Shown: positions 1 to 14,560 of the stretch, piece after piece
How positions within the stretch are numbered: position 1 is the stretch's first letter
How the letters are laid out: each line of letters opens with the position of its first letter
DNA from: a virus
Lineage: Duplodnaviria > Heunggongvirae > Uroviricota > Caudoviricetes
IMG/VR virus record: IMGVR_UViG_2609459844_000001
Coordinates: 1-14,560 of that record
Direction: 5' to 3' (one strand)
DNA: 14,560 nt
Program-made: the position numbers and the translations under genes
Notes under the pieces: model-generated
The model's database searches: none
Seen by the model: the letters and a program-made list of their open reading frames with translations, nothing else
What the model was told of the DNA's origin: nothing

Positions 1-1
1 G

Positions 2-1450
2 AAGGCAGACCTGAGCAAAGGGCAGTACGGCTGTGTCGGCCAGGGCTTACATATTGCCAAAAAACTGCTCCCGTATATCCCGAATAACGCGGGGATCCTG
101 CTGGTACCATGCTGTCGTGGTGGTTCGGCATTCACCAAGGGCGCGGAGGGGACATTCAGTGCGGACGCGGGGGCCAGCCAGGATTCGGCACGCTGGGGTG
201 TGGGTAAACCGTTATATCAGGACCTGATTGCGCGCACTAAAGCTGCATTACAGAAGAACCCGAAAAATGTGTTGCTGGCGGTGTGCTGGATGCAGGGAGA
301 GTTTGACATGAACGCCGCCACCTACGCACAGCAACCTGCGCTGTTTACAGCCATGCTGAAGCAGTTTCGTGCTGACCTCACTGTGTTTAACGCGCAGTGT
401 CATGGTGGTAGTGCTGTAAATGTGCCGTGGATTTGTGGTGACACGACGTATTACTGGAAAAATACATACGCTACCCAGTACGACACCGTGTACGGCGGGT
501 ATAAAAACAGGGAGAGTGAGGGCGTTTATTTTGTGCCCTTCATGACAGACGGTAACGGCGTCAATACCGCCACTAACGCACCGGCAGAAGATCCGGATAT
601 TCCGGCATCAGGATATTACGGTGCGGCATCGAGAACGAATGGAAACCAGGTATCATCAAACCGCCCGACACATTTCAGTTCATGGGCGCGCAGGAGCATT
701 ATTCCGGATCGTATGGCAACCGCTATTCTGAACGCAGCCGGGCGCACCTCAGCTTTCATCAGTGGTAAGGCACCGGAAATCAAACCCTCGCCCGGCGGCA
801 ACACGCCATCGGGGCCGTCTGAAGATGCATCCGTACGCACAATCTCCCTGTTGCCGACAGCCGGAGAGGCTGCTGCGCAGGGCTGGACCATTAAGGACGG
901 CGGAATTCAGTTGTCGGGTGGTGTATTTAAGATCGCCAAGCAGAGCAATAAAACCTGGTCCCTGATGCATCCGGTGGATGACGCAGTCTCCCTGCTGACA
1001 CGGGGTGGCAGACTGAGCTGTAAGTTTCGACTGTCAGGCGCACTGACCAACAACCAGTTCGGCCTGGGAATTTATCTGTATACCGATGTAGCGTTACCTG
1101 ACGTCGTGGCGATGGCCGGGACTGGTAACCCGTTCCTGATGTCGTTCTTCACCCAGACCACAGACGGCAAACTGAATCTGATGCATCACAAGAAAGCAGG
1201 AAACACAAAGTTGGGCGAGTTCGGGAATTACAGTAATGACTGGCAGACGCTGGAACTGGTGTTCACCGCCGGCAGTGCCACGGTTACTCCGAAACTGAAT
1301 GGAGTGGCTGGCCCGGCATTCCAGGTCATAAAAGACAGTCTGACACTGGGGCTGAATGCGCTGACGCTGACGGATATTACCAAAAATGCAGCGTATGGCG
1401 TTGAGATAGAAAGTCTGGTGCTGGAGATAAATGCACCGGCATCATCATAA
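2..1450 (+). CDS. Sialate O-acetylesterase-like protein (NanS-p-like), C-terminal part; the 5' end lies upstream of the window
   Basis: Frame 2 is open from position 2 to the stop at 1448-1450 (I translated 2-200 by hand and found no stops). Contains a W-x-QGE-x-D motif (CWMQGEFD) typical of SASA/SGNH sialate O-acetylesterases. Sits immediately upstream of the holin, as nanS-p does in Stx-type lambdoid phages. Family assignment is from memory, not a search. Confidence 0.6.
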   Translation, partial: KADLSKGQYGCVGQGLHIAKKLLPYIPNNAGILLVPCCRGGSAFTKGAEGTFSADAGASQDSARWGVGKPLYQDLIARTKAALQKNPKNVLLAVCWMQGEFDMNAATYAQQPALFTAMLKQFRADLTVFNAQCHGGSAVNVPWICGDTTYYWKNTYATQYDTVYGGYKNRESEGVYFVPFMTDGNGVNTATNAPAEDPDIPASGYYGAASRTNGNQVSSNRPTHFSSWARRSIIPDRMATAILNAAGRTSAFISGKAPEIKPSPGGNTPSGPSEDASVRTISLLPTAGEAAAQGWTIKDGGIQLSGGVFKIAKQSNKTWSLMHPVDDAVSLLTRGGRLSCKFRLSGALTNNQFGLGIYLYTDVALPDVVAMAGTGNPFLMSFFTQTTDGKLNLMHHKKAGNTKLGEFGNYSNDWQTLELVFTAGSATVTPKLNGVAGPAFQVIKDSLTLGLNALTLTDITKNAAYGVEIESLVLEINAPASS

Positions 1451-1600
1451 AAAGTGAGCCAGTCAAATGGAAGGTATCGTTAAACTCACCGGTAGTGTCA
1501 GTGGGTCGTCTGAGATGCCTGCATGAGTTATCAGAGCCATCAGTACTTAACTGGTGGCTTTTTTTATTGTTGTCAGCTTCCGGATAACGGGAGACGGGGT

Positions 1601-1816
1601 ATGTACCAGATGGAAAAAATCACAACAGGTGTGTCATACACCACGTCAGCGGTGGGAACGGGCTACTGGTTCCTGCAGTTGCTGGACAGGGTTTCCCCGT
1701 CTCAGTGGGCGGCAATAGGCGTGCTGGGGAGTCTGCTGTTTGGGCTGCTGACATATCTGACTAACCTGTATTTCAAAATCAGAGAGGACCGTCGTAAGGC
1801 TGCACGGGGAGAGTAA
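1601..1816 (+). CDS. S: Class II holin (phage 21 S21-type pinholin), 71 aa, with dual-start motif
   Basis: Translation [71 protein letters not shown] closely resembles the S21 pinholin as I recall it (two TM segments, charged C-terminus). Two Met codons at 1601 and 1610 (M-Y-Q-M) give the antiholin/holin dual start; GGGAGACGGGG lies just upstream. The track ORF starts further up at 1523, but that N-terminal extension has no holin-like sequence. Confidence 0.85.
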
Positions 1817-1820
1817 TTCA

Positions 1821-2627
1821 ATGACTCAAAACTATGAACTGATTGTGAAAGGGATCCGCAATTTTGAGAATAAAGTTACGGTAACTTTAGCGTTACGGGA
1901 CAAAAAACGCTTTGACGGTGAAATTTTTGACCTGGACATCTCGCTGGACCGTGTTGAAGGTGCCGCGCTGGAGTTTTATGAGGCAGCAGCCAGAAGGAGC
2001 ATCAGACAGGTCTTCCTGGATGTTGCTGCCGGGTTATGTGAAGGGGATGAGCTGTCGCCGGAAAAGCGCCCCATAATTTTAGAGGCGCAGGATGTGTTGA
2101 TAACCTACAAAGGAAAGCTACCGGGAAGAATTACTGGTTCTCTGAAGATGCCGCCGTCAACACTGCGGTCAGAAAAAGAGGCGTCTTGTCTGCAGTCTGA
2201 GTACTCCATTACGGTTAAAAGTGCCGGAGAGGAAGGAAATAAACGTTATTTTATTGCGTCTGCACCTGATAAAGATCAGGAATGGGAGTGTAACCGGCCA
2301 TCCTTTGTTGTATACGGAGATGGCGGGAAAATAACCATCTCAGAAAATGGGAAATTAACACCGCCATCGCACCAGCATAGTGAGGCGCTCATTGAATTTG
2401 CCATTGATTACCTGAAGAACAATAAAAAGCAGGGGCTGATGAAGCGCATTGGTCGTTGCATGGGATATCTGCAGGTAGCAGCTGAGATTGAAATGATGGC
2501 CAGTGGTGCTGACAATGATGCAGTTGTGCTGGAGGCTCTTCTGCGTGATTTTGATAATACGCCCTTTAAGAAAGCACCTGTTGACTGGATGCAGCCGGGG
2601 ATGACTTATCTGAAAGGGCGTATATAA
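1821..2627 (+). CDS. Hypothetical protein, 268 aa, unknown function (moron inserted between holin and endolysin)
   Basis: Clean 268-codon ORF whose ATG is 4 nt after the holin stop, with a GGGGAGAG Shine-Dalgarno-like sequence inside the holin 3' end (suggests translational coupling). No TM segment or signal peptide by eye. Visibly more AT-rich than flanking phage genes. I recognise no family. Confidence 0.6.
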   Translation: MTQNYELIVKGIRNFENKVTVTLALRDKKRFDGEIFDLDISLDRVEGAALEFYEAAARRSIRQVFLDVAAGLCEGDELSPEKRPIILEAQDVLITYKGKLPGRITGSLKMPPSTLRSEKEASCLQSEYSITVKSAGEEGNKRYFIASAPDKDQEWECNRPSFVVYGDGGKITISENGKLTPPSHQHSEALIEFAIDYLKNNKKQGLMKRIGRCMGYLQVAAEIEMMASGADNDAVVLEALLRDFDNTPFKKAPVDWMQPGMTYLKGRI

Positions 2628-2636
2628 GGTGGCTCG

Positions 2637-2951
2637 TTATCTGTTGCTGGATAATCGACTGAAGATGCGTTCTTTTTGTGTTTTTGCGTAATGATTGTCC
2701 CACTCACAATCAAGGTAGCTTAATTCTTCATTCAACCAGTTATTTATATTGGTCTTAATACGCATAAGCATGGGCTGTGTTAATGCTCTGGCGATAATGC
2801 CGAGAGTCACAGGTGTGAGATGTCCATACGGCTCAGCCTGAATGGATTTTACTGCATCGTGTTCTTGTGGGAGGAGTAAGAGGCACTCTGATTTTACCCG
2901 CTCATTTATGGCTTGCAGGCATAAATCATAATTATGTTGATCGTTATGCAT
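2637..2951 (-). CDS. Hypothetical protein, 104 aa, convergent partner of the 268-aa ORF
   Basis: Minus-strand ORF of 104 codons whose stop is about 10 nt from the stop of the 268-aa gene. AT-rich; no recognisable motif. Filling the gap between two same-strand lysis genes on the opposite strand is typical of an acquired moron. Confidence 0.45.
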   Translation of the reverse strand: MHNDQHNYDLCLQAINERVKSECLLLLPQEHDAVKSIQAEPYGHLTPVTLGIIARALTQPMLMRIKTNINNWLNEELSYLDCEWDNHYAKTQKERIFSRLSSNR

Positions 2952-3079
2952 GGTTAATCCTCTACTGAAATTGTCAGATATATTTCAGCCATCAGGAAAA
3001 ACGCCAGTGTCCTACCGCTGGCGGGCTGAAGATTTAACATATCCAGGGATTCGGAACCGATAAATCCTGATAAATATCC

Positions 3080-3613
3080 ATGAACACCAAAATCAAATAT
3101 GGCCTGTCGGCTGCCGTTCTGGCGTTGATTGCCATCGGTGCGCCTGCGCCTGATATTCTCGACCAGTTTCTGGATGAAAAAGAAGGTAACCACACAACGG
3201 CATACCGTGATGGTGCGGGTATCTGGACCATCTGCCGCGGTGCCACAATGGTGGATGGTAAACCTGTTATTCCGGGCATGAAACTGTCGAAGGAAAAATG
3301 CGACCAGGTTAATGCCATTGAACGGGATAAGGCGCTGGCATGGGTGGAGCGCAATATTAAAGTTCCACTGACCGAACCACAGAAAGCGGGTATAGCGTCA
3401 TTCTGTCCCTATAACATTGGCCCCGGTAAGTGTTTCCCGTCGACGTTTTATAAGCGGCTGAATGCTGGTGACCGCAGGGGAGCGTGTGAGGCGATTCGCT
3501 GGTGGATTAAGGACGGTGGCAGAGACTGCCGTATTCGTTCAAACAACTGCTACGGTCAGGTATCCCGTCGTGACCAGGAGAGCGCGCTGGCGTGCTGGGG
3601 TATCGACAGATAA
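3080..3613 (+). CDS. R: SAR endolysin (phage 21 R21-type lysozyme, T4-lysozyme-like fold)
   Basis: 177 aa. N-terminal Gly/Ala-rich weakly hydrophobic stretch (GLSAAVLALIAIGAPAP) consistent with a signal-anchor-release domain, then an E-x8-D-x5-T catalytic triad (E..GNHTTAYRD..GAGIWT) as in T4 lysozyme-type muramidases. Confidence 0.9.
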   Translation: MNTKIKYGLSAAVLALIAIGAPAPDILDQFLDEKEGNHTTAYRDGAGIWTICRGATMVDGKPVIPGMKLSKEKCDQVNAIERDKALAWVERNIKVPLTEPQKAGIASFCPYNIGPGKCFPSTFYKRLNAGDRRGACEAIRWWIKDGGRDCRIRSNNCYGQVSRRDQESALACWGIDR

Positions 3614-3701
3614 GCAGAATATTTTGCTGAAAAATAAGGCATGGCCACGCGGGCGGATAACACGAAATCCTGCGAACTGGCGAAACGTAAGTGAATAAAA
3701 G

Positions 3702-3745
3702 TAAAAACCCCGTTTGTTGGCAGCAAGCGGGGTTTTGTTTTTATG
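3702..3745 (+). terminator. Putative rho-independent terminator just after the endolysin gene
   Basis: AAAACCCCG ... CGGGGTTTT inverted repeat followed by TTTTGTTTTT on the + strand. The loop is long (about 15 nt), so stability is uncertain. Confidence 0.4.
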
Positions 3746-3807
3746 GCAGTAAGCTATGGGAGGCTGCCTTGATTGATTTTAGCAAACTGATTAGGGAGTT
3801 GCGACTC

Positions 3808-3903
3808 ATGATTAGTCAATTACCAAACTGGAAATTTTTGCTGGTCTGGAGCATCCCTTTTTTATGGGTAGTATCCCAGTTAATTGTGGCAATTAAGGGG
3901 TAG
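3808..3903 (+). CDS. Small hydrophobic peptide, 31 aa (speculative)
   Basis: ATG at 3808 preceded by AGGGAG at 9-nt spacing; translation MISQLPNWKFLLVWSIPFLWVVSQLIVAIKG is a single predicted TM helix. Too short to be confident. Confidence 0.2.
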   Translation: MISQLPNWKFLLVWSIPFLWVVSQLIVAIKG

Positions 3904-3905
3904 CT

Positions 3906-4037
3906 ATGTCAGACAAACTCATAACGCCGGCAAAGGTCCTGTGTGTGATTGTCGGTATTTCATTTTCACTAATGCTGGTTGCTCTTTTTCTGTCCCTCGC
4001 CTGGGTGATGTTGTCTTCGTCGGGGCTGCTGGGGTGA
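3906..4037 (+). CDS. Small membrane peptide, 43 aa (speculative); TM segment resembles the Rz N-terminal TM
   Basis: ATG at 3906 preceded by AAGGGG; translation MSDKLITPAKVLCVIVGISFSLMLVALFLSLAWVMLSSSGLLG. The KVLCVIVGISFSLMLVA stretch resembles [16 protein letters not shown] at the Rz N-terminus (4256). Confidence 0.3.
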   Translation: MSDKLITPAKVLCVIVGISFSLMLVALFLSLAWVMLSSSGLLG

Positions 4038-4156
4038 CAGTGACTGATGACATCAGCAGAGCGCTGGCTTTTGCTATTAAGTGGGTGGCTGTTGGTATTG
4101 CTGTGTCTCCGATGCTATATGGGCTGGCAAAACTGGTCATTGCGCTGAAATCGTGA
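4034..4156 (+). CDS. Small hydrophobic peptide, about 40 aa from a GTG start (speculative); paralogous to the next peptide
   Basis: Translation VTVTDDISRALAFAIKWVAVGIAVSPMLYGLAKLVIALKS. Shares the motif R-A-[LM]-A-F-A-I-[KR]-x-V-A-[VI] with the peptide at 4168-4254. Start codon uncertain. Confidence 0.25.
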   Translation: MTVTDDISRALAFAIKWVAVGIAVSPMLYGLAKLVIALKS

Positions 4157-4167
4157 ACTTTAAAAAG

Positions 4168-4254
4168 ATGAGTGCTGAACTTATTCGGGCAATGGCATTT
4201 GCCATTCGTATTGTGGCCATTGCTGTTCTGGTCTGGGCAATCCGTTGGTGGTGA
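4168..4254 (+). CDS. Small hydrophobic peptide, 28 aa (speculative); paralogous to the preceding peptide
   Basis: ATG at 4168; translation [28 protein letters not shown]. Ends 1 nt before the Rz start. Weak RBS. Confidence 0.25.
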
Positions 4255-4255
4255 T

Positions 4256-4723
4256 ATGAACCGTGTTCTGTGTGTGGTGATTATTGTCATGCTGGTGGCC
4301 TGTGGTGCGCTTAGTCTGGGGCTGAATCATTACCGTGATAACGCCATTACCTACAAAGCCCAGCGCGACAAAAATGTCAGAGAACTGAAGCTGGCGAACG
4401 CGGCAATTACTGACATGCAGATGCGTCAGCGTGATGTTGCTGCGCTCGATGCAAAATACTCGAGGGAATTAGCCGATGCGAGAGCTGAAAATGAAACTCT
4501 TCGCGCTGACGTTGCCGCTGGTCGTAAGCGCCTGCGTATCAACGCCACCTGTCCAGGTCCCGTGCGTGAAGCCACCGGCACCGCCCGCGTGGATAATGCA
4601 ACCGGCCCCCGACTGGCAGACACCGCTGAACGGGATTATTTCACCCTCAGAGAGCGGCTGATGACGATGCACAAGCAACTGGAAGGGGCGCAGGAATATA
4701 TCCGTACTCAGTGCCTGAAATAA
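4256..4723 (+). CDS. Rz: Spanin inner-membrane subunit (i-spanin)
   Basis: 155 aa from the ATG at 4256: N-terminal TM ([21 protein letters not shown]), then a charged coiled-coil-like periplasmic region ([26 protein letters not shown]). Embedded Rz1 in the +1 frame. Track ORF 4172-4723 is the same frame with a non-native N-terminal extension. Confidence 0.85.
4491..4661 (+). CDS. Rz1: Spanin outer-membrane lipoprotein subunit (o-spanin), embedded in Rz
   Basis: [15 protein letters not shown] lipoprotein signal with lipobox V-S-A-C, followed by a proline-rich mature region ([18 protein letters not shown]). Entirely inside Rz in a different frame, the classic Rz/Rz1 arrangement. Confidence 0.8.
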
Positions 4724-5073
4724 GTTTTGTTGATGCGCCGTATCGTCGCTGTATTCCCTCATTAACAGAGACCGCAGCCCGACAGGGAGACTCCTCTGCG
4801 CGAGTGTGCGGGGATAATCAAAAACGATACACACCGGGGTTTACCGCGTTAACGGAGCGCGGCGTTGTCCCCTCATAGTCGCCTGTCCGGTGCGATGGTG
4901 GAAGAAGCCGGATGTTTATCACTATTAATTGATGACACAGAAATGGATTCATTGAATTTCAGCACGTTTTTGTATTCGTGTTATTGAACATCTGTTTATT
5001 TTACTTTTAACATATTGATAATAAAAAGAGCTGTAAATCTTTAGATGAGTCGATTTTGTCCGGGGAAGTTCAA

Positions 5074-5214
5074 ATGGATTTTATGCTGACGGTTTCTGGT
5101 GTGGTTATCCTGTCCATTGCTTATACTGCAGATAAATATGGCTGCCATTTGTTATCACGTATTGGCGCTTATTGTTCGTTGATGCTGATTTTCTCGTCGC
5201 TTTTTTTTGAGTAA
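5074..5214 (+). CDS. Small hydrophobic peptide, 46 aa (speculative)
   Basis: ATG at 5074 preceded by GGGGAAG; translation MDFMLTVSGVVILSIAYTADKYGCHLLSRIGAYCSLMLIFSSLFFE. Lies in a strongly AT-rich spacer. Hand-translated; not in the supplied track. Confidence 0.2.
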   Translation: MDFMLTVSGVVILSIAYTADKYGCHLLSRIGAYCSLMLIFSSLFFE

Positions 5215-5346
5215 GTTATATTAATTATAACAAATAATTTTCTGTGTTATTTTTTCAGGCTATCCCGTCAGAGGGGAAGCCTGTACTGCCAGGGAGCGAA
5301 TGGAAAACTGATGTGTCCGGTAACTGCGTGTTCTGTGAACACCATG

Positions 5347-5532
5347 TTACTTAATTATGTAATTCATACCCGAACTCTCTGTTGACAGCCTTCTTCTGCA
5401 GGCTTCAATAACCCACGCTGAAAAGTTTCCTGAACCTTTCAGATCAAGAGCGATGTTAATTTGTTCAATCATCTGGTTTGGAAATCGGATGTTGCGGGTT
5501 GTTGTTCTGCGGGTTCTGTTCTTTGATGACAT
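5347..5532 (-). CDS. Small Arc/MetJ-like (ribbon-helix-helix) protein, probably DUF3950 family (YlcI/YnfO-like), 61 aa
   Basis: Translation ...TRNIRFPNQMIEQINIALDLKGSGNFSAWVIEACRRRL... has a basic N-terminus, a short beta-strand (NIRFP) and two helices, which is an RHH-like pattern. A similar small gene sits next to cos/terminase on the opposite strand in E. coli lambdoid prophages (recollection, not searched). Confidence 0.5.
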   Translation of the reverse strand: MSSKNRTRRTTTRNIRFPNQMIEQINIALDLKGSGNFSAWVIEACRRRLSTESSGMNYIIK

Positions 5533-5699
5533 AATGTTTCCCCATATTCAGTGTTGCTGATTTGTATTATCAGAAGTTGCTTTTACGTTAATTTGACGCA
5601 GATCAATTAATACGATACCTGCGTCATAATTGATTATTTCTCGTGGTTTGATGGCGTACACACATGTTGTGATAAACCTTATATAGATGATAATAATTA

Positions 5700-5920
5700 T
5701 CATTTCGTGGGTCCTTTCCGGCGATCCGACCGGTTACGGGGCGGCGACCTCGCGGGTTTTCGCTATTTATGAAAATTTTCCGGTTTAAGGCGTTTCCGTT
5801 CTTCTTCGTCATAACTTAATGTTTTTATTTAAAATACCCTCTGAAAAGAAAGGAAACGACAGGTGCTGAAAACGGGCTTTTTGGCCTCTGTCGTTTCCTT
5901 TCTCTGTTTTTGTCCGTGGA
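5700..5920. other. cos: Lambda-type cohesive end site (cosQ-cosN-cosB); 12-nt cohesive end GGGCGGCGACCT at 5738-5749
   Basis: 5738-5749 reads GGGCGGCGACCT, followed by CGCGGGTTTTCGCTATTTATGAAAATTTTCCGG..., which matches the left end of the lambda genome as I remember it. 5711-5737 (GTCCTTTCCGGCGATCCGAC.GGTTACG) matches the lambda right end (cosQ side). cosB R-element repeats include a 15-bp perfect inverted repeat, GAAAGGAAACGACAG at about 5850-5864 and CTGTCGTTTCCTTTC at about 5890-5904. Confidence 0.85.
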
Positions 5921-5927
5921 ATGAACA

Positions 5928-5990
5928 ATGGAAGTCAACAAAAAGCAGCTGGCTGACATTTTCGGCGCGAGTATGGGCGCTGGCCAATGA
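5928..5990 (+). pseudogene. nu1: Terminase small subunit nu1, 5' stub only (16 native codons, then a deletion junction and a stop)
   Basis: ATGGAAGTCAACAAAAAGCAGCTGGCTGACATTTTCGG.GCGAGTAT matches the lambda nu1 start (MEVNKKQLADIFGAS); similarity ends at about 5975 and the frame stops at 5988-5990. Confidence 0.7.
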
Positions 5991-5991
5991 C

Positions 5992-6696
5992 ATGAACTGC
6001 AGCGCAGGTCAGCTGCTTGCCAGTGCCGCCTCCCGGCGTCTGGTCACGCAGACCGCCCGGACAGGCTCCATCGGCGTCAAGGGCAAATACACCATGACCG
6101 GTGAAGCCTTCGATCCGGTTGAGGTGGATATGGGCCGCAGTGCGGCGAACAACATCACGCAGTCCGGCGGCACGGAGTGGAGCAAGCGTGACAAGTCCAC
6201 GTATGACCCGACCGACGATATCGAAGCCTACGCGCTGAACGCCAGCGGCGTGGTGAATATCATTGTGTTTGACCCGAAAGGCTGGGCGCTGTTCCGTTCC
6301 TTCAAAGCCGTCAGGGAGAAGCTGGATACCCGTCGCGGCTCTCATTCCGAACTGGAGACAGCGGTGAAAGACCTGGGCAAAGCGGTGTCTTATAAGGGAA
6401 TGTATGGCGATGTGGCCATCGTCGTGTATTCCGGACAGTACGTGGAAAACGGCGTCAAAAAGAACTTCCTGCCGGACAACACGATGGTGCTGGGTAACAC
6501 TCATGCACGCGGTCTGCGCACCTATGGCTGCATTCAGGATGCGGATGCACAGCGCGAAGGCATTAACGCCTCTGCCCGTTACCCGAAAAACTGGGTGACC
6601 ACCGGCGATCCGGCGCGTGAGTTCACCATGATTCAGTCAGCACCGCTGATGCTGCTGGCTGACCCTGATGAGTTCGTTTCCGTACAACTGGCGTAA
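5992..6696 (+). pseudogene. E: Major capsid protein E, N-terminally truncated (lambda-like sequence from about 6079 to the native stop)
   Basis: From KGKYTMTGEAFDPVEVDMGRS to the C-terminal ...LMLLADPDEFVSVQLA the translation is near-identical to the lambda gpE C-terminal region as I recall it. The sequence upstream of about 6079 is not E-like, and the stub of nu1 lies just upstream in another frame. Track ORF 5863-6696 is the same frame from a GTG. Confidence 0.8.
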
Positions 6697-6737
6697 TCGT
6701 GGCCCTTCTGGGCCATTGTTTCTCTGTGGAGGAGTCC

Positions 6738-7133
6738 ATGACGAAAGATGAACTGATTGCCCGTCTCCGCTCGCTGGGTGAACAACTGAACCGTGATATC
6801 AGCCTGACGGGGACGAAAGAAGAACTGGCGCTCCGTGTGGCAGAGCTGGAAGAAGAGCTTGATGACACGGGCGACACTGCCGGTCAGGATACCCCTCTCA
6901 GCCCGGAAAATGTGCTGACCGGACATGAAAATGAGGTTGTATCAGCGCAGCCGGATACCGTGACTGATACGGCTGATCTGGTCACGGTTGTGGCACTGGT
7001 GACGCTGCATACTGATGCACTTCACGCCACGCGGGATGAGGCTGTGGCATTTGTGCTGCCGGGAACGGCGTTCCGTGTCTCTGCCGGTGTGGCAGCTGAA
7101 ATGACAGAGCGCGGCCTGGCCAGAATGCAATAA
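6738..7133 (+). CDS. FI: DNA-packaging / head assembly protein FI
   Basis: MTKDELIARLRSLGEQLNRD...ERGLARMQ is near-identical to lambda gpFI; 41-nt gap after E, as in lambda. The track ORF starts 13 codons upstream at 6699. Confidence 0.9.
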   Translation: MTKDELIARLRSLGEQLNRDISLTGTKEELALRVAELEEELDDTGDTAGQDTPLSPENVLTGHENEVVSAQPDTVTDTADLVTVVALVTLHTDALHATRDEAVAFVLPGTAFRVSAGVAAEMTERGLARMQ

Positions 7134-7144
7134 CGGGAGGCGCT

Positions 7145-7498
7145 GTGGCTGATTTCGATAACCTGTTCGATGCTGCCATTGCCCGCGCCGATGAAACGAT
7201 ACGCGGGTACATGGGAACGTCAGCCACCATTACATCCGGTGAGCAGTCCGGTGCTGTGATACGTGGTGTTTTTGATGACCCTGAAAATATCAGCTATGCC
7301 GGACAGGGCGTGCGCGTTGAAGGCTCCAGCCCGTCCCTGTTTGTCCGGACTGATGATGTGCGGCAGCTGCGGCGCGGCGACACGCTGACCATCGGTGAGG
7401 AAAACTTCTGGATAGACCGGATTTCGCCGGATGATGGCGGAAGCTGTCATCTCTGGCTTGGGCGGGGCGTACCGCCTGCCGTTAACCGTCGCCGCTGA
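7145..7498 (+). CDS. FII: Head-tail joining protein FII
   Basis: MADFDNLFDAAIARADETIRGYMG...GRGVPPAVNRRR is near-identical to lambda gpFII (117 aa). Confidence 0.9.
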   Translation: MADFDNLFDAAIARADETIRGYMGTSATITSGEQSGAVIRGVFDDPENISYAGQGVRVEGSSPSLFVRTDDVRQLRRGDTLTIGEENFWIDRISPDDGGSCHLWLGRGVPPAVNRRR

Positions 7499-9095
7499 AA
7501 GGGGGATGTATGGCCATAAAAGGTCTTGAGCAGGCCGTTGAAAACCTCAGCCGTATCAGCAGAACGGCGGTGCCCGGTGCCGCCGCAATGGCCATTACCC
7601 GATCATTCGCATTGTCATTCGCTGCTTTAACTGCCTTCGGTGTCGCGGCAAGCGTTTCAGACGTACTGTTTGTCGCACTGCTGAGCTGTACTATCCCCTT
7701 TTTCGTCGTGCTCGCATCCTCAAGCGCCACGGCGGATGCAATATCCTCTGCCCGTTTTGCCGCTGTCTCAGCGCGCGTTGCTGCGGATTCTGCCGTACTT
7801 TTGCTCTGTGCTGCCGCTGTCGCACTGCCAGCAGCCTCTGTCGCCTTTGTGGATGCCGTCGTGGCGCTGCTCTTCGCTGCTGACGCCTGTCTGGTCGCCT
7901 CATCTTTTGAAGCAGACGCCGATGATGCCGATGACGCCGCCGAACTGGCGGACGATGCCGCTGCCGTTTTTGAGGATTCTGCGCTGGTTTCCGACGCTTT
8001 CGCGTTCGTTTCGGATGTCTTCGCTGAGGAAGCAGACCTCGCTGCTGCGCTGGCCTGTTCAGTGGCTTCGCCAGTCTTCGTTGTGGCTGTTGAAGCGGAT
8101 GATGCGGCGCTTTCTGCCGATTTTCCGGCGGCGGTGGCACTGACTGAGGCCTGCCCGGCACTTGTTGATGCGGCACTGGCGGACGACGCAGCCGCTGTTT
8201 TTGAATCTGCCGCAGCTGAGGCACTCTGTCCCGCTGCCGTTTCAGAAGACCTGGCGTTCGTCTCGGACGTTTTGGCCGCCTTCGCAGAATTTGCTGTCGC
8301 CGTTGCCGAGGAAGCTGCGCTGCTGGCGCTCGAGGCTGCGCTCGTTTCTGATGATTTTGCCGCCTCTTTTGAAGCCGACGCATCCCGGGCTGAGGTGGCA
8401 GCTTCTGACGCTTTCGTGGTCGCGGTGGATGCAGAAGTGGCTGCTGATTGTTGTGACGCTGCGGCATTCGTTTCTGACGTTTTCGCCGCAGCGGCACTGG
8501 TGGCCGCCGCGCTTTTTGAGGACTCTGCAGCGGCAGCACTTTTTTCCGCTTCAGTGGCCTTTGTTGATGCCGTTTCTGCGCTGGAAGACGCTGACTGAGC
8601 CGACGACGCGGCCTGTCCGGCTGACGTGCTGGCTGCGCGTGCTGAGCCTGCAGCATCAGTCGCATGGGTTGCCGCCTCACGGGCTGATGTGCTGGCATCG
8701 CCGGCTGACTTCTTCGCGGCTGCCGTGTTCTGTGCCACTGCGGACGCGTTACGCTCCACCTCTTCCACCATCACTTCAAAACGGCGCAGTGCCTCCGGTC
8801 GGACATCATCCTCCGTCATGGCACCGAGAAAATCATTCAGCGTACCTGGTCTGGAACCTTCATAGACGGTAATGGTCCCGGCATGTGAAGGCGGAAAACC
8901 TTCAACCAGCAGGGTGACGCTGTACTGACCATGCTCAACATCCATGCTGTAACGTCCGGCTTCATCCGGATTTTCAGAGGCCACCGTGTTCACCACCACC
9001 GTGCTGCTGGTTCGTCTGGCCTTCAGCACAATGGTGCAGTTCTGTACTGGTTTTCCTGTGCCATCTTTAAGCACGCCAGAAATTTTTACTGTCAT
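7482..9095 (-). CDS. stf: Side tail fiber protein (lambda Stf / prophage StfR-like), N-terminal about 510 aa; 3' end replaced by junction sequence
   Basis: N-terminus MTVKISGVLKDGTGKPVQNCTIVLKARRTSSTVVVNTVASENPDEAGRYSMDVEHGQYSVTLLVEGFPPSHAGTITVYEGSRPGTLNDFL and the following Ala/Ser/Thr-rich repeat region match lambdoid side tail fibers. The last about 30 codons (VMAIAAAPGTAVLL...) are the reverse translation of the Z fragment and FII 3' end, so the distal receptor-binding portion is missing. Confidence 0.8.
   Translation of the reverse strand: MTVKISGVLKDGTGKPVQNCTIVLKARRTSSTVVVNTVASENPDEAGRYSMDVEHGQYSVTLLVEGFPPSHAGTITVYEGSRPGTLNDFLGAMTEDDVRPEALRRFEVMVEEVERNASAVAQNTAAAKKSAGDASTSAREAATHATDAAGSARAASTSAGQAASSAQSASSSAETASTKATEAEKSAAAAESSKSAAATSAAAAKTSETNAAASQQSAATSASTATTKASEAATSARDASASKEAAKSSETSAASSASSAASSATATANSAKAAKTSETNARSSETAAGQSASAAADSKTAAASSASAASTSAGQASVSATAAGKSAESAASSASTATTKTGEATEQASAAARSASSAKTSETNAKASETSAESSKTAAASSASSAASSASSASASKDEATRQASAAKSSATTASTKATEAAGSATAAAQSKSTAESAATRAETAAKRAEDIASAVALEDASTTKKGIVQLSSATNSTSETLAATPKAVKAANDNANDRVMAIAAAPGTAVLLIRLRFSTACSRPFMAIHPPFSGDG
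7510..7597 (+). pseudogene. Z: Tail protein Z, 5' fragment (first 29 codons) ending at a rearrangement junction
   Basis: ATGGCCATAAAAGGTCTTGAGCAGGCCGTTGAAAACCTCAGCCGTATCAGC...GCAATGGCCATTA matches the lambda Z start (MAIKGLEQAVENLSRIS), 11 nt after FII as in lambda. Similarity stops at about 7597, where minus-strand tail-fibre coding sequence begins. Confidence 0.75.
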
Positions 9096-9107
9096 ACTTT
9101 TCCACCA

Positions 9108-9142
9108 ATAAAAAAAGCCCGCAGCAGTGACGCCACGGGCTT
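9108..9142 (-). terminator. Putative rho-independent terminator downstream of lom (minus strand)
   Basis: GCCCG ... CGGGC hairpin (9118-9141) preceded on the + strand by an 8-A run, which is a U-tract after the hairpin on the minus strand. Lies between the lom stop and the stf start. Confidence 0.4.
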
Positions 9143-9246
9143 CAGGACAGTGTAACTTTACGTTTCCTCAAACGCAGTTCACCCCATAAGGTGGATGAAC
9201 CTGCGTATCATAACAATATTTACAGAAGATAAATCGGCGTCTGTTG

Positions 9247-9846
9247 TCAGAAACGGTATCCGATACCAACAATAAATGCATCCGTTCGCCAGTCGCCACT
9301 ACCGGAACCTTCATAAGCAAGGTCAATGGTCACGGATTCGGTCGGATTAAACTGCACGCCAGCCCCCCACGCCAGAGACGTGTTGCTGTGGCGACCGTCA
9401 TCACTTCCGGTCAGCACATCGTGCGTTTTCCCCTTGTTGTCAGTTACGCGGAGATAATCCCCGGAGAAAGTCGAAATACGGCTGTAAGCCACACCCGCCA
9501 TCGCATACGCGCTGAACCATTCATTCACGCGCACAGACGGCCCCGCCATTACGCTGAACCAGCGGTTACGAACGGAATCTTCATGCCAGCGGGTATCGCT
9601 GTAACGGGTCAGCTGGCGATTCTTGTCTCCTGCATAGCTGAATGACGTCACCAGCCCCAGTGTGTCCGTAAACTCATAACGGTATTTCACGTTAATCCCG
9701 TTCAGATCATCACTGCCGGGGACGTTCGTCGAGGCATGAAGATACCCCGCGCTCAGCGTGGACTGATGTTCAGACGCCCATGCAGGCGCACCGGATACGG
9801 CCAGACAAATGGCTGCGGACAAAATTGCTGCACAAACTTTACGCAT
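9247..9846 (-). CDS. lom: Outer membrane protein Lom (Ail/Lom family beta-barrel)
   Basis: 199 aa with signal peptide (MRKVCAAILSAAICLAVSGAPAWA) and C-terminal ...DLAYEGSGSGDWRTDAFIVGIGYRF matching lambda Lom. Position between J and stf as in lambda. Confidence 0.85.
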   Translation of the reverse strand: MRKVCAAILSAAICLAVSGAPAWASEHQSTLSAGYLHASTNVPGSDDLNGINVKYRYEFTDTLGLVTSFSYAGDKNRQLTRYSDTRWHEDSVRNRWFSVMAGPSVRVNEWFSAYAMAGVAYSRISTFSGDYLRVTDNKGKTHDVLTGSDDGRHSNTSLAWGAGVQFNPTESVTIDLAYEGSGSGDWRTDAFIVGIGYRF

Positions 9847-9867
9847 AATTACCTCTCGCTTTTCTGC

Positions 9868-9896
9868 AATAAAAAAGGCGTCACTCCTGACGCCCT
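9868..9896 (-). terminator. Putative rho-independent terminator between J and lom (minus strand)
   Basis: GGCGTCA-CTCC-TGACGCC, a 7-bp perfect stem with a 4-nt loop, flanked by an A-run on one side and a T-rich run on the other. Confidence 0.4.
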
Positions 9897-9916
9897 TTAT
9901 TGGGGTTATAAATATT

Positions 9917-11072
9917 TCAACGAATACTGATGCCGGAAGCGGCTTTTTTGGTCACAATCACCGTACAGTCGGTGATATTGCCTGCCCCCTGATTGCCTTT
10001 CTGGAAAATCTTAAACTCCAGAGTGACGCTACCACCACCACTAGGCATATCAATAACTGCACTGTAACTACCGGGAATGGCCCCTTTAGTTTCTCTGGAT
10101 GCGATTAATACGCCGTTTTTGCGAACTTCAAAACCATAACCCGTGTATCGCGTGCCTCCTGGGTTATTTCCGCTCCCCGGATCGTCATACGCTATACCGT
10201 TAAAAATAATGGGCGGAATAATAATCTGGCGGTCAAAGTTATGATCATCGCTGATGGTGACTGTAACCGTACCGTTTGGTGTTTCCGTGTTACCCCACGT
10301 ACCGACTTTTTTCGGGAAGGCTTTTGATACAGCTTTAACGAAATCCCCTCTGACCTGGGTCGCCTCCAGCATGCCCTTAATCGTACAGTTCTGGTTAATC
10401 TTGACATTGTTGAGCGTTCCTGAGTTCGCATTCACACTGCCACTGATATCCGCATTTTTAGCGGTCAGCTTTCCGTCTGATGTCAGGGAAAATACCGGAG
10501 GACTGCCACCGCTGGTAATGGTGGGGGCCGTCAGGCGCTTCAGGAACACGTCGTTCATGAATATCTGGTTGCCCTGCGCCACAAACATCGGCGTTTCATT
10601 CCCGTTTGCCGGGTCAATAAACGCGATACGGTTAGCGGCAACCAGAAACTGGCTCAGCTTGCCTTCCTCCGTGTCCTCCATTCCTGTCACCCTTTGAGGT
10701 GTTTTCCACCAGTGCCTGTACACCGAAGGTAAAGCGCAGACGGTCGATGTTTGCAGACGTAATGGTGCGGGTGATCGGCGTGTCATATTTCACTTCCGTA
10801 CCCAGCACCGTCTCGGAGCCGGAGGATTCAAACCCCTCCGGCGGTGTCTGCTCCTGCTCACCGGCACGGAACACCACCGTGACACCGGAGATGTTGGTAT
10901 TCCCCTCAGTGTCCAGCACCGGCGTACTGTTCAGCAGCACGCTTTTTAATCCATCCACCGGACCTTCAACCGGCCCTTCGCTGATGGCATCGATCACACT
11001 CAGCAACTGCGTGGACTTCAGGTTGTCCTTCGCTTCGCGCGGGGTATGCCCCTTACTGCTTCCTTTACCCAT
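9917..11072 (-). pseudogene. J: Tail tip / host specificity protein J with a large internal deletion and frameshift
   Basis: ORF 10632-11072 (MGKGSSKGHTPREAKDNLKSTQLLSVIDAISEGPVEGPVDGLK...TSKGDRN) matches the J N-terminus for about 131 aa and then runs out of frame. ORF 9917-10786 matches the J C-terminal receptor-binding region from [29 protein letters not shown]... to the end. The two homology blocks abut at about 10680 in different frames. Confidence 0.8.
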
Positions 11073-11132
11073 TCCTCACGCTCCATAAATGACAAAACCG
11101 CCCGCAGGCGGTTTCACATAAAACATTTTGCA

Positions 11133-11804
11133 TCAGCGACCAATCACCACAACCTGACCACCGTCCCCTTCGTCTGCCGTGCTGATCTCCTGAGAAACCA
11201 CGCGTGACCCCACGCGCATTTCCCCGTACAGAACGGGCAGAACATTGCCCTGGGCAACCATATTATCCAGCGAAGAAAAATAGGTGTTCTGTTTGCCGTT
11301 ATCTGTTGCCTGTGTGCGGGGAGTTCTGGCTTTCGGTGCCAGCATCTGCGCCACACCACCGAGCACCATACTGGCACCGAGAGAAAACAGGATGCCGGTC
11401 ATCCCACCGGCCCCAATGGCTGCCCCCCATGCTGCAAGGGTGACTCCGGCGGTAAAGAATGATCCGGCAATGGCGGCAGCCCCCAGGACAATCTGGAATA
11501 CGCCACCTGACTTGGCCCCGGCGACTCTGGGAACAATATGAATCACAGCGCCATCAGGCAGAGTCTCATGTAACTGCGCCGTTAACCCGGACGTGCTGAC
11601 GTCCCGCCCGGCAATCCGTACCTGATACCAGCCGTCGCTCAGTTTCTGACGAAACGCCGGGAGCTGTGTGGCCAGTGCGCGGATGGCTTCAGCCCCCGTT
11701 TTCACACGAAGGTCGATGCGGCGGCCAAATCGTTGCAAATCCCCGTAAAGGCAGATGCGCGCCATGCCCGGTGACGCCAGAGGGAGTGTGTGCGTCGCTG
11801 CCAT
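11133..11804 (-). CDS. I: Tail tip assembly protein I
   Basis: 223 aa, MAATHTLPLASPGMARICLYGDLQRFGRRIDLRVKTG..., near-identical to lambda gpI; overlaps K by 103 nt and is followed by a 60-nt gap before J, both as in lambda. Confidence 0.9.
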   Translation of the reverse strand: MAATHTLPLASPGMARICLYGDLQRFGRRIDLRVKTGAEAIRALATQLPAFRQKLSDGWYQVRIAGRDVSTSGLTAQLHETLPDGAVIHIVPRVAGAKSGGVFQIVLGAAAIAGSFFTAGVTLAAWGAAIGAGGMTGILFSLGASMVLGGVAQMLAPKARTPRTQATDNGKQNTYFSSLDNMVAQGNVLPVLYGEMRVGSRVVSQEISTADEGDGGQVVVIGR

Positions 11805-12445
11805 TTGTCGGTGTACCTCTCTCGTTTGCTCAGTTGTTCAGGAATATGGTGCAGCAGCTCGCCGTCGCCGCAGTAAATGGCGGCGTGATTCGGCACCGAT
11901 GAACCAAAACAGCACAGCAGCACATCGCCCGGCTGTGCCGCTGACAACGGCACCTGATACAGCCCCGTCGCCTCCAGATTATCCAGATAGAGATTCTGAC
12001 CGTGACGCCACCAGTCATCCTCACGATGAAAGTCCGGCATCTCAATCCCCGCCAGATGATAAGCATCCCGGAACAGTGTGTAACAGTCCGTCACACCGTG
12101 CTCAAAGCGCCGCCCGGTGAGATGCGGCACACAGCGGAACTTATGAATCGTCCCCCGGCAGACCAGCCACCACGGCAAATCACTCTGCACCTGCAGCCGC
12201 CGGTCGGCCTCACTCAGCCAGGGCAGACCACCGGGGTGGCTGTGGACCAGCGCCACAATCTCACCCTGCATTTCTGCCTGCAGCCAGTCTTCCGGCGACA
12301 TACGGAAATACGCCTCCGGCTCACCGGAAATATTCATGCAGGGAAAATATCTTTCCCCCTCCGGCGTTCTCACCACGAAGCCGCACGACTCCGCTGGCGC
12401 ACATCGCCGGGCGTGCGCCAGAATCGCTGATTCTGTCTCTGTCAT
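11702..12445 (-). CDS. K: Tail tip assembly protein K (MPN/JAMM plus NlpC/P60 domains)
   Basis: Contains the JAMM motif H-S-H-x7-S-x2-D (ALVHSHPGGLPWLSEAD) and a C-terminal Cys/His region. The ORF from the ATG at 12445 (MTETESAILAHARR...) is 247 aa. The classical lambda annotation begins 48 codons later (MSPEDW..., at 12301, 199 aa); I prefer the longer start because the MPN fold needs the upstream residues. Confidence 0.85.
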   Translation of the reverse strand: MTETESAILAHARRCAPAESCGFVVRTPEGERYFPCMNISGEPEAYFRMSPEDWLQAEMQGEIVALVHSHPGGLPWLSEADRRLQVQSDLPWWLVCRGTIHKFRCVPHLTGRRFEHGVTDCYTLFRDAYHLAGIEMPDFHREDDWWRHGQNLYLDNLEATGLYQVPLSAAQPGDVLLCCFGSSVPNHAAIYCGDGELLHHIPEQLSKRERYTDKWQRRTHSLWRHRAWRASAFTGICNDLAAASTFV

Positions 12446-12449
12446 GGGA

Positions 12450-13148
12450 TTACTGCGAAAGTTTGTTAATGGAAAGGAAGCCGCCAAAGTTGCCGACGTT
12501 ATTGCGGAACTTACAGCCACCCAGGCATTTGCTGCATTTATCCTTCGTGATATCGGACGTCGGCTGGTCATATTCATCCGCGACAGCCGGACCGCTATAA
12601 CCGCACTCGTCACCGCGATAGGTCCAGGTGCAGGTGTTGGCCAGCATGATACGTCCCGGAAAAACAGCGCCATCCGTTTCCGTCGGCGTGGACAGTACAA
12701 AGGAGGCACTCACCGCGCTCAGTTCGCTGCACTGCTCGATGCGCCAGCGGCTGATCACCTCCTGCTCCGGATCGGCGTCACTGTTTCCGTTGACGAAGTT
12801 CACCGCATCCAGAAAACGGGCGTAAACCTTACGCCGGACCACCGTTCCGCCGACCAGACTCTGCAGATCTTCCGCCATCCCGGTGACCATACCGTACAGG
12901 TTAGAAACCGTCAGCGTGGGGCGCGTACTGGTGCCTTTGCCATTCAGTTCAAAACCGCTCCCCTGAATGGGATACGGCTGATACTGTCGCCCCTGCCAGG
13001 TGACCGGCTCACCTTTTTCGTTCTGCTCATTACAGAAAAAATAACGTTCTCCACCGACCTCTGTCAGGTCGATTTCCCAGAGCACCACGCTGGCCGACTG
13101 CTCCGCACGGGTGCATTCATTCAGTGTTTCCTGCCGGATATCCTGCAT
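12450..13148 (-). CDS. L: Minor tail protein L
   Basis: 232 aa, [72 protein letters not shown]..., matching lambda gpL; 1-nt overlap with M as in lambda. Confidence 0.9.
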   Translation of the reverse strand: MQDIRQETLNECTRAEQSASVVLWEIDLTEVGGERYFFCNEQNEKGEPVTWQGRQYQPYPIQGSGFELNGKGTSTRPTLTVSNLYGMVTGMAEDLQSLVGGTVVRRKVYARFLDAVNFVNGNSDADPEQEVISRWRIEQCSELSAVSASFVLSTPTETDGAVFPGRIMLANTCTWTYRGDECGYSGPAVADEYDQPTSDITKDKCSKCLGGCKFRNNVGNFGGFLSINKLSQ

Positions 13149-13477
13149 CAGTTCACCACCTGTTCAAACTCTGCGCTGAACTCAACACGCAGCATACTGA
13201 CCCGCGACGACCATTTTGCGCAGGTCACCTTTATCTGCCGCCACTCATAAGGCGGCGTCCACAGAAAGGATTTCCAGCCCCCGTGCTCTTCCAGAAACGA
13301 CTCCAGTACCGTGGCCTCCTCACGGGGGACAGAAAGCGTCACGCTGTACGTTTTCAGGTTGGCATTCAGCCCGGCAGGCGCTCGCTGGGAATAGCCATCA
13401 CCAAAGCGCACCTTTCTTACAGAAGGGGCCGAAGCCACATCCATACCGGGTTTCACTTTCCAGCGGAAGGTTTTCAT
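13148..13477 (-). CDS. M: Minor tail protein M
   Basis: 109 aa, [50 protein letters not shown]..., matching lambda gpM. Confidence 0.9.
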
Positions 13478-13815
13478 CGTCCACCTCCGGAGAACAGGCC
13501 ACCATCACGCATCTGTGTCTGAATTTCATCACGGGCACCCTTGCGGGCCATGTCATACACCGCCTTCAGAGCAGCCGGACCTATCTGCCCGTTCGTGCCG
13601 TCGTTGTTAATCACCACATGGTTATTCTGCTCAAACGTCCCGGACGCCTGCGACCGGCTGTCAGCCAGACTGCCCGGTGTCAGGTCTTTAACTTTAGCCA
13701 GACGCGACCAGTCAACGTCTGAAAGCGGGTTCGCATAAGGGTCGCCGCTCCCGTTATAAACCCACAGGGTGGTTCCGGCACCTTTCACCGGTATTGCTGG
13801 ATTTGGTACAGGCAT
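13474..13815 (-). CDS. Chimeric in-frame fusion: major tail protein V N-terminus (about 48 aa) joined to the tape measure protein H C-terminus (about 65 aa)
   Basis: From the ATG at 13815, [48 protein letters not shown] matches the lambda gpV N-terminus and then diverges. The ORF ends with an ATGA overlap onto M, exactly as the lambda H/M junction does, so the 3' part is taken to be the H 3' end. U-to-V spacing (7 nt) is lambda-like. The deletion removed most of V, all of G/T and most of H. Junction at about 13665-13675. Confidence 0.7.
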
Positions 13816-13822
13816 ATCGTCC

Positions 13823-14218
13823 TCACATTTCATAGGTAATGACATAAGTCAGATCGGCAGAACTCCACAGGCCCGCATCATCGTCGCGCCGGTAGTCATA
13901 GCCGCTGGCCACCATACTGGTGATCAAATCTGACAGTGCCGGGACATCGCTCATCACCGGATAAATCCGGGACTCCATCCACGAATCCAGCTCTGAATCC
14001 GGCACCTGAGCAGGCAGGAAAACTTCAATATGCAGCTCCGCCTGCCAGGTATCACTGTCCAGCTCTTCGCCCGTGTATTCAGCGCCGGTGAGATAAACGG
14101 CAATTGCCGGAAAATCCGCCTCATCAAAAACAGCGGGGCGACCATCAAAAAGCGTCGCCCCGGTGTCATGCTTCTCCAGTGCATCCAGTACGGCTGCACG
14201 GAGTTCAGTATGTTTCAT
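13823..14218 (-). CDS. U: Tail tube terminator protein U
   Basis: 131 aa, [67 protein letters not shown]..., near-identical to lambda gpU. Confidence 0.9.
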
Positions 14219-14560
14219 CGCTTTATTACCATTCTCAGTTGATGCTGCAGCGCATAGCCCAGCTCTTTCGGAAGACGTTCACGCCGTATCCGTTCAATAT
14301 TCTGTTTAAACGCCGTGGTAAGCGGCACCGCCATCGGGATTTTCACCACATCAATGGGGTAACGGTTTTTCCCGGCCACACGCTGCATGACATGCCACCG
14401 GCCATTTTTCAGTTGCTGAATAAACGCGCCGGGAATACGACGGTTTCCCACCACAAGCACGCTGCCGCCACCTTTCAGGGATGAACGCTGCCCCTTTTTA
14501 CGACGTCTGCGGCGGGAAAGGACAACCCGCGCGTTACCCAGCTTGATTACGGGCAAATCC
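14215..14560 (-). CDS. Z: Tail protein Z, 3' portion (partial; the ORF continues past the window end towards its 5' side)
   Basis: Minus-strand translation ...[112 protein letters not shown] matches the lambda gpZ C-terminal two-thirds; 4-nt overlap with U as in lambda. Confidence 0.8.
   Translation of the reverse strand, partial: DLPVIKLGNARVVLSRRRRRKKGQRSSLKGGGSVLVVGNRRIPGAFIQQLKNGRWHVMQRVAGKNRYPIDVVKIPMAVPLTTAFKQNIERIRRERLPKELGYALQHQLRMVIKR

Follow-up and report, generated by a model that had tools for sequence, protein, structure and literature searches.

A YdfR-family gene and a small convergent gene form a conserved pair in prophages of Escherichia coli and Salmonella

Two genes between the holin and the endolysin

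The window analyzed here is a 14,560-nucleotide stretch of DNA from an E. coli prophage. Two open reading frames, ORF268 and ORF104, were confirmed between its holin and endolysin genes. The upstream flank is the gene for a 71-aa S21-type (class II) pinholin (1601..1816, + strand; Pfam PF04971, E 9e-33) with the dual-start MYQMEK motif, and in a 100%-identical record PGAP labels this gene "class II holin". The downstream flank encodes the 177-aa SAR endolysin R (3080..3613, + strand; PF00959, E 2.8e-25), the N-terminus of which reads as Ala/Gly-rich and hydrophobic. ORF268 (1821-2627, + strand) lies on the late-operon strand and encodes a 268-aa long-form YdfR-family protein. Its ATG at 1821 falls 4 nt after the holin stop (TAA, 1814-1816), and a GGAG-type Shine-Dalgarno sequence is located within the holin 3′ end. 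ORF104 (2637-2951, − strand) encodes a small soluble protein of 104 aa and converges on ORF268, with 9 nt between the two stop codons. This layout, including the placement of the large gene in the late lysis operon, is as the initial annotation had described it. We note that the prophage in the window is defective.

Both genes had also been called more AT-rich than their neighbors, and the numbers bear this out: GC is 0.470 for ORF268 and 0.410 for ORF104, compared with 0.532 for the holin gene, 0.532 for R and 0.533 for the window, and GC3 is 0.47 and 0.42, respectively, against 0.64 and 0.56 in the flanking genes. The description of the 268-aa protein as soluble-looking stands as well. Both proteins are acidic to neutral and soluble as computed from sequence, and neither has a hydrophobic segment (highest 19-residue Kyte-Doolittle means, 0.87 for ORF268 and 1.16 for ORF104). 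These hydropathy values, with no transmembrane or SAR segment, speak against a holin, antiholin or membrane lysis regulator as the identity of either product.

No family had been recognized for either gene, and this view has to be given up. ORF268 matches the entire phrog_1085 profile (E 8.8e-147), and its N-terminal DUF1327/YdfR domain (aa 1-100; 1821..2120, + strand) matches Pfam DUF1327 (PF07041) at 140.3 bits against a cut-off of 25 (E 2.4e-41), spanning profile positions 1-88 of 93. The folded core of this domain comprises about aa 1-72, with three strands and one helix (E5-14, E18-27, E33-43 and H50-72 in the AF2 prediction), and dN/dS across the domain is 0.18-0.30. A predicted disordered linker follows (aa 73-154; 2037..2282, + strand; pLDDT <50 for aa 65-154), and then a conserved C-domain of ∼110 aa (aa 155-268; 2283..2624, + strand) with a three-stranded sheet and three helices. 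The AF2 model of the whole protein is poor (pLDDT 52.7); within the C-domain, block-mean pLDDT is ∼59-87 over residues 161-240 and goes down to 48 at 241-250. In an alignment with the Salmonella and metagenome relatives, the invariant residues of the C-domain are H186, G211, R212, L217, Q218, A220, A221, P248, K250, W256, P259, G260, Y263 and L264, and its dN/dS is 0.19-0.40. Relative to the 333-aa protein P0030, the ORF268 linker lacks a coiled-coil module (DDxESRIEKLE...) that is present in most relatives and that was lost, apparently, through an in-frame deletion between two SEK(D/E) repeats. Some full-length relatives have 287-333 aa, and the 268-aa form is seen with two different N-domain alleles. 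We take the long form, as in ORF268, to be close to the ancestral YdfR architecture.

Searches of Pfam, NCBIfam and PADLOC, the last also with the C-terminal half separately, returned nothing for ORF268 beyond DUF1327. The C-domain had no explanatory match in PADLOC, Pfam, PDB or fold searches, and profile searches against PDB sequences gave no match. Weak Pfam coiled-coil and leucine-zipper matches to the linker were dismissed, and a weak match of aa 7-58 to a 3128-aa protein (P0206) is uninformative, as that protein is a G2F-repeat giant.

ORF104 matches phrog_1853 (E 8.4e-50), the profile of which is longer (159 positions) because some loci have in-frame upstream starts. AF2 predicts a five-helix bundle (pLDDT 87.8, pTM 0.81). 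Homologues stay 103-106 codons long down to 41% identity, and dN/dS is 0.24-0.37 in E. coli and 0.17-0.20 in the Salmonella clade; the conserved length of ORF104 and the low dN/dS of both genes argue that the two are more than chance ORFs. No explanatory match to ORF104 was found in PADLOC, Pfam, NCBIfam, PDB or fold searches. A MazG-like all-alpha NTP pyrophosphohydrolase was considered and rejected, since the candidate reached neither the model cut-off nor fold similarity; MazG Pfam matches in two ORF104 homologues (E ∼0.13) were dismissed, as was an LRR19-TM Pfam match to ORF104 itself (E 0.17).

Distribution and pairing of the two genes

The initial annotation took S followed directly by R to be the norm in this type of cassette, and the two genes to be an unusual insertion into it. 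Neither claim survives comparison. A DUF1327 gene lies between S and R in K-12 Qin, in BP-4795, in loci L004-L015 and in every E. coli cassette inspected, such that a YdfR-family gene after the S21-type holin is usual. DNA resembling the 5′ third of the ORF268 gene is present in 4349 of 5426 complete E. coli genomes (∼80%), in lysis cassettes among which are those of Shiga-toxin phages. Irrespective of the N-terminus it encodes, the gene at each E. coli locus starts 3-4 nt past the holin stop. A one-genome-per-species scan returned a single Escherichia locus and added no taxonomic breadth.

One close known relative is K-12 YdfR (b1555, Qin), which, like ORF268, starts 4 nt after an S21-type holin gene, essQ, and precedes a lysozyme gene, rrrQ. 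Residues 1-74 of the two proteins are 81% identical. Unlike ORF268, K-12 YdfR is only 103 aa long and has no linker, C-domain or convergent partner; judged from the long form, which is the architecture common to the Salmonella homologues, the K-12 protein is probably a truncated remnant. Short genes of this family are also found in BP-4795 (ORF47, a DUF1327 gene placed between S and R as ORF268 is), YYZ-2008 (annotated as a YdfR-family protein) and H-19B (an unannotated match). Their products are ∼112-114 aa, and unlike ORF268 they have neither the C-domain nor an adjacent ORF104.

The pair itself is not undescribed, as had been supposed. Stx2 phage 86 (AB255436) carries it in the same place as orf5 and orf6 (BAF34037 and BAF34038), both annotated as hypothetical. 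The orf6 product is 100% identical to ORF104. The orf5 product has 268 aa, is 87% identical to ORF268 overall with an identical C-domain, and differs in having another N-domain allele (MKKKYELVVKG...). The depositor's note of COG0188 (topoisomerase) similarity found no support in Pfam searches. Literature searches by protein accession, by the S-R gap and by pinholin with Qin returned nothing on these genes.

Our new result is a one-way association: ORF104 is only ever found beside a C-domain gene. With hmmsearch, each ORF104 homologue with enough flanking sequence (∼60 loci, roughly ten alleles) is tail-to-tail with a C-domain gene at a distance of -4 to +33 nt, the genes being convergent in all loci, and none of these loci has ORF104 without a C-domain gene. 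The pair is shared by E. coli and Salmonella. It occurs in at least two genomic contexts that are clearly distinct, or three counting a short metagenomic contig, and persists to 27-45% identity and through extensive reshuffling of N-terminal modules. The proposal that the two genes form a real unit is thus upheld. The reverse does not apply, as C-domain DNA occurs in 787 of the 5426 complete E. coli genomes and ORF104 in 95, in all of which it is full length. The ORF104 cassette is present in some lineages and absent from others. Of 76 IMG/VR loci, 31 have no ORF104, and the L009 lineage retains a clean ORF104 deletion scar adjoining an intact 333-aa gene.

The partners of ORF104 are of several types, namely DUF1327 plus C-domain (268 and 328 aa), coiled coil plus C-domain (213-217 aa) and almost the C-domain alone (129 aa, E. 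coli A34). Many linked genes (those of 213-217 and 129 aa) therefore have no DUF1327 domain, and the division of the C-domain into two subtypes is not mirrored among the ORF104 alleles. The Salmonella homologues of ORF268 have 260-262 aa (27.6% identity over aa 6-268, E 7e-28) and converge with ORF104 homologues of 105-106 aa, which are as little as 41% identical to ORF104; they lie between Q and the holin gene, beside HicAB. A metagenomic 297-aa homologue converges with a 111-aa protein 43% identical to ORF104. In Salmonella L027 and on metagenomic contig L026, the homologue is located just upstream of the holin gene with one ORF between, and the Salmonella pair is set off from the holin by this other ORF and a terminator-like hairpin. 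In the Salmonella L029 type, it adjoins a spanin-like gene and no holin was called.

Leader and expression signals of ORF104

A Shine-Dalgarno sequence, GAGGA (2958..2962, − strand), read from the sequence 6 nt upstream of the ORF104 ATG, is conserved in the E. coli and Salmonella leaders. Further upstream, comparison of the two together with folding delimits a conserved structured leader of the ORF104 cassette (2984..3031, − strand). Its inner hairpin, at 3002-3023, has the sense-strand form CGCCAGYG-loop-CACTGGCG, is followed in E. coli by a U-run and is enclosed by TTCAGCC/GGCTGAA. The leader is kept between E. coli and Salmonella although the proteins share only ∼43% identity. In the stem, 98.9% of alignment cells pair, while the loop varies in length, and all four one-sided changes that preserve pairing are G-U wobbles, which pair only in the ORF104-sense RNA. 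Rfam holds no family that matches this leader. We considered the inverted repeat as a protein operator and rejected this, because the spacing of its arms varies (4 to 6 nt or more) and the wobble changes that preserve the stem are strand-specific. A small upstream ORF beginning at ATGGCTG is not conserved.

A scan for sigma-70 promoters yielded none for ORF104, and by hand we could see nothing stronger than weak -10-like hexamers immediately upstream of the hairpin. As no terminator lies between ORF268 and ORF104, overlap of their transcripts is unavoidable, and ORF104 should be silenced when late transcription is strong.

Candidate functions of the pair

By analogy, RNase E binding by K-12 YdfR is the best mechanistic lead for ORF268. 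Residues 1-72 of YdfR are positive in two-hybrid tests with Rne and with Rng, and purification of full-length Strep-YdfR also recovers Rne 1-598 as well as nucleic acid that resists DNase (PMC13232886). In the same study, YdfR overproduction changed few transcripts and did not slow growth, suggesting that any RNase E effect is mild or depends on the C-domain. Combined RNase E and G deficiency leads to later lysis and a lower yield of Stx2 phage (PMC8443680).

Taken with the gene identities, the domain architecture, the purifying selection on both genes and the one-way association, all of which are established above, and with the conserved ORF104 leader, this lead suggested to us, tentatively and at somewhat less than even confidence, a conserved convergent two-gene cassette on a YdfR base, in which a late protein docks on RNase E/G, its C-domain is the effector and ORF104 is a tuner. 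ORF268 belongs to the late (Q-dependent) transcription unit, and its start is placed such that translation could be coupled to that of the holin; as such, it would be a cytoplasmic protein made alongside the lysis proteins. Its N-domain may, in line with the published K-12 YdfR results, dock on RNase G and on the RNase E catalytic half, and the docked protein would then affect RNA turnover late in infection. The C-domain would be the working part and would be recognized by ORF104, which, expressed in the lysogen or ahead of late transcription, would restrain or tune the C-domain protein. Several observations sit poorly with this model. ORF104 partners without DUF1327 indicate that RNase E docking is not essential to the pair, tight linkage alone could account for part of the co-inheritance, the ORF104 alleles are not sorted by C-domain subtype, and the scan gave no sigma-70 promoter for ORF104. 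In addition, the AF2 model of ORF268 is poor, and the fold and sequence matches point to no biochemical activity for the C-domain or ORF104.

The large gene could instead serve lysis timing, with the long YdfR binding the cytoplasmic part of the S21 pinholin or of the SAR endolysin and ORF104 modulating it. The 3-4 nt spacing from the holin stop at all E. coli loci, the near-holin homologues in Salmonella and on contig L026, and the spanin-like neighbor would fit such a role, as would an indirect hint from a CPRG screen, in which the Keio ydfR mutant scored as envelope-leaky (Paradis-Bleau 2014). The kan cassette could, however, have produced this score through polarity on rrrQ, the lysozyme gene that follows. 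ORF268 has no membrane segment, the Salmonella pair stands apart from the holin, and the position after S could merely reflect recombination at the conserved S end; we consider this role unlikely. Somewhat less likely still is that the pair is a toxin-antitoxin, abortive-infection or superinfection-exclusion module, in which the C-domain protein is harmful and ORF104 is the antidote or immunity protein expressed in the lysogen. It would account for the two-gene makeup with a small partner never found alone, the low GC, the cargo positions (beside HicAB in Salmonella) and an antisense arrangement that permits lysogen-specific expression. Against it, PADLOC, which the initial annotation had named as a check, has no match for ORF268, its C-terminal half or ORF104, and NCBIfam has none either. 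A classical toxin-antitoxin relation is disfavored because the genes are convergent in all loci rather than in a co-directional operon, PADLOC is silent and the putative toxin is common without its antidote, as the genome counts, the IMG/VR loci and the L009 scar attest. Moreover, a late-operon toxin would act only in an already dying cell.

Equally doubtful is that the genes are functionally unrelated, ORF104 being independent cargo that landed once by ydfR and was kept by linkage. Stops ∼9 nt apart would rarely be separated by recombination, the large gene is kept without ORF104, and ORF104 alleles do not co-vary with the C-domain subtypes. Nevertheless, the pair persists through deep divergence, at least two contexts and reshuffled N-terminal modules, and no ORF104 was found lacking a C-domain neighbor. 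Least credible is decay, with ORF268 a broken YdfR pseudogene and ORF104 a chance ORF. Such a reading would draw on PGAP, whose label "YdfR family, missing C-terminus" covers just the first 336 nt, on the missing coiled coil and on the defective state of the prophage. It already conflicts with what selection and conservation show: ORF268 has an intact frame, its 268-aa form is found both with two N-domain alleles and in the phage 86 genome as published, and the C-domain and ORF104 have dN/dS well below 1 and are both conserved into Salmonella. In practical terms, an intact 268-codon gene is mislabeled as a pseudogene by NCBI's pipeline.

Beyond the tentative RNase E/G-docking cassette lies a larger proposal, namely that the pair is a two-component phage module not recognized before, in which a late cytoplasmic effector, optionally tethered to RNase E/G by DUF1327, is opposed by an antagonist expressed in the lysogen from the other strand. 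We regard this as improbable. If true, the antagonist would silence leaky late expression or neutralize the effector of a superinfecting relative, the latter a new form of prophage-prophage competition. The conserved core of the YdfR family is the C-terminal domain with its dedicated small partner, and the two proteins and one RNA leader provide a concrete system for probing the role of YdfR proteins. With it one can ask directly if lambdoid phages tune RNase E/G activity, or the timing of lysis, in the late phase of infection; the answer could have consequences for the yield of Stx phage and toxin.

Other proteins act through the catalytic half of RNase E, among them the host adaptor RapZ and the phage T4 activator Srd. 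The mode may be similar, with a small protein docking on the Rne N-terminal half, but neither has sequence or fold similarity to ORF268, and the timing differs, Srd being an early gene and ORF268 a late one. Temperate phages also use opposed transcription for control, as in the convergent or antisense pairs lambda oop/cII and P22 sar/ant. In these, as here, transcription units face each other and overlap, and one should depress the other; unlike them, the antisense unit here encodes a conserved protein under purifying selection and not only an RNA.

Identity of the two genes

The lysis cassette is of the phage 21 type. The pinholin gene S (1601-1816, (+); PF04971, E 9e-33) is followed on the same strand by ORF268 (268 codons, 1821-2627), whose ATG lies 4 nt past the holin stop codon and whose GGAG-type ribosome-binding site is within the holin 3′ end; ORF104 (104 codons, 2637-2951) occupies the opposite strand, ahead of the SAR endolysin gene R (3080-3613, PF00959). 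GC is 0.470 in ORF268 and 0.410 in ORF104 vs 0.532 in both S and R and 0.533 in the window. These sequence facts (both ORFs, the 4-nt coupling, the Shine-Dalgarno sequence in the holin 3′ end, and the lower GC) had been described correctly in the initial annotation, which had also recognized no family for either product. However, DUF1327 (YdfR) matches ORF268 residues 1-100 (E 2.4e-41), phrog_1085 is matched by the entire protein, and ORF104 matches phrog_1853; the large gene belongs to a known, uncharacterized family. The accompanying premise that R normally comes straight after S fails for this cassette type, where a YdfR-family gene is usual: one lies between S and R in BP-4795, K-12 Qin, PhiR63_1, and all prophage contexts inspected. 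K-12 ydfR sits in the same slot, 4 nt past essQ and ahead of rrrQ, and its product is 81% identical to ORF268 over residues 1-74. The N-terminal third of ORF268 is also matched in H-19B and many Stx1a/Stx2c phage records, and 4349 of 5426 complete E. coli genomes contain DNA similar to the first 336 nt of the gene.

Alignments depict the YdfR family as a module mosaic of 103 to 333 aa, comprising a DUF1327 core that exists as two allele types; a linker; a coiled coil and a short segment (YSITVKS...APDKDQ), each of them optional; and a conserved C-terminal domain of ∼110 residues (invariant H186, G211-R212, L217-Q218, A220-A221, P248, K250, W256, P259-G260, and Y263-L264). ORF268 consists of the N-domain, linker, and C-domain; it has no coiled coil, and comparison with the 333-aa form suggests an in-frame deletion between two SEK(D/E) repeats. 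Because relatives of 260-314 aa from Salmonella and metagenomes have the N-domain, coiled coil, and C-domain layout in common (27-39% identity), the long form probably came first, with K-12 YdfR derived from it by truncation. Family members are very few, with only 79 representatives at E ≤ 0.001 among 1.84 billion proteins and one locus among one-genome-per-species contigs, and its distribution is narrow (Escherichia and Salmonella).

In both NZ_OZ547136 (L001 12422-13228) and E. coli O104:H4 C227-11 (L079 7422-8237), the PGAP annotation of this ORF stops after its first 336 nt, is labeled "YdfR family protein, pseudo, missing C-terminus", and leaves ∼480 nt blank. The decay that it implies is contradicted by selection and conservation: dN/dS falls within 0.18-0.30 across the N-domain and 0.19-0.40 across the C-domain, the reading frame is intact, and the 268-aa form is seen with either N-domain allele and also in Stx2 phage 86. 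The pseudogene label on this intact 268-codon allele is a recurring annotation error. ORF104 is likewise a real protein-coding gene. It is present at full length each time it occurs (95 of 5426 E. coli genomes), its homologues retain 103-106 codons down to 41% identity (Salmonella enterica), and E. coli sequences give dN/dS values of 0.24-0.37, those of the Salmonella clade 0.17-0.20. AlphaFold2 confidently predicts a five-helix bundle (pLDDT 87.8, pTM 0.81).

Two further features of the cassette were noted. A strong terminator-like hairpin (1533-1561, (+); 12-bp stem, then a T-run) lies between a nanS-p-type esterase gene and the holin, inside the expected Q-antiterminated late transcript. 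Between R and Rz, 3691-4156 holds several small overlapping ORFs with hydrophobic stretches (e.g., 3906-4037, 43 aa); PGAP places three short hypothetical proteins there in an identical record, and phage 86 has an ant gene in this slot.

Association of ORF104 with the C-domain

The main new result is the pairing of ORF104 with the C-domain. In an hmmsearch of all loci inspected, a C-domain gene adjoins each ORF104 homologue that has enough flank to be judged (∼60 loci, roughly ten distinct alleles), mostly 9-11 nt away. The N-terminal part of the partner varies freely, from DUF1327 plus C-domain (268 and 328 aa) to a coiled coil joined to the C-domain with no DUF1327 (213-217 aa), and the constant partner of ORF104 is therefore the C-domain. 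The smallest partner, in E. coli A34 (NZ_CP028741), is a 129-aa ORF (L080 3100-3489) made of eight residues (MNKKYELV) and the C-domain; it starts 4 nt past the holin, is called a pseudogene by PGAP, and is convergent with an ORF104 homologue (L080 3501-3815). In this strain, genes for Panacea-domain and ParDE proteins lie beyond the lysozyme gene.

The pair also persists outside the S-R slot. In Salmonella prophages, an ORF104 homologue of 105-106 aa and an ORF268 homologue of 260-262 aa (27.6% identity over aa 6-268, E 7e-28) lie tail-to-tail (-4 to +20 nt), and the two are placed between the Q antiterminator and the holin rather than between S and R. In S. enterica (L027 5260-5894; L029 5587-6224 and 7492-8321), the pair adjoins a HicAB toxin-antitoxin module, and L029-type loci have an 881-aa SET-domain gene and a RelB/ParE pair close by. 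On a metagenomic contig, a 297-aa ORF268 homologue follows a DUF4406 gene and has a convergent neighbor encoding 111 aa at 43% identity to ORF104.

The association is one-way, with C-domain DNA in 787 E. coli genomes vs the 95 with ORF104. Among the 76 informative IMG/VR loci (four more were uninformative), ORF104 is present in 45 and absent in 31, and its presence follows large-gene architecture: ORF104 accompanies the 268/269-aa forms and most of the 213-aa forms, and is absent beside the 296/297-aa forms. Inspected genes of 287, 296, 328, and 333 aa abut R with a gap of 36-42 nt. For the 333-aa lineage (E. coli OU349846, L009 4003-4044), the spacer to R retains the last ORF104 codons, GGCTCGTTATTTGTTGC, joined directly to CGATAAATCC (cf. 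window 2628-3079), a ∼425-bp deletion scar at GATAA(T/A) microhomology.

The same gene pair had already been deposited in phage 86, as hypothetical proteins (orf6 is 100% identical to ORF104, and the ORF268 counterpart is 87% identical), so the initial description of an undescribed system does not hold for the genes themselves. We found no report of the C-domain/ORF104 association, of the long architecture as ancestral, or of the leader RNA.

A hairpin upstream of ORF104

The ORF104 cassette carries a leader element (2984-3031, (-)) in which a CGCCAGYG-loop-CACTGGCG hairpin is enclosed by TTCAGCC/GGCTGAA; the inner hairpin (3002-3023, read on (-)) lies ∼50-60 nt upstream of the ORF104 start. 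It travels with the cassette in E. coli and Salmonella, has equivalents at L027 3920-3950 and in L029 and L025, and is conserved between E. coli and Salmonella far above the coding sequence, with 98.9% of cells pairing and a variable loop length. Four changes on one side of the stem preserve pairing, and all are G-U wobbles possible only in ORF104-sense RNA (chance ∼1 in 16, a rough estimate assuming transitions equal on either strand), which argues against a protein operator or a late-transcript feature and for an RNA element carried by the ORF104 transcript. Since a U-run follows the hairpin in E. coli and none does in Salmonella, a leader or stabilizing role is at least as likely as a terminator. 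The hairpin matches no Rfam family, and no clear sigma-70 promoter for ORF104 was found.

Possible function and prophage context

Two published experimental leads concern K-12 YdfR. In the first, residues 1-72 score positive against RNase E and RNase G in two-hybrid assays, Rne 1-598 and DNase-resistant nucleic acid co-purify with Strep-YdfR, and overproduction of YdfR changes few transcripts and does not slow growth (PMC13232886). In the second, the Keio ydfR mutant was scored leaky in a CPRG envelope screen (PMC3879167, supplement), for which polarity on the lysozyme gene downstream is a possible cause. Separately, lysis is delayed and Stx2 phage yield falls when RNase E and RNase G are deficient together (PMC8443680).

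Beyond the gene identity, architecture, selection, and pairing observed here, we propose that ORF268 would be a late, cytoplasmic YdfR-family protein whose DUF1327 domain probably docks on RNase E/G, by analogy with K-12 YdfR via the 81% identity, and whose C-domain may hold the activity that matters. Gene order and the one-way association suggest that ORF104 would be a dedicated accessory of the C-domain, made from the opposite strand while late transcription is off. The weak points of this proposal are the ORF104 partners without DUF1327 and the mild overexpression phenotype of K-12 YdfR.

A role in lysis timing would fit the invariable start directly after S, and the loci from Salmonella and metagenomes in which lysis genes lie nearby, but is weakened by the lack of a membrane segment. 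Two genes of low GC and cargo-like appearance also recall a toxin-antidote or exclusion module; that reading is weakened by the convergent layout, the lack of matches to defense models, and the frequent loss of ORF104, the supposed antidote. Linkage by itself would account for co-inheritance but fails to explain how the pair persists through different contexts and heavy module shuffling. The pair is a useful, testable lead to the role of YdfR proteins, in clinically relevant phages.

The prophage itself is defective. It lacks the terminase, portal, protease, and decoration genes that NZ_OZ547136, an otherwise 100% identical record, carries; the defective-prophage junction occurs in no complete E. 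coli genome at ≥80% coverage. Rz/Rz1 end at 4723 and a low-GC stretch follows; of a lambda gpE-like major capsid protein, just the C-terminal part (∼230 aa) remains, encoded at 5863-6696. AT content in the window peaks at 4800-5850 (GC 0.32-0.44), where a ynfO/YlcI-like ORF lies at 5347-5532 (-).

Follow-up and report, generated by a model that had tools for sequence, protein, structure and literature searches.

The locus considered here raises the question of what lies between the endolysin gene R and the spanin gene Rz of an E. coli prophage, where a gap of ~640 bases (3614-4255 of the window, by which is meant the whole 14,560-nucleotide stretch that was analysed) holds four closely spaced small hydrophobic open reading frames, all on the + strand. 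It is asked whether these frames, named A to D, are genes, how they are related to each other and to their neighbours, and what their products might do. The features on which the argument depends are as follows.

1601 to 1816, + strand: S21-type class II holin, pinholin-like, 71 aa (phrog_9876 and phrog_20 holin, E 2e-40)
3080 to 3613, + strand: endolysin R, a 177-aa lysozyme (PF00959, E 2.8e-25; phrog_7 endolysin)
3614 to 3702, + strand: untranslated conserved stretch after R, beginning GGGCGGATAACACGAAATCC... (nucleotide alignments)
3703 to 3745, + strand: GC-rich hairpin with U-tract, intrinsic-terminator-like (15-bp stem, -21 kcal/mol)
3769 to 3903, + strand: gene A, 44 aa, TTG start (phrog_6632, E 1e-12; dN/dS 0.14-0.30)
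3906 to 4037, + strand: gene B, 43 aa, single TM, N-terminus MSDKLI (phrog_4906, E 4.5e-21)
4034 (or 4040) to 4156, + strand: gene C, 40 aa from 4034 (phrog_3246, 1115 and 4493, E 2e-27 to 7e-17)
4168 to 4254, + strand: gene D, 28 aa, ending ...WAIRWW (phrog_4493, E 3.8e-6)
4256 to 4723, + strand: Rz i-spanin, 155 aa (PF03245, E 2e-51; phrog_13)
4476 to 4661: Rz1, embedded in Rz (the Rz1 Pfam family matches the homologous gene in related locus L088)

An earlier note on this DNA had described four small hydrophobic single-TM ORFs in the R-Rz gap, and this description is borne out. The coordinates were confirmed, each ORF reaches a Kyte-Doolittle hydropathy of 1.9-2.9 in a 19-residue window, and all four match PHROG HMMs (E-values of 1.3e-12 for A, 4.5e-21 for B, 1.9e-27 for C and 3.8e-6 for D). 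Furthermore, purifying selection is frame-specific in each of the four, with an in-frame dN/dS of 0.04-0.54 and values of ~1 or above in the other two frames; the 12 within-block SNP sites among near-identical copies are too few for a selection test. On this comparative evidence A (44 aa), B (43 aa), C (40 aa) and D (28 aa) are real genes that code for protein, and their products are predicted to insert in the inner membrane as single-pass micro-proteins. RefSeq labels B, C, D and occasionally A as hypothetical proteins, and the PHROG families concerned, 6632 (A), 4906 (B) and 3246/1115/4493 (C and D), are all annotated 'unknown function', so that membership is uninformative on mechanism. The genes are packed tightly: the stop of A is followed after 2 nt by the start of B, C begins within the end of B (a 4-nt overlap), D follows C at a distance of 11 nt, and 1 nt separates the stop of D from the ATG of Rz. 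Their GC content (0.42-0.50) is lower than that of the flanking R and Rz (0.52-0.62). An alternative hydrophobic frame at 4047-4148 and a 123-aa antisense ORF at 3919-4290 gave no family matches and are not the conserved frames; neither was accepted as a gene, given that variants in the former look like frameshift products and that open antisense frames are common opposite hydrophobic coding sequence.

The lengths given in the earlier note hold for B, C (about 40 aa) and D, and had to be changed for A, for which 31 aa had been proposed. The reading frame of A is open from 3691 and the 31-aa version starts at ATG 3808, and the conserved form of the homologues is 44-45 aa with the N-terminus M(I/V)DFSKLIRELR, which corresponds to the 44 aa read from TTG 3769, 5 nt downstream of a GGGAGG. 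Homologues of 44-45 aa were found in six genera and their N-terminus is near-invariant. The AF2 model of A (pLDDT 81) has helices at residues 4-16 and 21-43, and A is pictured as an amphipathic helix on the cytoplasmic side (IDFSKLIRELR...) with a single TM helix after it.

Gene B belongs to a family of 103 protein clusters, mostly 43-44 aa in length, and 276 phage records retain all of its 43 codons, with amino-acid identities of 62-100%; its dN/dS is 0.17-0.54 in frame against 0.7-2 in the other frames. Among near-identical block copies (12 SNP sites in the block) B carries 5 non-synonymous and 1 synonymous change. The resemblance of the B TM segment to the N-terminal TM of Rz, which the earlier note had seen, proved weak, being reached by 13 of 2000 protein shuffles before correction for 16 tests. 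An origin of B from the 5' end of Rz is not supported, since only 12 nt are shared and 38 of 500 nucleotide shuffles score as well. In C the start is most likely GTG 4034, which overlaps the TGA stop of B; GTG 4040 (38 aa) is an alternative and RefSeq takes CTG 4001. The core of C, AFAIKWVAVGIAVSPMLYGLAKLxIALKS, is nearly invariant, dN/dS is 0.04-0.31 with pS of up to 0.69, and the AF2 model is one continuous helix over residues 2-39 (pLDDT 93). Variability showed no significant helix-face periodicity in either C or B (1462/5000 and 1977/5000 respectively). Gene D, with a dN/dS of 0.08-0.32 over 10 alleles, is the shortest and most truncated member of its family and has no Shine-Dalgarno of its own; its final codons (TGGTGGTGA) constitute the Shine-Dalgarno region of Rz. 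Variants of D of 28 aa and 37 aa are always immediately upstream of Rz in the loci recovered, which is partly an ascertainment effect given that these loci were recovered via a pattern in the 3' end of D.

The motif RA[LM]AFAI[KR]xVA is common to C and D and is real: none of 2000 composition-preserving shuffles gave as good an alignment (z 5.8; z 9.5-10 for other C/D variants), and both proteins match phrog_4493 and phrog_3246. The tandem duplication that had been read from this motif is a different matter. When the region was compared with itself and with the 5' end of Rz at the nucleotide level, the C-D score was reached by 74 of 500 shuffles and the B-Rz score by 38 of 500, neither of which supports duplication, and separate orthologues exist, D-type genes alone between R and Rz and C-type genes alone in Salmonella and GH108 cassettes. 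Given the lack of nucleotide similarity and the separate orthologues, C and D are true but old paralogs that were juxtaposed by modular recombination and not by a recent tandem duplication. The RWW C-terminus of D is also found in A-type, C-type and E-type peptides away from Rz, and a single superfamily may embrace A, C and D, with B in a separate family.

Comparison of the R-Rz interval in related prophages found one to five small ORFs, with or without the anti-repressor gene ant, drawn from conserved families in modular combinations. B-type genes are present in 31% of complete E. coli genomes and in 276 sequenced phages, mostly Stx phages, and C-type genes in 29% of complete E. coli genomes. 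At least five different endolysin/holin contexts are followed by the peptide genes, in varying combinations: holin_2_1 with SAR lysozyme and Rz; holin_8 / holin_3_7 with a GH108 endolysin that has no N-terminal TM; Salmonella holin_2_3 with SAR lysozyme and Rz; Enterobacter holin_8 / holin_3_7 with GH19 endolysin; and Stx phages with the order ant-B'-Rz. They co-occur with at least four holin families, the cassettes being shuffled independently of holin and endolysin type, and each family is found singly with its own start and in differing order, as in A2-C-B of the GH108 cassettes, D37 alone or B' alone. By far the most occurrences are immediately 3' of the endolysin gene; A-type genes are also found outside lysis modules, between tail genes I and J in Citrobacter and in a myovirus baseplate module in Klebsiella. 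In K-12 Qin, rrrQ and rzpQ overlap and leave no gap. The carriers include plaque-forming or induced phages (PhiR5/PhiR12, vB_EcoS and Stx phages). Judged by this distribution, A-D are cassettes that can be exchanged for one another and are not essential. Their neighbours include several unrelated holins and endolysins, so that no sequence-specific partner within the cassette is obvious.

Upstream of the array, the untranslated stretch at 3614-3702 is also present after the endolysin of Salmonella prophages (76% nucleotide identity, SPN3UB and FSL SP-016, query positions 3-236) and was also aligned with related locus L100; an Rfam search of this stretch gave no match. It is followed by the hairpin at 3703-3745, a putative terminator, which lies 23 nt upstream of A here and ~25-30 nt upstream of A-type genes elsewhere. 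The same hairpin precedes small-ORF cassettes in E. coli, Salmonella, Enterobacter, Klebsiella and Citrobacter, with compensatory changes in 5 of its 13 pairs. A sigma-70 consensus scan between the hairpin and the Shine-Dalgarno of A (3745-3769) found no promoter.

The arrangement suggests how the array might be expressed and used. A-D and Rz would form one tightly packed translation unit behind the hairpin, without a promoter of its own, and Q-antiterminated late transcription would read through the hairpin so that the peptides are made only then, together with holin, endolysin and spanin, as the lytic cycle ends. In non-lambdoid contexts antitermination is not expected, which counts against this. 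In the membrane they may tune the membrane step of lysis, that is the triggering time of the holin or pinholin, the release of membrane-tethered endolysin, or both, in a position and role analogous to P2 LysA, antiholins or Mu releasin; D, as the last ORF, would also couple translation into Rz. The R protein of the window has, by hydropathy, a weakly hydrophobic SAR-like segment at its N-terminus with a short basic cytoplasmic start (MNTKIK), and a protein identical to the window's holin is annotated 'class II holin family protein' in related loci L001/L002. It is tentatively proposed, with somewhat less than even confidence, that A-D are late-expressed inner-membrane modulators of host lysis; of the readings in the earlier note this one, the membrane-active lysis modulator, is the most plausible. 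The operon-like packing with its start/stop overlaps was counted in its favour, and the variety of unrelated holin and endolysin neighbours and the A-type genes in tail or baseplate modules were counted against it.

Profile and structure database searches found no homology of the peptides to a characterised holin, antiholin, releasin, spanin or defence protein. No match to A-D was obtained in Pfam and NCBIfam at E<=1, including the holin families (PF04971 Phage_holin_2_1) and DUF2730, a PADLOC search at E<=1 returned 0 families for A, B, C, D, A2, E and C60, and a PDB search found no homologue. An exhaustive HMMER search of 1.84 billion representatives returned 11 close relatives of C and no remote homologue, and a scan of GTDB species-representative genomes gave no homologue. 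With regard to spanins, A-D have no lipobox, are 28-44 aa long and extend at most ~7 residues beyond the TM, and PF03245 matches the true Rz only. Neither the peptides nor their accessions are mentioned in the literature and EHEC Ribo-seq supplements searched, the latter being from uninduced cultures.

Comparison with known systems gives partial likenesses. Antiholins (lambda S107, S21-71, T4 RI, P1 LydB) are small membrane proteins of lysis loci that set timing through TM-TM contacts with the holin, and the small genes here share with them a location in lysis cassettes, seen in five cassette types, and a predicted embedding in the membrane, from hydropathy and the AF2 helices. However, the known antiholins are N-terminally extended holin isoforms or larger proteins, whereas A-D are not holin isoforms and have no holin homology. 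P2 LysA is likewise a non-essential membrane protein, its gene lying between K (endolysin) and lysB/lysC (spanins), and the P2 record annotates lysA as 'nonessential; affects timing of lysis', but it is a single 141-aa protein with several hydrophobic segments whereas the array consists of up to five separate single-helix peptides of 28-65 aa in variable combinations. No similarity was found between LysA and A-D, the observed scores being reached by 198-761 of 1000 shuffles. The Mu gp25 releasin is membrane-tethered and required for the release of a SAR endolysin, and members of its family also accompany cytoplasmic endolysins (PMC9239132). Gp25 (DUF2730) is small, is encoded in a SAR-endolysin cassette and acts on the cytoplasmic/membrane side, and A resembles it in having a conserved helix, predicted to be cytoplasmic, and a TM anchor; A-D are, however, much shorter and without DUF2730, the domain order of A is reversed (cytoplasmic helix first, TM last), and Mu has no holin whereas one is present in this cassette. 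As for the lambdoid morons (HK97 gp15, lambda bor/lom), the array resembles them as a small accessory insert between conserved late genes that is missing in close relatives and differs in GC, and the genes flanking it are adjacent in a relative, as the overlap of rrrQ and rzpQ in K-12 Qin demonstrates. A classical moron, expressed in the lysogen, has a promoter of its own and a terminator at its downstream end; in contrast, the consensus scan detected no promoter here, the terminator-like hairpin is upstream of the array, and D runs into Rz with a translational link.

Other explanations of the array differ in how well they account for these observations. The peptides could be late-operon cargo unrelated to lysis, acting on a host inner-membrane target in lytic growth, for example in superinfection exclusion through a block of DNA entry, or by modulating a transporter, protease or sensor, as small membrane proteins of the host do. 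The A-type genes in the Citrobacter tail I-J and Klebsiella myovirus baseplate modules are more in keeping with cargo of the late operon in general than with a factor dedicated to lysis, and shuffling independent of holin and endolysin type, the low GC and the near-invariant N-terminus of A across genera, which suggests a conserved host partner, point the same way. Nevertheless, the bulk of occurrences are directly after the endolysin gene, the absence of a promoter and the terminator-like hairpin upstream argue against the lysogen expression that classical exclusion morons need, PADLOC gave no matches, and periplasmic parts of 2-7 residues leave little surface outside the membrane; cargo of this kind is considered unlikely, though a serious contender. 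A narrower proposal is that D, or whichever ORF is last before Rz, is mainly a translational-coupling leader that restores ribosome delivery to Rz after cassette insertion, with the peptide incidental. That the stop of D is 1 nt before the Rz ATG, that its last codons form the Rz Shine-Dalgarno region, that it is truncated and without its own Shine-Dalgarno, that D-type genes are always directly upstream of Rz in the recovered loci and that the K-12 Qin endolysin gene rrrQ overlaps the rzpQ start all agree with this. However, the constant position is partly an effect of finding these loci via the D 3'-end pattern, the amino-acid sequence of D is under purifying selection also away from the Rz ribosome-binding site (dN/dS 0.08-0.32, 10 alleles), and the RWW C-terminus is shared with A-, C- and E-type peptides that do not adjoin Rz, which makes a leader with an incidental peptide improbable.

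That the peptides are membrane toxins like Hok, Ldr or TisB of type I systems, or abortive-infection effectors silenced by the upstream terminator, is very improbable; toxic small proteins were among the readings of the earlier note. Size and hydrophobicity fit type I toxins and a strong hairpin in front would stop leaky expression, but a type I toxin gene stands alone, with a long structured 5' UTR, whereas these are four genes in one translation unit with Rz, without a detected promoter, in the late operon of viable phages. An antisense promoter-like site lies at 3912-3883, yet such matches are no more frequent than in shuffles (2 found, 2.1 expected) and no Rfam antitoxin sRNA was found at the array. 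Finally, the view that the ORFs are non-functional, whether as chance frames in hydrophobic-looking sequence, as remnants of the 5' parts of lysis genes or as pieces of a disrupted P2 LysA-like gene with four TMs, is largely refuted and retains scarcely any probability. The sum of 31+43+40+28 = 142 aa is close to the 141 aa of LysA, there is weak likeness between B and the Rz TMD (13/2000) and between C and the holin TMD2 (4/2000), and B has its 5 non-synonymous changes against 1 synonymous. Against this, all four frames are under frame-specific purifying selection, which also counts against the decayed duplications of lysis-gene 5' ends offered in the earlier note, hhalign of C against the holin gave a probability of 1%, and at the nucleotide level the relevant regions have no significant likeness to Rz or the holin. 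An origin as LysA fragments is ruled out by the independent occurrence of the families, each with its own start and in differing order (A2-C-B; D37; B'), and by the lack of similarity to LysA. The suggestion of a degraded anti-repressor likewise fails: the ORFs are under selection and ant, where present, is a separate insertion upstream of A.

The reading of A-D as late-expressed modulators of lysis, tentative as it is, bears on how lysis of Gram-negative hosts is understood, which is taught as three steps of holin, endolysin and spanin. Only a handful of accessory lysis regulators, among them antiholins, P2 LysA and Mu releasin, have been described, each through genetic work on one phage. Here, the lysis cassettes of hundreds of sequenced Stx phages, and of ~30% of complete E. 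coli genomes, contain conserved micro-protein genes under selection, which are mostly unannotated or labelled 'hypothetical'. If A-D do tune lysis, then burst size, prophage-mediated killing and Shiga-toxin release would be affected. It is conceivable, though on balance doubtful, that A-D and their relatives (A2, E, D37, C48/60) make up an unrecognised class of antitermination-gated single-helix lysis regulators, shielded from leaky expression by a terminator in front of them, which set the time of holin triggering or endolysin release in a large fraction of enterobacterial temperate phages. Were this class real, B-type peptides, encoded just upstream of Rz in hundreds of Stx phages, would affect the timing and amount of toxin release, and the terminator-first layout would be a simple way to tie toxic membrane peptides strictly to late antitermination.

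A derivation of C from the second TM domain of the S21 pinholin, or mimicry of it, was also considered and is not supported: 4 of 2000 shuffles score as well, uncorrected for 16 tests, but an hhalign comparison of the C/D profile with the S21-type holin of the window gave a probability of 1% (E 0.055) and there is no Pfam holin match. C and the pinholin TMD2 share a W-x-A-x-G-x-x-x-S pattern. A chimeric holin-C ORF, P0092, was seen in one instance, on a single 554-nt contig.

The window carries a lambdoid prophage lysis region, and the gap between its endolysin gene R and its spanin genes Rz/Rz1 holds four small genes, A, B, C and D (44, 43, 40 and 28 aa), each predicted to encode a single-helix membrane protein. 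All four ORFs that the earlier note had placed in this gap lie on the + strand and are real, conserved genes for uncharacterised micro-proteins. The packing is tight: 2 nt separate the A stop from the B start, B and C share 4 nt, 11 nt lie between the C stop and the D start, and 1 nt between the D stop and the Rz ATG. The array has a lower GC content than R and Rz, and the whole gap matches E. coli 55989 at 100% identity.

Lysis region of the window
1601-1816: S21-type class II holin
between holin and R: YdfR-like ORF, then a reverse-strand gene
3080-3613: endolysin R (PF00959), with a weakly hydrophobic N-terminal SAR-like segment
3614-4255: R-Rz gap, 642 bp, following R
3703-3745: 15-bp GC-rich stem, then a U-tract, 23 nt upstream of A
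4256-4723: Rz (PF03245) with embedded Rz1

Nei-Gojobori comparison of diverged alleles gave a low dN/dS in the annotated frame of all four genes (A, 0.14-0.30; B, 0.17-0.54; C core, 0.04-0.31, with pS up to 0.69; D, 0.08-0.32 over ten alleles); the two alternative frames gave values near 1 or higher. These low in-frame ratios leave the suggestion of decayed lysis-gene 5' ends without support, and that of a degraded anti-repressor is likewise not supported. The length of B is maintained, with 103 protein clusters mostly of 43-44 aa, and of 50,697 phage records searched by tblastn, 276 contain all 43 codons; most of these are Stx1a and Stx2a phages, in which the ORF is usually unannotated. Among 33 distinct C sequences the core AFAIKWVAVGIAVSPMLYGLAKLxIALKS is near-invariant. 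Each peptide contains a hydrophobic 19-mer (Kyte-Doolittle hydropathy 1.9-2.9), and AF2 models C as a single continuous helix (pLDDT 93) and A as a short amphipathic helix followed by a TM helix (pLDDT 81). The peptides match PHROGs of unknown function (A, 6632; B, 4906; C and D, both 4493 and 3246) and nothing in Pfam, NCBIfam, PADLOC or the PDB. The resemblance of B to the Rz TMD, proposed earlier, fails stricter tests, as does a resemblance of C to holin TMD2.

RefSeq labels B, C and D, and in some genomes a 70-aa version of A, as hypothetical proteins, and its models of A (3691-3903) and C (4001-4156) look mis-started. A has homologues of 44-45 aa in E. coli, Salmonella, Providencia, Citrobacter, Enterobacter and Klebsiella, which begin M(I/V)DFSKLIRELR, the N-terminal segment being almost invariant and the TM variable; the conserved start corresponds in the window to TTG 3769, with GGGAGG 5 nt upstream. 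By this family conservation the 31-aa ATG reading of A is therefore too short, and the 70-aa reading from GTG 3691, which would traverse the hairpin, too long. For C the most likely start is GTG 4034 (a GTGA overlapping the B stop), or GTG 4040; the RefSeq start, CTG 4001, falls inside B in sequence not conserved across the C family.

C and D are paralogs, judged from their proteins: none of 2000 shuffles attained the observed alignment score, N-terminal variants of C (MKNGLELKAPVTDDISRA..., MSADFIRAV...) are mirrored in D (MKGIEVETPASLDLTRA..., MSADFIRAT...), and a full-length C-type protein with an ...AVRWW end (P0198) bridges the two. D looks like C minus about 11 residues of TM and tail. 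Nevertheless, the tandem duplication read from this pair does not hold in recent form, given that the genes have no detectable nucleotide similarity and that each is found elsewhere without the other. A may be a distant relative, since its TM and C-terminal half align with those of C/D (SIPFLWVVSQLIVAIKG versus VSPMLYGLAKLVIALKS; hhalign E 1e-4, probability 57%) and A-type proteins of other genera end in RWW, as D does; B forms a family of its own. Two copies of a 36-aa peptide (phrog_12997) resembling E, a 50-aa relative of the array peptides, lie on an unrelated viral contig (939-1118 and 2444-2644, -), flanking a toxin-antitoxin-like gene pair beside a terminase small-subunit-like gene; they end ...IWAIRWW and ...VHAIRWW, and small peptides that are not next to Rz can thus carry the RWW tail as well. 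A 554-nt ENA contig encodes a chimera (P0092) in which an S21-type holin N-terminus to Trp36 is joined in register to C from its Trp, a single occurrence that probably arose by microhomology-mediated deletion as a prophage decayed.

The interval from the endolysin to the next gene holds array-type peptides in many combinations.

Arrangements of array-type genes (D37 is 37 aa and E 50 aa long; ant, anti-repressor gene)
A-B-C-D: the window
D37 alone: includes other phages with the same S21-type holin
E-C47-A2-D28
C60-D
C60-B-C-D
ant-A'-B-C-D
ant-A'-B' and ant-B': Stx phages
A2-C38-B2-lipoprotein: follows a GH108 endolysin in cassettes that have holin_8 and holin_3_7 and lack a Pfam spanin
C60: Salmonella, flanked by a SAR lysozyme and Rz
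A-type gene: Enterobacter, following a GH19 endolysin

In K-12 Qin the R-Rz gap is missing altogether, which makes the peptides accessory. Citrobacter also has A-type genes among its tail genes, between I and J, and Klebsiella grimontii has them within a myovirus baseplate module. The hairpin of the window precedes the first small ORF in phages with D37 only, in a Salmonella prophage (L100) and in the GH108 cassettes, and precedes the A-type genes of Enterobacter, Klebsiella and Citrobacter, both non-lysis contexts included; its distance to the gene that follows is about 25-30 nt for A-type genes and roughly 55-130 nt for other first ORFs. RNAalifold keeps 13 of its pairs, 5 with compensatory changes; Rfam has no match to it, and it was not found in L088-type or ant-containing arrangements. 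We infer that hairpin and gene together make up the mobile unit. The array-type genes form a variable cassette system of enterobacterial late operons, headed by a conserved hairpin.

Within this system the A-B-C-D block is essentially a single allele (99-100% identity in 121 copies), and over 3560-4280 diversity (pi) is 0.004, compared with 0.07 for R and 0.06 for Rz (six contiguous haplotypes); ascertainment may bear on these figures, the loci having been retrieved through C or through the 3' end of D. The C/D family has a narrow distribution: 1.84 billion representatives, searched exhaustively with HMMER, yielded 11 close relatives, a scan of GTDB species representatives gave none, and the named matches are E. 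coli and Salmonella. The array peptides are common within E. coli: among 5426 complete genomes, 2068 have a match to the 642-bp region (587 to 80% or more of it), 1702 have B-type DNA, at up to 11 copies per genome, and 1594 have C-type DNA. Only 12 sequenced phages, all recent isolates, carry C.

The array peptides would be inner-membrane proteins that are produced alongside the lysis proteins and modulate lysis at its membrane step, a proposal to which we give somewhat less than an even chance. It is suggested by the recurrence of a position directly after the endolysin gene with four unrelated endolysin kinds, by operon-like packing that ends in Rz, by a seemingly late-only design together with dispensability, and by very strong constraint on the C TM helix and the A cytoplasmic amphipathic helix; in a lambdoid late operon the hairpin would make expression dependent on Q-modified polymerase. 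P2 LysA is a positional analogue and Mu releasin the closest mechanistic precedent (PMC9239132), although neither is homologous to the array peptides, of which the literature and Ribo-seq supplements make no mention. The main rival holds that they are cargo of the late operon, directed at a membrane target in the host or at superinfection; the A-type genes in tail modules favour this, but a consensus scan from the hairpin to the Shine-Dalgarno sequence found no promoter, which counts against it. D may also, or mainly, couple translation into Rz. A lysis modulator is tentatively the best reading, and the array would belong to a known kind, that of accessory lysis-cassette membrane proteins, or morons.

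Several neighbouring features were also observed. The untranslated stretch after R (GGGCGGATAACACGAAATCC...), with the strong hairpin and U-tract (3614-3745), is conserved in E. coli and Salmonella prophages and might represent a small RNA derived from the 3'UTR of the endolysin transcript, one with no Rfam match. In L100 a 29-aa hydrophobic ORF (MICFVAAFMLACDGRSGWGWFLLVGLIVM; 2724-2813) overlaps the endolysin stop (ATGA), upstream of the conserved hairpin. The E. coli cassettes with Phage_holin_8, holin_3_7 and a GH108/PG_binding_3 endolysin (L092, 2071-3461, and L093-L099) have no Pfam-recognisable spanin; their small peptides are followed by a lipoprotein of 51-60 aa (lipobox LVGC; phrog_7528, function unknown) that might be an unrecognised outer-membrane lysis component. 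In Enterobacter prophages (L224-L227, 2661-3083) two overlapping ORFs of 92 and 63 aa come after the A-type gene; they have no Pfam match and look arranged like an overlapped two-component spanin pair. Two weak Rfam isrG matches at 8099-8520 of the window (26 and 21 bits, far below the gathering score of 100) are probably chance. The holin-endolysin interval (1821-2951) is a further variable spot within the lysis cassette: its 268-aa ORF (1821-2627) matches YdfR-like PHROGs 406 and 2091 at the N-terminus and phrog_1085 at the C-terminus, a reverse-strand 104-aa gene follows (2637-2951, -; phrog_1853), and the YdfR gene at the matching site in strain 55989 is annotated as truncated.

What the first reader, a model, noticed from the sequence alone, without database searches (positions are those of the whole stretch)
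5700..6080. Intact cos site followed by a nu1 stub fused to the 3' part of E: terminase-to-capsid deletion
cosQ/cosN/cosB and the first 16 codons of nu1 are lambda-like. Lambda similarity then stops at about 5975 and resumes at about 6079 inside E, about 40% into the coding sequence. The element therefore lacks terminase (nu1, A), portal (B), protease/scaffold (C, nu3), D and the E N-terminus. It cannot make capsids or package DNA, yet it keeps a cos site that a helper phage terminase could cut. About 100 bp between the two homology blocks (5976-6078) is of origin I cannot place.
Basis: partly seen in the sequence, partly recalled or inferred. Interest (0 to 1): 0.5.

Follow-up and report, generated by a model that had tools for sequence, protein, structure and literature searches.

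The report
Shredded lambda-like prophage keeping cos

Summary
Window 5709-5927 carries lambda-type cosQ, cosN and cosB. Codons 1-15 of nu1 follow, and lambda E resumes at codon 137 (6079).

The "unplaceable" 5971-6079 is codons 156-191 of gene C (S49 protease/scaffold). It is 96% identical to lambda and 100% identical to many E. coli prophages. So there are two junctions, with 4-bp and 3-bp microhomology, and they remove 6,201 bp. C' is in frame with 'E. The nu1 stub ends after 20 codons.

The window is the whole contig JNPF01000030.1 of E. coli 2-156-04_S3_C1. An intact prophage in E. coli AF39 (about 50 kb, yecE side) matches every segment at about 100%. That comparison shows three further junctions: Z nt 88 joined to an inverted stf, a 2,258-bp deletion inside J, and a 3,807-bp V-H deletion.

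The nu1'-C'-'E structure recurs in two independent metagenome assemblies, so it is not a misassembly.

Verdict: a defective lambdoid prophage of the DLP12/Qin/Sp4 kind with a cos site that looks usable. Cutting or mobilisation by a helper phage is plausible but untested.

One side observation is unexplained. The Z nt 88 breakpoint recurs with different partners in at least five other prophage remnants.

The parts
1..1450 (+). 3' part of a nanS-p-like SASA carbohydrate esterase gene, cut by the contig end; first gene of the late operon visible here
   Evidence: AF39 annotation transferred through the 100% match. Pfam SASA/DUF6645 in the gene table.
1601..4723 (+). Lysis cassette: class II holin 1601-1816, DUF1327 ORF 1821-2627, lysozyme 3080-3613, Rz-type lysis protein 4256-4723. 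An orphan antisense ORF lies at 2637-2951.
5347..5532 (-). YlcI/YnfO (DUF3950) small gene upstream of cos, as in DLP12 and Qin
5709..5715 (+). cosQ (GGGTCCT, lambda 48473-48479)
   Evidence: Alignment to lambda. The element's name and role are from established lambda literature, recalled from memory.
5739..5750 (+). cosN cohesive-end 12-mer GGGCGGCGACCT (lambda 1-12)
   Evidence: identical to lambda.
5788..5908 (+). cosB region (R3, IHF site I1, R2, R1; about lambda 50-170). It differs from lambda by one G>A and a 1-nt deletion, both between R2 and R1.
   Evidence: The sub-site boundaries are from memory of the lambda literature, not tested.
5928..5990 (+). nu1 stub ORF. Codons 1-15 are nu1 (to 5974). 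Five out-of-frame codons read from C, then TGA.
5971..5974 (.). Junction J1 (nu1 codon 16 | C codon 156). Microhomology GTAT; 4,649 bp lost.
5971..6079 (+). Fragment of gene C (S49 protease/scaffold), codons 156-191, including the NCSAGQ serine motif
   Evidence: Pfam Peptidase_S49 hit.
6077..6079 (.). Junction J2 (C codon 191/192 | E codon 136/137). Microhomology TCA; 1,552 bp lost. C' and 'E are in frame.
6079..6696 (+). 3' 60% of the major capsid gene E (codons 137-341 plus stop). It is part of ORF 5863-6696. An in-frame ATG at 5992 lies 1 nt after the nu1-stub TGA.
6738..7498 (+). Intact FI (6738-7133) and FII (7145-7498)
7510..7597 (+). Z stub, nt 1-88. Junction J3 (TA, 7596-7597) joins it to an inverted stf.
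7598..9095 (-). N-terminal ~1.5 kb of the side tail fibre gene stf, inverted relative to the head genes
   Evidence: Pfam phage_tail_N.
9247..9846 (-). Intact lom (Ail/Lom outer-membrane protein)
9917..11072 (-). J in two pieces: N-terminal 131 codons (10682-11072) and C-terminal fragment (9917-10681). Junction J4 (AT, 10680-10681) removes 2,258 bp and shifts the frame.
11133..13477 (-). Intact I, K, L and M tail genes, now antisense to the late transcript
13474..13815 (-). In-frame V(1-45)-H(C-terminal 68 aa) fusion. Junction J5 (GT, 13679-13680) removes 3,807 bp (most of V, all of G and T, most of H).
13823..14560 (-). U (13823-14218) and the 3' part of Z (from nt 234), cut by the contig end

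Best explanation
The region is the late operon of a recently decayed lambda-like prophage of E. coli 2-156-04_S3_C1. The window is the entire 14,560-bp contig JNPF01000030.1.

**Shown.** Its parent resembled the intact ~50-kb prophage that E. coli AF39 carries next to yecE. At least five illegitimate-recombination junctions with 2-4 bp of microhomology have dismantled the morphogenetic genes. Two are in the head block: nu1 codon 16 to C codon 156, and C codon 191 to E codon 137. Three are in the tail block: Z nt 88 to an inverted stf, one inside J, and V to H. Together the four deletions (J1, J2, J4, J5) remove 12,266 bp.

**What survives.** The Q-dependent late leader genes survive (nanS-p esterase and the lysis cassette). 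So do a complete cosQ-cosN-cosB site, FI, FII, lom, and some now promoter-less tail genes.

**Inferred function.** The element cannot make terminase, portal, protease/scaffold, D, a full capsid protein, a tail tube, tape measure or J, so on its own it is dead as a virus.

**Inferred behaviour of cos.** Because cos is unchanged, a co-resident or infecting lambda-type phage with matching Nu1/A could bind cosB and nick cosN here. That would create a double-strand end that stimulates recombination with the helper. At best, packaging would initiate rightwards. Productive transduction would need a second cos in the same orientation within a headful.
For: - **Parent comparison.** The window matches the AF39 prophage in six colinear or inverted blocks, with 0 mismatches over about 11.5 kb and 5 mismatches in 7596-10681.
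- **Junctions.** Base-resolved junctions have GTAT, TCA, TA, AT and GT overlaps. Five of five junctions with at least 2 bp of overlap has p about 1e-4 for random joins.
- **Middle segment.** It is gene C.
- **cos.** It is identical to lambda in all named elements.
- **Independent confirmation.** The nu1'-C'-'E junction pair is reproduced in two independent metagenome contigs.
- **Source.** Contig and strain were identified.
- **Recurrent decay.** Independent head-gene deletions with other breakpoints occur in SCZE5 (Qin-like), MEI1O2-23 and BS74R-D, and in IMG/VR loci L022 and L024. This route of decay is common.
- **Helper availability.** The cosB/nu1 5' sequence is at least 99% identical in 1,345 records of complete E. 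coli genomes, so compatible terminases are common.
- **Literature.** DLP12 keeps lysis genes, cos and nu1, and the authors propose that terminase cutting at cos in both lambda and DLP12 explains the recombination they saw clustered next to cos (PMC3945230). Sakai Sp4, which lacks an intact terminase, is packaged, probably by the Sp14 terminase acting on a near-identical cos (PMC2669165).
Against: - J3, J4 and J5 are seen only in this one short-read draft contig.
- The rest of the prophage (int, immunity, replication, att ends) and the rest of the genome were not visible. Chromosomal integration, inducibility and the presence of a helper are therefore unknown.
- No experiment shows that this cos is cut.
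- The contig ends 146 bp before the point where a simple inversion and a fold-back duplication would differ.
- AF39 is a close relative, not the proven parent.
Confidence: 0.85

Rival explanations
1. The five junctions are not independent decay steps. They are the scar of one replication-based template-switching event (fork stalling/MMBIR-like) that skipped along the prophage and switched strand once.
For: - Read left to right, every jump goes forward in the direction of travel, with one strand switch at Z nt 88.
- All junctions have 2-4 bp of microhomology.
- A 105-bp island of C is retained between two jumps.
- There are no substitutions relative to AF39 over about 11.5 kb, so all changes are recent.
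- Other remnants (L022, L284) are shredded in the same way.
Against: - L201 and L024 share one head deletion but only L024 has the Z nt 88 break, which shows stepwise accumulation in a sister element.
- The metagenome contigs carrying J1+J2 differ by SNPs and end before J3, so linkage of all five junctions is unproven.
- Zero substitutions in 11.5 kb is compatible with centuries of divergence at ordinary E. coli rates (inference).
Confidence: 0.2
2. The contig, or part of it, is an assembly or library chimera and the genome really holds an intact prophage.
For: - The window is one whole contig of a 2014 draft assembly.
- J3-J5 products are on record only from this contig.
- No complete E. coli genome, GTDB representative, IMG/VR contig or JGI contig scanned for an exact junction pattern carries one: J1 (all four collections), J2 (complete genomes), J3 (complete genomes, GTDB representatives) or J5 (JGI). 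J4 was not searched as DNA.
Against: - J1 and J2 are reproduced together in two unrelated metagenome assemblies made by other assemblers.
- Repeat-driven misassembly joins at long shared repeats, not at 2-4 bp overlaps (inference).
- A contig running uninterrupted through five junctions implies there is no competing intact copy in the read set (inference).
- Other genomes, including complete ones, have comparable shredded remnants.
Confidence: 0.04
3. It is a functional helper-dependent satellite (cos-type PICI-like element, or a natural 'cosmid') maintained because it hijacks helper capsids.
For: - cos is intact while all packaging and capsid genes are lost.
- If the rest of the prophage matched AF39, the size after deletions would be about 37.6 kb. 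That is close to the lower lambda packaging limit (from memory).
Against: - The 14.5 kb visible holds no PICI hallmark (int/alpA/pri-rep, Rpp-type terminase redirector); Pfam tables.
- Useless debris remains (Z', J', V-H fusion, antisense tail genes).
- Near-100% identity to an intact phage points to very recent damage, not an adapted lineage.
- The junction set is rare: one isolate and two metagenomes among about 15 billion proteins.
Confidence: 0.04
4. The C'-'E open reading frame is expressed and acts as a dominant-negative capsid fragment against incoming lambdoid phages.
For: - C' and 'E are in frame.
- The nu1 stub keeps its native start, and its TGA (5988-5990) lies 1 nt before an in-frame ATG (5992). 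That is a classic arrangement for translational coupling, read directly from the sequence.
- The ORF sits in the Q-dependent late transcript.
Against: - There is no evidence of expression.
- The fragment lacks the N-arm, the E-loop and part of the P domain of the HK97 fold, so it probably misfolds (inference).
- The allele is rare.
- Other remnants break E at different points, which argues against selection for this product.
Confidence: 0.03

Closest known systems
DLP12 (qsr') and Qin cryptic lambdoid prophages of E. coli K-12
   Same: Both are chromosomal lambdoid remnants that keep the lysis cassette, ylcI/ynfO, a lambda-type cos and at least the 5' end of the nu1 homologue (nohD/nohA), while head and tail genes are deleted. 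DLP12's region around cos recombines with infecting lambda, and its genes work in lambda (PMC3945230). Qin-like and DLP12-like variants with partial head blocks are seen in SCZE5 and BS74R-D.
   Different: In this element nu1 is cut after 15 codons, whereas nohD/nohA are full length. A 36-codon C scrap and the 3' 60% of E remain. The tail block is inverted and doubly deleted. The late region is Stx-phage-like (nanS-p), and the closest intact relative sits at yecE. The damage is very recent, with about 100% identity to an intact phage.
Defective prophage pool of E. coli O157:H7 Sakai (e.g. Sp4, packaged by the Sp14 terminase)
   Same: These are lambdoid prophages with disrupted nu1 or head genes but a usable cos, whose DNA is still packaged through complementation by co-resident prophages (PMC2669165).
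   Different: Sp4 is damaged by an IS insertion and still excises and replicates. Here the damage is IS-free microhomology deletion, and excision and replication capacity are unknown.
cos-type phage-inducible chromosomal islands (E. coli PICIs such as EcCICFT073; PMC6092414 appeared in the search but was not read)
   Same: A chromosomal element that carries a helper-compatible cos and no terminase or capsid genes of its own.
   Different: PICIs are compact adapted islands with their own integrase, regulator, replicon and packaging-redirection genes. None of these is in the window, and this element is visibly phage debris.
Lambda doc particles / in situ packaging from a non-excised prophage cos (Sternberg and Weisberg 1975; recalled from memory, not checked here)
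   Same: Terminase can start at a chromosomal cos and package rightwards into adjacent DNA.
   Different: That phenomenon was shown for an intact lambda prophage. Particles with a single cohesive end are defective. It has not been tested for this element.

Membership tests
Lambda-type (lambdoid) phage late region | Lambda-type cos with cosQ, cosN and cosB immediately upstream of nu1 | tested here: met
   lambda 48473-48479 and 1-190 align with 2 differences in cosB. The 12-nt cohesive end is identical.
Lambda-type (lambdoid) phage late region | Lambda gene order and homology (S-R-Rz-cos-nu1...C...E-FI-FII-Z-U-V...H-M-L-K-I-J-lom-stf) | tested here: met
   All surviving pieces map to this order, allowing for four deletions and one inversion junction.
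Defective (cryptic) prophage | Loss of genes essential for particle formation relative to an intact relative | tested here: met
   12,266 bp are missing: nu1 (from codon 16), A, W, B, D, G and T, most of C, V and H, the N-terminal part of E (codons 1-136), and the middle of J.
Defective (cryptic) prophage | Integrated in the host chromosome | not testable with these tools
   The contig holds no host flank. The intact relative is integrated between yecE and yecD in AF39.
Defective (cryptic) prophage | No infectious particles produced on induction | not testable with these tools
   Needs an experiment.
Functional cos (substrate of lambda-specificity terminase) | Sequence integrity of the nicking site, the Nu1-binding R sites, the IHF site and cosQ | tested here: met
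   The site is also 100% identical to the cos of the intact AF39 prophage.
Functional cos (substrate of lambda-specificity terminase) | Actual cleavage or packaging by a helper terminase | not testable with these tools
   Only analogy is available: PMC3945230 and PMC2669165.
Phage-inducible chromosomal island (cos-type PICI) | Own integrase, AlpA-type regulator, primase-replicase and packaging-redirection gene; no phage structural debris | tested here: not met
   None of these appears among the called genes or Pfam hits of the 14.5-kb contig, and structural gene fragments abound. Sequence outside the contig was not seen.

The most novel reading that the evidence does not exclude
The wreck was not produced by random decay. 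A site-preferential, microhomology-guided rearrangement process may repeatedly break lambdoid morphogenetic operons at the same nucleotides.

The break after Z nt 88 (...AATGGCCATTA|, at the edge of a 10-bp palindrome and just before a 6-bp GC-rich stem) is used here. It is also used, with different partners and in both deletion and inversion orientation, in at least five other independent remnants. The C codon 156 break is shared with BS74R-D.

If this is real, it points to a defined stall or cleavage site (a structure, a bound protein or a nuclease) that drives rapid disarmament of prophages while leaving cos and the lysis genes.
Probability: 0.25. Interest if true: 0.55.

Novelty: new member of a known kind. 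Interest (0 to 1): 0.2.

Why it matters
By itself this adds one more defective lambdoid prophage to a very large and well-described class, so it changes nothing conceptually. It has three modest uses.

1. It is a clean, dated example of how fast the structural operon is dismantled. There are five junctions but almost no point mutations relative to an intact sibling.
2. It shows that cos and the lysis/nanS-p leader survive when everything between them and the tail fibres is shredded. This fits the view that defective prophages remain recombination and packaging partners for active phages.
3. The recurrent breakpoint in gene Z, if confirmed genome-wide, would give a testable handle on the mechanism of illegitimate recombination in prophage decay.

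Tried and rejected
- **Exact-junction scans.** J1 was absent from IMG/VR, the GTDB representative genomes and JGI metagenomes. J3 was absent from the GTDB representatives and J5 from JGI metagenomes.
- **BLAST of junction-spanning pieces against 5,426 complete E. coli genomes.** J1, J2 and J3 were not present as single pieces.
- **Look-up of the 537-aa stf' ORF.** Not on record, because the gene caller split it.
- **Literature search for the accession.** Only a false match to JAJNPF. The strain name found nothing relevant.
- **Rfam at gathering thresholds.** Nothing.
- **Promoter and terminator scan of 4700-7700.** No more sites than in shuffled sequence.
- **Single-strand folding at the donor sides of J1, J2 and J3.** Nothing exceptional (z from +0.5 to -1.5), so a hairpin-stall explanation of the Z hot spot is not established.
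- **Test for a mirror-image break on the left side of the AATGGCCATT palindrome.** Only SNP variants were found.
- **Mechanisms considered for the Z hot spot and not supported by the sequence.** No IS element lies at any junction. There was no convincing match by eye to a Hin/Gin/Pin crossover site, to the gyrase cleavage consensus, to cosN or to an att core. These comparisons were made from memory and are not tests.
- **Literature search for a described hot spot.** Nothing found.
Full report
**What is at 5700-6080**

- The sequence aligns with the joined ends of phage lambda.
- cosQ (GGGTCCT) is at 5709-5715.
- The cohesive-end 12-mer GGGCGGCGACCT is at 5739-5750.
- Lambda bp 1-133 are identical.
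- The remainder of cosB up to the nu1 start (ATG 5928) differs from lambda only by one substitution and a 1-nt deletion between R2 and R1.
- nu1 homology runs to 5974, which is 15 codons plus one base.
- Lambda E homology resumes at 6079, which is lambda 6543 and codon 137 of 341.

- Window 5971-6079 is lambda 4883-4991. That is codons 156-191 of gene C (the S49 protease/scaffold gene), at 96.3% identity.
- It is 100% identical to the S49 peptidase gene of several hundred complete E. coli genomes.
- Pfam finds Peptidase_S49 followed by Phage_cap_E in ORF 5863-6696.
- The structure is therefore nu1'-C'-'E with two junctions: J1 (overlap GTAT, 5971-5974) and J2 (overlap TCA, 6077-6079).
- C' and 'E are in the same frame.
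- The nu1 stub is in another frame and ends after 20 codons at TGA 5988-5990.
- That stop lies one base before an in-frame ATG at 5992. This arrangement would allow translational coupling, but I have no evidence that the product is made.

**Where the window comes from**

- The exact product of the J stub (10632-11072, minus strand) is on record from one contig, JNPF01000030.1 of assembly GCA_000703525.1. Its length is exactly 14,560 bp.
- The proteins are named as from Escherichia coli 2-156-04_S3_C1.
- The window is therefore a whole contig of a draft genome, and its ends are contig ends.

**The intact relative and the full extent of damage**

- E. coli AF39 (NZ_OZ547136.1) carries a prophage of about 50 kb between yecE (integrase side) and yecD.
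- The window matches that prophage block by block.

| Window | AF39 position | Orientation | Mismatches |
|---|---|---|---|
| 1-5974 | L001 8001-13974 | forward | 0 |
| 5971-6079 | inside C | forward | 0 |
| 6077-7597 | E codon 136 to Z nt 88 | forward | 0 |
| 7596-10681 | stf N-terminal 1.5 kb, lom, J 3' end | reversed | 5 (one in stf, four in lom) |
| 10680-13680 | J 5' end, I, K, L, M, H 3' end | reversed | 0 |
| 13679-14560 | V 5' end, U, Z from nt 234 | reversed | 0 |

- Base-level inspection gives five junctions.

| Junction | Join | Overlap | Loss |
|---|---|---|---|
| J1 | nu1 codon 16 to C codon 156 | GTAT | 4,649 bp |
| J2 | C codon 191 to E codon 137 | TCA | 1,552 bp |
| J3 | Z nt 88 to inverted stf | TA | inversion-type join |
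| J4 | internal to J | AT | 2,258 bp, frameshifting |
| J5 | V to H | GT | 3,807 bp, in frame |

- A comparison with a second intact prophage (YZ_2_1) gives the same picture.
- Five of five junctions with at least 2 bp of overlap would be expected about once in 10,000 for random joins. These are microhomology-mediated events, not arbitrary cut-and-paste.

**Is it an assembly artefact?**

- For J1 and J2, no. The exact 277-aa C'-'E product is also encoded on two ENA metagenome contigs from different assemblies.
- Those contigs are colinear with window 5156-7269 and 5202-7236 across cos, both junctions, FI and part of FII, with 1-2 SNPs.
- For J3-J5 I found no second source.
- Two arguments favour them, both by inference only. 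Overlaps of 2 bp are not what repeat-collapse misassembly produces. A contig running through all five junctions implies the reads hold no competing intact copy.

**How common this kind of damage is**

- None of J1, J2 or J3 occurs in 5,426 complete E. coli genomes.
- The 277-aa protein is alone in its 90% cluster.
- The same class of damage with other breakpoints is frequent:
  - SCZE5, Qin-like: nu1' | A' | E...Z' | 'lom.
  - MEI1O2-23: A' | 'E.
  - BS74R-D, DLP12-like: in-frame nu1-C fusion and E' | stf.
  - IMG/VR loci L022, L024/L201 and L284, several of which carry three junctions each.
- K-12 DLP12 and Qin are the textbook cases.

**What it does**

- Shown: the element lacks terminase, portal, most of the protease/scaffold gene, D, the N-terminal 40% of E, the tail tube, G/T, the tape measure and an intact J.
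- Shown: after J3 the surviving tail genes lie antisense to the late transcript.
- Inferred: it cannot form particles.
- Shown: cos is unchanged relative to the intact sibling and relative to lambda in every named element.
- Shown: the adjacent cosB/nu1 5' sequence is at least 99% identical in 1,345 records of complete E. coli genomes, so compatible terminases are common.
- Inferred from published work: such a cos can be recognised by a helper terminase.
  - For DLP12, half of the sequenced recombination junctions with lambda lie right at cos, which the authors suggest reflects terminase cuts in lambda and in DLP12, and the DLP12 lysis and nu1 genes function in lambda (PMC3945230).
  - In O157 Sakai, Sp4 lacks an intact terminase but is packaged, probably by the Sp14 terminase on a near-identical cos (PMC2669165).
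- Not shown: any cutting or mobilisation here.
- Lambda packaging runs from cos towards nu1 and E, and it needs a second cos to finish (established knowledge). A single chromosomal cos would therefore mostly give recombinogenic ends or defective particles.
- If the unseen part of the prophage matched AF39, the element would be about 37.6 kb. That is near the lower packaging limit as I remember it.

**Origin of the junctions**

- Sequential independent deletions are the simplest reading.
- Stepwise accumulation is visible in a sister pair: L201 and L024 share a head deletion, and only L024 has the Z break.
- A single template-switching event cannot be excluded. All jumps go forward along the direction of travel, there is one strand switch, and there are almost no point differences from AF39.
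- I give the single-event reading about 0.2.

**An unexplained side observation: the Z nt 88 breakpoint**

- The left breakpoint of J3 lies after ...GCAATGGCCATTA (Z nt 88; AF39 L001 21798).
- The same base is the breakpoint of Z stubs that have different right-hand partners:
  - 'lom in SCZE5, present in five complete genomes.
  - An inverted e14-like early region in TW14425, which is IMG/VR locus L018. The head genes are intact there.
  - The start of L in L022.
  - An unknown sequence in L024.
  - H in L284, one base to the left.
- The left flanks differ from each other by 2-4%, and the window's is identical to the intact AF39 allele. The events are therefore independent.
- The overlap is usually TA, and several partners read TA-N-CCG like the native TAACCG.
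- The site is the edge of a 10-bp palindrome (AATGGCCATT) and immediately precedes a 6-bp GC-rich stem. Predicted folding is not exceptional, and no mirror-image break was found.
- The C codon 156 break of J1 coincides within 2 bp with the nu1-C fusion of BS74R-D. That hit was partly selected for proximity, and no further case was found.
- I regard the Z hot spot as probably real but mechanistically unexplained.

**Verdict**

- The object is a new member of a well-known kind, and its interest is low.

Noticed in passing
window 7510-7597 (J3 at 7596-7597); also L004 ~11755, L018 1724, L022, L024 9913, L284, L309 ~9139: The Z gene is broken after nt 88 (...AATGGCCATTA|) in this window. At least five other independent prophage remnants break at the same base, or one base away, each joined to a different partner, in both deletion and inversion orientation. 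Control positions gave none. This looks like a hot spot of illegitimate recombination, with unknown mechanism.
   Followed up: partly
window 5971-5974; L014 (BS74R-D) ~5574: The right breakpoint of J1 in gene C (GTA|TGGGCG, codon 156) coincides within 2 bp with the breakpoint of an in-frame 452-aa nu1-C fusion in E. coli BS74R-D, which is annotated there as 'terminase small subunit'. The left partners differ (nu1 codon 16 versus about codon 169). No further case was found in IMG/VR.
   Followed up: partly
window 7596-14560: The tail block is inverted relative to the head genes and carries two more deletions: one internal to J (frameshift) and V-G-T-H (an in-frame 113-aa V-H fusion). The contig ends in Z at nt 234, 146 bp short of the point that would distinguish a simple inversion from a fold-back duplication.
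   Followed up: partly
window 5988-5994: The stop codon of the 20-aa nu1 stub and an in-frame ATG of the C'-'E ORF are arranged as TGAcATG. This layout is typical of translational coupling, so a 234-aa C'-'E protein could be made from the native nu1 ribosome-binding site.
   Followed up: no
window 5818 and 5874; L008, L009: The two metagenome contigs that share J1+J2 differ from the isolate at 5818 (A>C, inside the IHF site I1 of cosB). One also differs at 5874. The deletion allele has therefore circulated long enough to pick up SNPs.
   Followed up: partly
window 1821-2627: A 268-codon ORF has a DUF1327 (YdfR-like) domain only in its first 100 residues. The identical sequence in AF39 is annotated as a truncated YdfR pseudogene, so it is either a long C-terminal extension or a fusion inside the lysis cassette.
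   Followed up: no
window 2637-2951 (minus strand): An orphan 104-aa gene with no Pfam hit lies antisense between the holin/DUF1327 genes and the lysozyme gene. It may be a moron inserted in the lysis cassette.
   Followed up: no
window 7510-8598 (plus strand): A 362-codon ORF starts with the 29 codons of Z and then stays open through the antisense strand of stf. It is most likely a by-product of the repetitive stf sequence. The gene caller split stf' here (82 aa called instead of 537).
   Followed up: no
window 9346-9489: Four of the only five differences from AF39 cluster within 143 bp of lom, which suggests a small recombination patch rather than point mutation.
   Followed up: no
L309 (E. 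coli TW14425, NZ_CP127265.1 1366273-1385073): A lambdoid element has a complete head and packaging module, but Z is cut at nt 88 and joined to an inverted e14-like immunity region, with a Dsr1 defence gene nearby. It is either a tail-less, head-only arrangement or the scar of an inter-prophage inversion.
   Followed up: no

What the first reader, a model, noticed from the sequence alone, without database searches (positions are those of the whole stretch)
7498..7612. Strand-switch junction inside Z: tail-gene block is inverted relative to head genes
The first 88 nt of Z follow FII on the + strand with native spacing. At about 7597 the sequence becomes minus-strand stf coding sequence, and the whole tail block (stf, lom, J, I, K, L, M, V/H, U, Z 3' part) runs leftward to the window end. 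The simplest model is one inversion with breakpoints inside Z and inside stf. This predicts that just right of the window the rest of Z (minus strand) abuts the distal stf portion and tfa (plus strand). An invertase-mediated or IS-mediated event would leave recognisable sites there.
Basis: partly seen in the sequence, partly recalled or inferred. Interest (0 to 1): 0.55.

Follow-up and report, generated by a model that had tools for sequence, protein, structure and literature searches.

The report
Inverted tail block in scarred prophage
A defective lambda-like prophage in one E. coli isolate has its tail genes flipped relative to its head genes, and the break in tail gene Z lies at a two-base TA that is also a breakpoint in at least 14 other, independent prophage rearrangements.

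Summary
The strand switch is real. Z nt 1-88 follows FII with the native 11-nt spacing. At the TA at 7596-7597 the sequence becomes antisense stf (codons 500 to 1), followed by lom, J, I, K, L, M, H'/V', U and Z nt 234-579.

The window is the whole contig JNPF01000030.1 of E. coli 2-156-04_S3_C1, so the predicted reciprocal joint cannot be read. Compared with the intact prophage of E. coli AF39 (99.8-100% identical), the contig shows one strand switch and four deletions. All five joints have 2-4 nt of microhomology. No IS end or flanking inverted repeat is present, and the closest intact relative carries no invertase gene.

The same assembly also holds a second remnant prophage (R) and a 1,280-bp contig with stf intact across the breakpoint. 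Contig ends fall where the two prophage copies diverge (k = 70). The joint is therefore not a repeat-driven mis-join.

A simple reciprocal inversion is the most economical model but is unproven. E. coli TW14425 carries a nucleotide-perfect 17.4-kb inversion with one end at the same Z TA. That TA is a breakpoint in at least 14 other independent rearrangements, and every identified partner site also has TA. The responsible activity is unknown.

The prophage scar itself is ordinary. The recurrent breakpoint deserves follow-up.

The parts
1..5974 (+). Late region of prophage P': SASA-family esterase 3' part, holin, DUF1327 protein, lysozyme, Rz-like lysis gene, cosN (5739-5750), cosB, and Nu1 nt 1-47 (Nu1 starts at 5928).
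   Evidence: 100.000% identical to the AF39 prophage, L002 44973..39000. Pfam labels are. cosN was located.
5971..5974 (.). Deletion joint 1, Nu1|C. Microhomology GTAT; 4,649 bp missing.
5971..6079 (+). 109-bp fragment of gene C (S49 protease / Nu3 region) kept between two deletions.
   Evidence: 100% identical to L002 34354..34246.
6077..6079 (.). Deletion joint 2, C|E. Microhomology TCA; 1,552 bp missing.
6077..7597 (+). E C-terminal 206 codons, FI (6738-7133), FII (7145-7498), and Z nt 1-88 (7510-7597).
   Evidence: Identical to L002 32696..31176. Pfam PF03864, PF14000 and PF05354.
7596..7597 (.). Strand-switch joint. The TA is shared by Z (nt 87-88) and stf (nt 1499-1500). The imperfect wider match is TA-A-CCG in Z against TA-C-CCG in stf.
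7596..10681 (-). stf codons 1-500 (start at 9095), lom (9247-9846), and the J 3' 765 nt.
   Evidence: 100.000% identical to remnant prophage R, and 5 SNPs from AF39.
10680..10681 (.). Deletion joint 3, inside J. Microhomology AT; 2,258 bp missing; causes a frameshift.
10680..13680 (-). J 5' 393 nt, I, K, L, M, and the H 3' 207 nt.
   Evidence: 100% identical to L002 23343..26343.
13679..13680 (.). Deletion joint 4, H|V. Microhomology GT (7 of 9 imperfect); 3,807 bp missing. It creates an in-frame 113-aa V'-H' fusion.
13672..14560 (-). V nt 1-137, U (13823-14218), and Z nt 234-579. The contig ends at the last base shared by intact Z and the Nu1|Z joint of remnant R.

Best explanation
The contig is a real, strain-specific, non-functional derivative (P') of a lambda-like prophage that is almost identical to the one in E. 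coli AF39. Its tail block, from stf nt 1500 back to Z nt 89, was inverted by a breakage-and-reunion event. The crossover lies in a shared TA dinucleotide, at Z nt 87-88 and stf nt 1499-1500. Four further deletions (Nu1-C, C-E, inside J, H-V) arose by short-microhomology illegitimate recombination.

Shown:
- the five joints and their 2-4 nt microhomologies;
- the absence of IS or invertase signatures;
- the presence in the same genome of a second remnant prophage R and of an intact stf copy;
- the recurrence of the Z TA as a breakpoint elsewhere;
- a perfectly conservative inversion at that TA in TW14425.

Inferred:
- the window's event was a simple reciprocal inversion, in which the rest of Z abuts distal stf and tfa;
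- the exchange was conservative with a 2-nt stagger;
- the rearrangements are recent, because there are no substitutions in the 10.6 kb that is P-specific.
For: -: six collinear pieces match the AF39 prophage at 99.8-100%, with one change of strand.
- the exact joints. The only true SNPs are 1 in stf and 4 in lom.
- chance gives 2 nt or more of microhomology in 16% of random joints, so P for five of five is about 1e-4. The contig begins exactly 69 nt before the first P-versus-R difference.
- the same assembly carries R-specific V' and J' proteins, and contig 80 has stf intact across the breakpoint. Contig 80's ends sit 69 nt past one R/AF39 SNP and 1 nt before another.
- the contig's last base is the last base shared by R's Nu1|Z joint and native Z. 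That marks a fork, which implies native Z continues in P'.
- the joint and the fusion proteins are unique to this assembly.
- the TW14425 inversion between the same Z TA and a TA in an ash-family gene. Flipping 17,435 bp restores both genes exactly.
- about 14 other independent joints lie at the same TA. All 6 partner sites identified (the window's stf among them) have TA, as does the ash site of TW14425.
Against: - The reciprocal Z(89..)|stf(1501..) joint was not seen. It cannot be seen in this record, and the protein look-ups for it were negative with a failed control.
- Pieces 7596-10681 and 13672-14560 are repeats shared with remnant R, so their linkage to the unique flanks in this short-read contig rests on elimination (R assumed intact as in other genomes), not on spanning reads.
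- The contig carries R-type alleles at the 5 SNPs. This needs either mis-phasing by the assembler or a P' that truly has those alleles.
- Five joints with no substitutions could also reflect a single complex event.
Confidence: 0.6

Rival explanations
1. The joint is real but is not a simple intra-prophage inversion. It could be part of a complex multi-break or template-switching event (MMBIR-like) with no exact reciprocal joint. Alternatively it could be an exchange between prophage P and remnant R at another chromosomal site, which would imply a larger chromosomal rearrangement.
For: - Five novel joints sit in 27 kb of parental sequence with zero substitutions in 10.6 kb of P-specific DNA, including a 109-bp island between two deletions.
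- The inverted pieces are 100% R-type at all 5 SNPs.
- R is present in the same genome.
- The contig ends at R's own Nu1|Z joint.
Against: - Apart from the one flip, segment order is perfectly preserved, unlike random re-ligation.
- An intact R-type stf spanning the breakpoint exists (contig 80).
- R-specific V'|J' proteins are annotated, so R appears undisturbed.
- The bubble-like contig ends imply a second, AF39-type allele of both proximal and distal stf.
- The TW14425 event at the same TA is a clean reciprocal inversion.
Confidence: 0.22
2. The strand switch is an assembly artefact: a chimeric contig built by the short-read assembler from two prophages.
For: - It comes from a single 2014 draft assembly.
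- The joint occurs nowhere else.
- Two of the six pieces are repeats shared with R.
- The fusion proteins are singletons among about 15 billion proteins.
Against: - The parents share only 2-4 nt at each joint. Graph or overlap assemblers mis-join at shared words of tens of bases, and the contig ends here behave as k = 70.
- Joint-spanning 70-mers must therefore be present repeatedly in the reads.
- The contig runs unbroken through five joints, so the parental continuations are absent from the reads.
- The joint uses a dinucleotide that is a bona fide breakpoint in other, independent assemblies, including a complete genome.
Confidence: 0.08
3. The inversion was made by a canonical tail-fibre invertase (Pin/Gin/Cin/Hin family), or by an insertion sequence.
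For: - Related phages carry a Pin-type serine recombinase next to tfa (PhiR34_1).
- The 2-bp identical crossover (TA) fits the 2-nt stagger of serine recombinases.
Against: - The closest intact relative has no pin gene in the 49-kb region shown.
- Neither breakpoint lies in the C-terminal stf/tfa invertible region.
- No 26-bp site and no inverted repeat is present at 7597.
- From my own recall of published sites, Din-family sites have asymmetric cores (AA, GA), not TA. The Z site matches only about half of a recalled cix half-site, and in the wrong register.
- No IS sequence lies at any joint.
Confidence: 0.05

Closest known systems
Intact lambda-like prophage of E. coli AF39 (NZ_OZ547136.1, 4,791-4,822 kb)
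   Same: 99.8-100% nucleotide identity over every piece of the window, with the same gene set and order.
   Different: AF39 has none of the five joints. All of its late genes lie on one strand and are complete.
Inverted prophage block in E. coli TW14425 (NZ_CP127265.1, 1,357,961-1,375,395)
   Same: One breakpoint is the identical TA of gene Z (nt 87-88). TA is present at both joints and head genes end up opposed to tail genes.
   Different: The partner site is in an ash-family early gene, not stf. The inverted block is 17.4 kb and holds the early, lysis and head genes. Both joints are visible and exactly reciprocal, and there are no extra deletions.
Remnant prophage R next to potB-pepT-phoQ (for example GCA_020857475.1, and also in this strain)
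   Same: It shares the Z'-U-V' and J'-lom-stf sequences at 100% identity, and it is also a deletion derivative with microhomology joints.
   Different: R has other joints (Nu1 nt 69|Z nt 234, and V'|J'). It has no strand switch, and its lysis-cos region is only 97-98% identical.
Short-homology illegitimate recombination in lambda and E. coli (Ikeda-type events, alternative end-joining)
   Same: Joints between non-homologous sequences share 2-4 nt of microhomology, and the outcomes are deletions and inversions. The comparison rests on established knowledge, not on a test made here.
   Different: Those processes are not expected to reuse one dinucleotide repeatedly, nor to be conservative to the nucleotide as in TW14425.
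Pin/Gin/Cin/Hin invertible tail-fibre segments
   Same: They invert DNA in the tail-fibre region of phages, and their crossover overlap is 2 bp.
   Different: No recombinase gene, no 26-bp sites and no enhancer context were found. The breakpoints are in Z and mid-stf, and the TA core is palindromic.

Membership tests
Lambda-like prophage late operon | Gene order lysis-cos-Nu1-A-W-B-C-D-E-FI-FII-Z-U-V-G-T-H-M-L-K-I-J-lom-stf-tfa, with matching protein families. | tested here: met
   The pieces map collinearly to annotated PhiR34_1 and AF39 prophages. Pfam hits on the called genes are. cosN was found. Many genes are truncated or missing.
Functional (inducible) prophage | Complete terminase, portal, capsid, tail tube, tape measure and J genes. 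| tested here: not met
   A, W, B, D, G and T are absent. C, E, V, H and J are truncated.
Pin/Gin/Hin/Cin invertible segment | A serine invertase gene adjacent to the segment. | tested here: not met
   No such gene is among the called genes of the window, and none is annotated in AF39's 49-kb prophage region. A pin gene elsewhere in the strain was not testable.
Pin/Gin/Hin/Cin invertible segment | About 26-bp crossover sites as inverted repeats at both ends of the inverted DNA. | tested here: not met
   No inverted repeat involves 7597. The other end lies outside the contig.
Pin/Gin/Hin/Cin invertible segment | An identical 2-bp core at the crossover. | tested here: met
   TA is present in both parents. 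However, the core is palindromic, unlike the Din-family cores as I recall them.
IS-mediated inversion | An IS copy at the joint(s), with target duplication. | tested here: not met
   Every base of the window aligns to prophage DNA and no IS end is present. The reciprocal joint was not testable.
Microhomology-mediated illegitimate recombination scar | A joint between unrelated sequences that share only a few nt, more than chance would give. | tested here: met
   The five joints have 2, 2, 2, 3 and 4 nt of microhomology. P is about 1e-4 for all five having 2 nt or more.
Simple reciprocal inversion | A second joint that joins the two complementary ends, Z nt 89.. to stf nt 1501... | not testable with these tools
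   The window is a whole contig. The predicted ORFs were not in the protein collection, but the control also failed. The predicted joint is not in IMG/VR.
Repeat-driven assembly chimera | The joint coincides with a sequence shared by the two parents that is about as long as the assembler's word or overlap. | tested here: not met
   The parents share only 2-4 nt, whereas the contig ends behave as k = 70.
Conservative site-specific recombination at the Z TA site | The same crossover nucleotides are used in independent events, with reciprocal products and no gain or loss of bases. | tested here: inconclusive
   Recurrence was shown. Exact reciprocity was shown for one event only, in TW14425. No recombinase was identified, and reciprocity is unknown for the window.

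The most novel reading that the evidence does not exclude
The TA at nt 87-88 of the lambdoid tail gene Z (context GGCCAT-TA-ACCGCG) is the target of an unidentified sequence-selective, conservative breakage-reunion activity with a 2-nt stagger. The activity would be serine-recombinase-like. It would repeatedly exchange this site with other TA sites (often GGA-TA-YCCG) and so produce deletions and inversions that disable lambdoid prophages. The window's strand switch would be one such product.
Probability: 0.3. Interest if true: 0.7.

Novelty: new member of a known kind. Interest (0 to 1): 0.45.

Why it matters
As a prophage scar, this shows how a lambda-like prophage was disabled within a very short evolutionary time: five joints and no point substitutions. 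It also shows how draft contigs of multi-prophage genomes should be read, because contig ends mark the points where prophage copies diverge.

The wider point is the breakpoint. One dinucleotide in gene Z recurs as a rearrangement endpoint in many unrelated E. coli prophages, always paired with another TA, and in one complete genome the exchange is exact to the base. If this reflects a specific enzyme, it would be an unrecognised route of prophage domestication and mosaicism. It would also be directly testable with a plasmid that carries the Z site.

Tried and rejected
- Searching the 40-nt joint in GTDB representative genomes, IMG/VR and JGI metagenomes found nothing.
- An exact look-up of the 537-aa chimeric Stf found nothing, because the submitters' annotation calls antisense ORFs there.
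- A homolog search to recover R's Nu1-Z fusion as a usable id failed, because that protein is not a cluster representative.
- Nine predicted ORFs across the hypothetical reciprocal joint were not in the collection. The positive control also failed, so the result is uninformative.
- A literature search for the accession and strain gave only the sibling accession series and the institute's usual methods. MaSuRCA with 100-bp reads was described for another project, so it is an inference for this strain. A search for a known hotspot found nothing relevant.
- A hairpin at the Z site as a replication-stall explanation was rejected. Fold energies are no better than shuffles (z = -0.8 and +0.6).
- Gyrase-type 4-bp stagger was rejected. 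The products predicted for either daughter duplex do not match the observed CCATTA|CCCG.
- RusA cutting 5' of CC was rejected for the same reason.
- Other candidates did not fit the sites: BstEII-like or other restriction sites, lambda Int core, integron GTT, the IS5 YTAR target, and Ter or telomere-resolvase resemblance.
- My first guess that a second cluster of fusions at Z residue 117 shares the heptamer TAACCGC was wrong. The DNA there reads GGAAACCGTCG.
- The metagenome scan added only one SNP allele and one duplicate event.

Full report
**What is in the window.** FII ends at 7498. Z begins at 7510 after the native 11-nt spacer. A comparison with 5,426 complete E. coli genomes split the region 7000-8200 into two halves that never occur together. 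FI-FII-Z matches up to about 7601, and the 5' part of stf (the prophage tail-fibre N-terminal region), read in reverse, matches from 7596. Against annotated phages, the right half of the window (about 6.95 kb) maps onto about 13 kb of tail genes in four or five pieces, so it carries internal deletions.

**The parental arrangement.** The closest relative is an intact prophage of E. coli AF39. The window is six pieces of that prophage:

| Window | AF39 locus L002 | Orientation | Content |
|---|---|---|---|
| 1-5974 | 44973..39000 | reversed | esterase, lysis genes, cos, Nu1 nt 1-47 |
| 5971-6079 | 34354..34246 | reversed | 109 bp of C |
| 6077-7601 | 32696..31172 | reversed | E', FI, FII, Z 5' end |
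| 7596-10681 | 18001..21086 | forward | stf codons 1-500, lom, J 3' end |
| 10680-13680 | 23343..26343 | forward | J 5' end, I, K, L, M, H 3' end |
| 13672-14560 | 30142..31030 | forward | V 5' end, U, Z nt 234-579 |

- Base-by-base inspection gives exact microhomologies at the joints: GTAT, TCA, TA, AT and GT.
- Only five true substitutions separate the window from AF39, one in stf and four in lom.
- Random joints in this sequence have 2 nt or more of microhomology 16% of the time, so five of five has P of about 1e-4.
- No inverted repeat involves the strand switch.
- Every base aligns to prophage DNA, so no IS end is present.
- cosN lies inside the contig at 5739-5750, which fits a prophage or circular gene order.

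**Where the window comes from.**
- The 40-nt joint is absent from GTDB representative genomes, IMG/VR and JGI metagenomes.
- Exact look-ups of two fusion proteins identified the source as NCBI GCA_000703525.1, contig JNPF01000030.1, length 14,560 bp. That is the entire window.
- The strain is E. coli 2-156-04_S3_C1, and the fusion proteins are singletons in the protein collection.

**A second prophage explains the contig's ends.**
- The window's Lom variant led to a remnant prophage, R, next to potB-pepT-phoQ in a few other assemblies. Its structure is cos-Nu1(1-69)|Z(234-end)-U-V'|J'(346 aa)-lom-stf-tfa.
- Window 7596-10681 is 100.000% identical to R, whereas AF39 differs there at 5 sites. 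The contig's last base is exactly the last base shared by native Z and R's Nu1|Z joint.
- R-specific V' and J' proteins are annotated in the same strain as KDV96998.1 and KDV97001.1.
- A second contig of the same assembly, JNPF01000080.1 (1,280 bp), carries stf intact across the breakpoint and is 100% R-type. One of its ends lies 69 nt beyond an R/AF39 SNP, and the other lies 1 nt before the next such SNP.
- The window itself starts exactly 69 nt before the first base at which it differs from R, and AF39 and R are identical for at least 300 nt upstream of that point.
- These ends behave like de Bruijn bubble and fork boundaries with k = 70.

I infer three things from this:
1. The genome holds both R and a rearranged AF39-type prophage, P'.
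2. Both alleles of proximal and distal stf are probably in the reads.
3. At base 14560 there is a fork between R's Nu1' and a continuation of native Z.

A mis-join by an assembler would need tens of shared bases, but each joint has only 2-4. The unbroken run through five joints means the parental continuations are absent from the reads. The linkage of the shared pieces to the unique flanks rests on elimination, with R taken to be intact as it is elsewhere.

**The reciprocal joint.** I predicted ORFs across Z(89..)|stf(1501..) and looked them up by exact sequence. None was found. A control ORF known from another locus was also not found, so the test is void. The predicted joint is not in IMG/VR.

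**A recurrent breakpoint.**
- A homolog search made for another purpose returned many Z fusion proteins.
- Among 17 clusters that have a foreign N-terminus or an N-terminal truncation, 7 join exactly before Z residue N30. That is the window's breakpoint.
- At the DNA level, ten distinct joints keep the Z 3' part as X-TA|ACCGCG: L026-L034 and L077. Three others keep the 5' part as CCATTA|X: L037, L041 and L043. The window makes a fourth of that kind.
- The identified partners are E, the lysozyme gene R, terminase (three different places), the L/M boundary, and stf in the window. In all six cases where the native partner sequence is known, the partner also has TA at the crossover. Five of the six are deletions, and the window is the only strand switch among them.
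- L031 and L037 come from one genome. Joining their foreign flanks through a single TA recreates a sequence found intact, 602 of 602 nt, in many E. coli genomes.
- The complete genome of E. coli TW14425 shows that same event in full. A 17,435-bp block between the Z TA and a TA in an ash-family gene is inverted, and flipping it back restores Z exactly.

So a conservative, reciprocal inversion at this very dinucleotide exists.

**Mechanism.** The TA-only overlap always falls in the same register, and TW14425 is exactly reciprocal. Together these fit a 2-nt staggered breakage-reunion better than end-joining or template switching. A 4-bp gyrase-type stagger and RusA-type cutting predict products that are not observed. 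The site forms no significant hairpin. No recombinase gene lies in the AF39 or TW14425 prophage regions that I viewed. The enzyme is unknown, and a merely fragile site plus microhomology is not excluded. The other four joints of the window are not at TA hotspots and look like ordinary short-homology deletions.

**Verdict.**
- The inversion model is the most economical one and has an exact precedent, but it is unproven here.
- The invertase or IS idea is not supported in its canonical form.
- The object is an ordinary kind of thing, a decayed prophage. It carries an unusually dense and recent set of scars, and one of its breakpoints coincides with a previously unremarked recurrent crossover site.

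Noticed in passing
window 7596-7597; loci L026-L034, L037, L041, L043, L077, L168: The TA at Z nt 87-88 is a rearrangement endpoint in about 14 other independent events, both deletions and an inversion. Wherever the native partner sequence is known, it also has TA (often GGA-TA-YCCG). Seven of 17 Z fusion-protein clusters join exactly before residue N30.
   Followed up: partly
L168 2792-20250 (E. coli TW14425, NZ_CP127265.1): A complete genome carries a 17,435-bp inversion inside a lambdoid prophage, between the Z TA and a TA in an ash-family gene. It is exactly reciprocal with no base gained or lost.
   Followed up: yes
L068 and L087, Z nt ~540; P0053 and P0055: Another joint of the form ...GGGCTA|ACCGAATC... 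links Z nt ~540 to a TAACCG site in J. Two protein clusters contain only Z residues 30-180 with foreign sequence on both sides. This hints that TA followed by ACCG is a preferred site in more than one gene.
   Followed up: no
window 13672-14560 and 7596-10681; L005-L014: A remnant prophage next to potB-pepT-phoQ (Nu1'|Z'-U-V'|J'-lom-stf-tfa) is present in the same strain and in a few draft and metagenome assemblies. Its Nu1|Z joint was not found in any of 5,426 complete E. coli genomes.
   Followed up: partly
window 1, window 14560, L025 ends: Contig ends fall exactly 69 nt from, or 1 nt before, the positions where the two prophage copies differ. This implies a word size of 70 and shows that contig boundaries in this draft mark allele bubbles between prophages.
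   Followed up: yes
window 7510-8598 (+) and 7801-8598 (+): The Z start codon is in frame with a long antisense ORF of stf, giving a spurious 362-aa ORF. The submitters' annotation calls a 265-aa antisense ORF and a 44-aa ORF instead of the truncated stf.
   Followed up: partly
window 13474-13815 (-): The H-V deletion is in frame and creates a 113-aa V(1-45)-H(C-terminal 68) fusion. This protein is unique to the strain in the protein collection.
   Followed up: partly
window 5739-5903: cosN (GGGCGGCGACCT) lies at 5739-5750, and a 26-nt inverted repeat (85% complementary) lies at 5847-5903. From my recall of the lambda sequence, the repeat corresponds to terminase-binding sites of cosB. Both lie intact just upstream of a Nu1 gene that is cut after 47 nt.
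   Followed up: partly
window 9346-9489: Four of the five differences from the AF39 prophage cluster within 144 bp of lom and match remnant R. This suggests either a conversion patch or mis-phasing between the two lom copies by the assembler.
   Followed up: partly

Follow-up and report, generated by a model that had tools for sequence, protein, structure and literature searches.

In this stretch of E. coli DNA the J gene of a lambdoid prophage is found in two pieces, which raises the question of whether the C-terminal piece, in which a receptor-binding region is still open, serves as a free receptor-binding protein or is what a deletion left behind. The window, by which we mean the whole stretch analysed, is the complete 14,560-bp draft contig JNPF01000030.1 from the commensal E. 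coli strain 2-156-04_S3_C1 (assembly GCA_000703525.1). The strain name fits the isolate naming of a gut-commensal study of Tanzanian children, in which 100-bp Illumina reads were assembled with MaSuRCA 2.3.2 (PMC6222053). Judged from its sequence, this J is likely to be an ordinary pseudogene that arose by illegitimate recombination in a decaying lambdoid prophage, and not a new receptor-binding protein.

The J gene is split into two blocks in different frames

The J homologue, which encodes the tip attachment protein or central tail fibre, was located on the minus strand in the gene order I-J-lom-stf. The following features were found:

10680-11072, minus strand: N-terminal block of J (codons 1-131), which keeps the native start codon and its Shine-Dalgarno site; ends within FNIII-A_GpJ
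9917-10681, minus strand: J C-terminal block, codons 884-1137 and the stop codon, with a partial Phage_Tail_Tip and a complete Ig_GpJ_C domain, of the phage-434 type
10680-10681: deletion junction with a 2-nt microhomology, AT, present in both parental flanks
10632-10679, minus strand: out-of-frame tail of the J N-terminal fragment, 15 codons of the C block read in the wrong frame and then TAA
9917-10786, minus strand: chimeric 289-aa ORF, in which the C block is preceded by 35 codons from the J N block in the +1 frame

An intact lambdoid prophage in E. coli AF39 (NZ_OZ547136.1, about 4.791-4.833 Mb), with a J gene of 3,414 nt encoding 1137 aa, served as the parental reference, and breakpoints, frames and identity to this parent were read directly from the alignments. 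By BLAST, positions 11072-10680 of the window corresponded to nt 1-393 of the AF39 J gene and positions 10681-9917 to nt 2650-3414, in both cases with 100% identity and 0 gaps. When the window was displayed base by base against both parental flanks, the two alignments overlapped by the 2 nt AT. Thus, J nt 394-2651 were absent, amounting to 2,258 nt or about 66% of the gene (752 of 1137 codons). Because 2,258 is not a multiple of three (2,258 mod 3 = 2), the frame of the C block is +1 with respect to that of the N block. The first-pass annotation had proposed that an N-terminal part of about 131 aa and a C-terminal part of about 250 aa remain, out of frame, that they meet within a few nucleotides of 10680, and that the central two-thirds or so of J is deleted. 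Its coordinates, sizes and frames were all accurate, and the alignment to the AF39 J placed the junction at 10680/10681. It had also suggested a search for microhomology at the junction, where the 2 nt described above were found.

Translation of the two remaining ORFs gave 146 aa for 10632-11072(-), consisting of 131 J residues followed by 15 out-of-frame residues and a stop, and 289 aa for 9917-10786(-). Within the latter, the native J C-terminus of 254 aa starts at MEDTEEGK with the ATG at 10681. In place of one continuous J ORF of about 1130 aa from start to stop there were two ORFs in different frames, and since the frames are discontinuous, no functional J can be made. With residues 132-883, J has lost the remainder of FNIII-A, the Phage-tail_3 hub, the two Ig/FNIII domains and the upper end of the fibre. 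Both breakpoints fell inside Pfam domains, namely FNIII-A_GpJ (residues 86-207) and Phage_Tail_Tip (residues 845-972). In the Pfam search of the window only profile positions 3-49 of 126 of FNIII-A_GpJ were matched, and Phage-tail_3, Ig_J, Ig_J_second and a complete FNIII-A, all found in the AF39 J, were gone. The C-terminal Ig_GpJ_C domain (residues 1001-1136) was intact, with profile positions 1-134 of 135 matched at E = 6.5e-26, and the C block matched the solved gpJ structures 8xcj and 8iyk.

A comparison with known J proteins showed that the N block is 98% identical to residues 1-131 of lambda J and the C block 58% identical to its residues 884-1132. The C block is closer to J of phage 434, with 98% identity to residues 884-1137; the 249 identical residues out of 254 in OL657226.1 J identify it as a host-range J of the 434 type. 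In contrast to both lambda and 434 gpJ, the J in the window is without residues 132-883 and its frames are broken.

The two blocks could in principle be a naturally short J homologue, or a J with continuous frames masked by a sequencing indel. The adjacency of the two ORFs, and nothing more, speaks for such a reading, which we regard as practically impossible. It was excluded by the gap-free alignments to the intact AF39 parent, which is 100% identical on either side and carries 2,258 nt in between. The alignments were gap-free around the junction, the breakpoint positions by themselves account for the frame offset, and each breakpoint interrupts a Pfam domain. By inspection, no slippery or +1 frameshift motif was seen at the junction. 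A programmed ribosomal frameshift, which would have to be in the +1 direction, was likewise rejected, as inspection of AAAGGGTGACAGGAATGGAGG revealed neither a known +1 motif nor an in-frame X_XXY_YYZ heptamer. The 146-aa stub joined a large cluster of J N-terminal fragments, but among the cluster members that were read back its frameshifted tail occurred only in protein KDW03371.1 of this strain. With a near-identical intact orthologue in AF39 and a disrupting lesion in the local copy, the J gene has the features of a pseudogene.

The surrounding prophage has lost the genes for particle assembly

Five junctions were found in the contig, at Nu1|C, C|E, Z|stf (an inversion), J and H|V. They correspond to four deletions (about 4.6, 1.55, 2.26 and 3.8 kb) and one inversion relative to AF39, and divide the window as follows:

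1-5974, plus strand: esterase, holin, lysozyme, Rz, cos and the first 47 nt of Nu1; right junction at 5971-5974, GTAT
5971-6079: 109-nt island of the C protease gene; right junction at 6077-6079, TCA
6077-7597: E', FI, FII and Z nt 1-88; right junction at 7596-7597, with a strand switch
7596-10681, genes on the minus strand: stf codons 1-500, lom and the J C block; right junction at 10680-10681, AT
10680-13680: J N block, I, K, L, M and the last 206 nt of H; right junction at 13679-13680, GT
13679-14560: V', U and Z from nt 234, up to the contig end

Within these segments, the following features outside J were noted:

5739-5750, plus strand: cosN 12-mer GGGCGGCGACCT, kept though the terminase is gone
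5928-6696, plus strand: Nu1'-C island-E', with 47 nt of Nu1, 109 nt of C (S49 protease) and E from nt 407
7596-9095, minus strand: stf', a side tail fibre gene reduced to its first 500 codons by the cut at the inversion junction 7596-7597
9247-9846, minus strand: lom, Ail/Lom outer-membrane protein, intact
9877-9894: GC-rich hairpin between the J stop codon and lom, flanked by T-runs on both strands
11133-13477, minus strand: the tail-tip genes I, K, L and M, intact and 100% identical to AF39
13474-13815, minus strand: V'::H' in-frame fusion of 113 aa, junction at 13679-13680 (GT)

The retained segments showed about 99.96% nucleotide identity to the AF39 prophage and the same gene content and order where present. 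AF39 differed in having none of the five junctions and a full 1137-aa J. Over the whole contig there were five true SNPs relative to AF39, all in stf or lom, and 0 SNPs in the remaining sequence of about 12.5 kb.

The junctions around Nu1', C and E' removed A, W, B, most of C, D and the 5' part of E. At 7596-7597, stf' adjoins Z nt 1-88 on the opposite strand, and about 3.8 kb was gone at V'::H', including most of V, all of G and T, and most of H. In sum, Nu1, A, W, B, C, D, E, Z, V, G, T, H and stf were deleted or truncated, which took away the terminase, the portal, the scaffold, most of the capsid gene, the tail tube and its chaperones, and nearly all of the tape measure. With this gene content the prophage could not assemble particles. 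Two of the deletions led to in-frame fusions (C'::E' and V'::H') and two were out of frame, and this 2:2 split is the expectation for random events. The hairpin at 9877-9894 looks like the J-lom terminator, and the annotation of phage 434 has a terminator in the same place. An Rfam scan of the window gave nothing at threshold.

All five junctions carry short microhomologies and are private to one assembly

Perfect microhomologies of 4, 3, 2 and 2 nt were found at the four junctions other than J. The chance of at least 2 nt of overlap is 0.156 for a random join and about 9e-5 for all five. No repeats were found at the breakpoints in the window, where the only repeats were the fibre repeats of stf, an inverted repeat in the cosB region and a weak 22-nt inverted pair (1551-1572 and 9103-9124). 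The junctions thus show a few shared bases, with no long repeat, mobile element (such as an IS element) or recombinase site, which fits microhomology-mediated illegitimate recombination. Candidate pathways for such joins are RecBCD- and ligase-dependent alternative end-joining after a double-strand break, and replication slippage or template switching. Here we infer that either end-joining after a break or template switching during replication may have been at work, and that the events may have been sequential or simultaneous.

We propose that a 2,258-bp internal deletion in J would have arisen by microhomology-mediated illegitimate joining at AT, linking codons 131 and 884 in different frames. 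The native J start would then yield the 146-aa stub, and the C-terminal 254 codons would remain merely as untranslated sequence or as an accidental ORF. The four deletions and the inversion, with 2-4 nt of microhomology each, would together have disabled packaging, head, tail-tube and tail-tip functions in a prophage otherwise near-identical to an intact one, as expected for ordinary prophage decay.

All five junctions were found only in this assembly. A 40-mer across the J junction gave 0 matches in genome_contigs, metagenome_contigs and viral_contigs, and a screen of 5,426 complete E. coli genomes gave none of the five junctions. Four complete genomes with an apparent J junction were rejected, as they carry a different J pseudogene with its pieces 890 bp apart. 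Among about 15 billion proteins, the four ORFs that jointly span all five junctions occurred in this strain only, and three of the four formed singleton clusters at 90% identity.

One observation speaks against ordinary decay: if the prophage had decayed step by step, a ratio as high as five private rearrangements to 0 SNPs over about 12.5 kb would be unusual.

Related remnants show comparable decay with independent breakpoints

A widespread remnant located next to potAB-pepT-phoQ resembles the prophage in the window in that it belongs to the same phage lineage, has multiple internal deletions and has kept the J 3' end, lom and stf. It was found in 24 independent contigs from isolates and metagenomes, and it carries the exact Lom protein of the window. 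Its three deletions have overlaps of 2-3 nt. It differs from the window in its breakpoints, V nt 335 | J nt 2258 and Nu1 nt 71 | Z nt 234, in the absence of an inversion, and in the loss of H'-M-L-K-I and of the J N block.

Rac-like remnants contain the same 254-aa MEDTEEGK ORF followed by lom and stf, with J kept from nt 2633, only 17 nt away from the breakpoint in the window. Their junction is nevertheless independent, since J is joined to non-J sequence just downstream of a remnant of the tail-assembly gene T, and the chromosomal context is different (pinR, ynaE). Because the two breakpoints are so close, a hotspot caused by a hairpin or other secondary structure was tested and rejected; the predicted DNA folds at the J breakpoints were no better than those of shuffled sequences, with z between -0.2 and +0.5. 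The Rac prophage of K-12 itself contains no J fragment. Its ynaA was considered as an equivalent of the J fragment and discarded, because it shows no similarity and is a fragment of the tape measure.

Another type of J', the FORC 064 type in four complete genomes, consists of nt 1-644, a 62-nt island (nt 985-1046) and nt 2476-2957, and thus has two internal deletions. In E. coli remnants it is common for J to carry internal deletions, for short islands to lie between deletions and for the J 3' end to survive, and comparable multi-deletion decay is real and heritable elsewhere.

An assembly artefact is unlikely to explain the junctions

The contig is a short-read MaSuRCA draft, and each of its junctions comes from this single assembly. 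The segment 7596-10681, with stf', lom and the J C block, spans exactly from junction to junction and was 100.000% identical over its 3,086 nt to the potAB-side remnant. Furthermore, the contig end at 14560 is the exact point where the Nu1'|Z junction of this remnant parts from the AF39 type. From the identity to the remnant and the end of the contig at the point of divergence, the strain probably carries a second copy of 7596-10681. The long-range path of the contig is less certain than its local junctions, since it passes through sequence that would be present twice. At the other end, a comparison of the SASA repeat of the remnant with the contig start showed that position 1 of the window falls midway in 559 nt of identical sequence, away from the boundary.

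These observations may suggest that the cell carries an intact AF39-type prophage and a separate remnant, and that the contig is a false path between them or was built from chimeric library fragments. The draft status, the restriction of every junction to this one assembly and the involvement of repeats, where a co-occurring remnant matches stf', lom and the J C block exactly and the contig stops at the Nu1'|Z junction of that remnant, are all consistent with such an artefact, which we nonetheless judge to be quite unlikely. To our knowledge, k-mer and overlap assemblers cannot invent adjacencies that share only 2-4 nt; spanning reads are needed. Thus, reads would have to span each junction, five in a single contig, and a microhomology of 2 nt or more would not be seen at every one of five chimeras formed by random ligation (P about 9e-5). 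In addition, junctions of the same style in remnants have been confirmed by many independent assemblies, including complete genomes. An illegitimately recombined J in a decaying prophage is the explanation that we prefer.

The C-terminal fragment is open but has no signals for expression

The first-pass annotation had also suggested that the C-terminal region, with a new upstream Met at 10786, could be expressed as a stand-alone receptor-binding fragment. The part of this claim that concerns the reading frame was borne out: the receptor-binding region survives as an open ORF with Ig_GpJ_C intact. Stand-alone expression found no support, with no promoter-like site, a weak Shine-Dalgarno site and an orientation antisense to late transcription. 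The 289-aa ORF was created incidentally by the deletion: its ATG at 10786 is out of frame in the J N block and opens just a 52-aa ORF in the intact J, whereas in the window this frame happens to continue into that of the C block. The Shine-Dalgarno pairing was -4.2 kcal/mol at ATG 10786 and -4.8 kcal/mol at the native internal ATG 10681, where an AGGA is placed directly before the start codon, compared to -6.8 for J, -7.1 for lom and -9.3 kcal/mol for I as real starts. The spacing was poor at both candidate starts of the C fragment. A simple consensus scan of the minus strand from 9700 to 11900 gave no sigma-70-like site. By these simple consensus scans, the C fragment is without the promoter and ribosome-binding site of its own by which a moron is recognized. 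Both candidate starts (10786 and 10681) are located within the 146-aa N-fragment ORF, in another frame, and that ORF would be translated from the native J start. Through the inversion, the tail block is also antisense to the direction of transcription from the lysis and head side, which we take to be the late operon in lambdoid phages.

The receptor of phage 434 J is presumably OmpC. The 35-aa extension of the chimeric ORF showed no signal peptide or lipobox and was not hydrophobic, and because this N-terminus has no signal-peptide character, a cytoplasmic product could not reach the surface loops of OmpC. The fragment also begins inside the fibre-prism domain Phage_Tail_Tip and is without the helical shaft. 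A known C-terminal J fragment with fibre prism and receptor-binding domain is the recombinant gpJ713 (lambda J 713-1132; PDB 8XCJ/8XCK), which alone binds LamB with nM affinity (PMC11101478). In contrast to the fragment in the window, which starts inside the prism, gpJ713 is engineered, starts 171 residues earlier and contains FNIII-2 and the helical shaft.

Taken as a functional proposal, the C-terminal 254-289 aa could be a free receptor-binding protein of the 434 type, kept by selection, for instance for receptor block or another host function. The open ORF with its intact Ig_GpJ_C, the nM affinity of the isolated lambda fragment and the retention of J 3' ends, with breakpoints at nt 2258, 2633 and 2650 in three remnant types independent of each other, are in line with this proposal. 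We consider it very improbable in view of the absent promoter-like site, the weak or misplaced Shine-Dalgarno sites, the two starts buried in an ORF that would be translated in another frame, the inverted tail block, the N-terminus unlike a signal peptide, and the start within the prism with the shaft missing. Moreover, the allele was limited to one isolate, so there is no sign of selection on it, and J has been lost entirely from K-12 Rac. A C fragment capable of receptor binding is conceivable, but nothing in the sequence indicates that it is produced.

As a pseudogene, this J would have little weight for phage biology, being a dead gene in a dead prophage, with the apparent receptor-binding ORF an accident of the deletion. 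The locus is instead a clean, base-resolved case of lambdoid prophage decay in a natural gut E. coli, with deletions at short microhomologies, one inversion and nearly no point mutations.

The junctions may have arisen stepwise or in one event

The same junctions could also have formed all five at once in one complex event, either by serial template switching of the MMBIR/FoSTeS type or by repair of a shattered, abortively induced prophage, and a co-resident remnant may have been one of the templates. A single event is compatible with five private junctions being spread over about 27 kb of the reference prophage when SNPs number only 0-5, with the uniform microhomologies of 2-4 nt, the 109-nt island between two junctions and the single strand switch, and with the segment bounded by the junctions at 7596 and 10681 that is 100% identical to another element. 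Yet one inversion and four simple deletions explain the pattern equally well, and old inherited remnants also show short islands and multiple deletions. Since more than 1 kb separates the patch of SNPs in lom and stf from either junction, these alleles may already have been present in the parent. No intermediates by which the events could be ordered were at hand. A common origin of all five junctions is thus a possibility that we hold to be doubtful. If it were true, the contig would provide a natural case of complex replication-based rearrangement in bacteria.

A more specific version is that the J junction is one scar of a catastrophic, MMBIR- or chromothripsis-like event, perhaps during in-place replication after abortive induction and possibly with stf, lom and the J 3' end derived from a co-resident remnant. 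Serial template switches or end-joining guided by microhomology would then have produced the four deletions, the inversion and the 109-nt island together. We find this version slightly more doubtful still. If it were correct, a chromothripsis- or MMBIR-like rearrangement would have been captured in a wild commensal E. coli.

Two points concern annotation. Strains with several related prophages yield contigs that run through repeats, and the path of such contigs needs care. The "fibronectin type III family protein" KDW03366.1 and the "putative host specificity protein J" KDW03371.1 are annotated separately, yet they are the halves of one broken gene.

The contig and its junctions

The window (1-14560) is the complete draft contig JNPF01000030.1 of E. 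coli 2-156-04_S3_C1. Four junctions were present in addition to that in J, each seen only in this assembly. With the intact prophage of E. coli AF39 as the reference, microhomology of 2-4 nt was found at all four.

Non-J junctions seen only in the JNPF01000030.1 assembly
5971-5974, junction
6077-6079, junction
7596-7597, junction of the inversion
13679-13680, junction

From junction to junction, the segment 7596-10681 (truncated side tail fibre gene stf', lom and the J C block) was 100.000% identical to the widespread defective remnant on the potAB-pepT-phoQ side (L015-L024), and the contig end at 14560 was the exact position of the Nu1'|Z junction of that remnant. E. coli 2-156-04_S3_C1 probably also harbours the potAB-side remnant, and part of the contig would therefore be a two-copy repeat. 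The true SNPs relative to AF39 were five, all within 9346-9489 (lom) and at 8626 (stf). Two of them altered Lom residues (A120/S and I124/V) and one altered Stf residue 157 (T/M). The lom and stf alleles of the window matched the potAB-side remnant exactly, which suggests either that they were patched in by recombination or that the parent had other alleles than AF39.

Open reading frames and cos region

Two ORFs run across junctions of the rearrangements.

ORFs across the junctions
5863-6696, + strand, C::E fusion ORF, 277 aa
7510-8598, + strand, Z-start ORF, 362 aa

In the fusion ORF, the reading frame continues from a 109-nt piece of C (S49 protease) into the capsid gene E, of which the final two-thirds are included; the ORF is labeled 'peptidase S49 family protein' in GenBank and formed a singleton protein cluster. 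The 362-aa ORF ran from the Z start codon over the inversion junction and then antisense along the repetitive stf' sequence, and is almost certainly a spurious product of the inversion.

Elements of the cos region and stf repeats
5739-5750, cosN 12-mer, exact lambda sequence
5847-5903, imperfect 26-nt inverted repeat in the cosB region
7939-8549, - strand, degenerate direct repeats in the N-terminal half of stf, spaced by multiples of 21 nt

Both cos elements lay directly upstream of the Nu1 start and were retained despite the loss of the terminase, with Nu1 reduced to 47 nt. The stf direct repeats look like fibre repeat units.

J remnants and a porin gene in other prophages

Rac-like remnants in other E. 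coli (L005-L010) kept J from nt 2633, with J homology beginning at 5984 in L006, and had the same 254-aa ORF as the window. Their breakpoint was 17 nt from that of the window at nt 2650. Neither a hairpin nor any other sign of a hotspot was detected to account for this closeness, which may be a coincidence (about 1%). A separate J pseudogene (L003 5809-6998) was shared by four complete genomes, among them that of E. coli FORC 064. It retained J nt 1-644 and nt 2476-2957 with a 62-nt island of J (nt 985-1046) between them, and is a second case of clustered internal deletions with a tiny island left.

In the intact AF39 prophage, an ompC-like porin gene adjoined the Q antiterminator (L001 27767-28849, outside the window), and the same prophage had a J with a 434-type host-range end. 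OmpC is the receptor of phage 434, and the porin gene carried by the AF39 prophage may be connected with receptor use.

Follow-up and report, generated by a model that had tools for sequence, protein, structure and literature searches.

The cryptic prophages of Escherichia coli K-12 (DLP12, Rac and Qin) and the defective lambdoid prophages of O157 have been inactivated by large internal deletions, from which truncated or fused late genes remain. In phage lambda itself, the tube domain of the major tail tube protein V occupies residues 3-156 (PMC10721106), and in the tip of the virion the helix formed by residues 818-842 is the sole ordered part of the tape measure protein H, where it is arranged as a trimeric coiled coil within the tip lumen on the gpI tripod (PMC10721106). 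Herein, a lambda-like late region is described in which the 5' end of V has been joined to the 3' end of H. The window, which denotes the whole stretch of DNA that was analysed, is one complete contig (JNPF01000030.1, 14,560 nt) from the draft E. coli assembly GCA_000703525.1. The fusion reading frame that it harbors is most probably a pseudogene-type scar of decay in a lambda-like, Stx-phage-type prophage of an E. coli strain. The features of the locus and of the rearrangements around it are collected in Table 1.

Table 1. Features of the V'-'H fusion ORF, its neighbours and the rearrangement junctions (window coordinates; deletion sizes relative to the AF39 prophage)
Feature	Position	Strand	Remarks
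V'-'H fusion ORF	13474..13815	(-)	113 codons + TGA; KDW03374.1 / WP_072003627.1, annotated 'phage tail tube protein'
V-derived part	13681..13815	(-)	major tail tube gene codons 1-45, including native ATG
H-derived part	13474..13678	(-)	last 68 codons of the tape measure gene (lambda H 786-853) + stop
Native V Shine-Dalgarno GAGGA	13820..13824	(-)	4 nt 5' of ATG; read directly off the sequence
ATGA overlap	13474..13477	(-)	fusion ORF stop / M start
Z 3' part	14215..14560	(-)	cut by contig end
U	13823..14218	(-)	131 aa, intact, immediately upstream of the fusion ORF
M	13148..13477	(-)	109 aa, intact; PF05939 full length; DNA 100% identical to AF39
L	12450..13148	(-)	232 aa, intact; DNA 100% identical to AF39
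K	11702..12445	(-)	247 aa, intact; DNA 100% identical to AF39
I	11133..11705	(-)	190-aa gene call, intact; DNA 100% identical to AF39
J remnants	9917..11072	(-)	146-aa and 254-aa ORFs flanking a frameshifting deletion of 2,258 bp
Island of protease/scaffold gene C	5971..6079	(+)	109 bp, between two deletions
Nu1/C junction	5971-5974		4,649 bp; microhomology GTAT; out of frame
C/E junction	6077-6079		1,552 bp; microhomology TCA; in frame
Z'/stf' inversion junction	7596-7601		TA perfect, 5/6 imperfect
J internal deletion	10680-10681		2,258 bp; microhomology AT; out of frame
V/H deletion junction	13672-13680		3,807 bp; perfect 2-nt microhomology at 13679-13680 (GT on the + strand, AC in the coding sense) within a 9-nt imperfect one; in frame

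Anatomy and parentage of the fusion ORF

Read on the minus strand, the fusion ORF extends without interruption from an ATG at 13815 through 113 sense codons to a TGA at 13474, and it takes up the position of V directly downstream of U, its GAGGA motif and its ATG, 8 nt past the U ORF, being placed as those of V. A mechanically called ORF of 123 codons (123 aa), which begins at an ATG at 13845, was rejected; it overlaps U at the 3' end of that gene, and the start native to V, preceded by GAGGA, lies at 13815. The initial annotation had described an intact ORF of 113 codons with the native V start and N-terminus and with the native H stop overlapping the M start, and every element of this description holds. 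Its further statement that the flanking genes are intact stands locally, for U, M, L, K and I, and fails beyond them, where three further deletions and an inversion lie in the contig.

BLASTP comparison with lambda revealed that residues 1-50 of the fusion correspond to V 1-50 (46/50 identical, 92%; E 4e-33), by which the native V N-terminus is retained together with its start codon, and that residues 46-113 correspond to H 786-853 (67/68 identical, 99%; E 4e-45). The assignment of the 3' part to H, which had earlier been deduced from the ATGA overlap with M, is thereby confirmed, the last 65 codons aligning to the C-terminus of the lambda tape measure protein. The earlier figure of 65 H codons agrees with the part unique to H, as the tripeptide Thr-Pro-Gly is encoded by both parents.

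Only profile positions 1-42 of the 135 in Pfam PF16461 (Phage_TTP_12) are matched by the fusion ORF, and the whole N-terminal tube domain (all 135 positions, corresponding to V 3-156) is not covered, with BLASTP identity to lambda V ending at residue 50. The long helical body of a gpH-type protein (about 850 aa) and the G and G-T chaperone genes preceding it are absent from the locus, in which H 786-853 is the only H sequence present, and the C-terminal tip-docking helix of gpH (H 818-842) and the stop/M-start overlap are both retained. To the predicted peptide of 12 kDa, V contributes no more than the initial 45-48 residues of its 156-residue tube domain, and H its final 68 residues out of 853; since only these parts are kept, the peptide would be able neither to form a tube nor to measure length. 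Judged from its sequence, the product is regarded as non-functional, with J broken and the surrounding block inverted, and would preserve at most the tip-docking helix.

The deletion and its junction

Among complete E. coli genomes, the closest intact relative is the prophage adjoining yecD in E. coli AF39 (NZ_OZ547136.1). This prophage exhibits the late-region layout of Stx phages (L002 8382-13450; L004 5213-5880), in which a Q-like antiterminator is followed by tRNA-Ile-Arg-Arg, a SASA/NanS-type esterase and, next, the lysis genes; its annotation lists no stx genes. The window is 100% identical to the AF39 prophage over 3,001 nt, comprising the 5' end of J, I, K, L, M and the 3' end of H, and 99.8% identical over 889 nt, comprising the 5' end of V, U and Z. 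Exactly 3,807 bp, equal to 1,269 codons, are missing between these two matching segments, namely V from codon 46 onward, G, T, and H through codon 785 (92% of H). The earlier proposal of a deletion that removes the V body, G, G-T and nearly all of H yet keeps the frame is thus borne out against an intact relative. V and H share a reading frame in the AF39 prophage, so the fusion is in frame.

The parents compared at the V/H junction were PhiR11_1 and the AF39 prophage, the flanks being 99.8-100% identical. The V and H parents agree at 7/9 positions of the 9-nt stretch at the join, ACNCCNGGC, which specifies Thr-Pro-Gly in either gene. At the nucleotide level, codons 1-45 (13681-13815) derive from V, the AC of Thr46 is shared by the two parents, and H accounts for all sequence from 13678 downward. 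The join carries the marks of a deletion scar, which are flanks colinear with the intact AF39 prophage, an absence of inserted bases and a short homology. No inverted or direct repeats capable of mediating the inversion or the deletions by homologous recombination were found above 26 nt, and none at the junctions.

Further lesions in the contig

Comparison with the AF39 prophage disclosed five rearrangement junctions in the contig, corresponding to four deletions and one inversion, with perfect microhomologies of 4, 3, 2, 2 and 2 nt and without inserted bases at any of the five. Otherwise the contig diverges from AF39 by about six mismatches in 13.4 kb (0.05%). The genes Nu1, A, W, B, C, D, E and J are broken or absent. 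Terminase, portal and decoration protein have been lost, as have most of the protease/scaffold and part of the capsid protein, and J, V, G, T and H no longer exist in functional form. As J is frameshifted and the terminase, portal and capsid genes have been deleted, neither a tail nor a virion would be possible.

The inversion connects the 5' part of Z, on the plus strand, to the reverse complement of the side tail fibre gene at approximately codon 499, and the block from Z' to the tail fibre gene (7602-14560), including the fusion ORF, is inverted with respect to the lysis and head remnants at 1-7601. The contig stops 141 bp short of the expected end of the inverted block in Z, and the reciprocal inversion junction is therefore not seen. 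Because the block is inverted, late transcription arriving from the lysis/head side would be antisense to the fusion ORF; a consensus scan detected no promoter-like site between the fusion ORF and the contig end.

Several reading frames around these junctions deserve separate mention. A C'-'E ORF of 277 aa (5863-6696, +) constitutes a second frame-preserving scar, which runs via the 109-bp island of C into the capsid gene E and matches both Peptidase_S49 and Phage_cap_E in Pfam; the preceding Nu1/C junction is out of frame. The truncated tail fibre ORF (7482-9095, -; 537 aa) acquires 40 extra codons by reading through the antisense of Z and FII. An ORF of 265 aa at 7801-8598 on the plus strand (L003 5963-6760) has been annotated by the gene caller of the sequence collection antisense to the alanine-rich repeats of the tail fibre, displacing the call of the 537-aa ORF, and the repeat region in question is made up of 21-nt periodic repeats of two families, D1 and D2. 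This 265-aa antisense call is probably spurious.

Occurrence of the junction in other genomes

The initial annotation had suggested looking for the same junction in other strains, and it was found in none of the 5,426 complete E. coli genomes, in which the V and H arms are nowhere adjacent (0/5,426), nor in three contig collections, where the exact 29-nt degenerate junction pattern has no match in the GTDB species genomes, IMG/VR or the JGI metagenomes. The exact protein occurs on a single contig and forms a one-member cluster at 90% identity among about 15 billion proteins, and a homology search of 5.8 billion clusters returned no second protein covering both halves. Recurrence in independent genomes, by which a conserved fusion would be recognised, was thus not observed. 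None of the other four junctions of the contig occurs in these 5,426 complete genomes either; four of the genomes carry another, independent deletion in J.

Other decayed prophages and the breakpoint in H

Similar lesions have been encountered in other decayed lambdoid prophages. One of them (L008) carries a Nu1'-'H fusion (P0002; L008 6001-6447) together with an in-frame fusion of L to the side tail fibre gene (581 aa; L008 6773-8518). A second lineage (L009-L012) is known from four samples, one of them a Logan assembly; here A-W-B has been inverted in place (L009 2468-5852), and a Nu3/C'-'H fusion (P0003; L009 6001-6531) is accompanied by an in-frame J'-'Lom fusion of 340 aa (L009 8909-9931). 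In the complete genome of EC98 (L005, NZ_CM128669.1), the block from terminase A' to stf' is inverted, with the junction at about 9111-9113. Inversions inside decaying lambdoid late operons therefore seem to recur. In view of their different partners, H alleles and hosts, P0002, P0003 and the V'-'H fusion represent independent events.

The H breakpoints of V'-'H (13678-13680), Nu1'-'H (L008) and Nu3/C'-'H (about 6320-6330 in L009) fall within 3 nt of one another, at GG/T/AC/ACCGGGC in H codons 785-786, in a sample that was obtained by protein search with the fusion ORF and sees only in-frame cases with short H remnants. Two more breakpoints are situated 8 and 13 codons upstream, in a fusion of the portal gene B (B'-'H, P0005) and in a fusion of FII (FII'-'H, P0012), respectively. 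H codons 785-786 may accordingly be a hot spot for deletions at GC-rich microhomology. A hairpin as the cause of such a hot spot was looked for at the breakpoint, where the DNA fold of 106 nt gave an unremarkable z of -0.86.

Alternative explanations

Five junctions within 14.5 kb at a divergence of about 0.05% are unusual for slow decay and could reflect either a single complex event or an artefact. According to the former, all five junctions would have arisen from one replication-based template-switching event of the MMBIR type, in which V'-'H is one switch point. The microhomology at each of the five junctions, readable as three forward jumps, a strand switch and two jumps along the inverted strand within a 27-kb prophage, is what such an event would leave, as are the near lack of point divergence from the intact relative and the 109-bp templated island between two jumps; independent prophages, however, show similar lesions singly. 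A single complex event is as plausible a course as stepwise decay, and the proposal that it accounts for all five junctions is entertained here as a minority possibility, at roughly one chance among several.

An artefact of library preparation or assembly, either a template-switch chimera or a mis-joined draft contig standing for a real genome with intact V-G-T-H, is improbable. The window equals one whole contig of a draft assembly, all five of its junctions are unique to it, one of the kept pieces is only 109 bp, and flanks 99.8-100% identical to an intact prophage leave no time for ordinary decay. Chimeras produced in vitro by phi29 polymerase during multiple-displacement amplification typically contain inversions and microhomology, which supports this reading as well. 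Moreover, chimeric C-termini of H do exist in public databases: in the 'tape measure' fragments P0016 and P0104, the Nextera mosaic-end adaptor appears in translated form as EMCIRD or CLLYTS, so that adaptor-mediated chimeras have been deposited as proteins. Against these points, no Nextera or TruSeq adaptor is present in the window, and the junctions carry no inserted bases. From the behaviour of assemblers, an unbranched contig passing through five junctions would imply that reads for the intact alternatives are absent or rare, and random chimeric reads would be a minority. Very similar architectures are present, in addition, in the complete genome EC98 and in the L009-L012 lineage, the latter from four samples, among them an independent Logan assembly. 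That at least 2 nt of microhomology occur at all five junctions, versus a probability of 0.16 (16%) for at least 2 nt per random join in this sequence, also argues for a real structure.

It had further been suggested that the frame was preserved by selection against polarity on M-L-K-I, or else by chance. Under selection, the in-frame deletion would have been retained because translation could still reach the H stop and be coupled through ATGA into M, by which M-L-K-I would stay expressed, and the intact frame, native start, native stop and M-L-K-I ORFs all accord with it. So do the two other decayed prophages that carry in-frame Nu1 or Nu3/C fusions to the same H 3' end followed by an intact M, each of which has a second in-frame fusion (L'-'Stf or J'-'Lom). 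These H-fusion examples, however, came from a protein search, which is blind to out-of-frame cases. Against selection stand the frameshift in J, a gene of the same operon, the loss of the head and terminase genes, and the inversion, by which the block faces away from the side of the late promoter; the fusion is also a singleton whose junction is unique to the contig.

The in-frame outcome was also weighed against the frequency with which it would arise by coincidence. The frame is kept in 2/4 deletions of the contig (C/E and V/H) and lost in the other two (Nu1/C and J). When exact k-mer matches (k = 2 to 8) between different genes of the AF39 late operon (L002 17928-36652) were counted, the share in the same codon phase climbed from 37% at 2 nt through 44% at 4 nt and 51% at 6 nt to 60% at 8 nt, which indicated that the expected same-phase fraction exceeds one third and rises with match length. 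For V and H in particular, 4,162 pairs of 9-mers reach an identity of 7/9 or better, of which 2,091 (50%) share the codon phase, and a homology-guided deletion between V and H would consequently be in frame about half the time. With the deletions ascertained by protein search left out, 3/5 are in frame when this contig is taken together with the other two decayed prophages, a fraction no different from the expected 37-60%. The Thr-Pro-Gly encoded in both parents explains the frame mechanistically, and selection is not needed. Transcriptional polarity in the lambda late operon is in any case weak, as the Q-modified RNA polymerase reads through terminators. Selection against polarity thus goes unsupported and is very unlikely; chance is the reading that the data favour, with an in-frame outcome close to a coin flip.

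Weakest of all, and scarcely credible, is the notion of a decoy, in which the 12-kDa peptide would be produced and would retain the C-terminal H helix that docks on the gpI tripod of the tail tip. Were it true, the peptide, together with the intact M, L, K and I, could fill the tip initiator complexes of another lambdoid phage, whether superinfecting or co-resident, and block tube polymerisation, and the recurrent independent fusions of late genes to H at the same codon would signify retention of a domain rather than a mutational hot spot.

Proposed origin and significance

The preferred reading remains that of a decay scar. One illegitimate recombination event would have removed the 3,807 bp and joined V codon 46 to H codon 786 at ACNCCNGGC, where a short, GC-rich, imperfect homology probably guided the join; as both stretches lie in the same codon phase, the product would have come out in frame. 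The ribosome-binding site and start of V, together with the H stop overlapping the M start, would thereby have been kept. The other three deletions and the inversion would have left the prophage dead, and expression of the fusion ORF from the late promoter is very unlikely.

The fusion ORF provides a further example of lambdoid prophage decay via short-homology deletions, and it illustrates that annotation pipelines name such scars as genes, here as a 'phage tail tube protein'. In-frame deletion scars in this operon are no evidence of selection unless corrected for the 37-60% coincidence of codon phase. Meanwhile, the three independent deletion ends lying within 3 nt in H may mark a deletion hot spot.

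Comparison with known systems

With lambda gpV (NP_040592), the fusion shares the first 45-48 residues, the start codon, the ribosome-binding site and the place right after U, whereas the rest of the N-terminal domain (V 3-156) and the C-terminal Ig-like domain are missing from it. With lambda gpH (NP_040595), it shares the last 68 residues, including the helix 818-842, and a stop that overlaps the M start as in lambda; in contrast, 785 of the 853 residues, which contain the whole length-determining helical region, are lacking, and the G and T genes are gone. The AF39 prophage has the same gene order and is 99.8-100% identical in DNA to each segment that the window retains, but it possesses the full late operon from Nu1 to stf in one orientation, whereas the window is devoid of 4,649 + 1,552 + 2,258 + 3,807 bp and has the Z'-to-stf' block inverted.

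The prophages carrying P0002 and P0003 resemble the present one in that an upstream late gene is fused in frame onto the same H 3' end, with the breakpoint within 3 nt and an intact M next to it, and in that further deletions, and in L009 an inversion as well, lie in the same prophage. They differ in their left partners, in their H alleles (SMADS versus SLADS) and in their hosts, and P0003 is inherited in several samples whereas the V'-'H fusion is a singleton. Altogether, the fusion ORF belongs to a known kind, the scars that deletions leave in lambdoid prophages undergoing decay, and a single draft contig is where it has been seen. The cryptic prophages of K-12 and the defective ones of O157 are old, diverged and fixed in their lineages, whereas the prophage in this contig is nearly identical to its intact relative and has been seen a single time.
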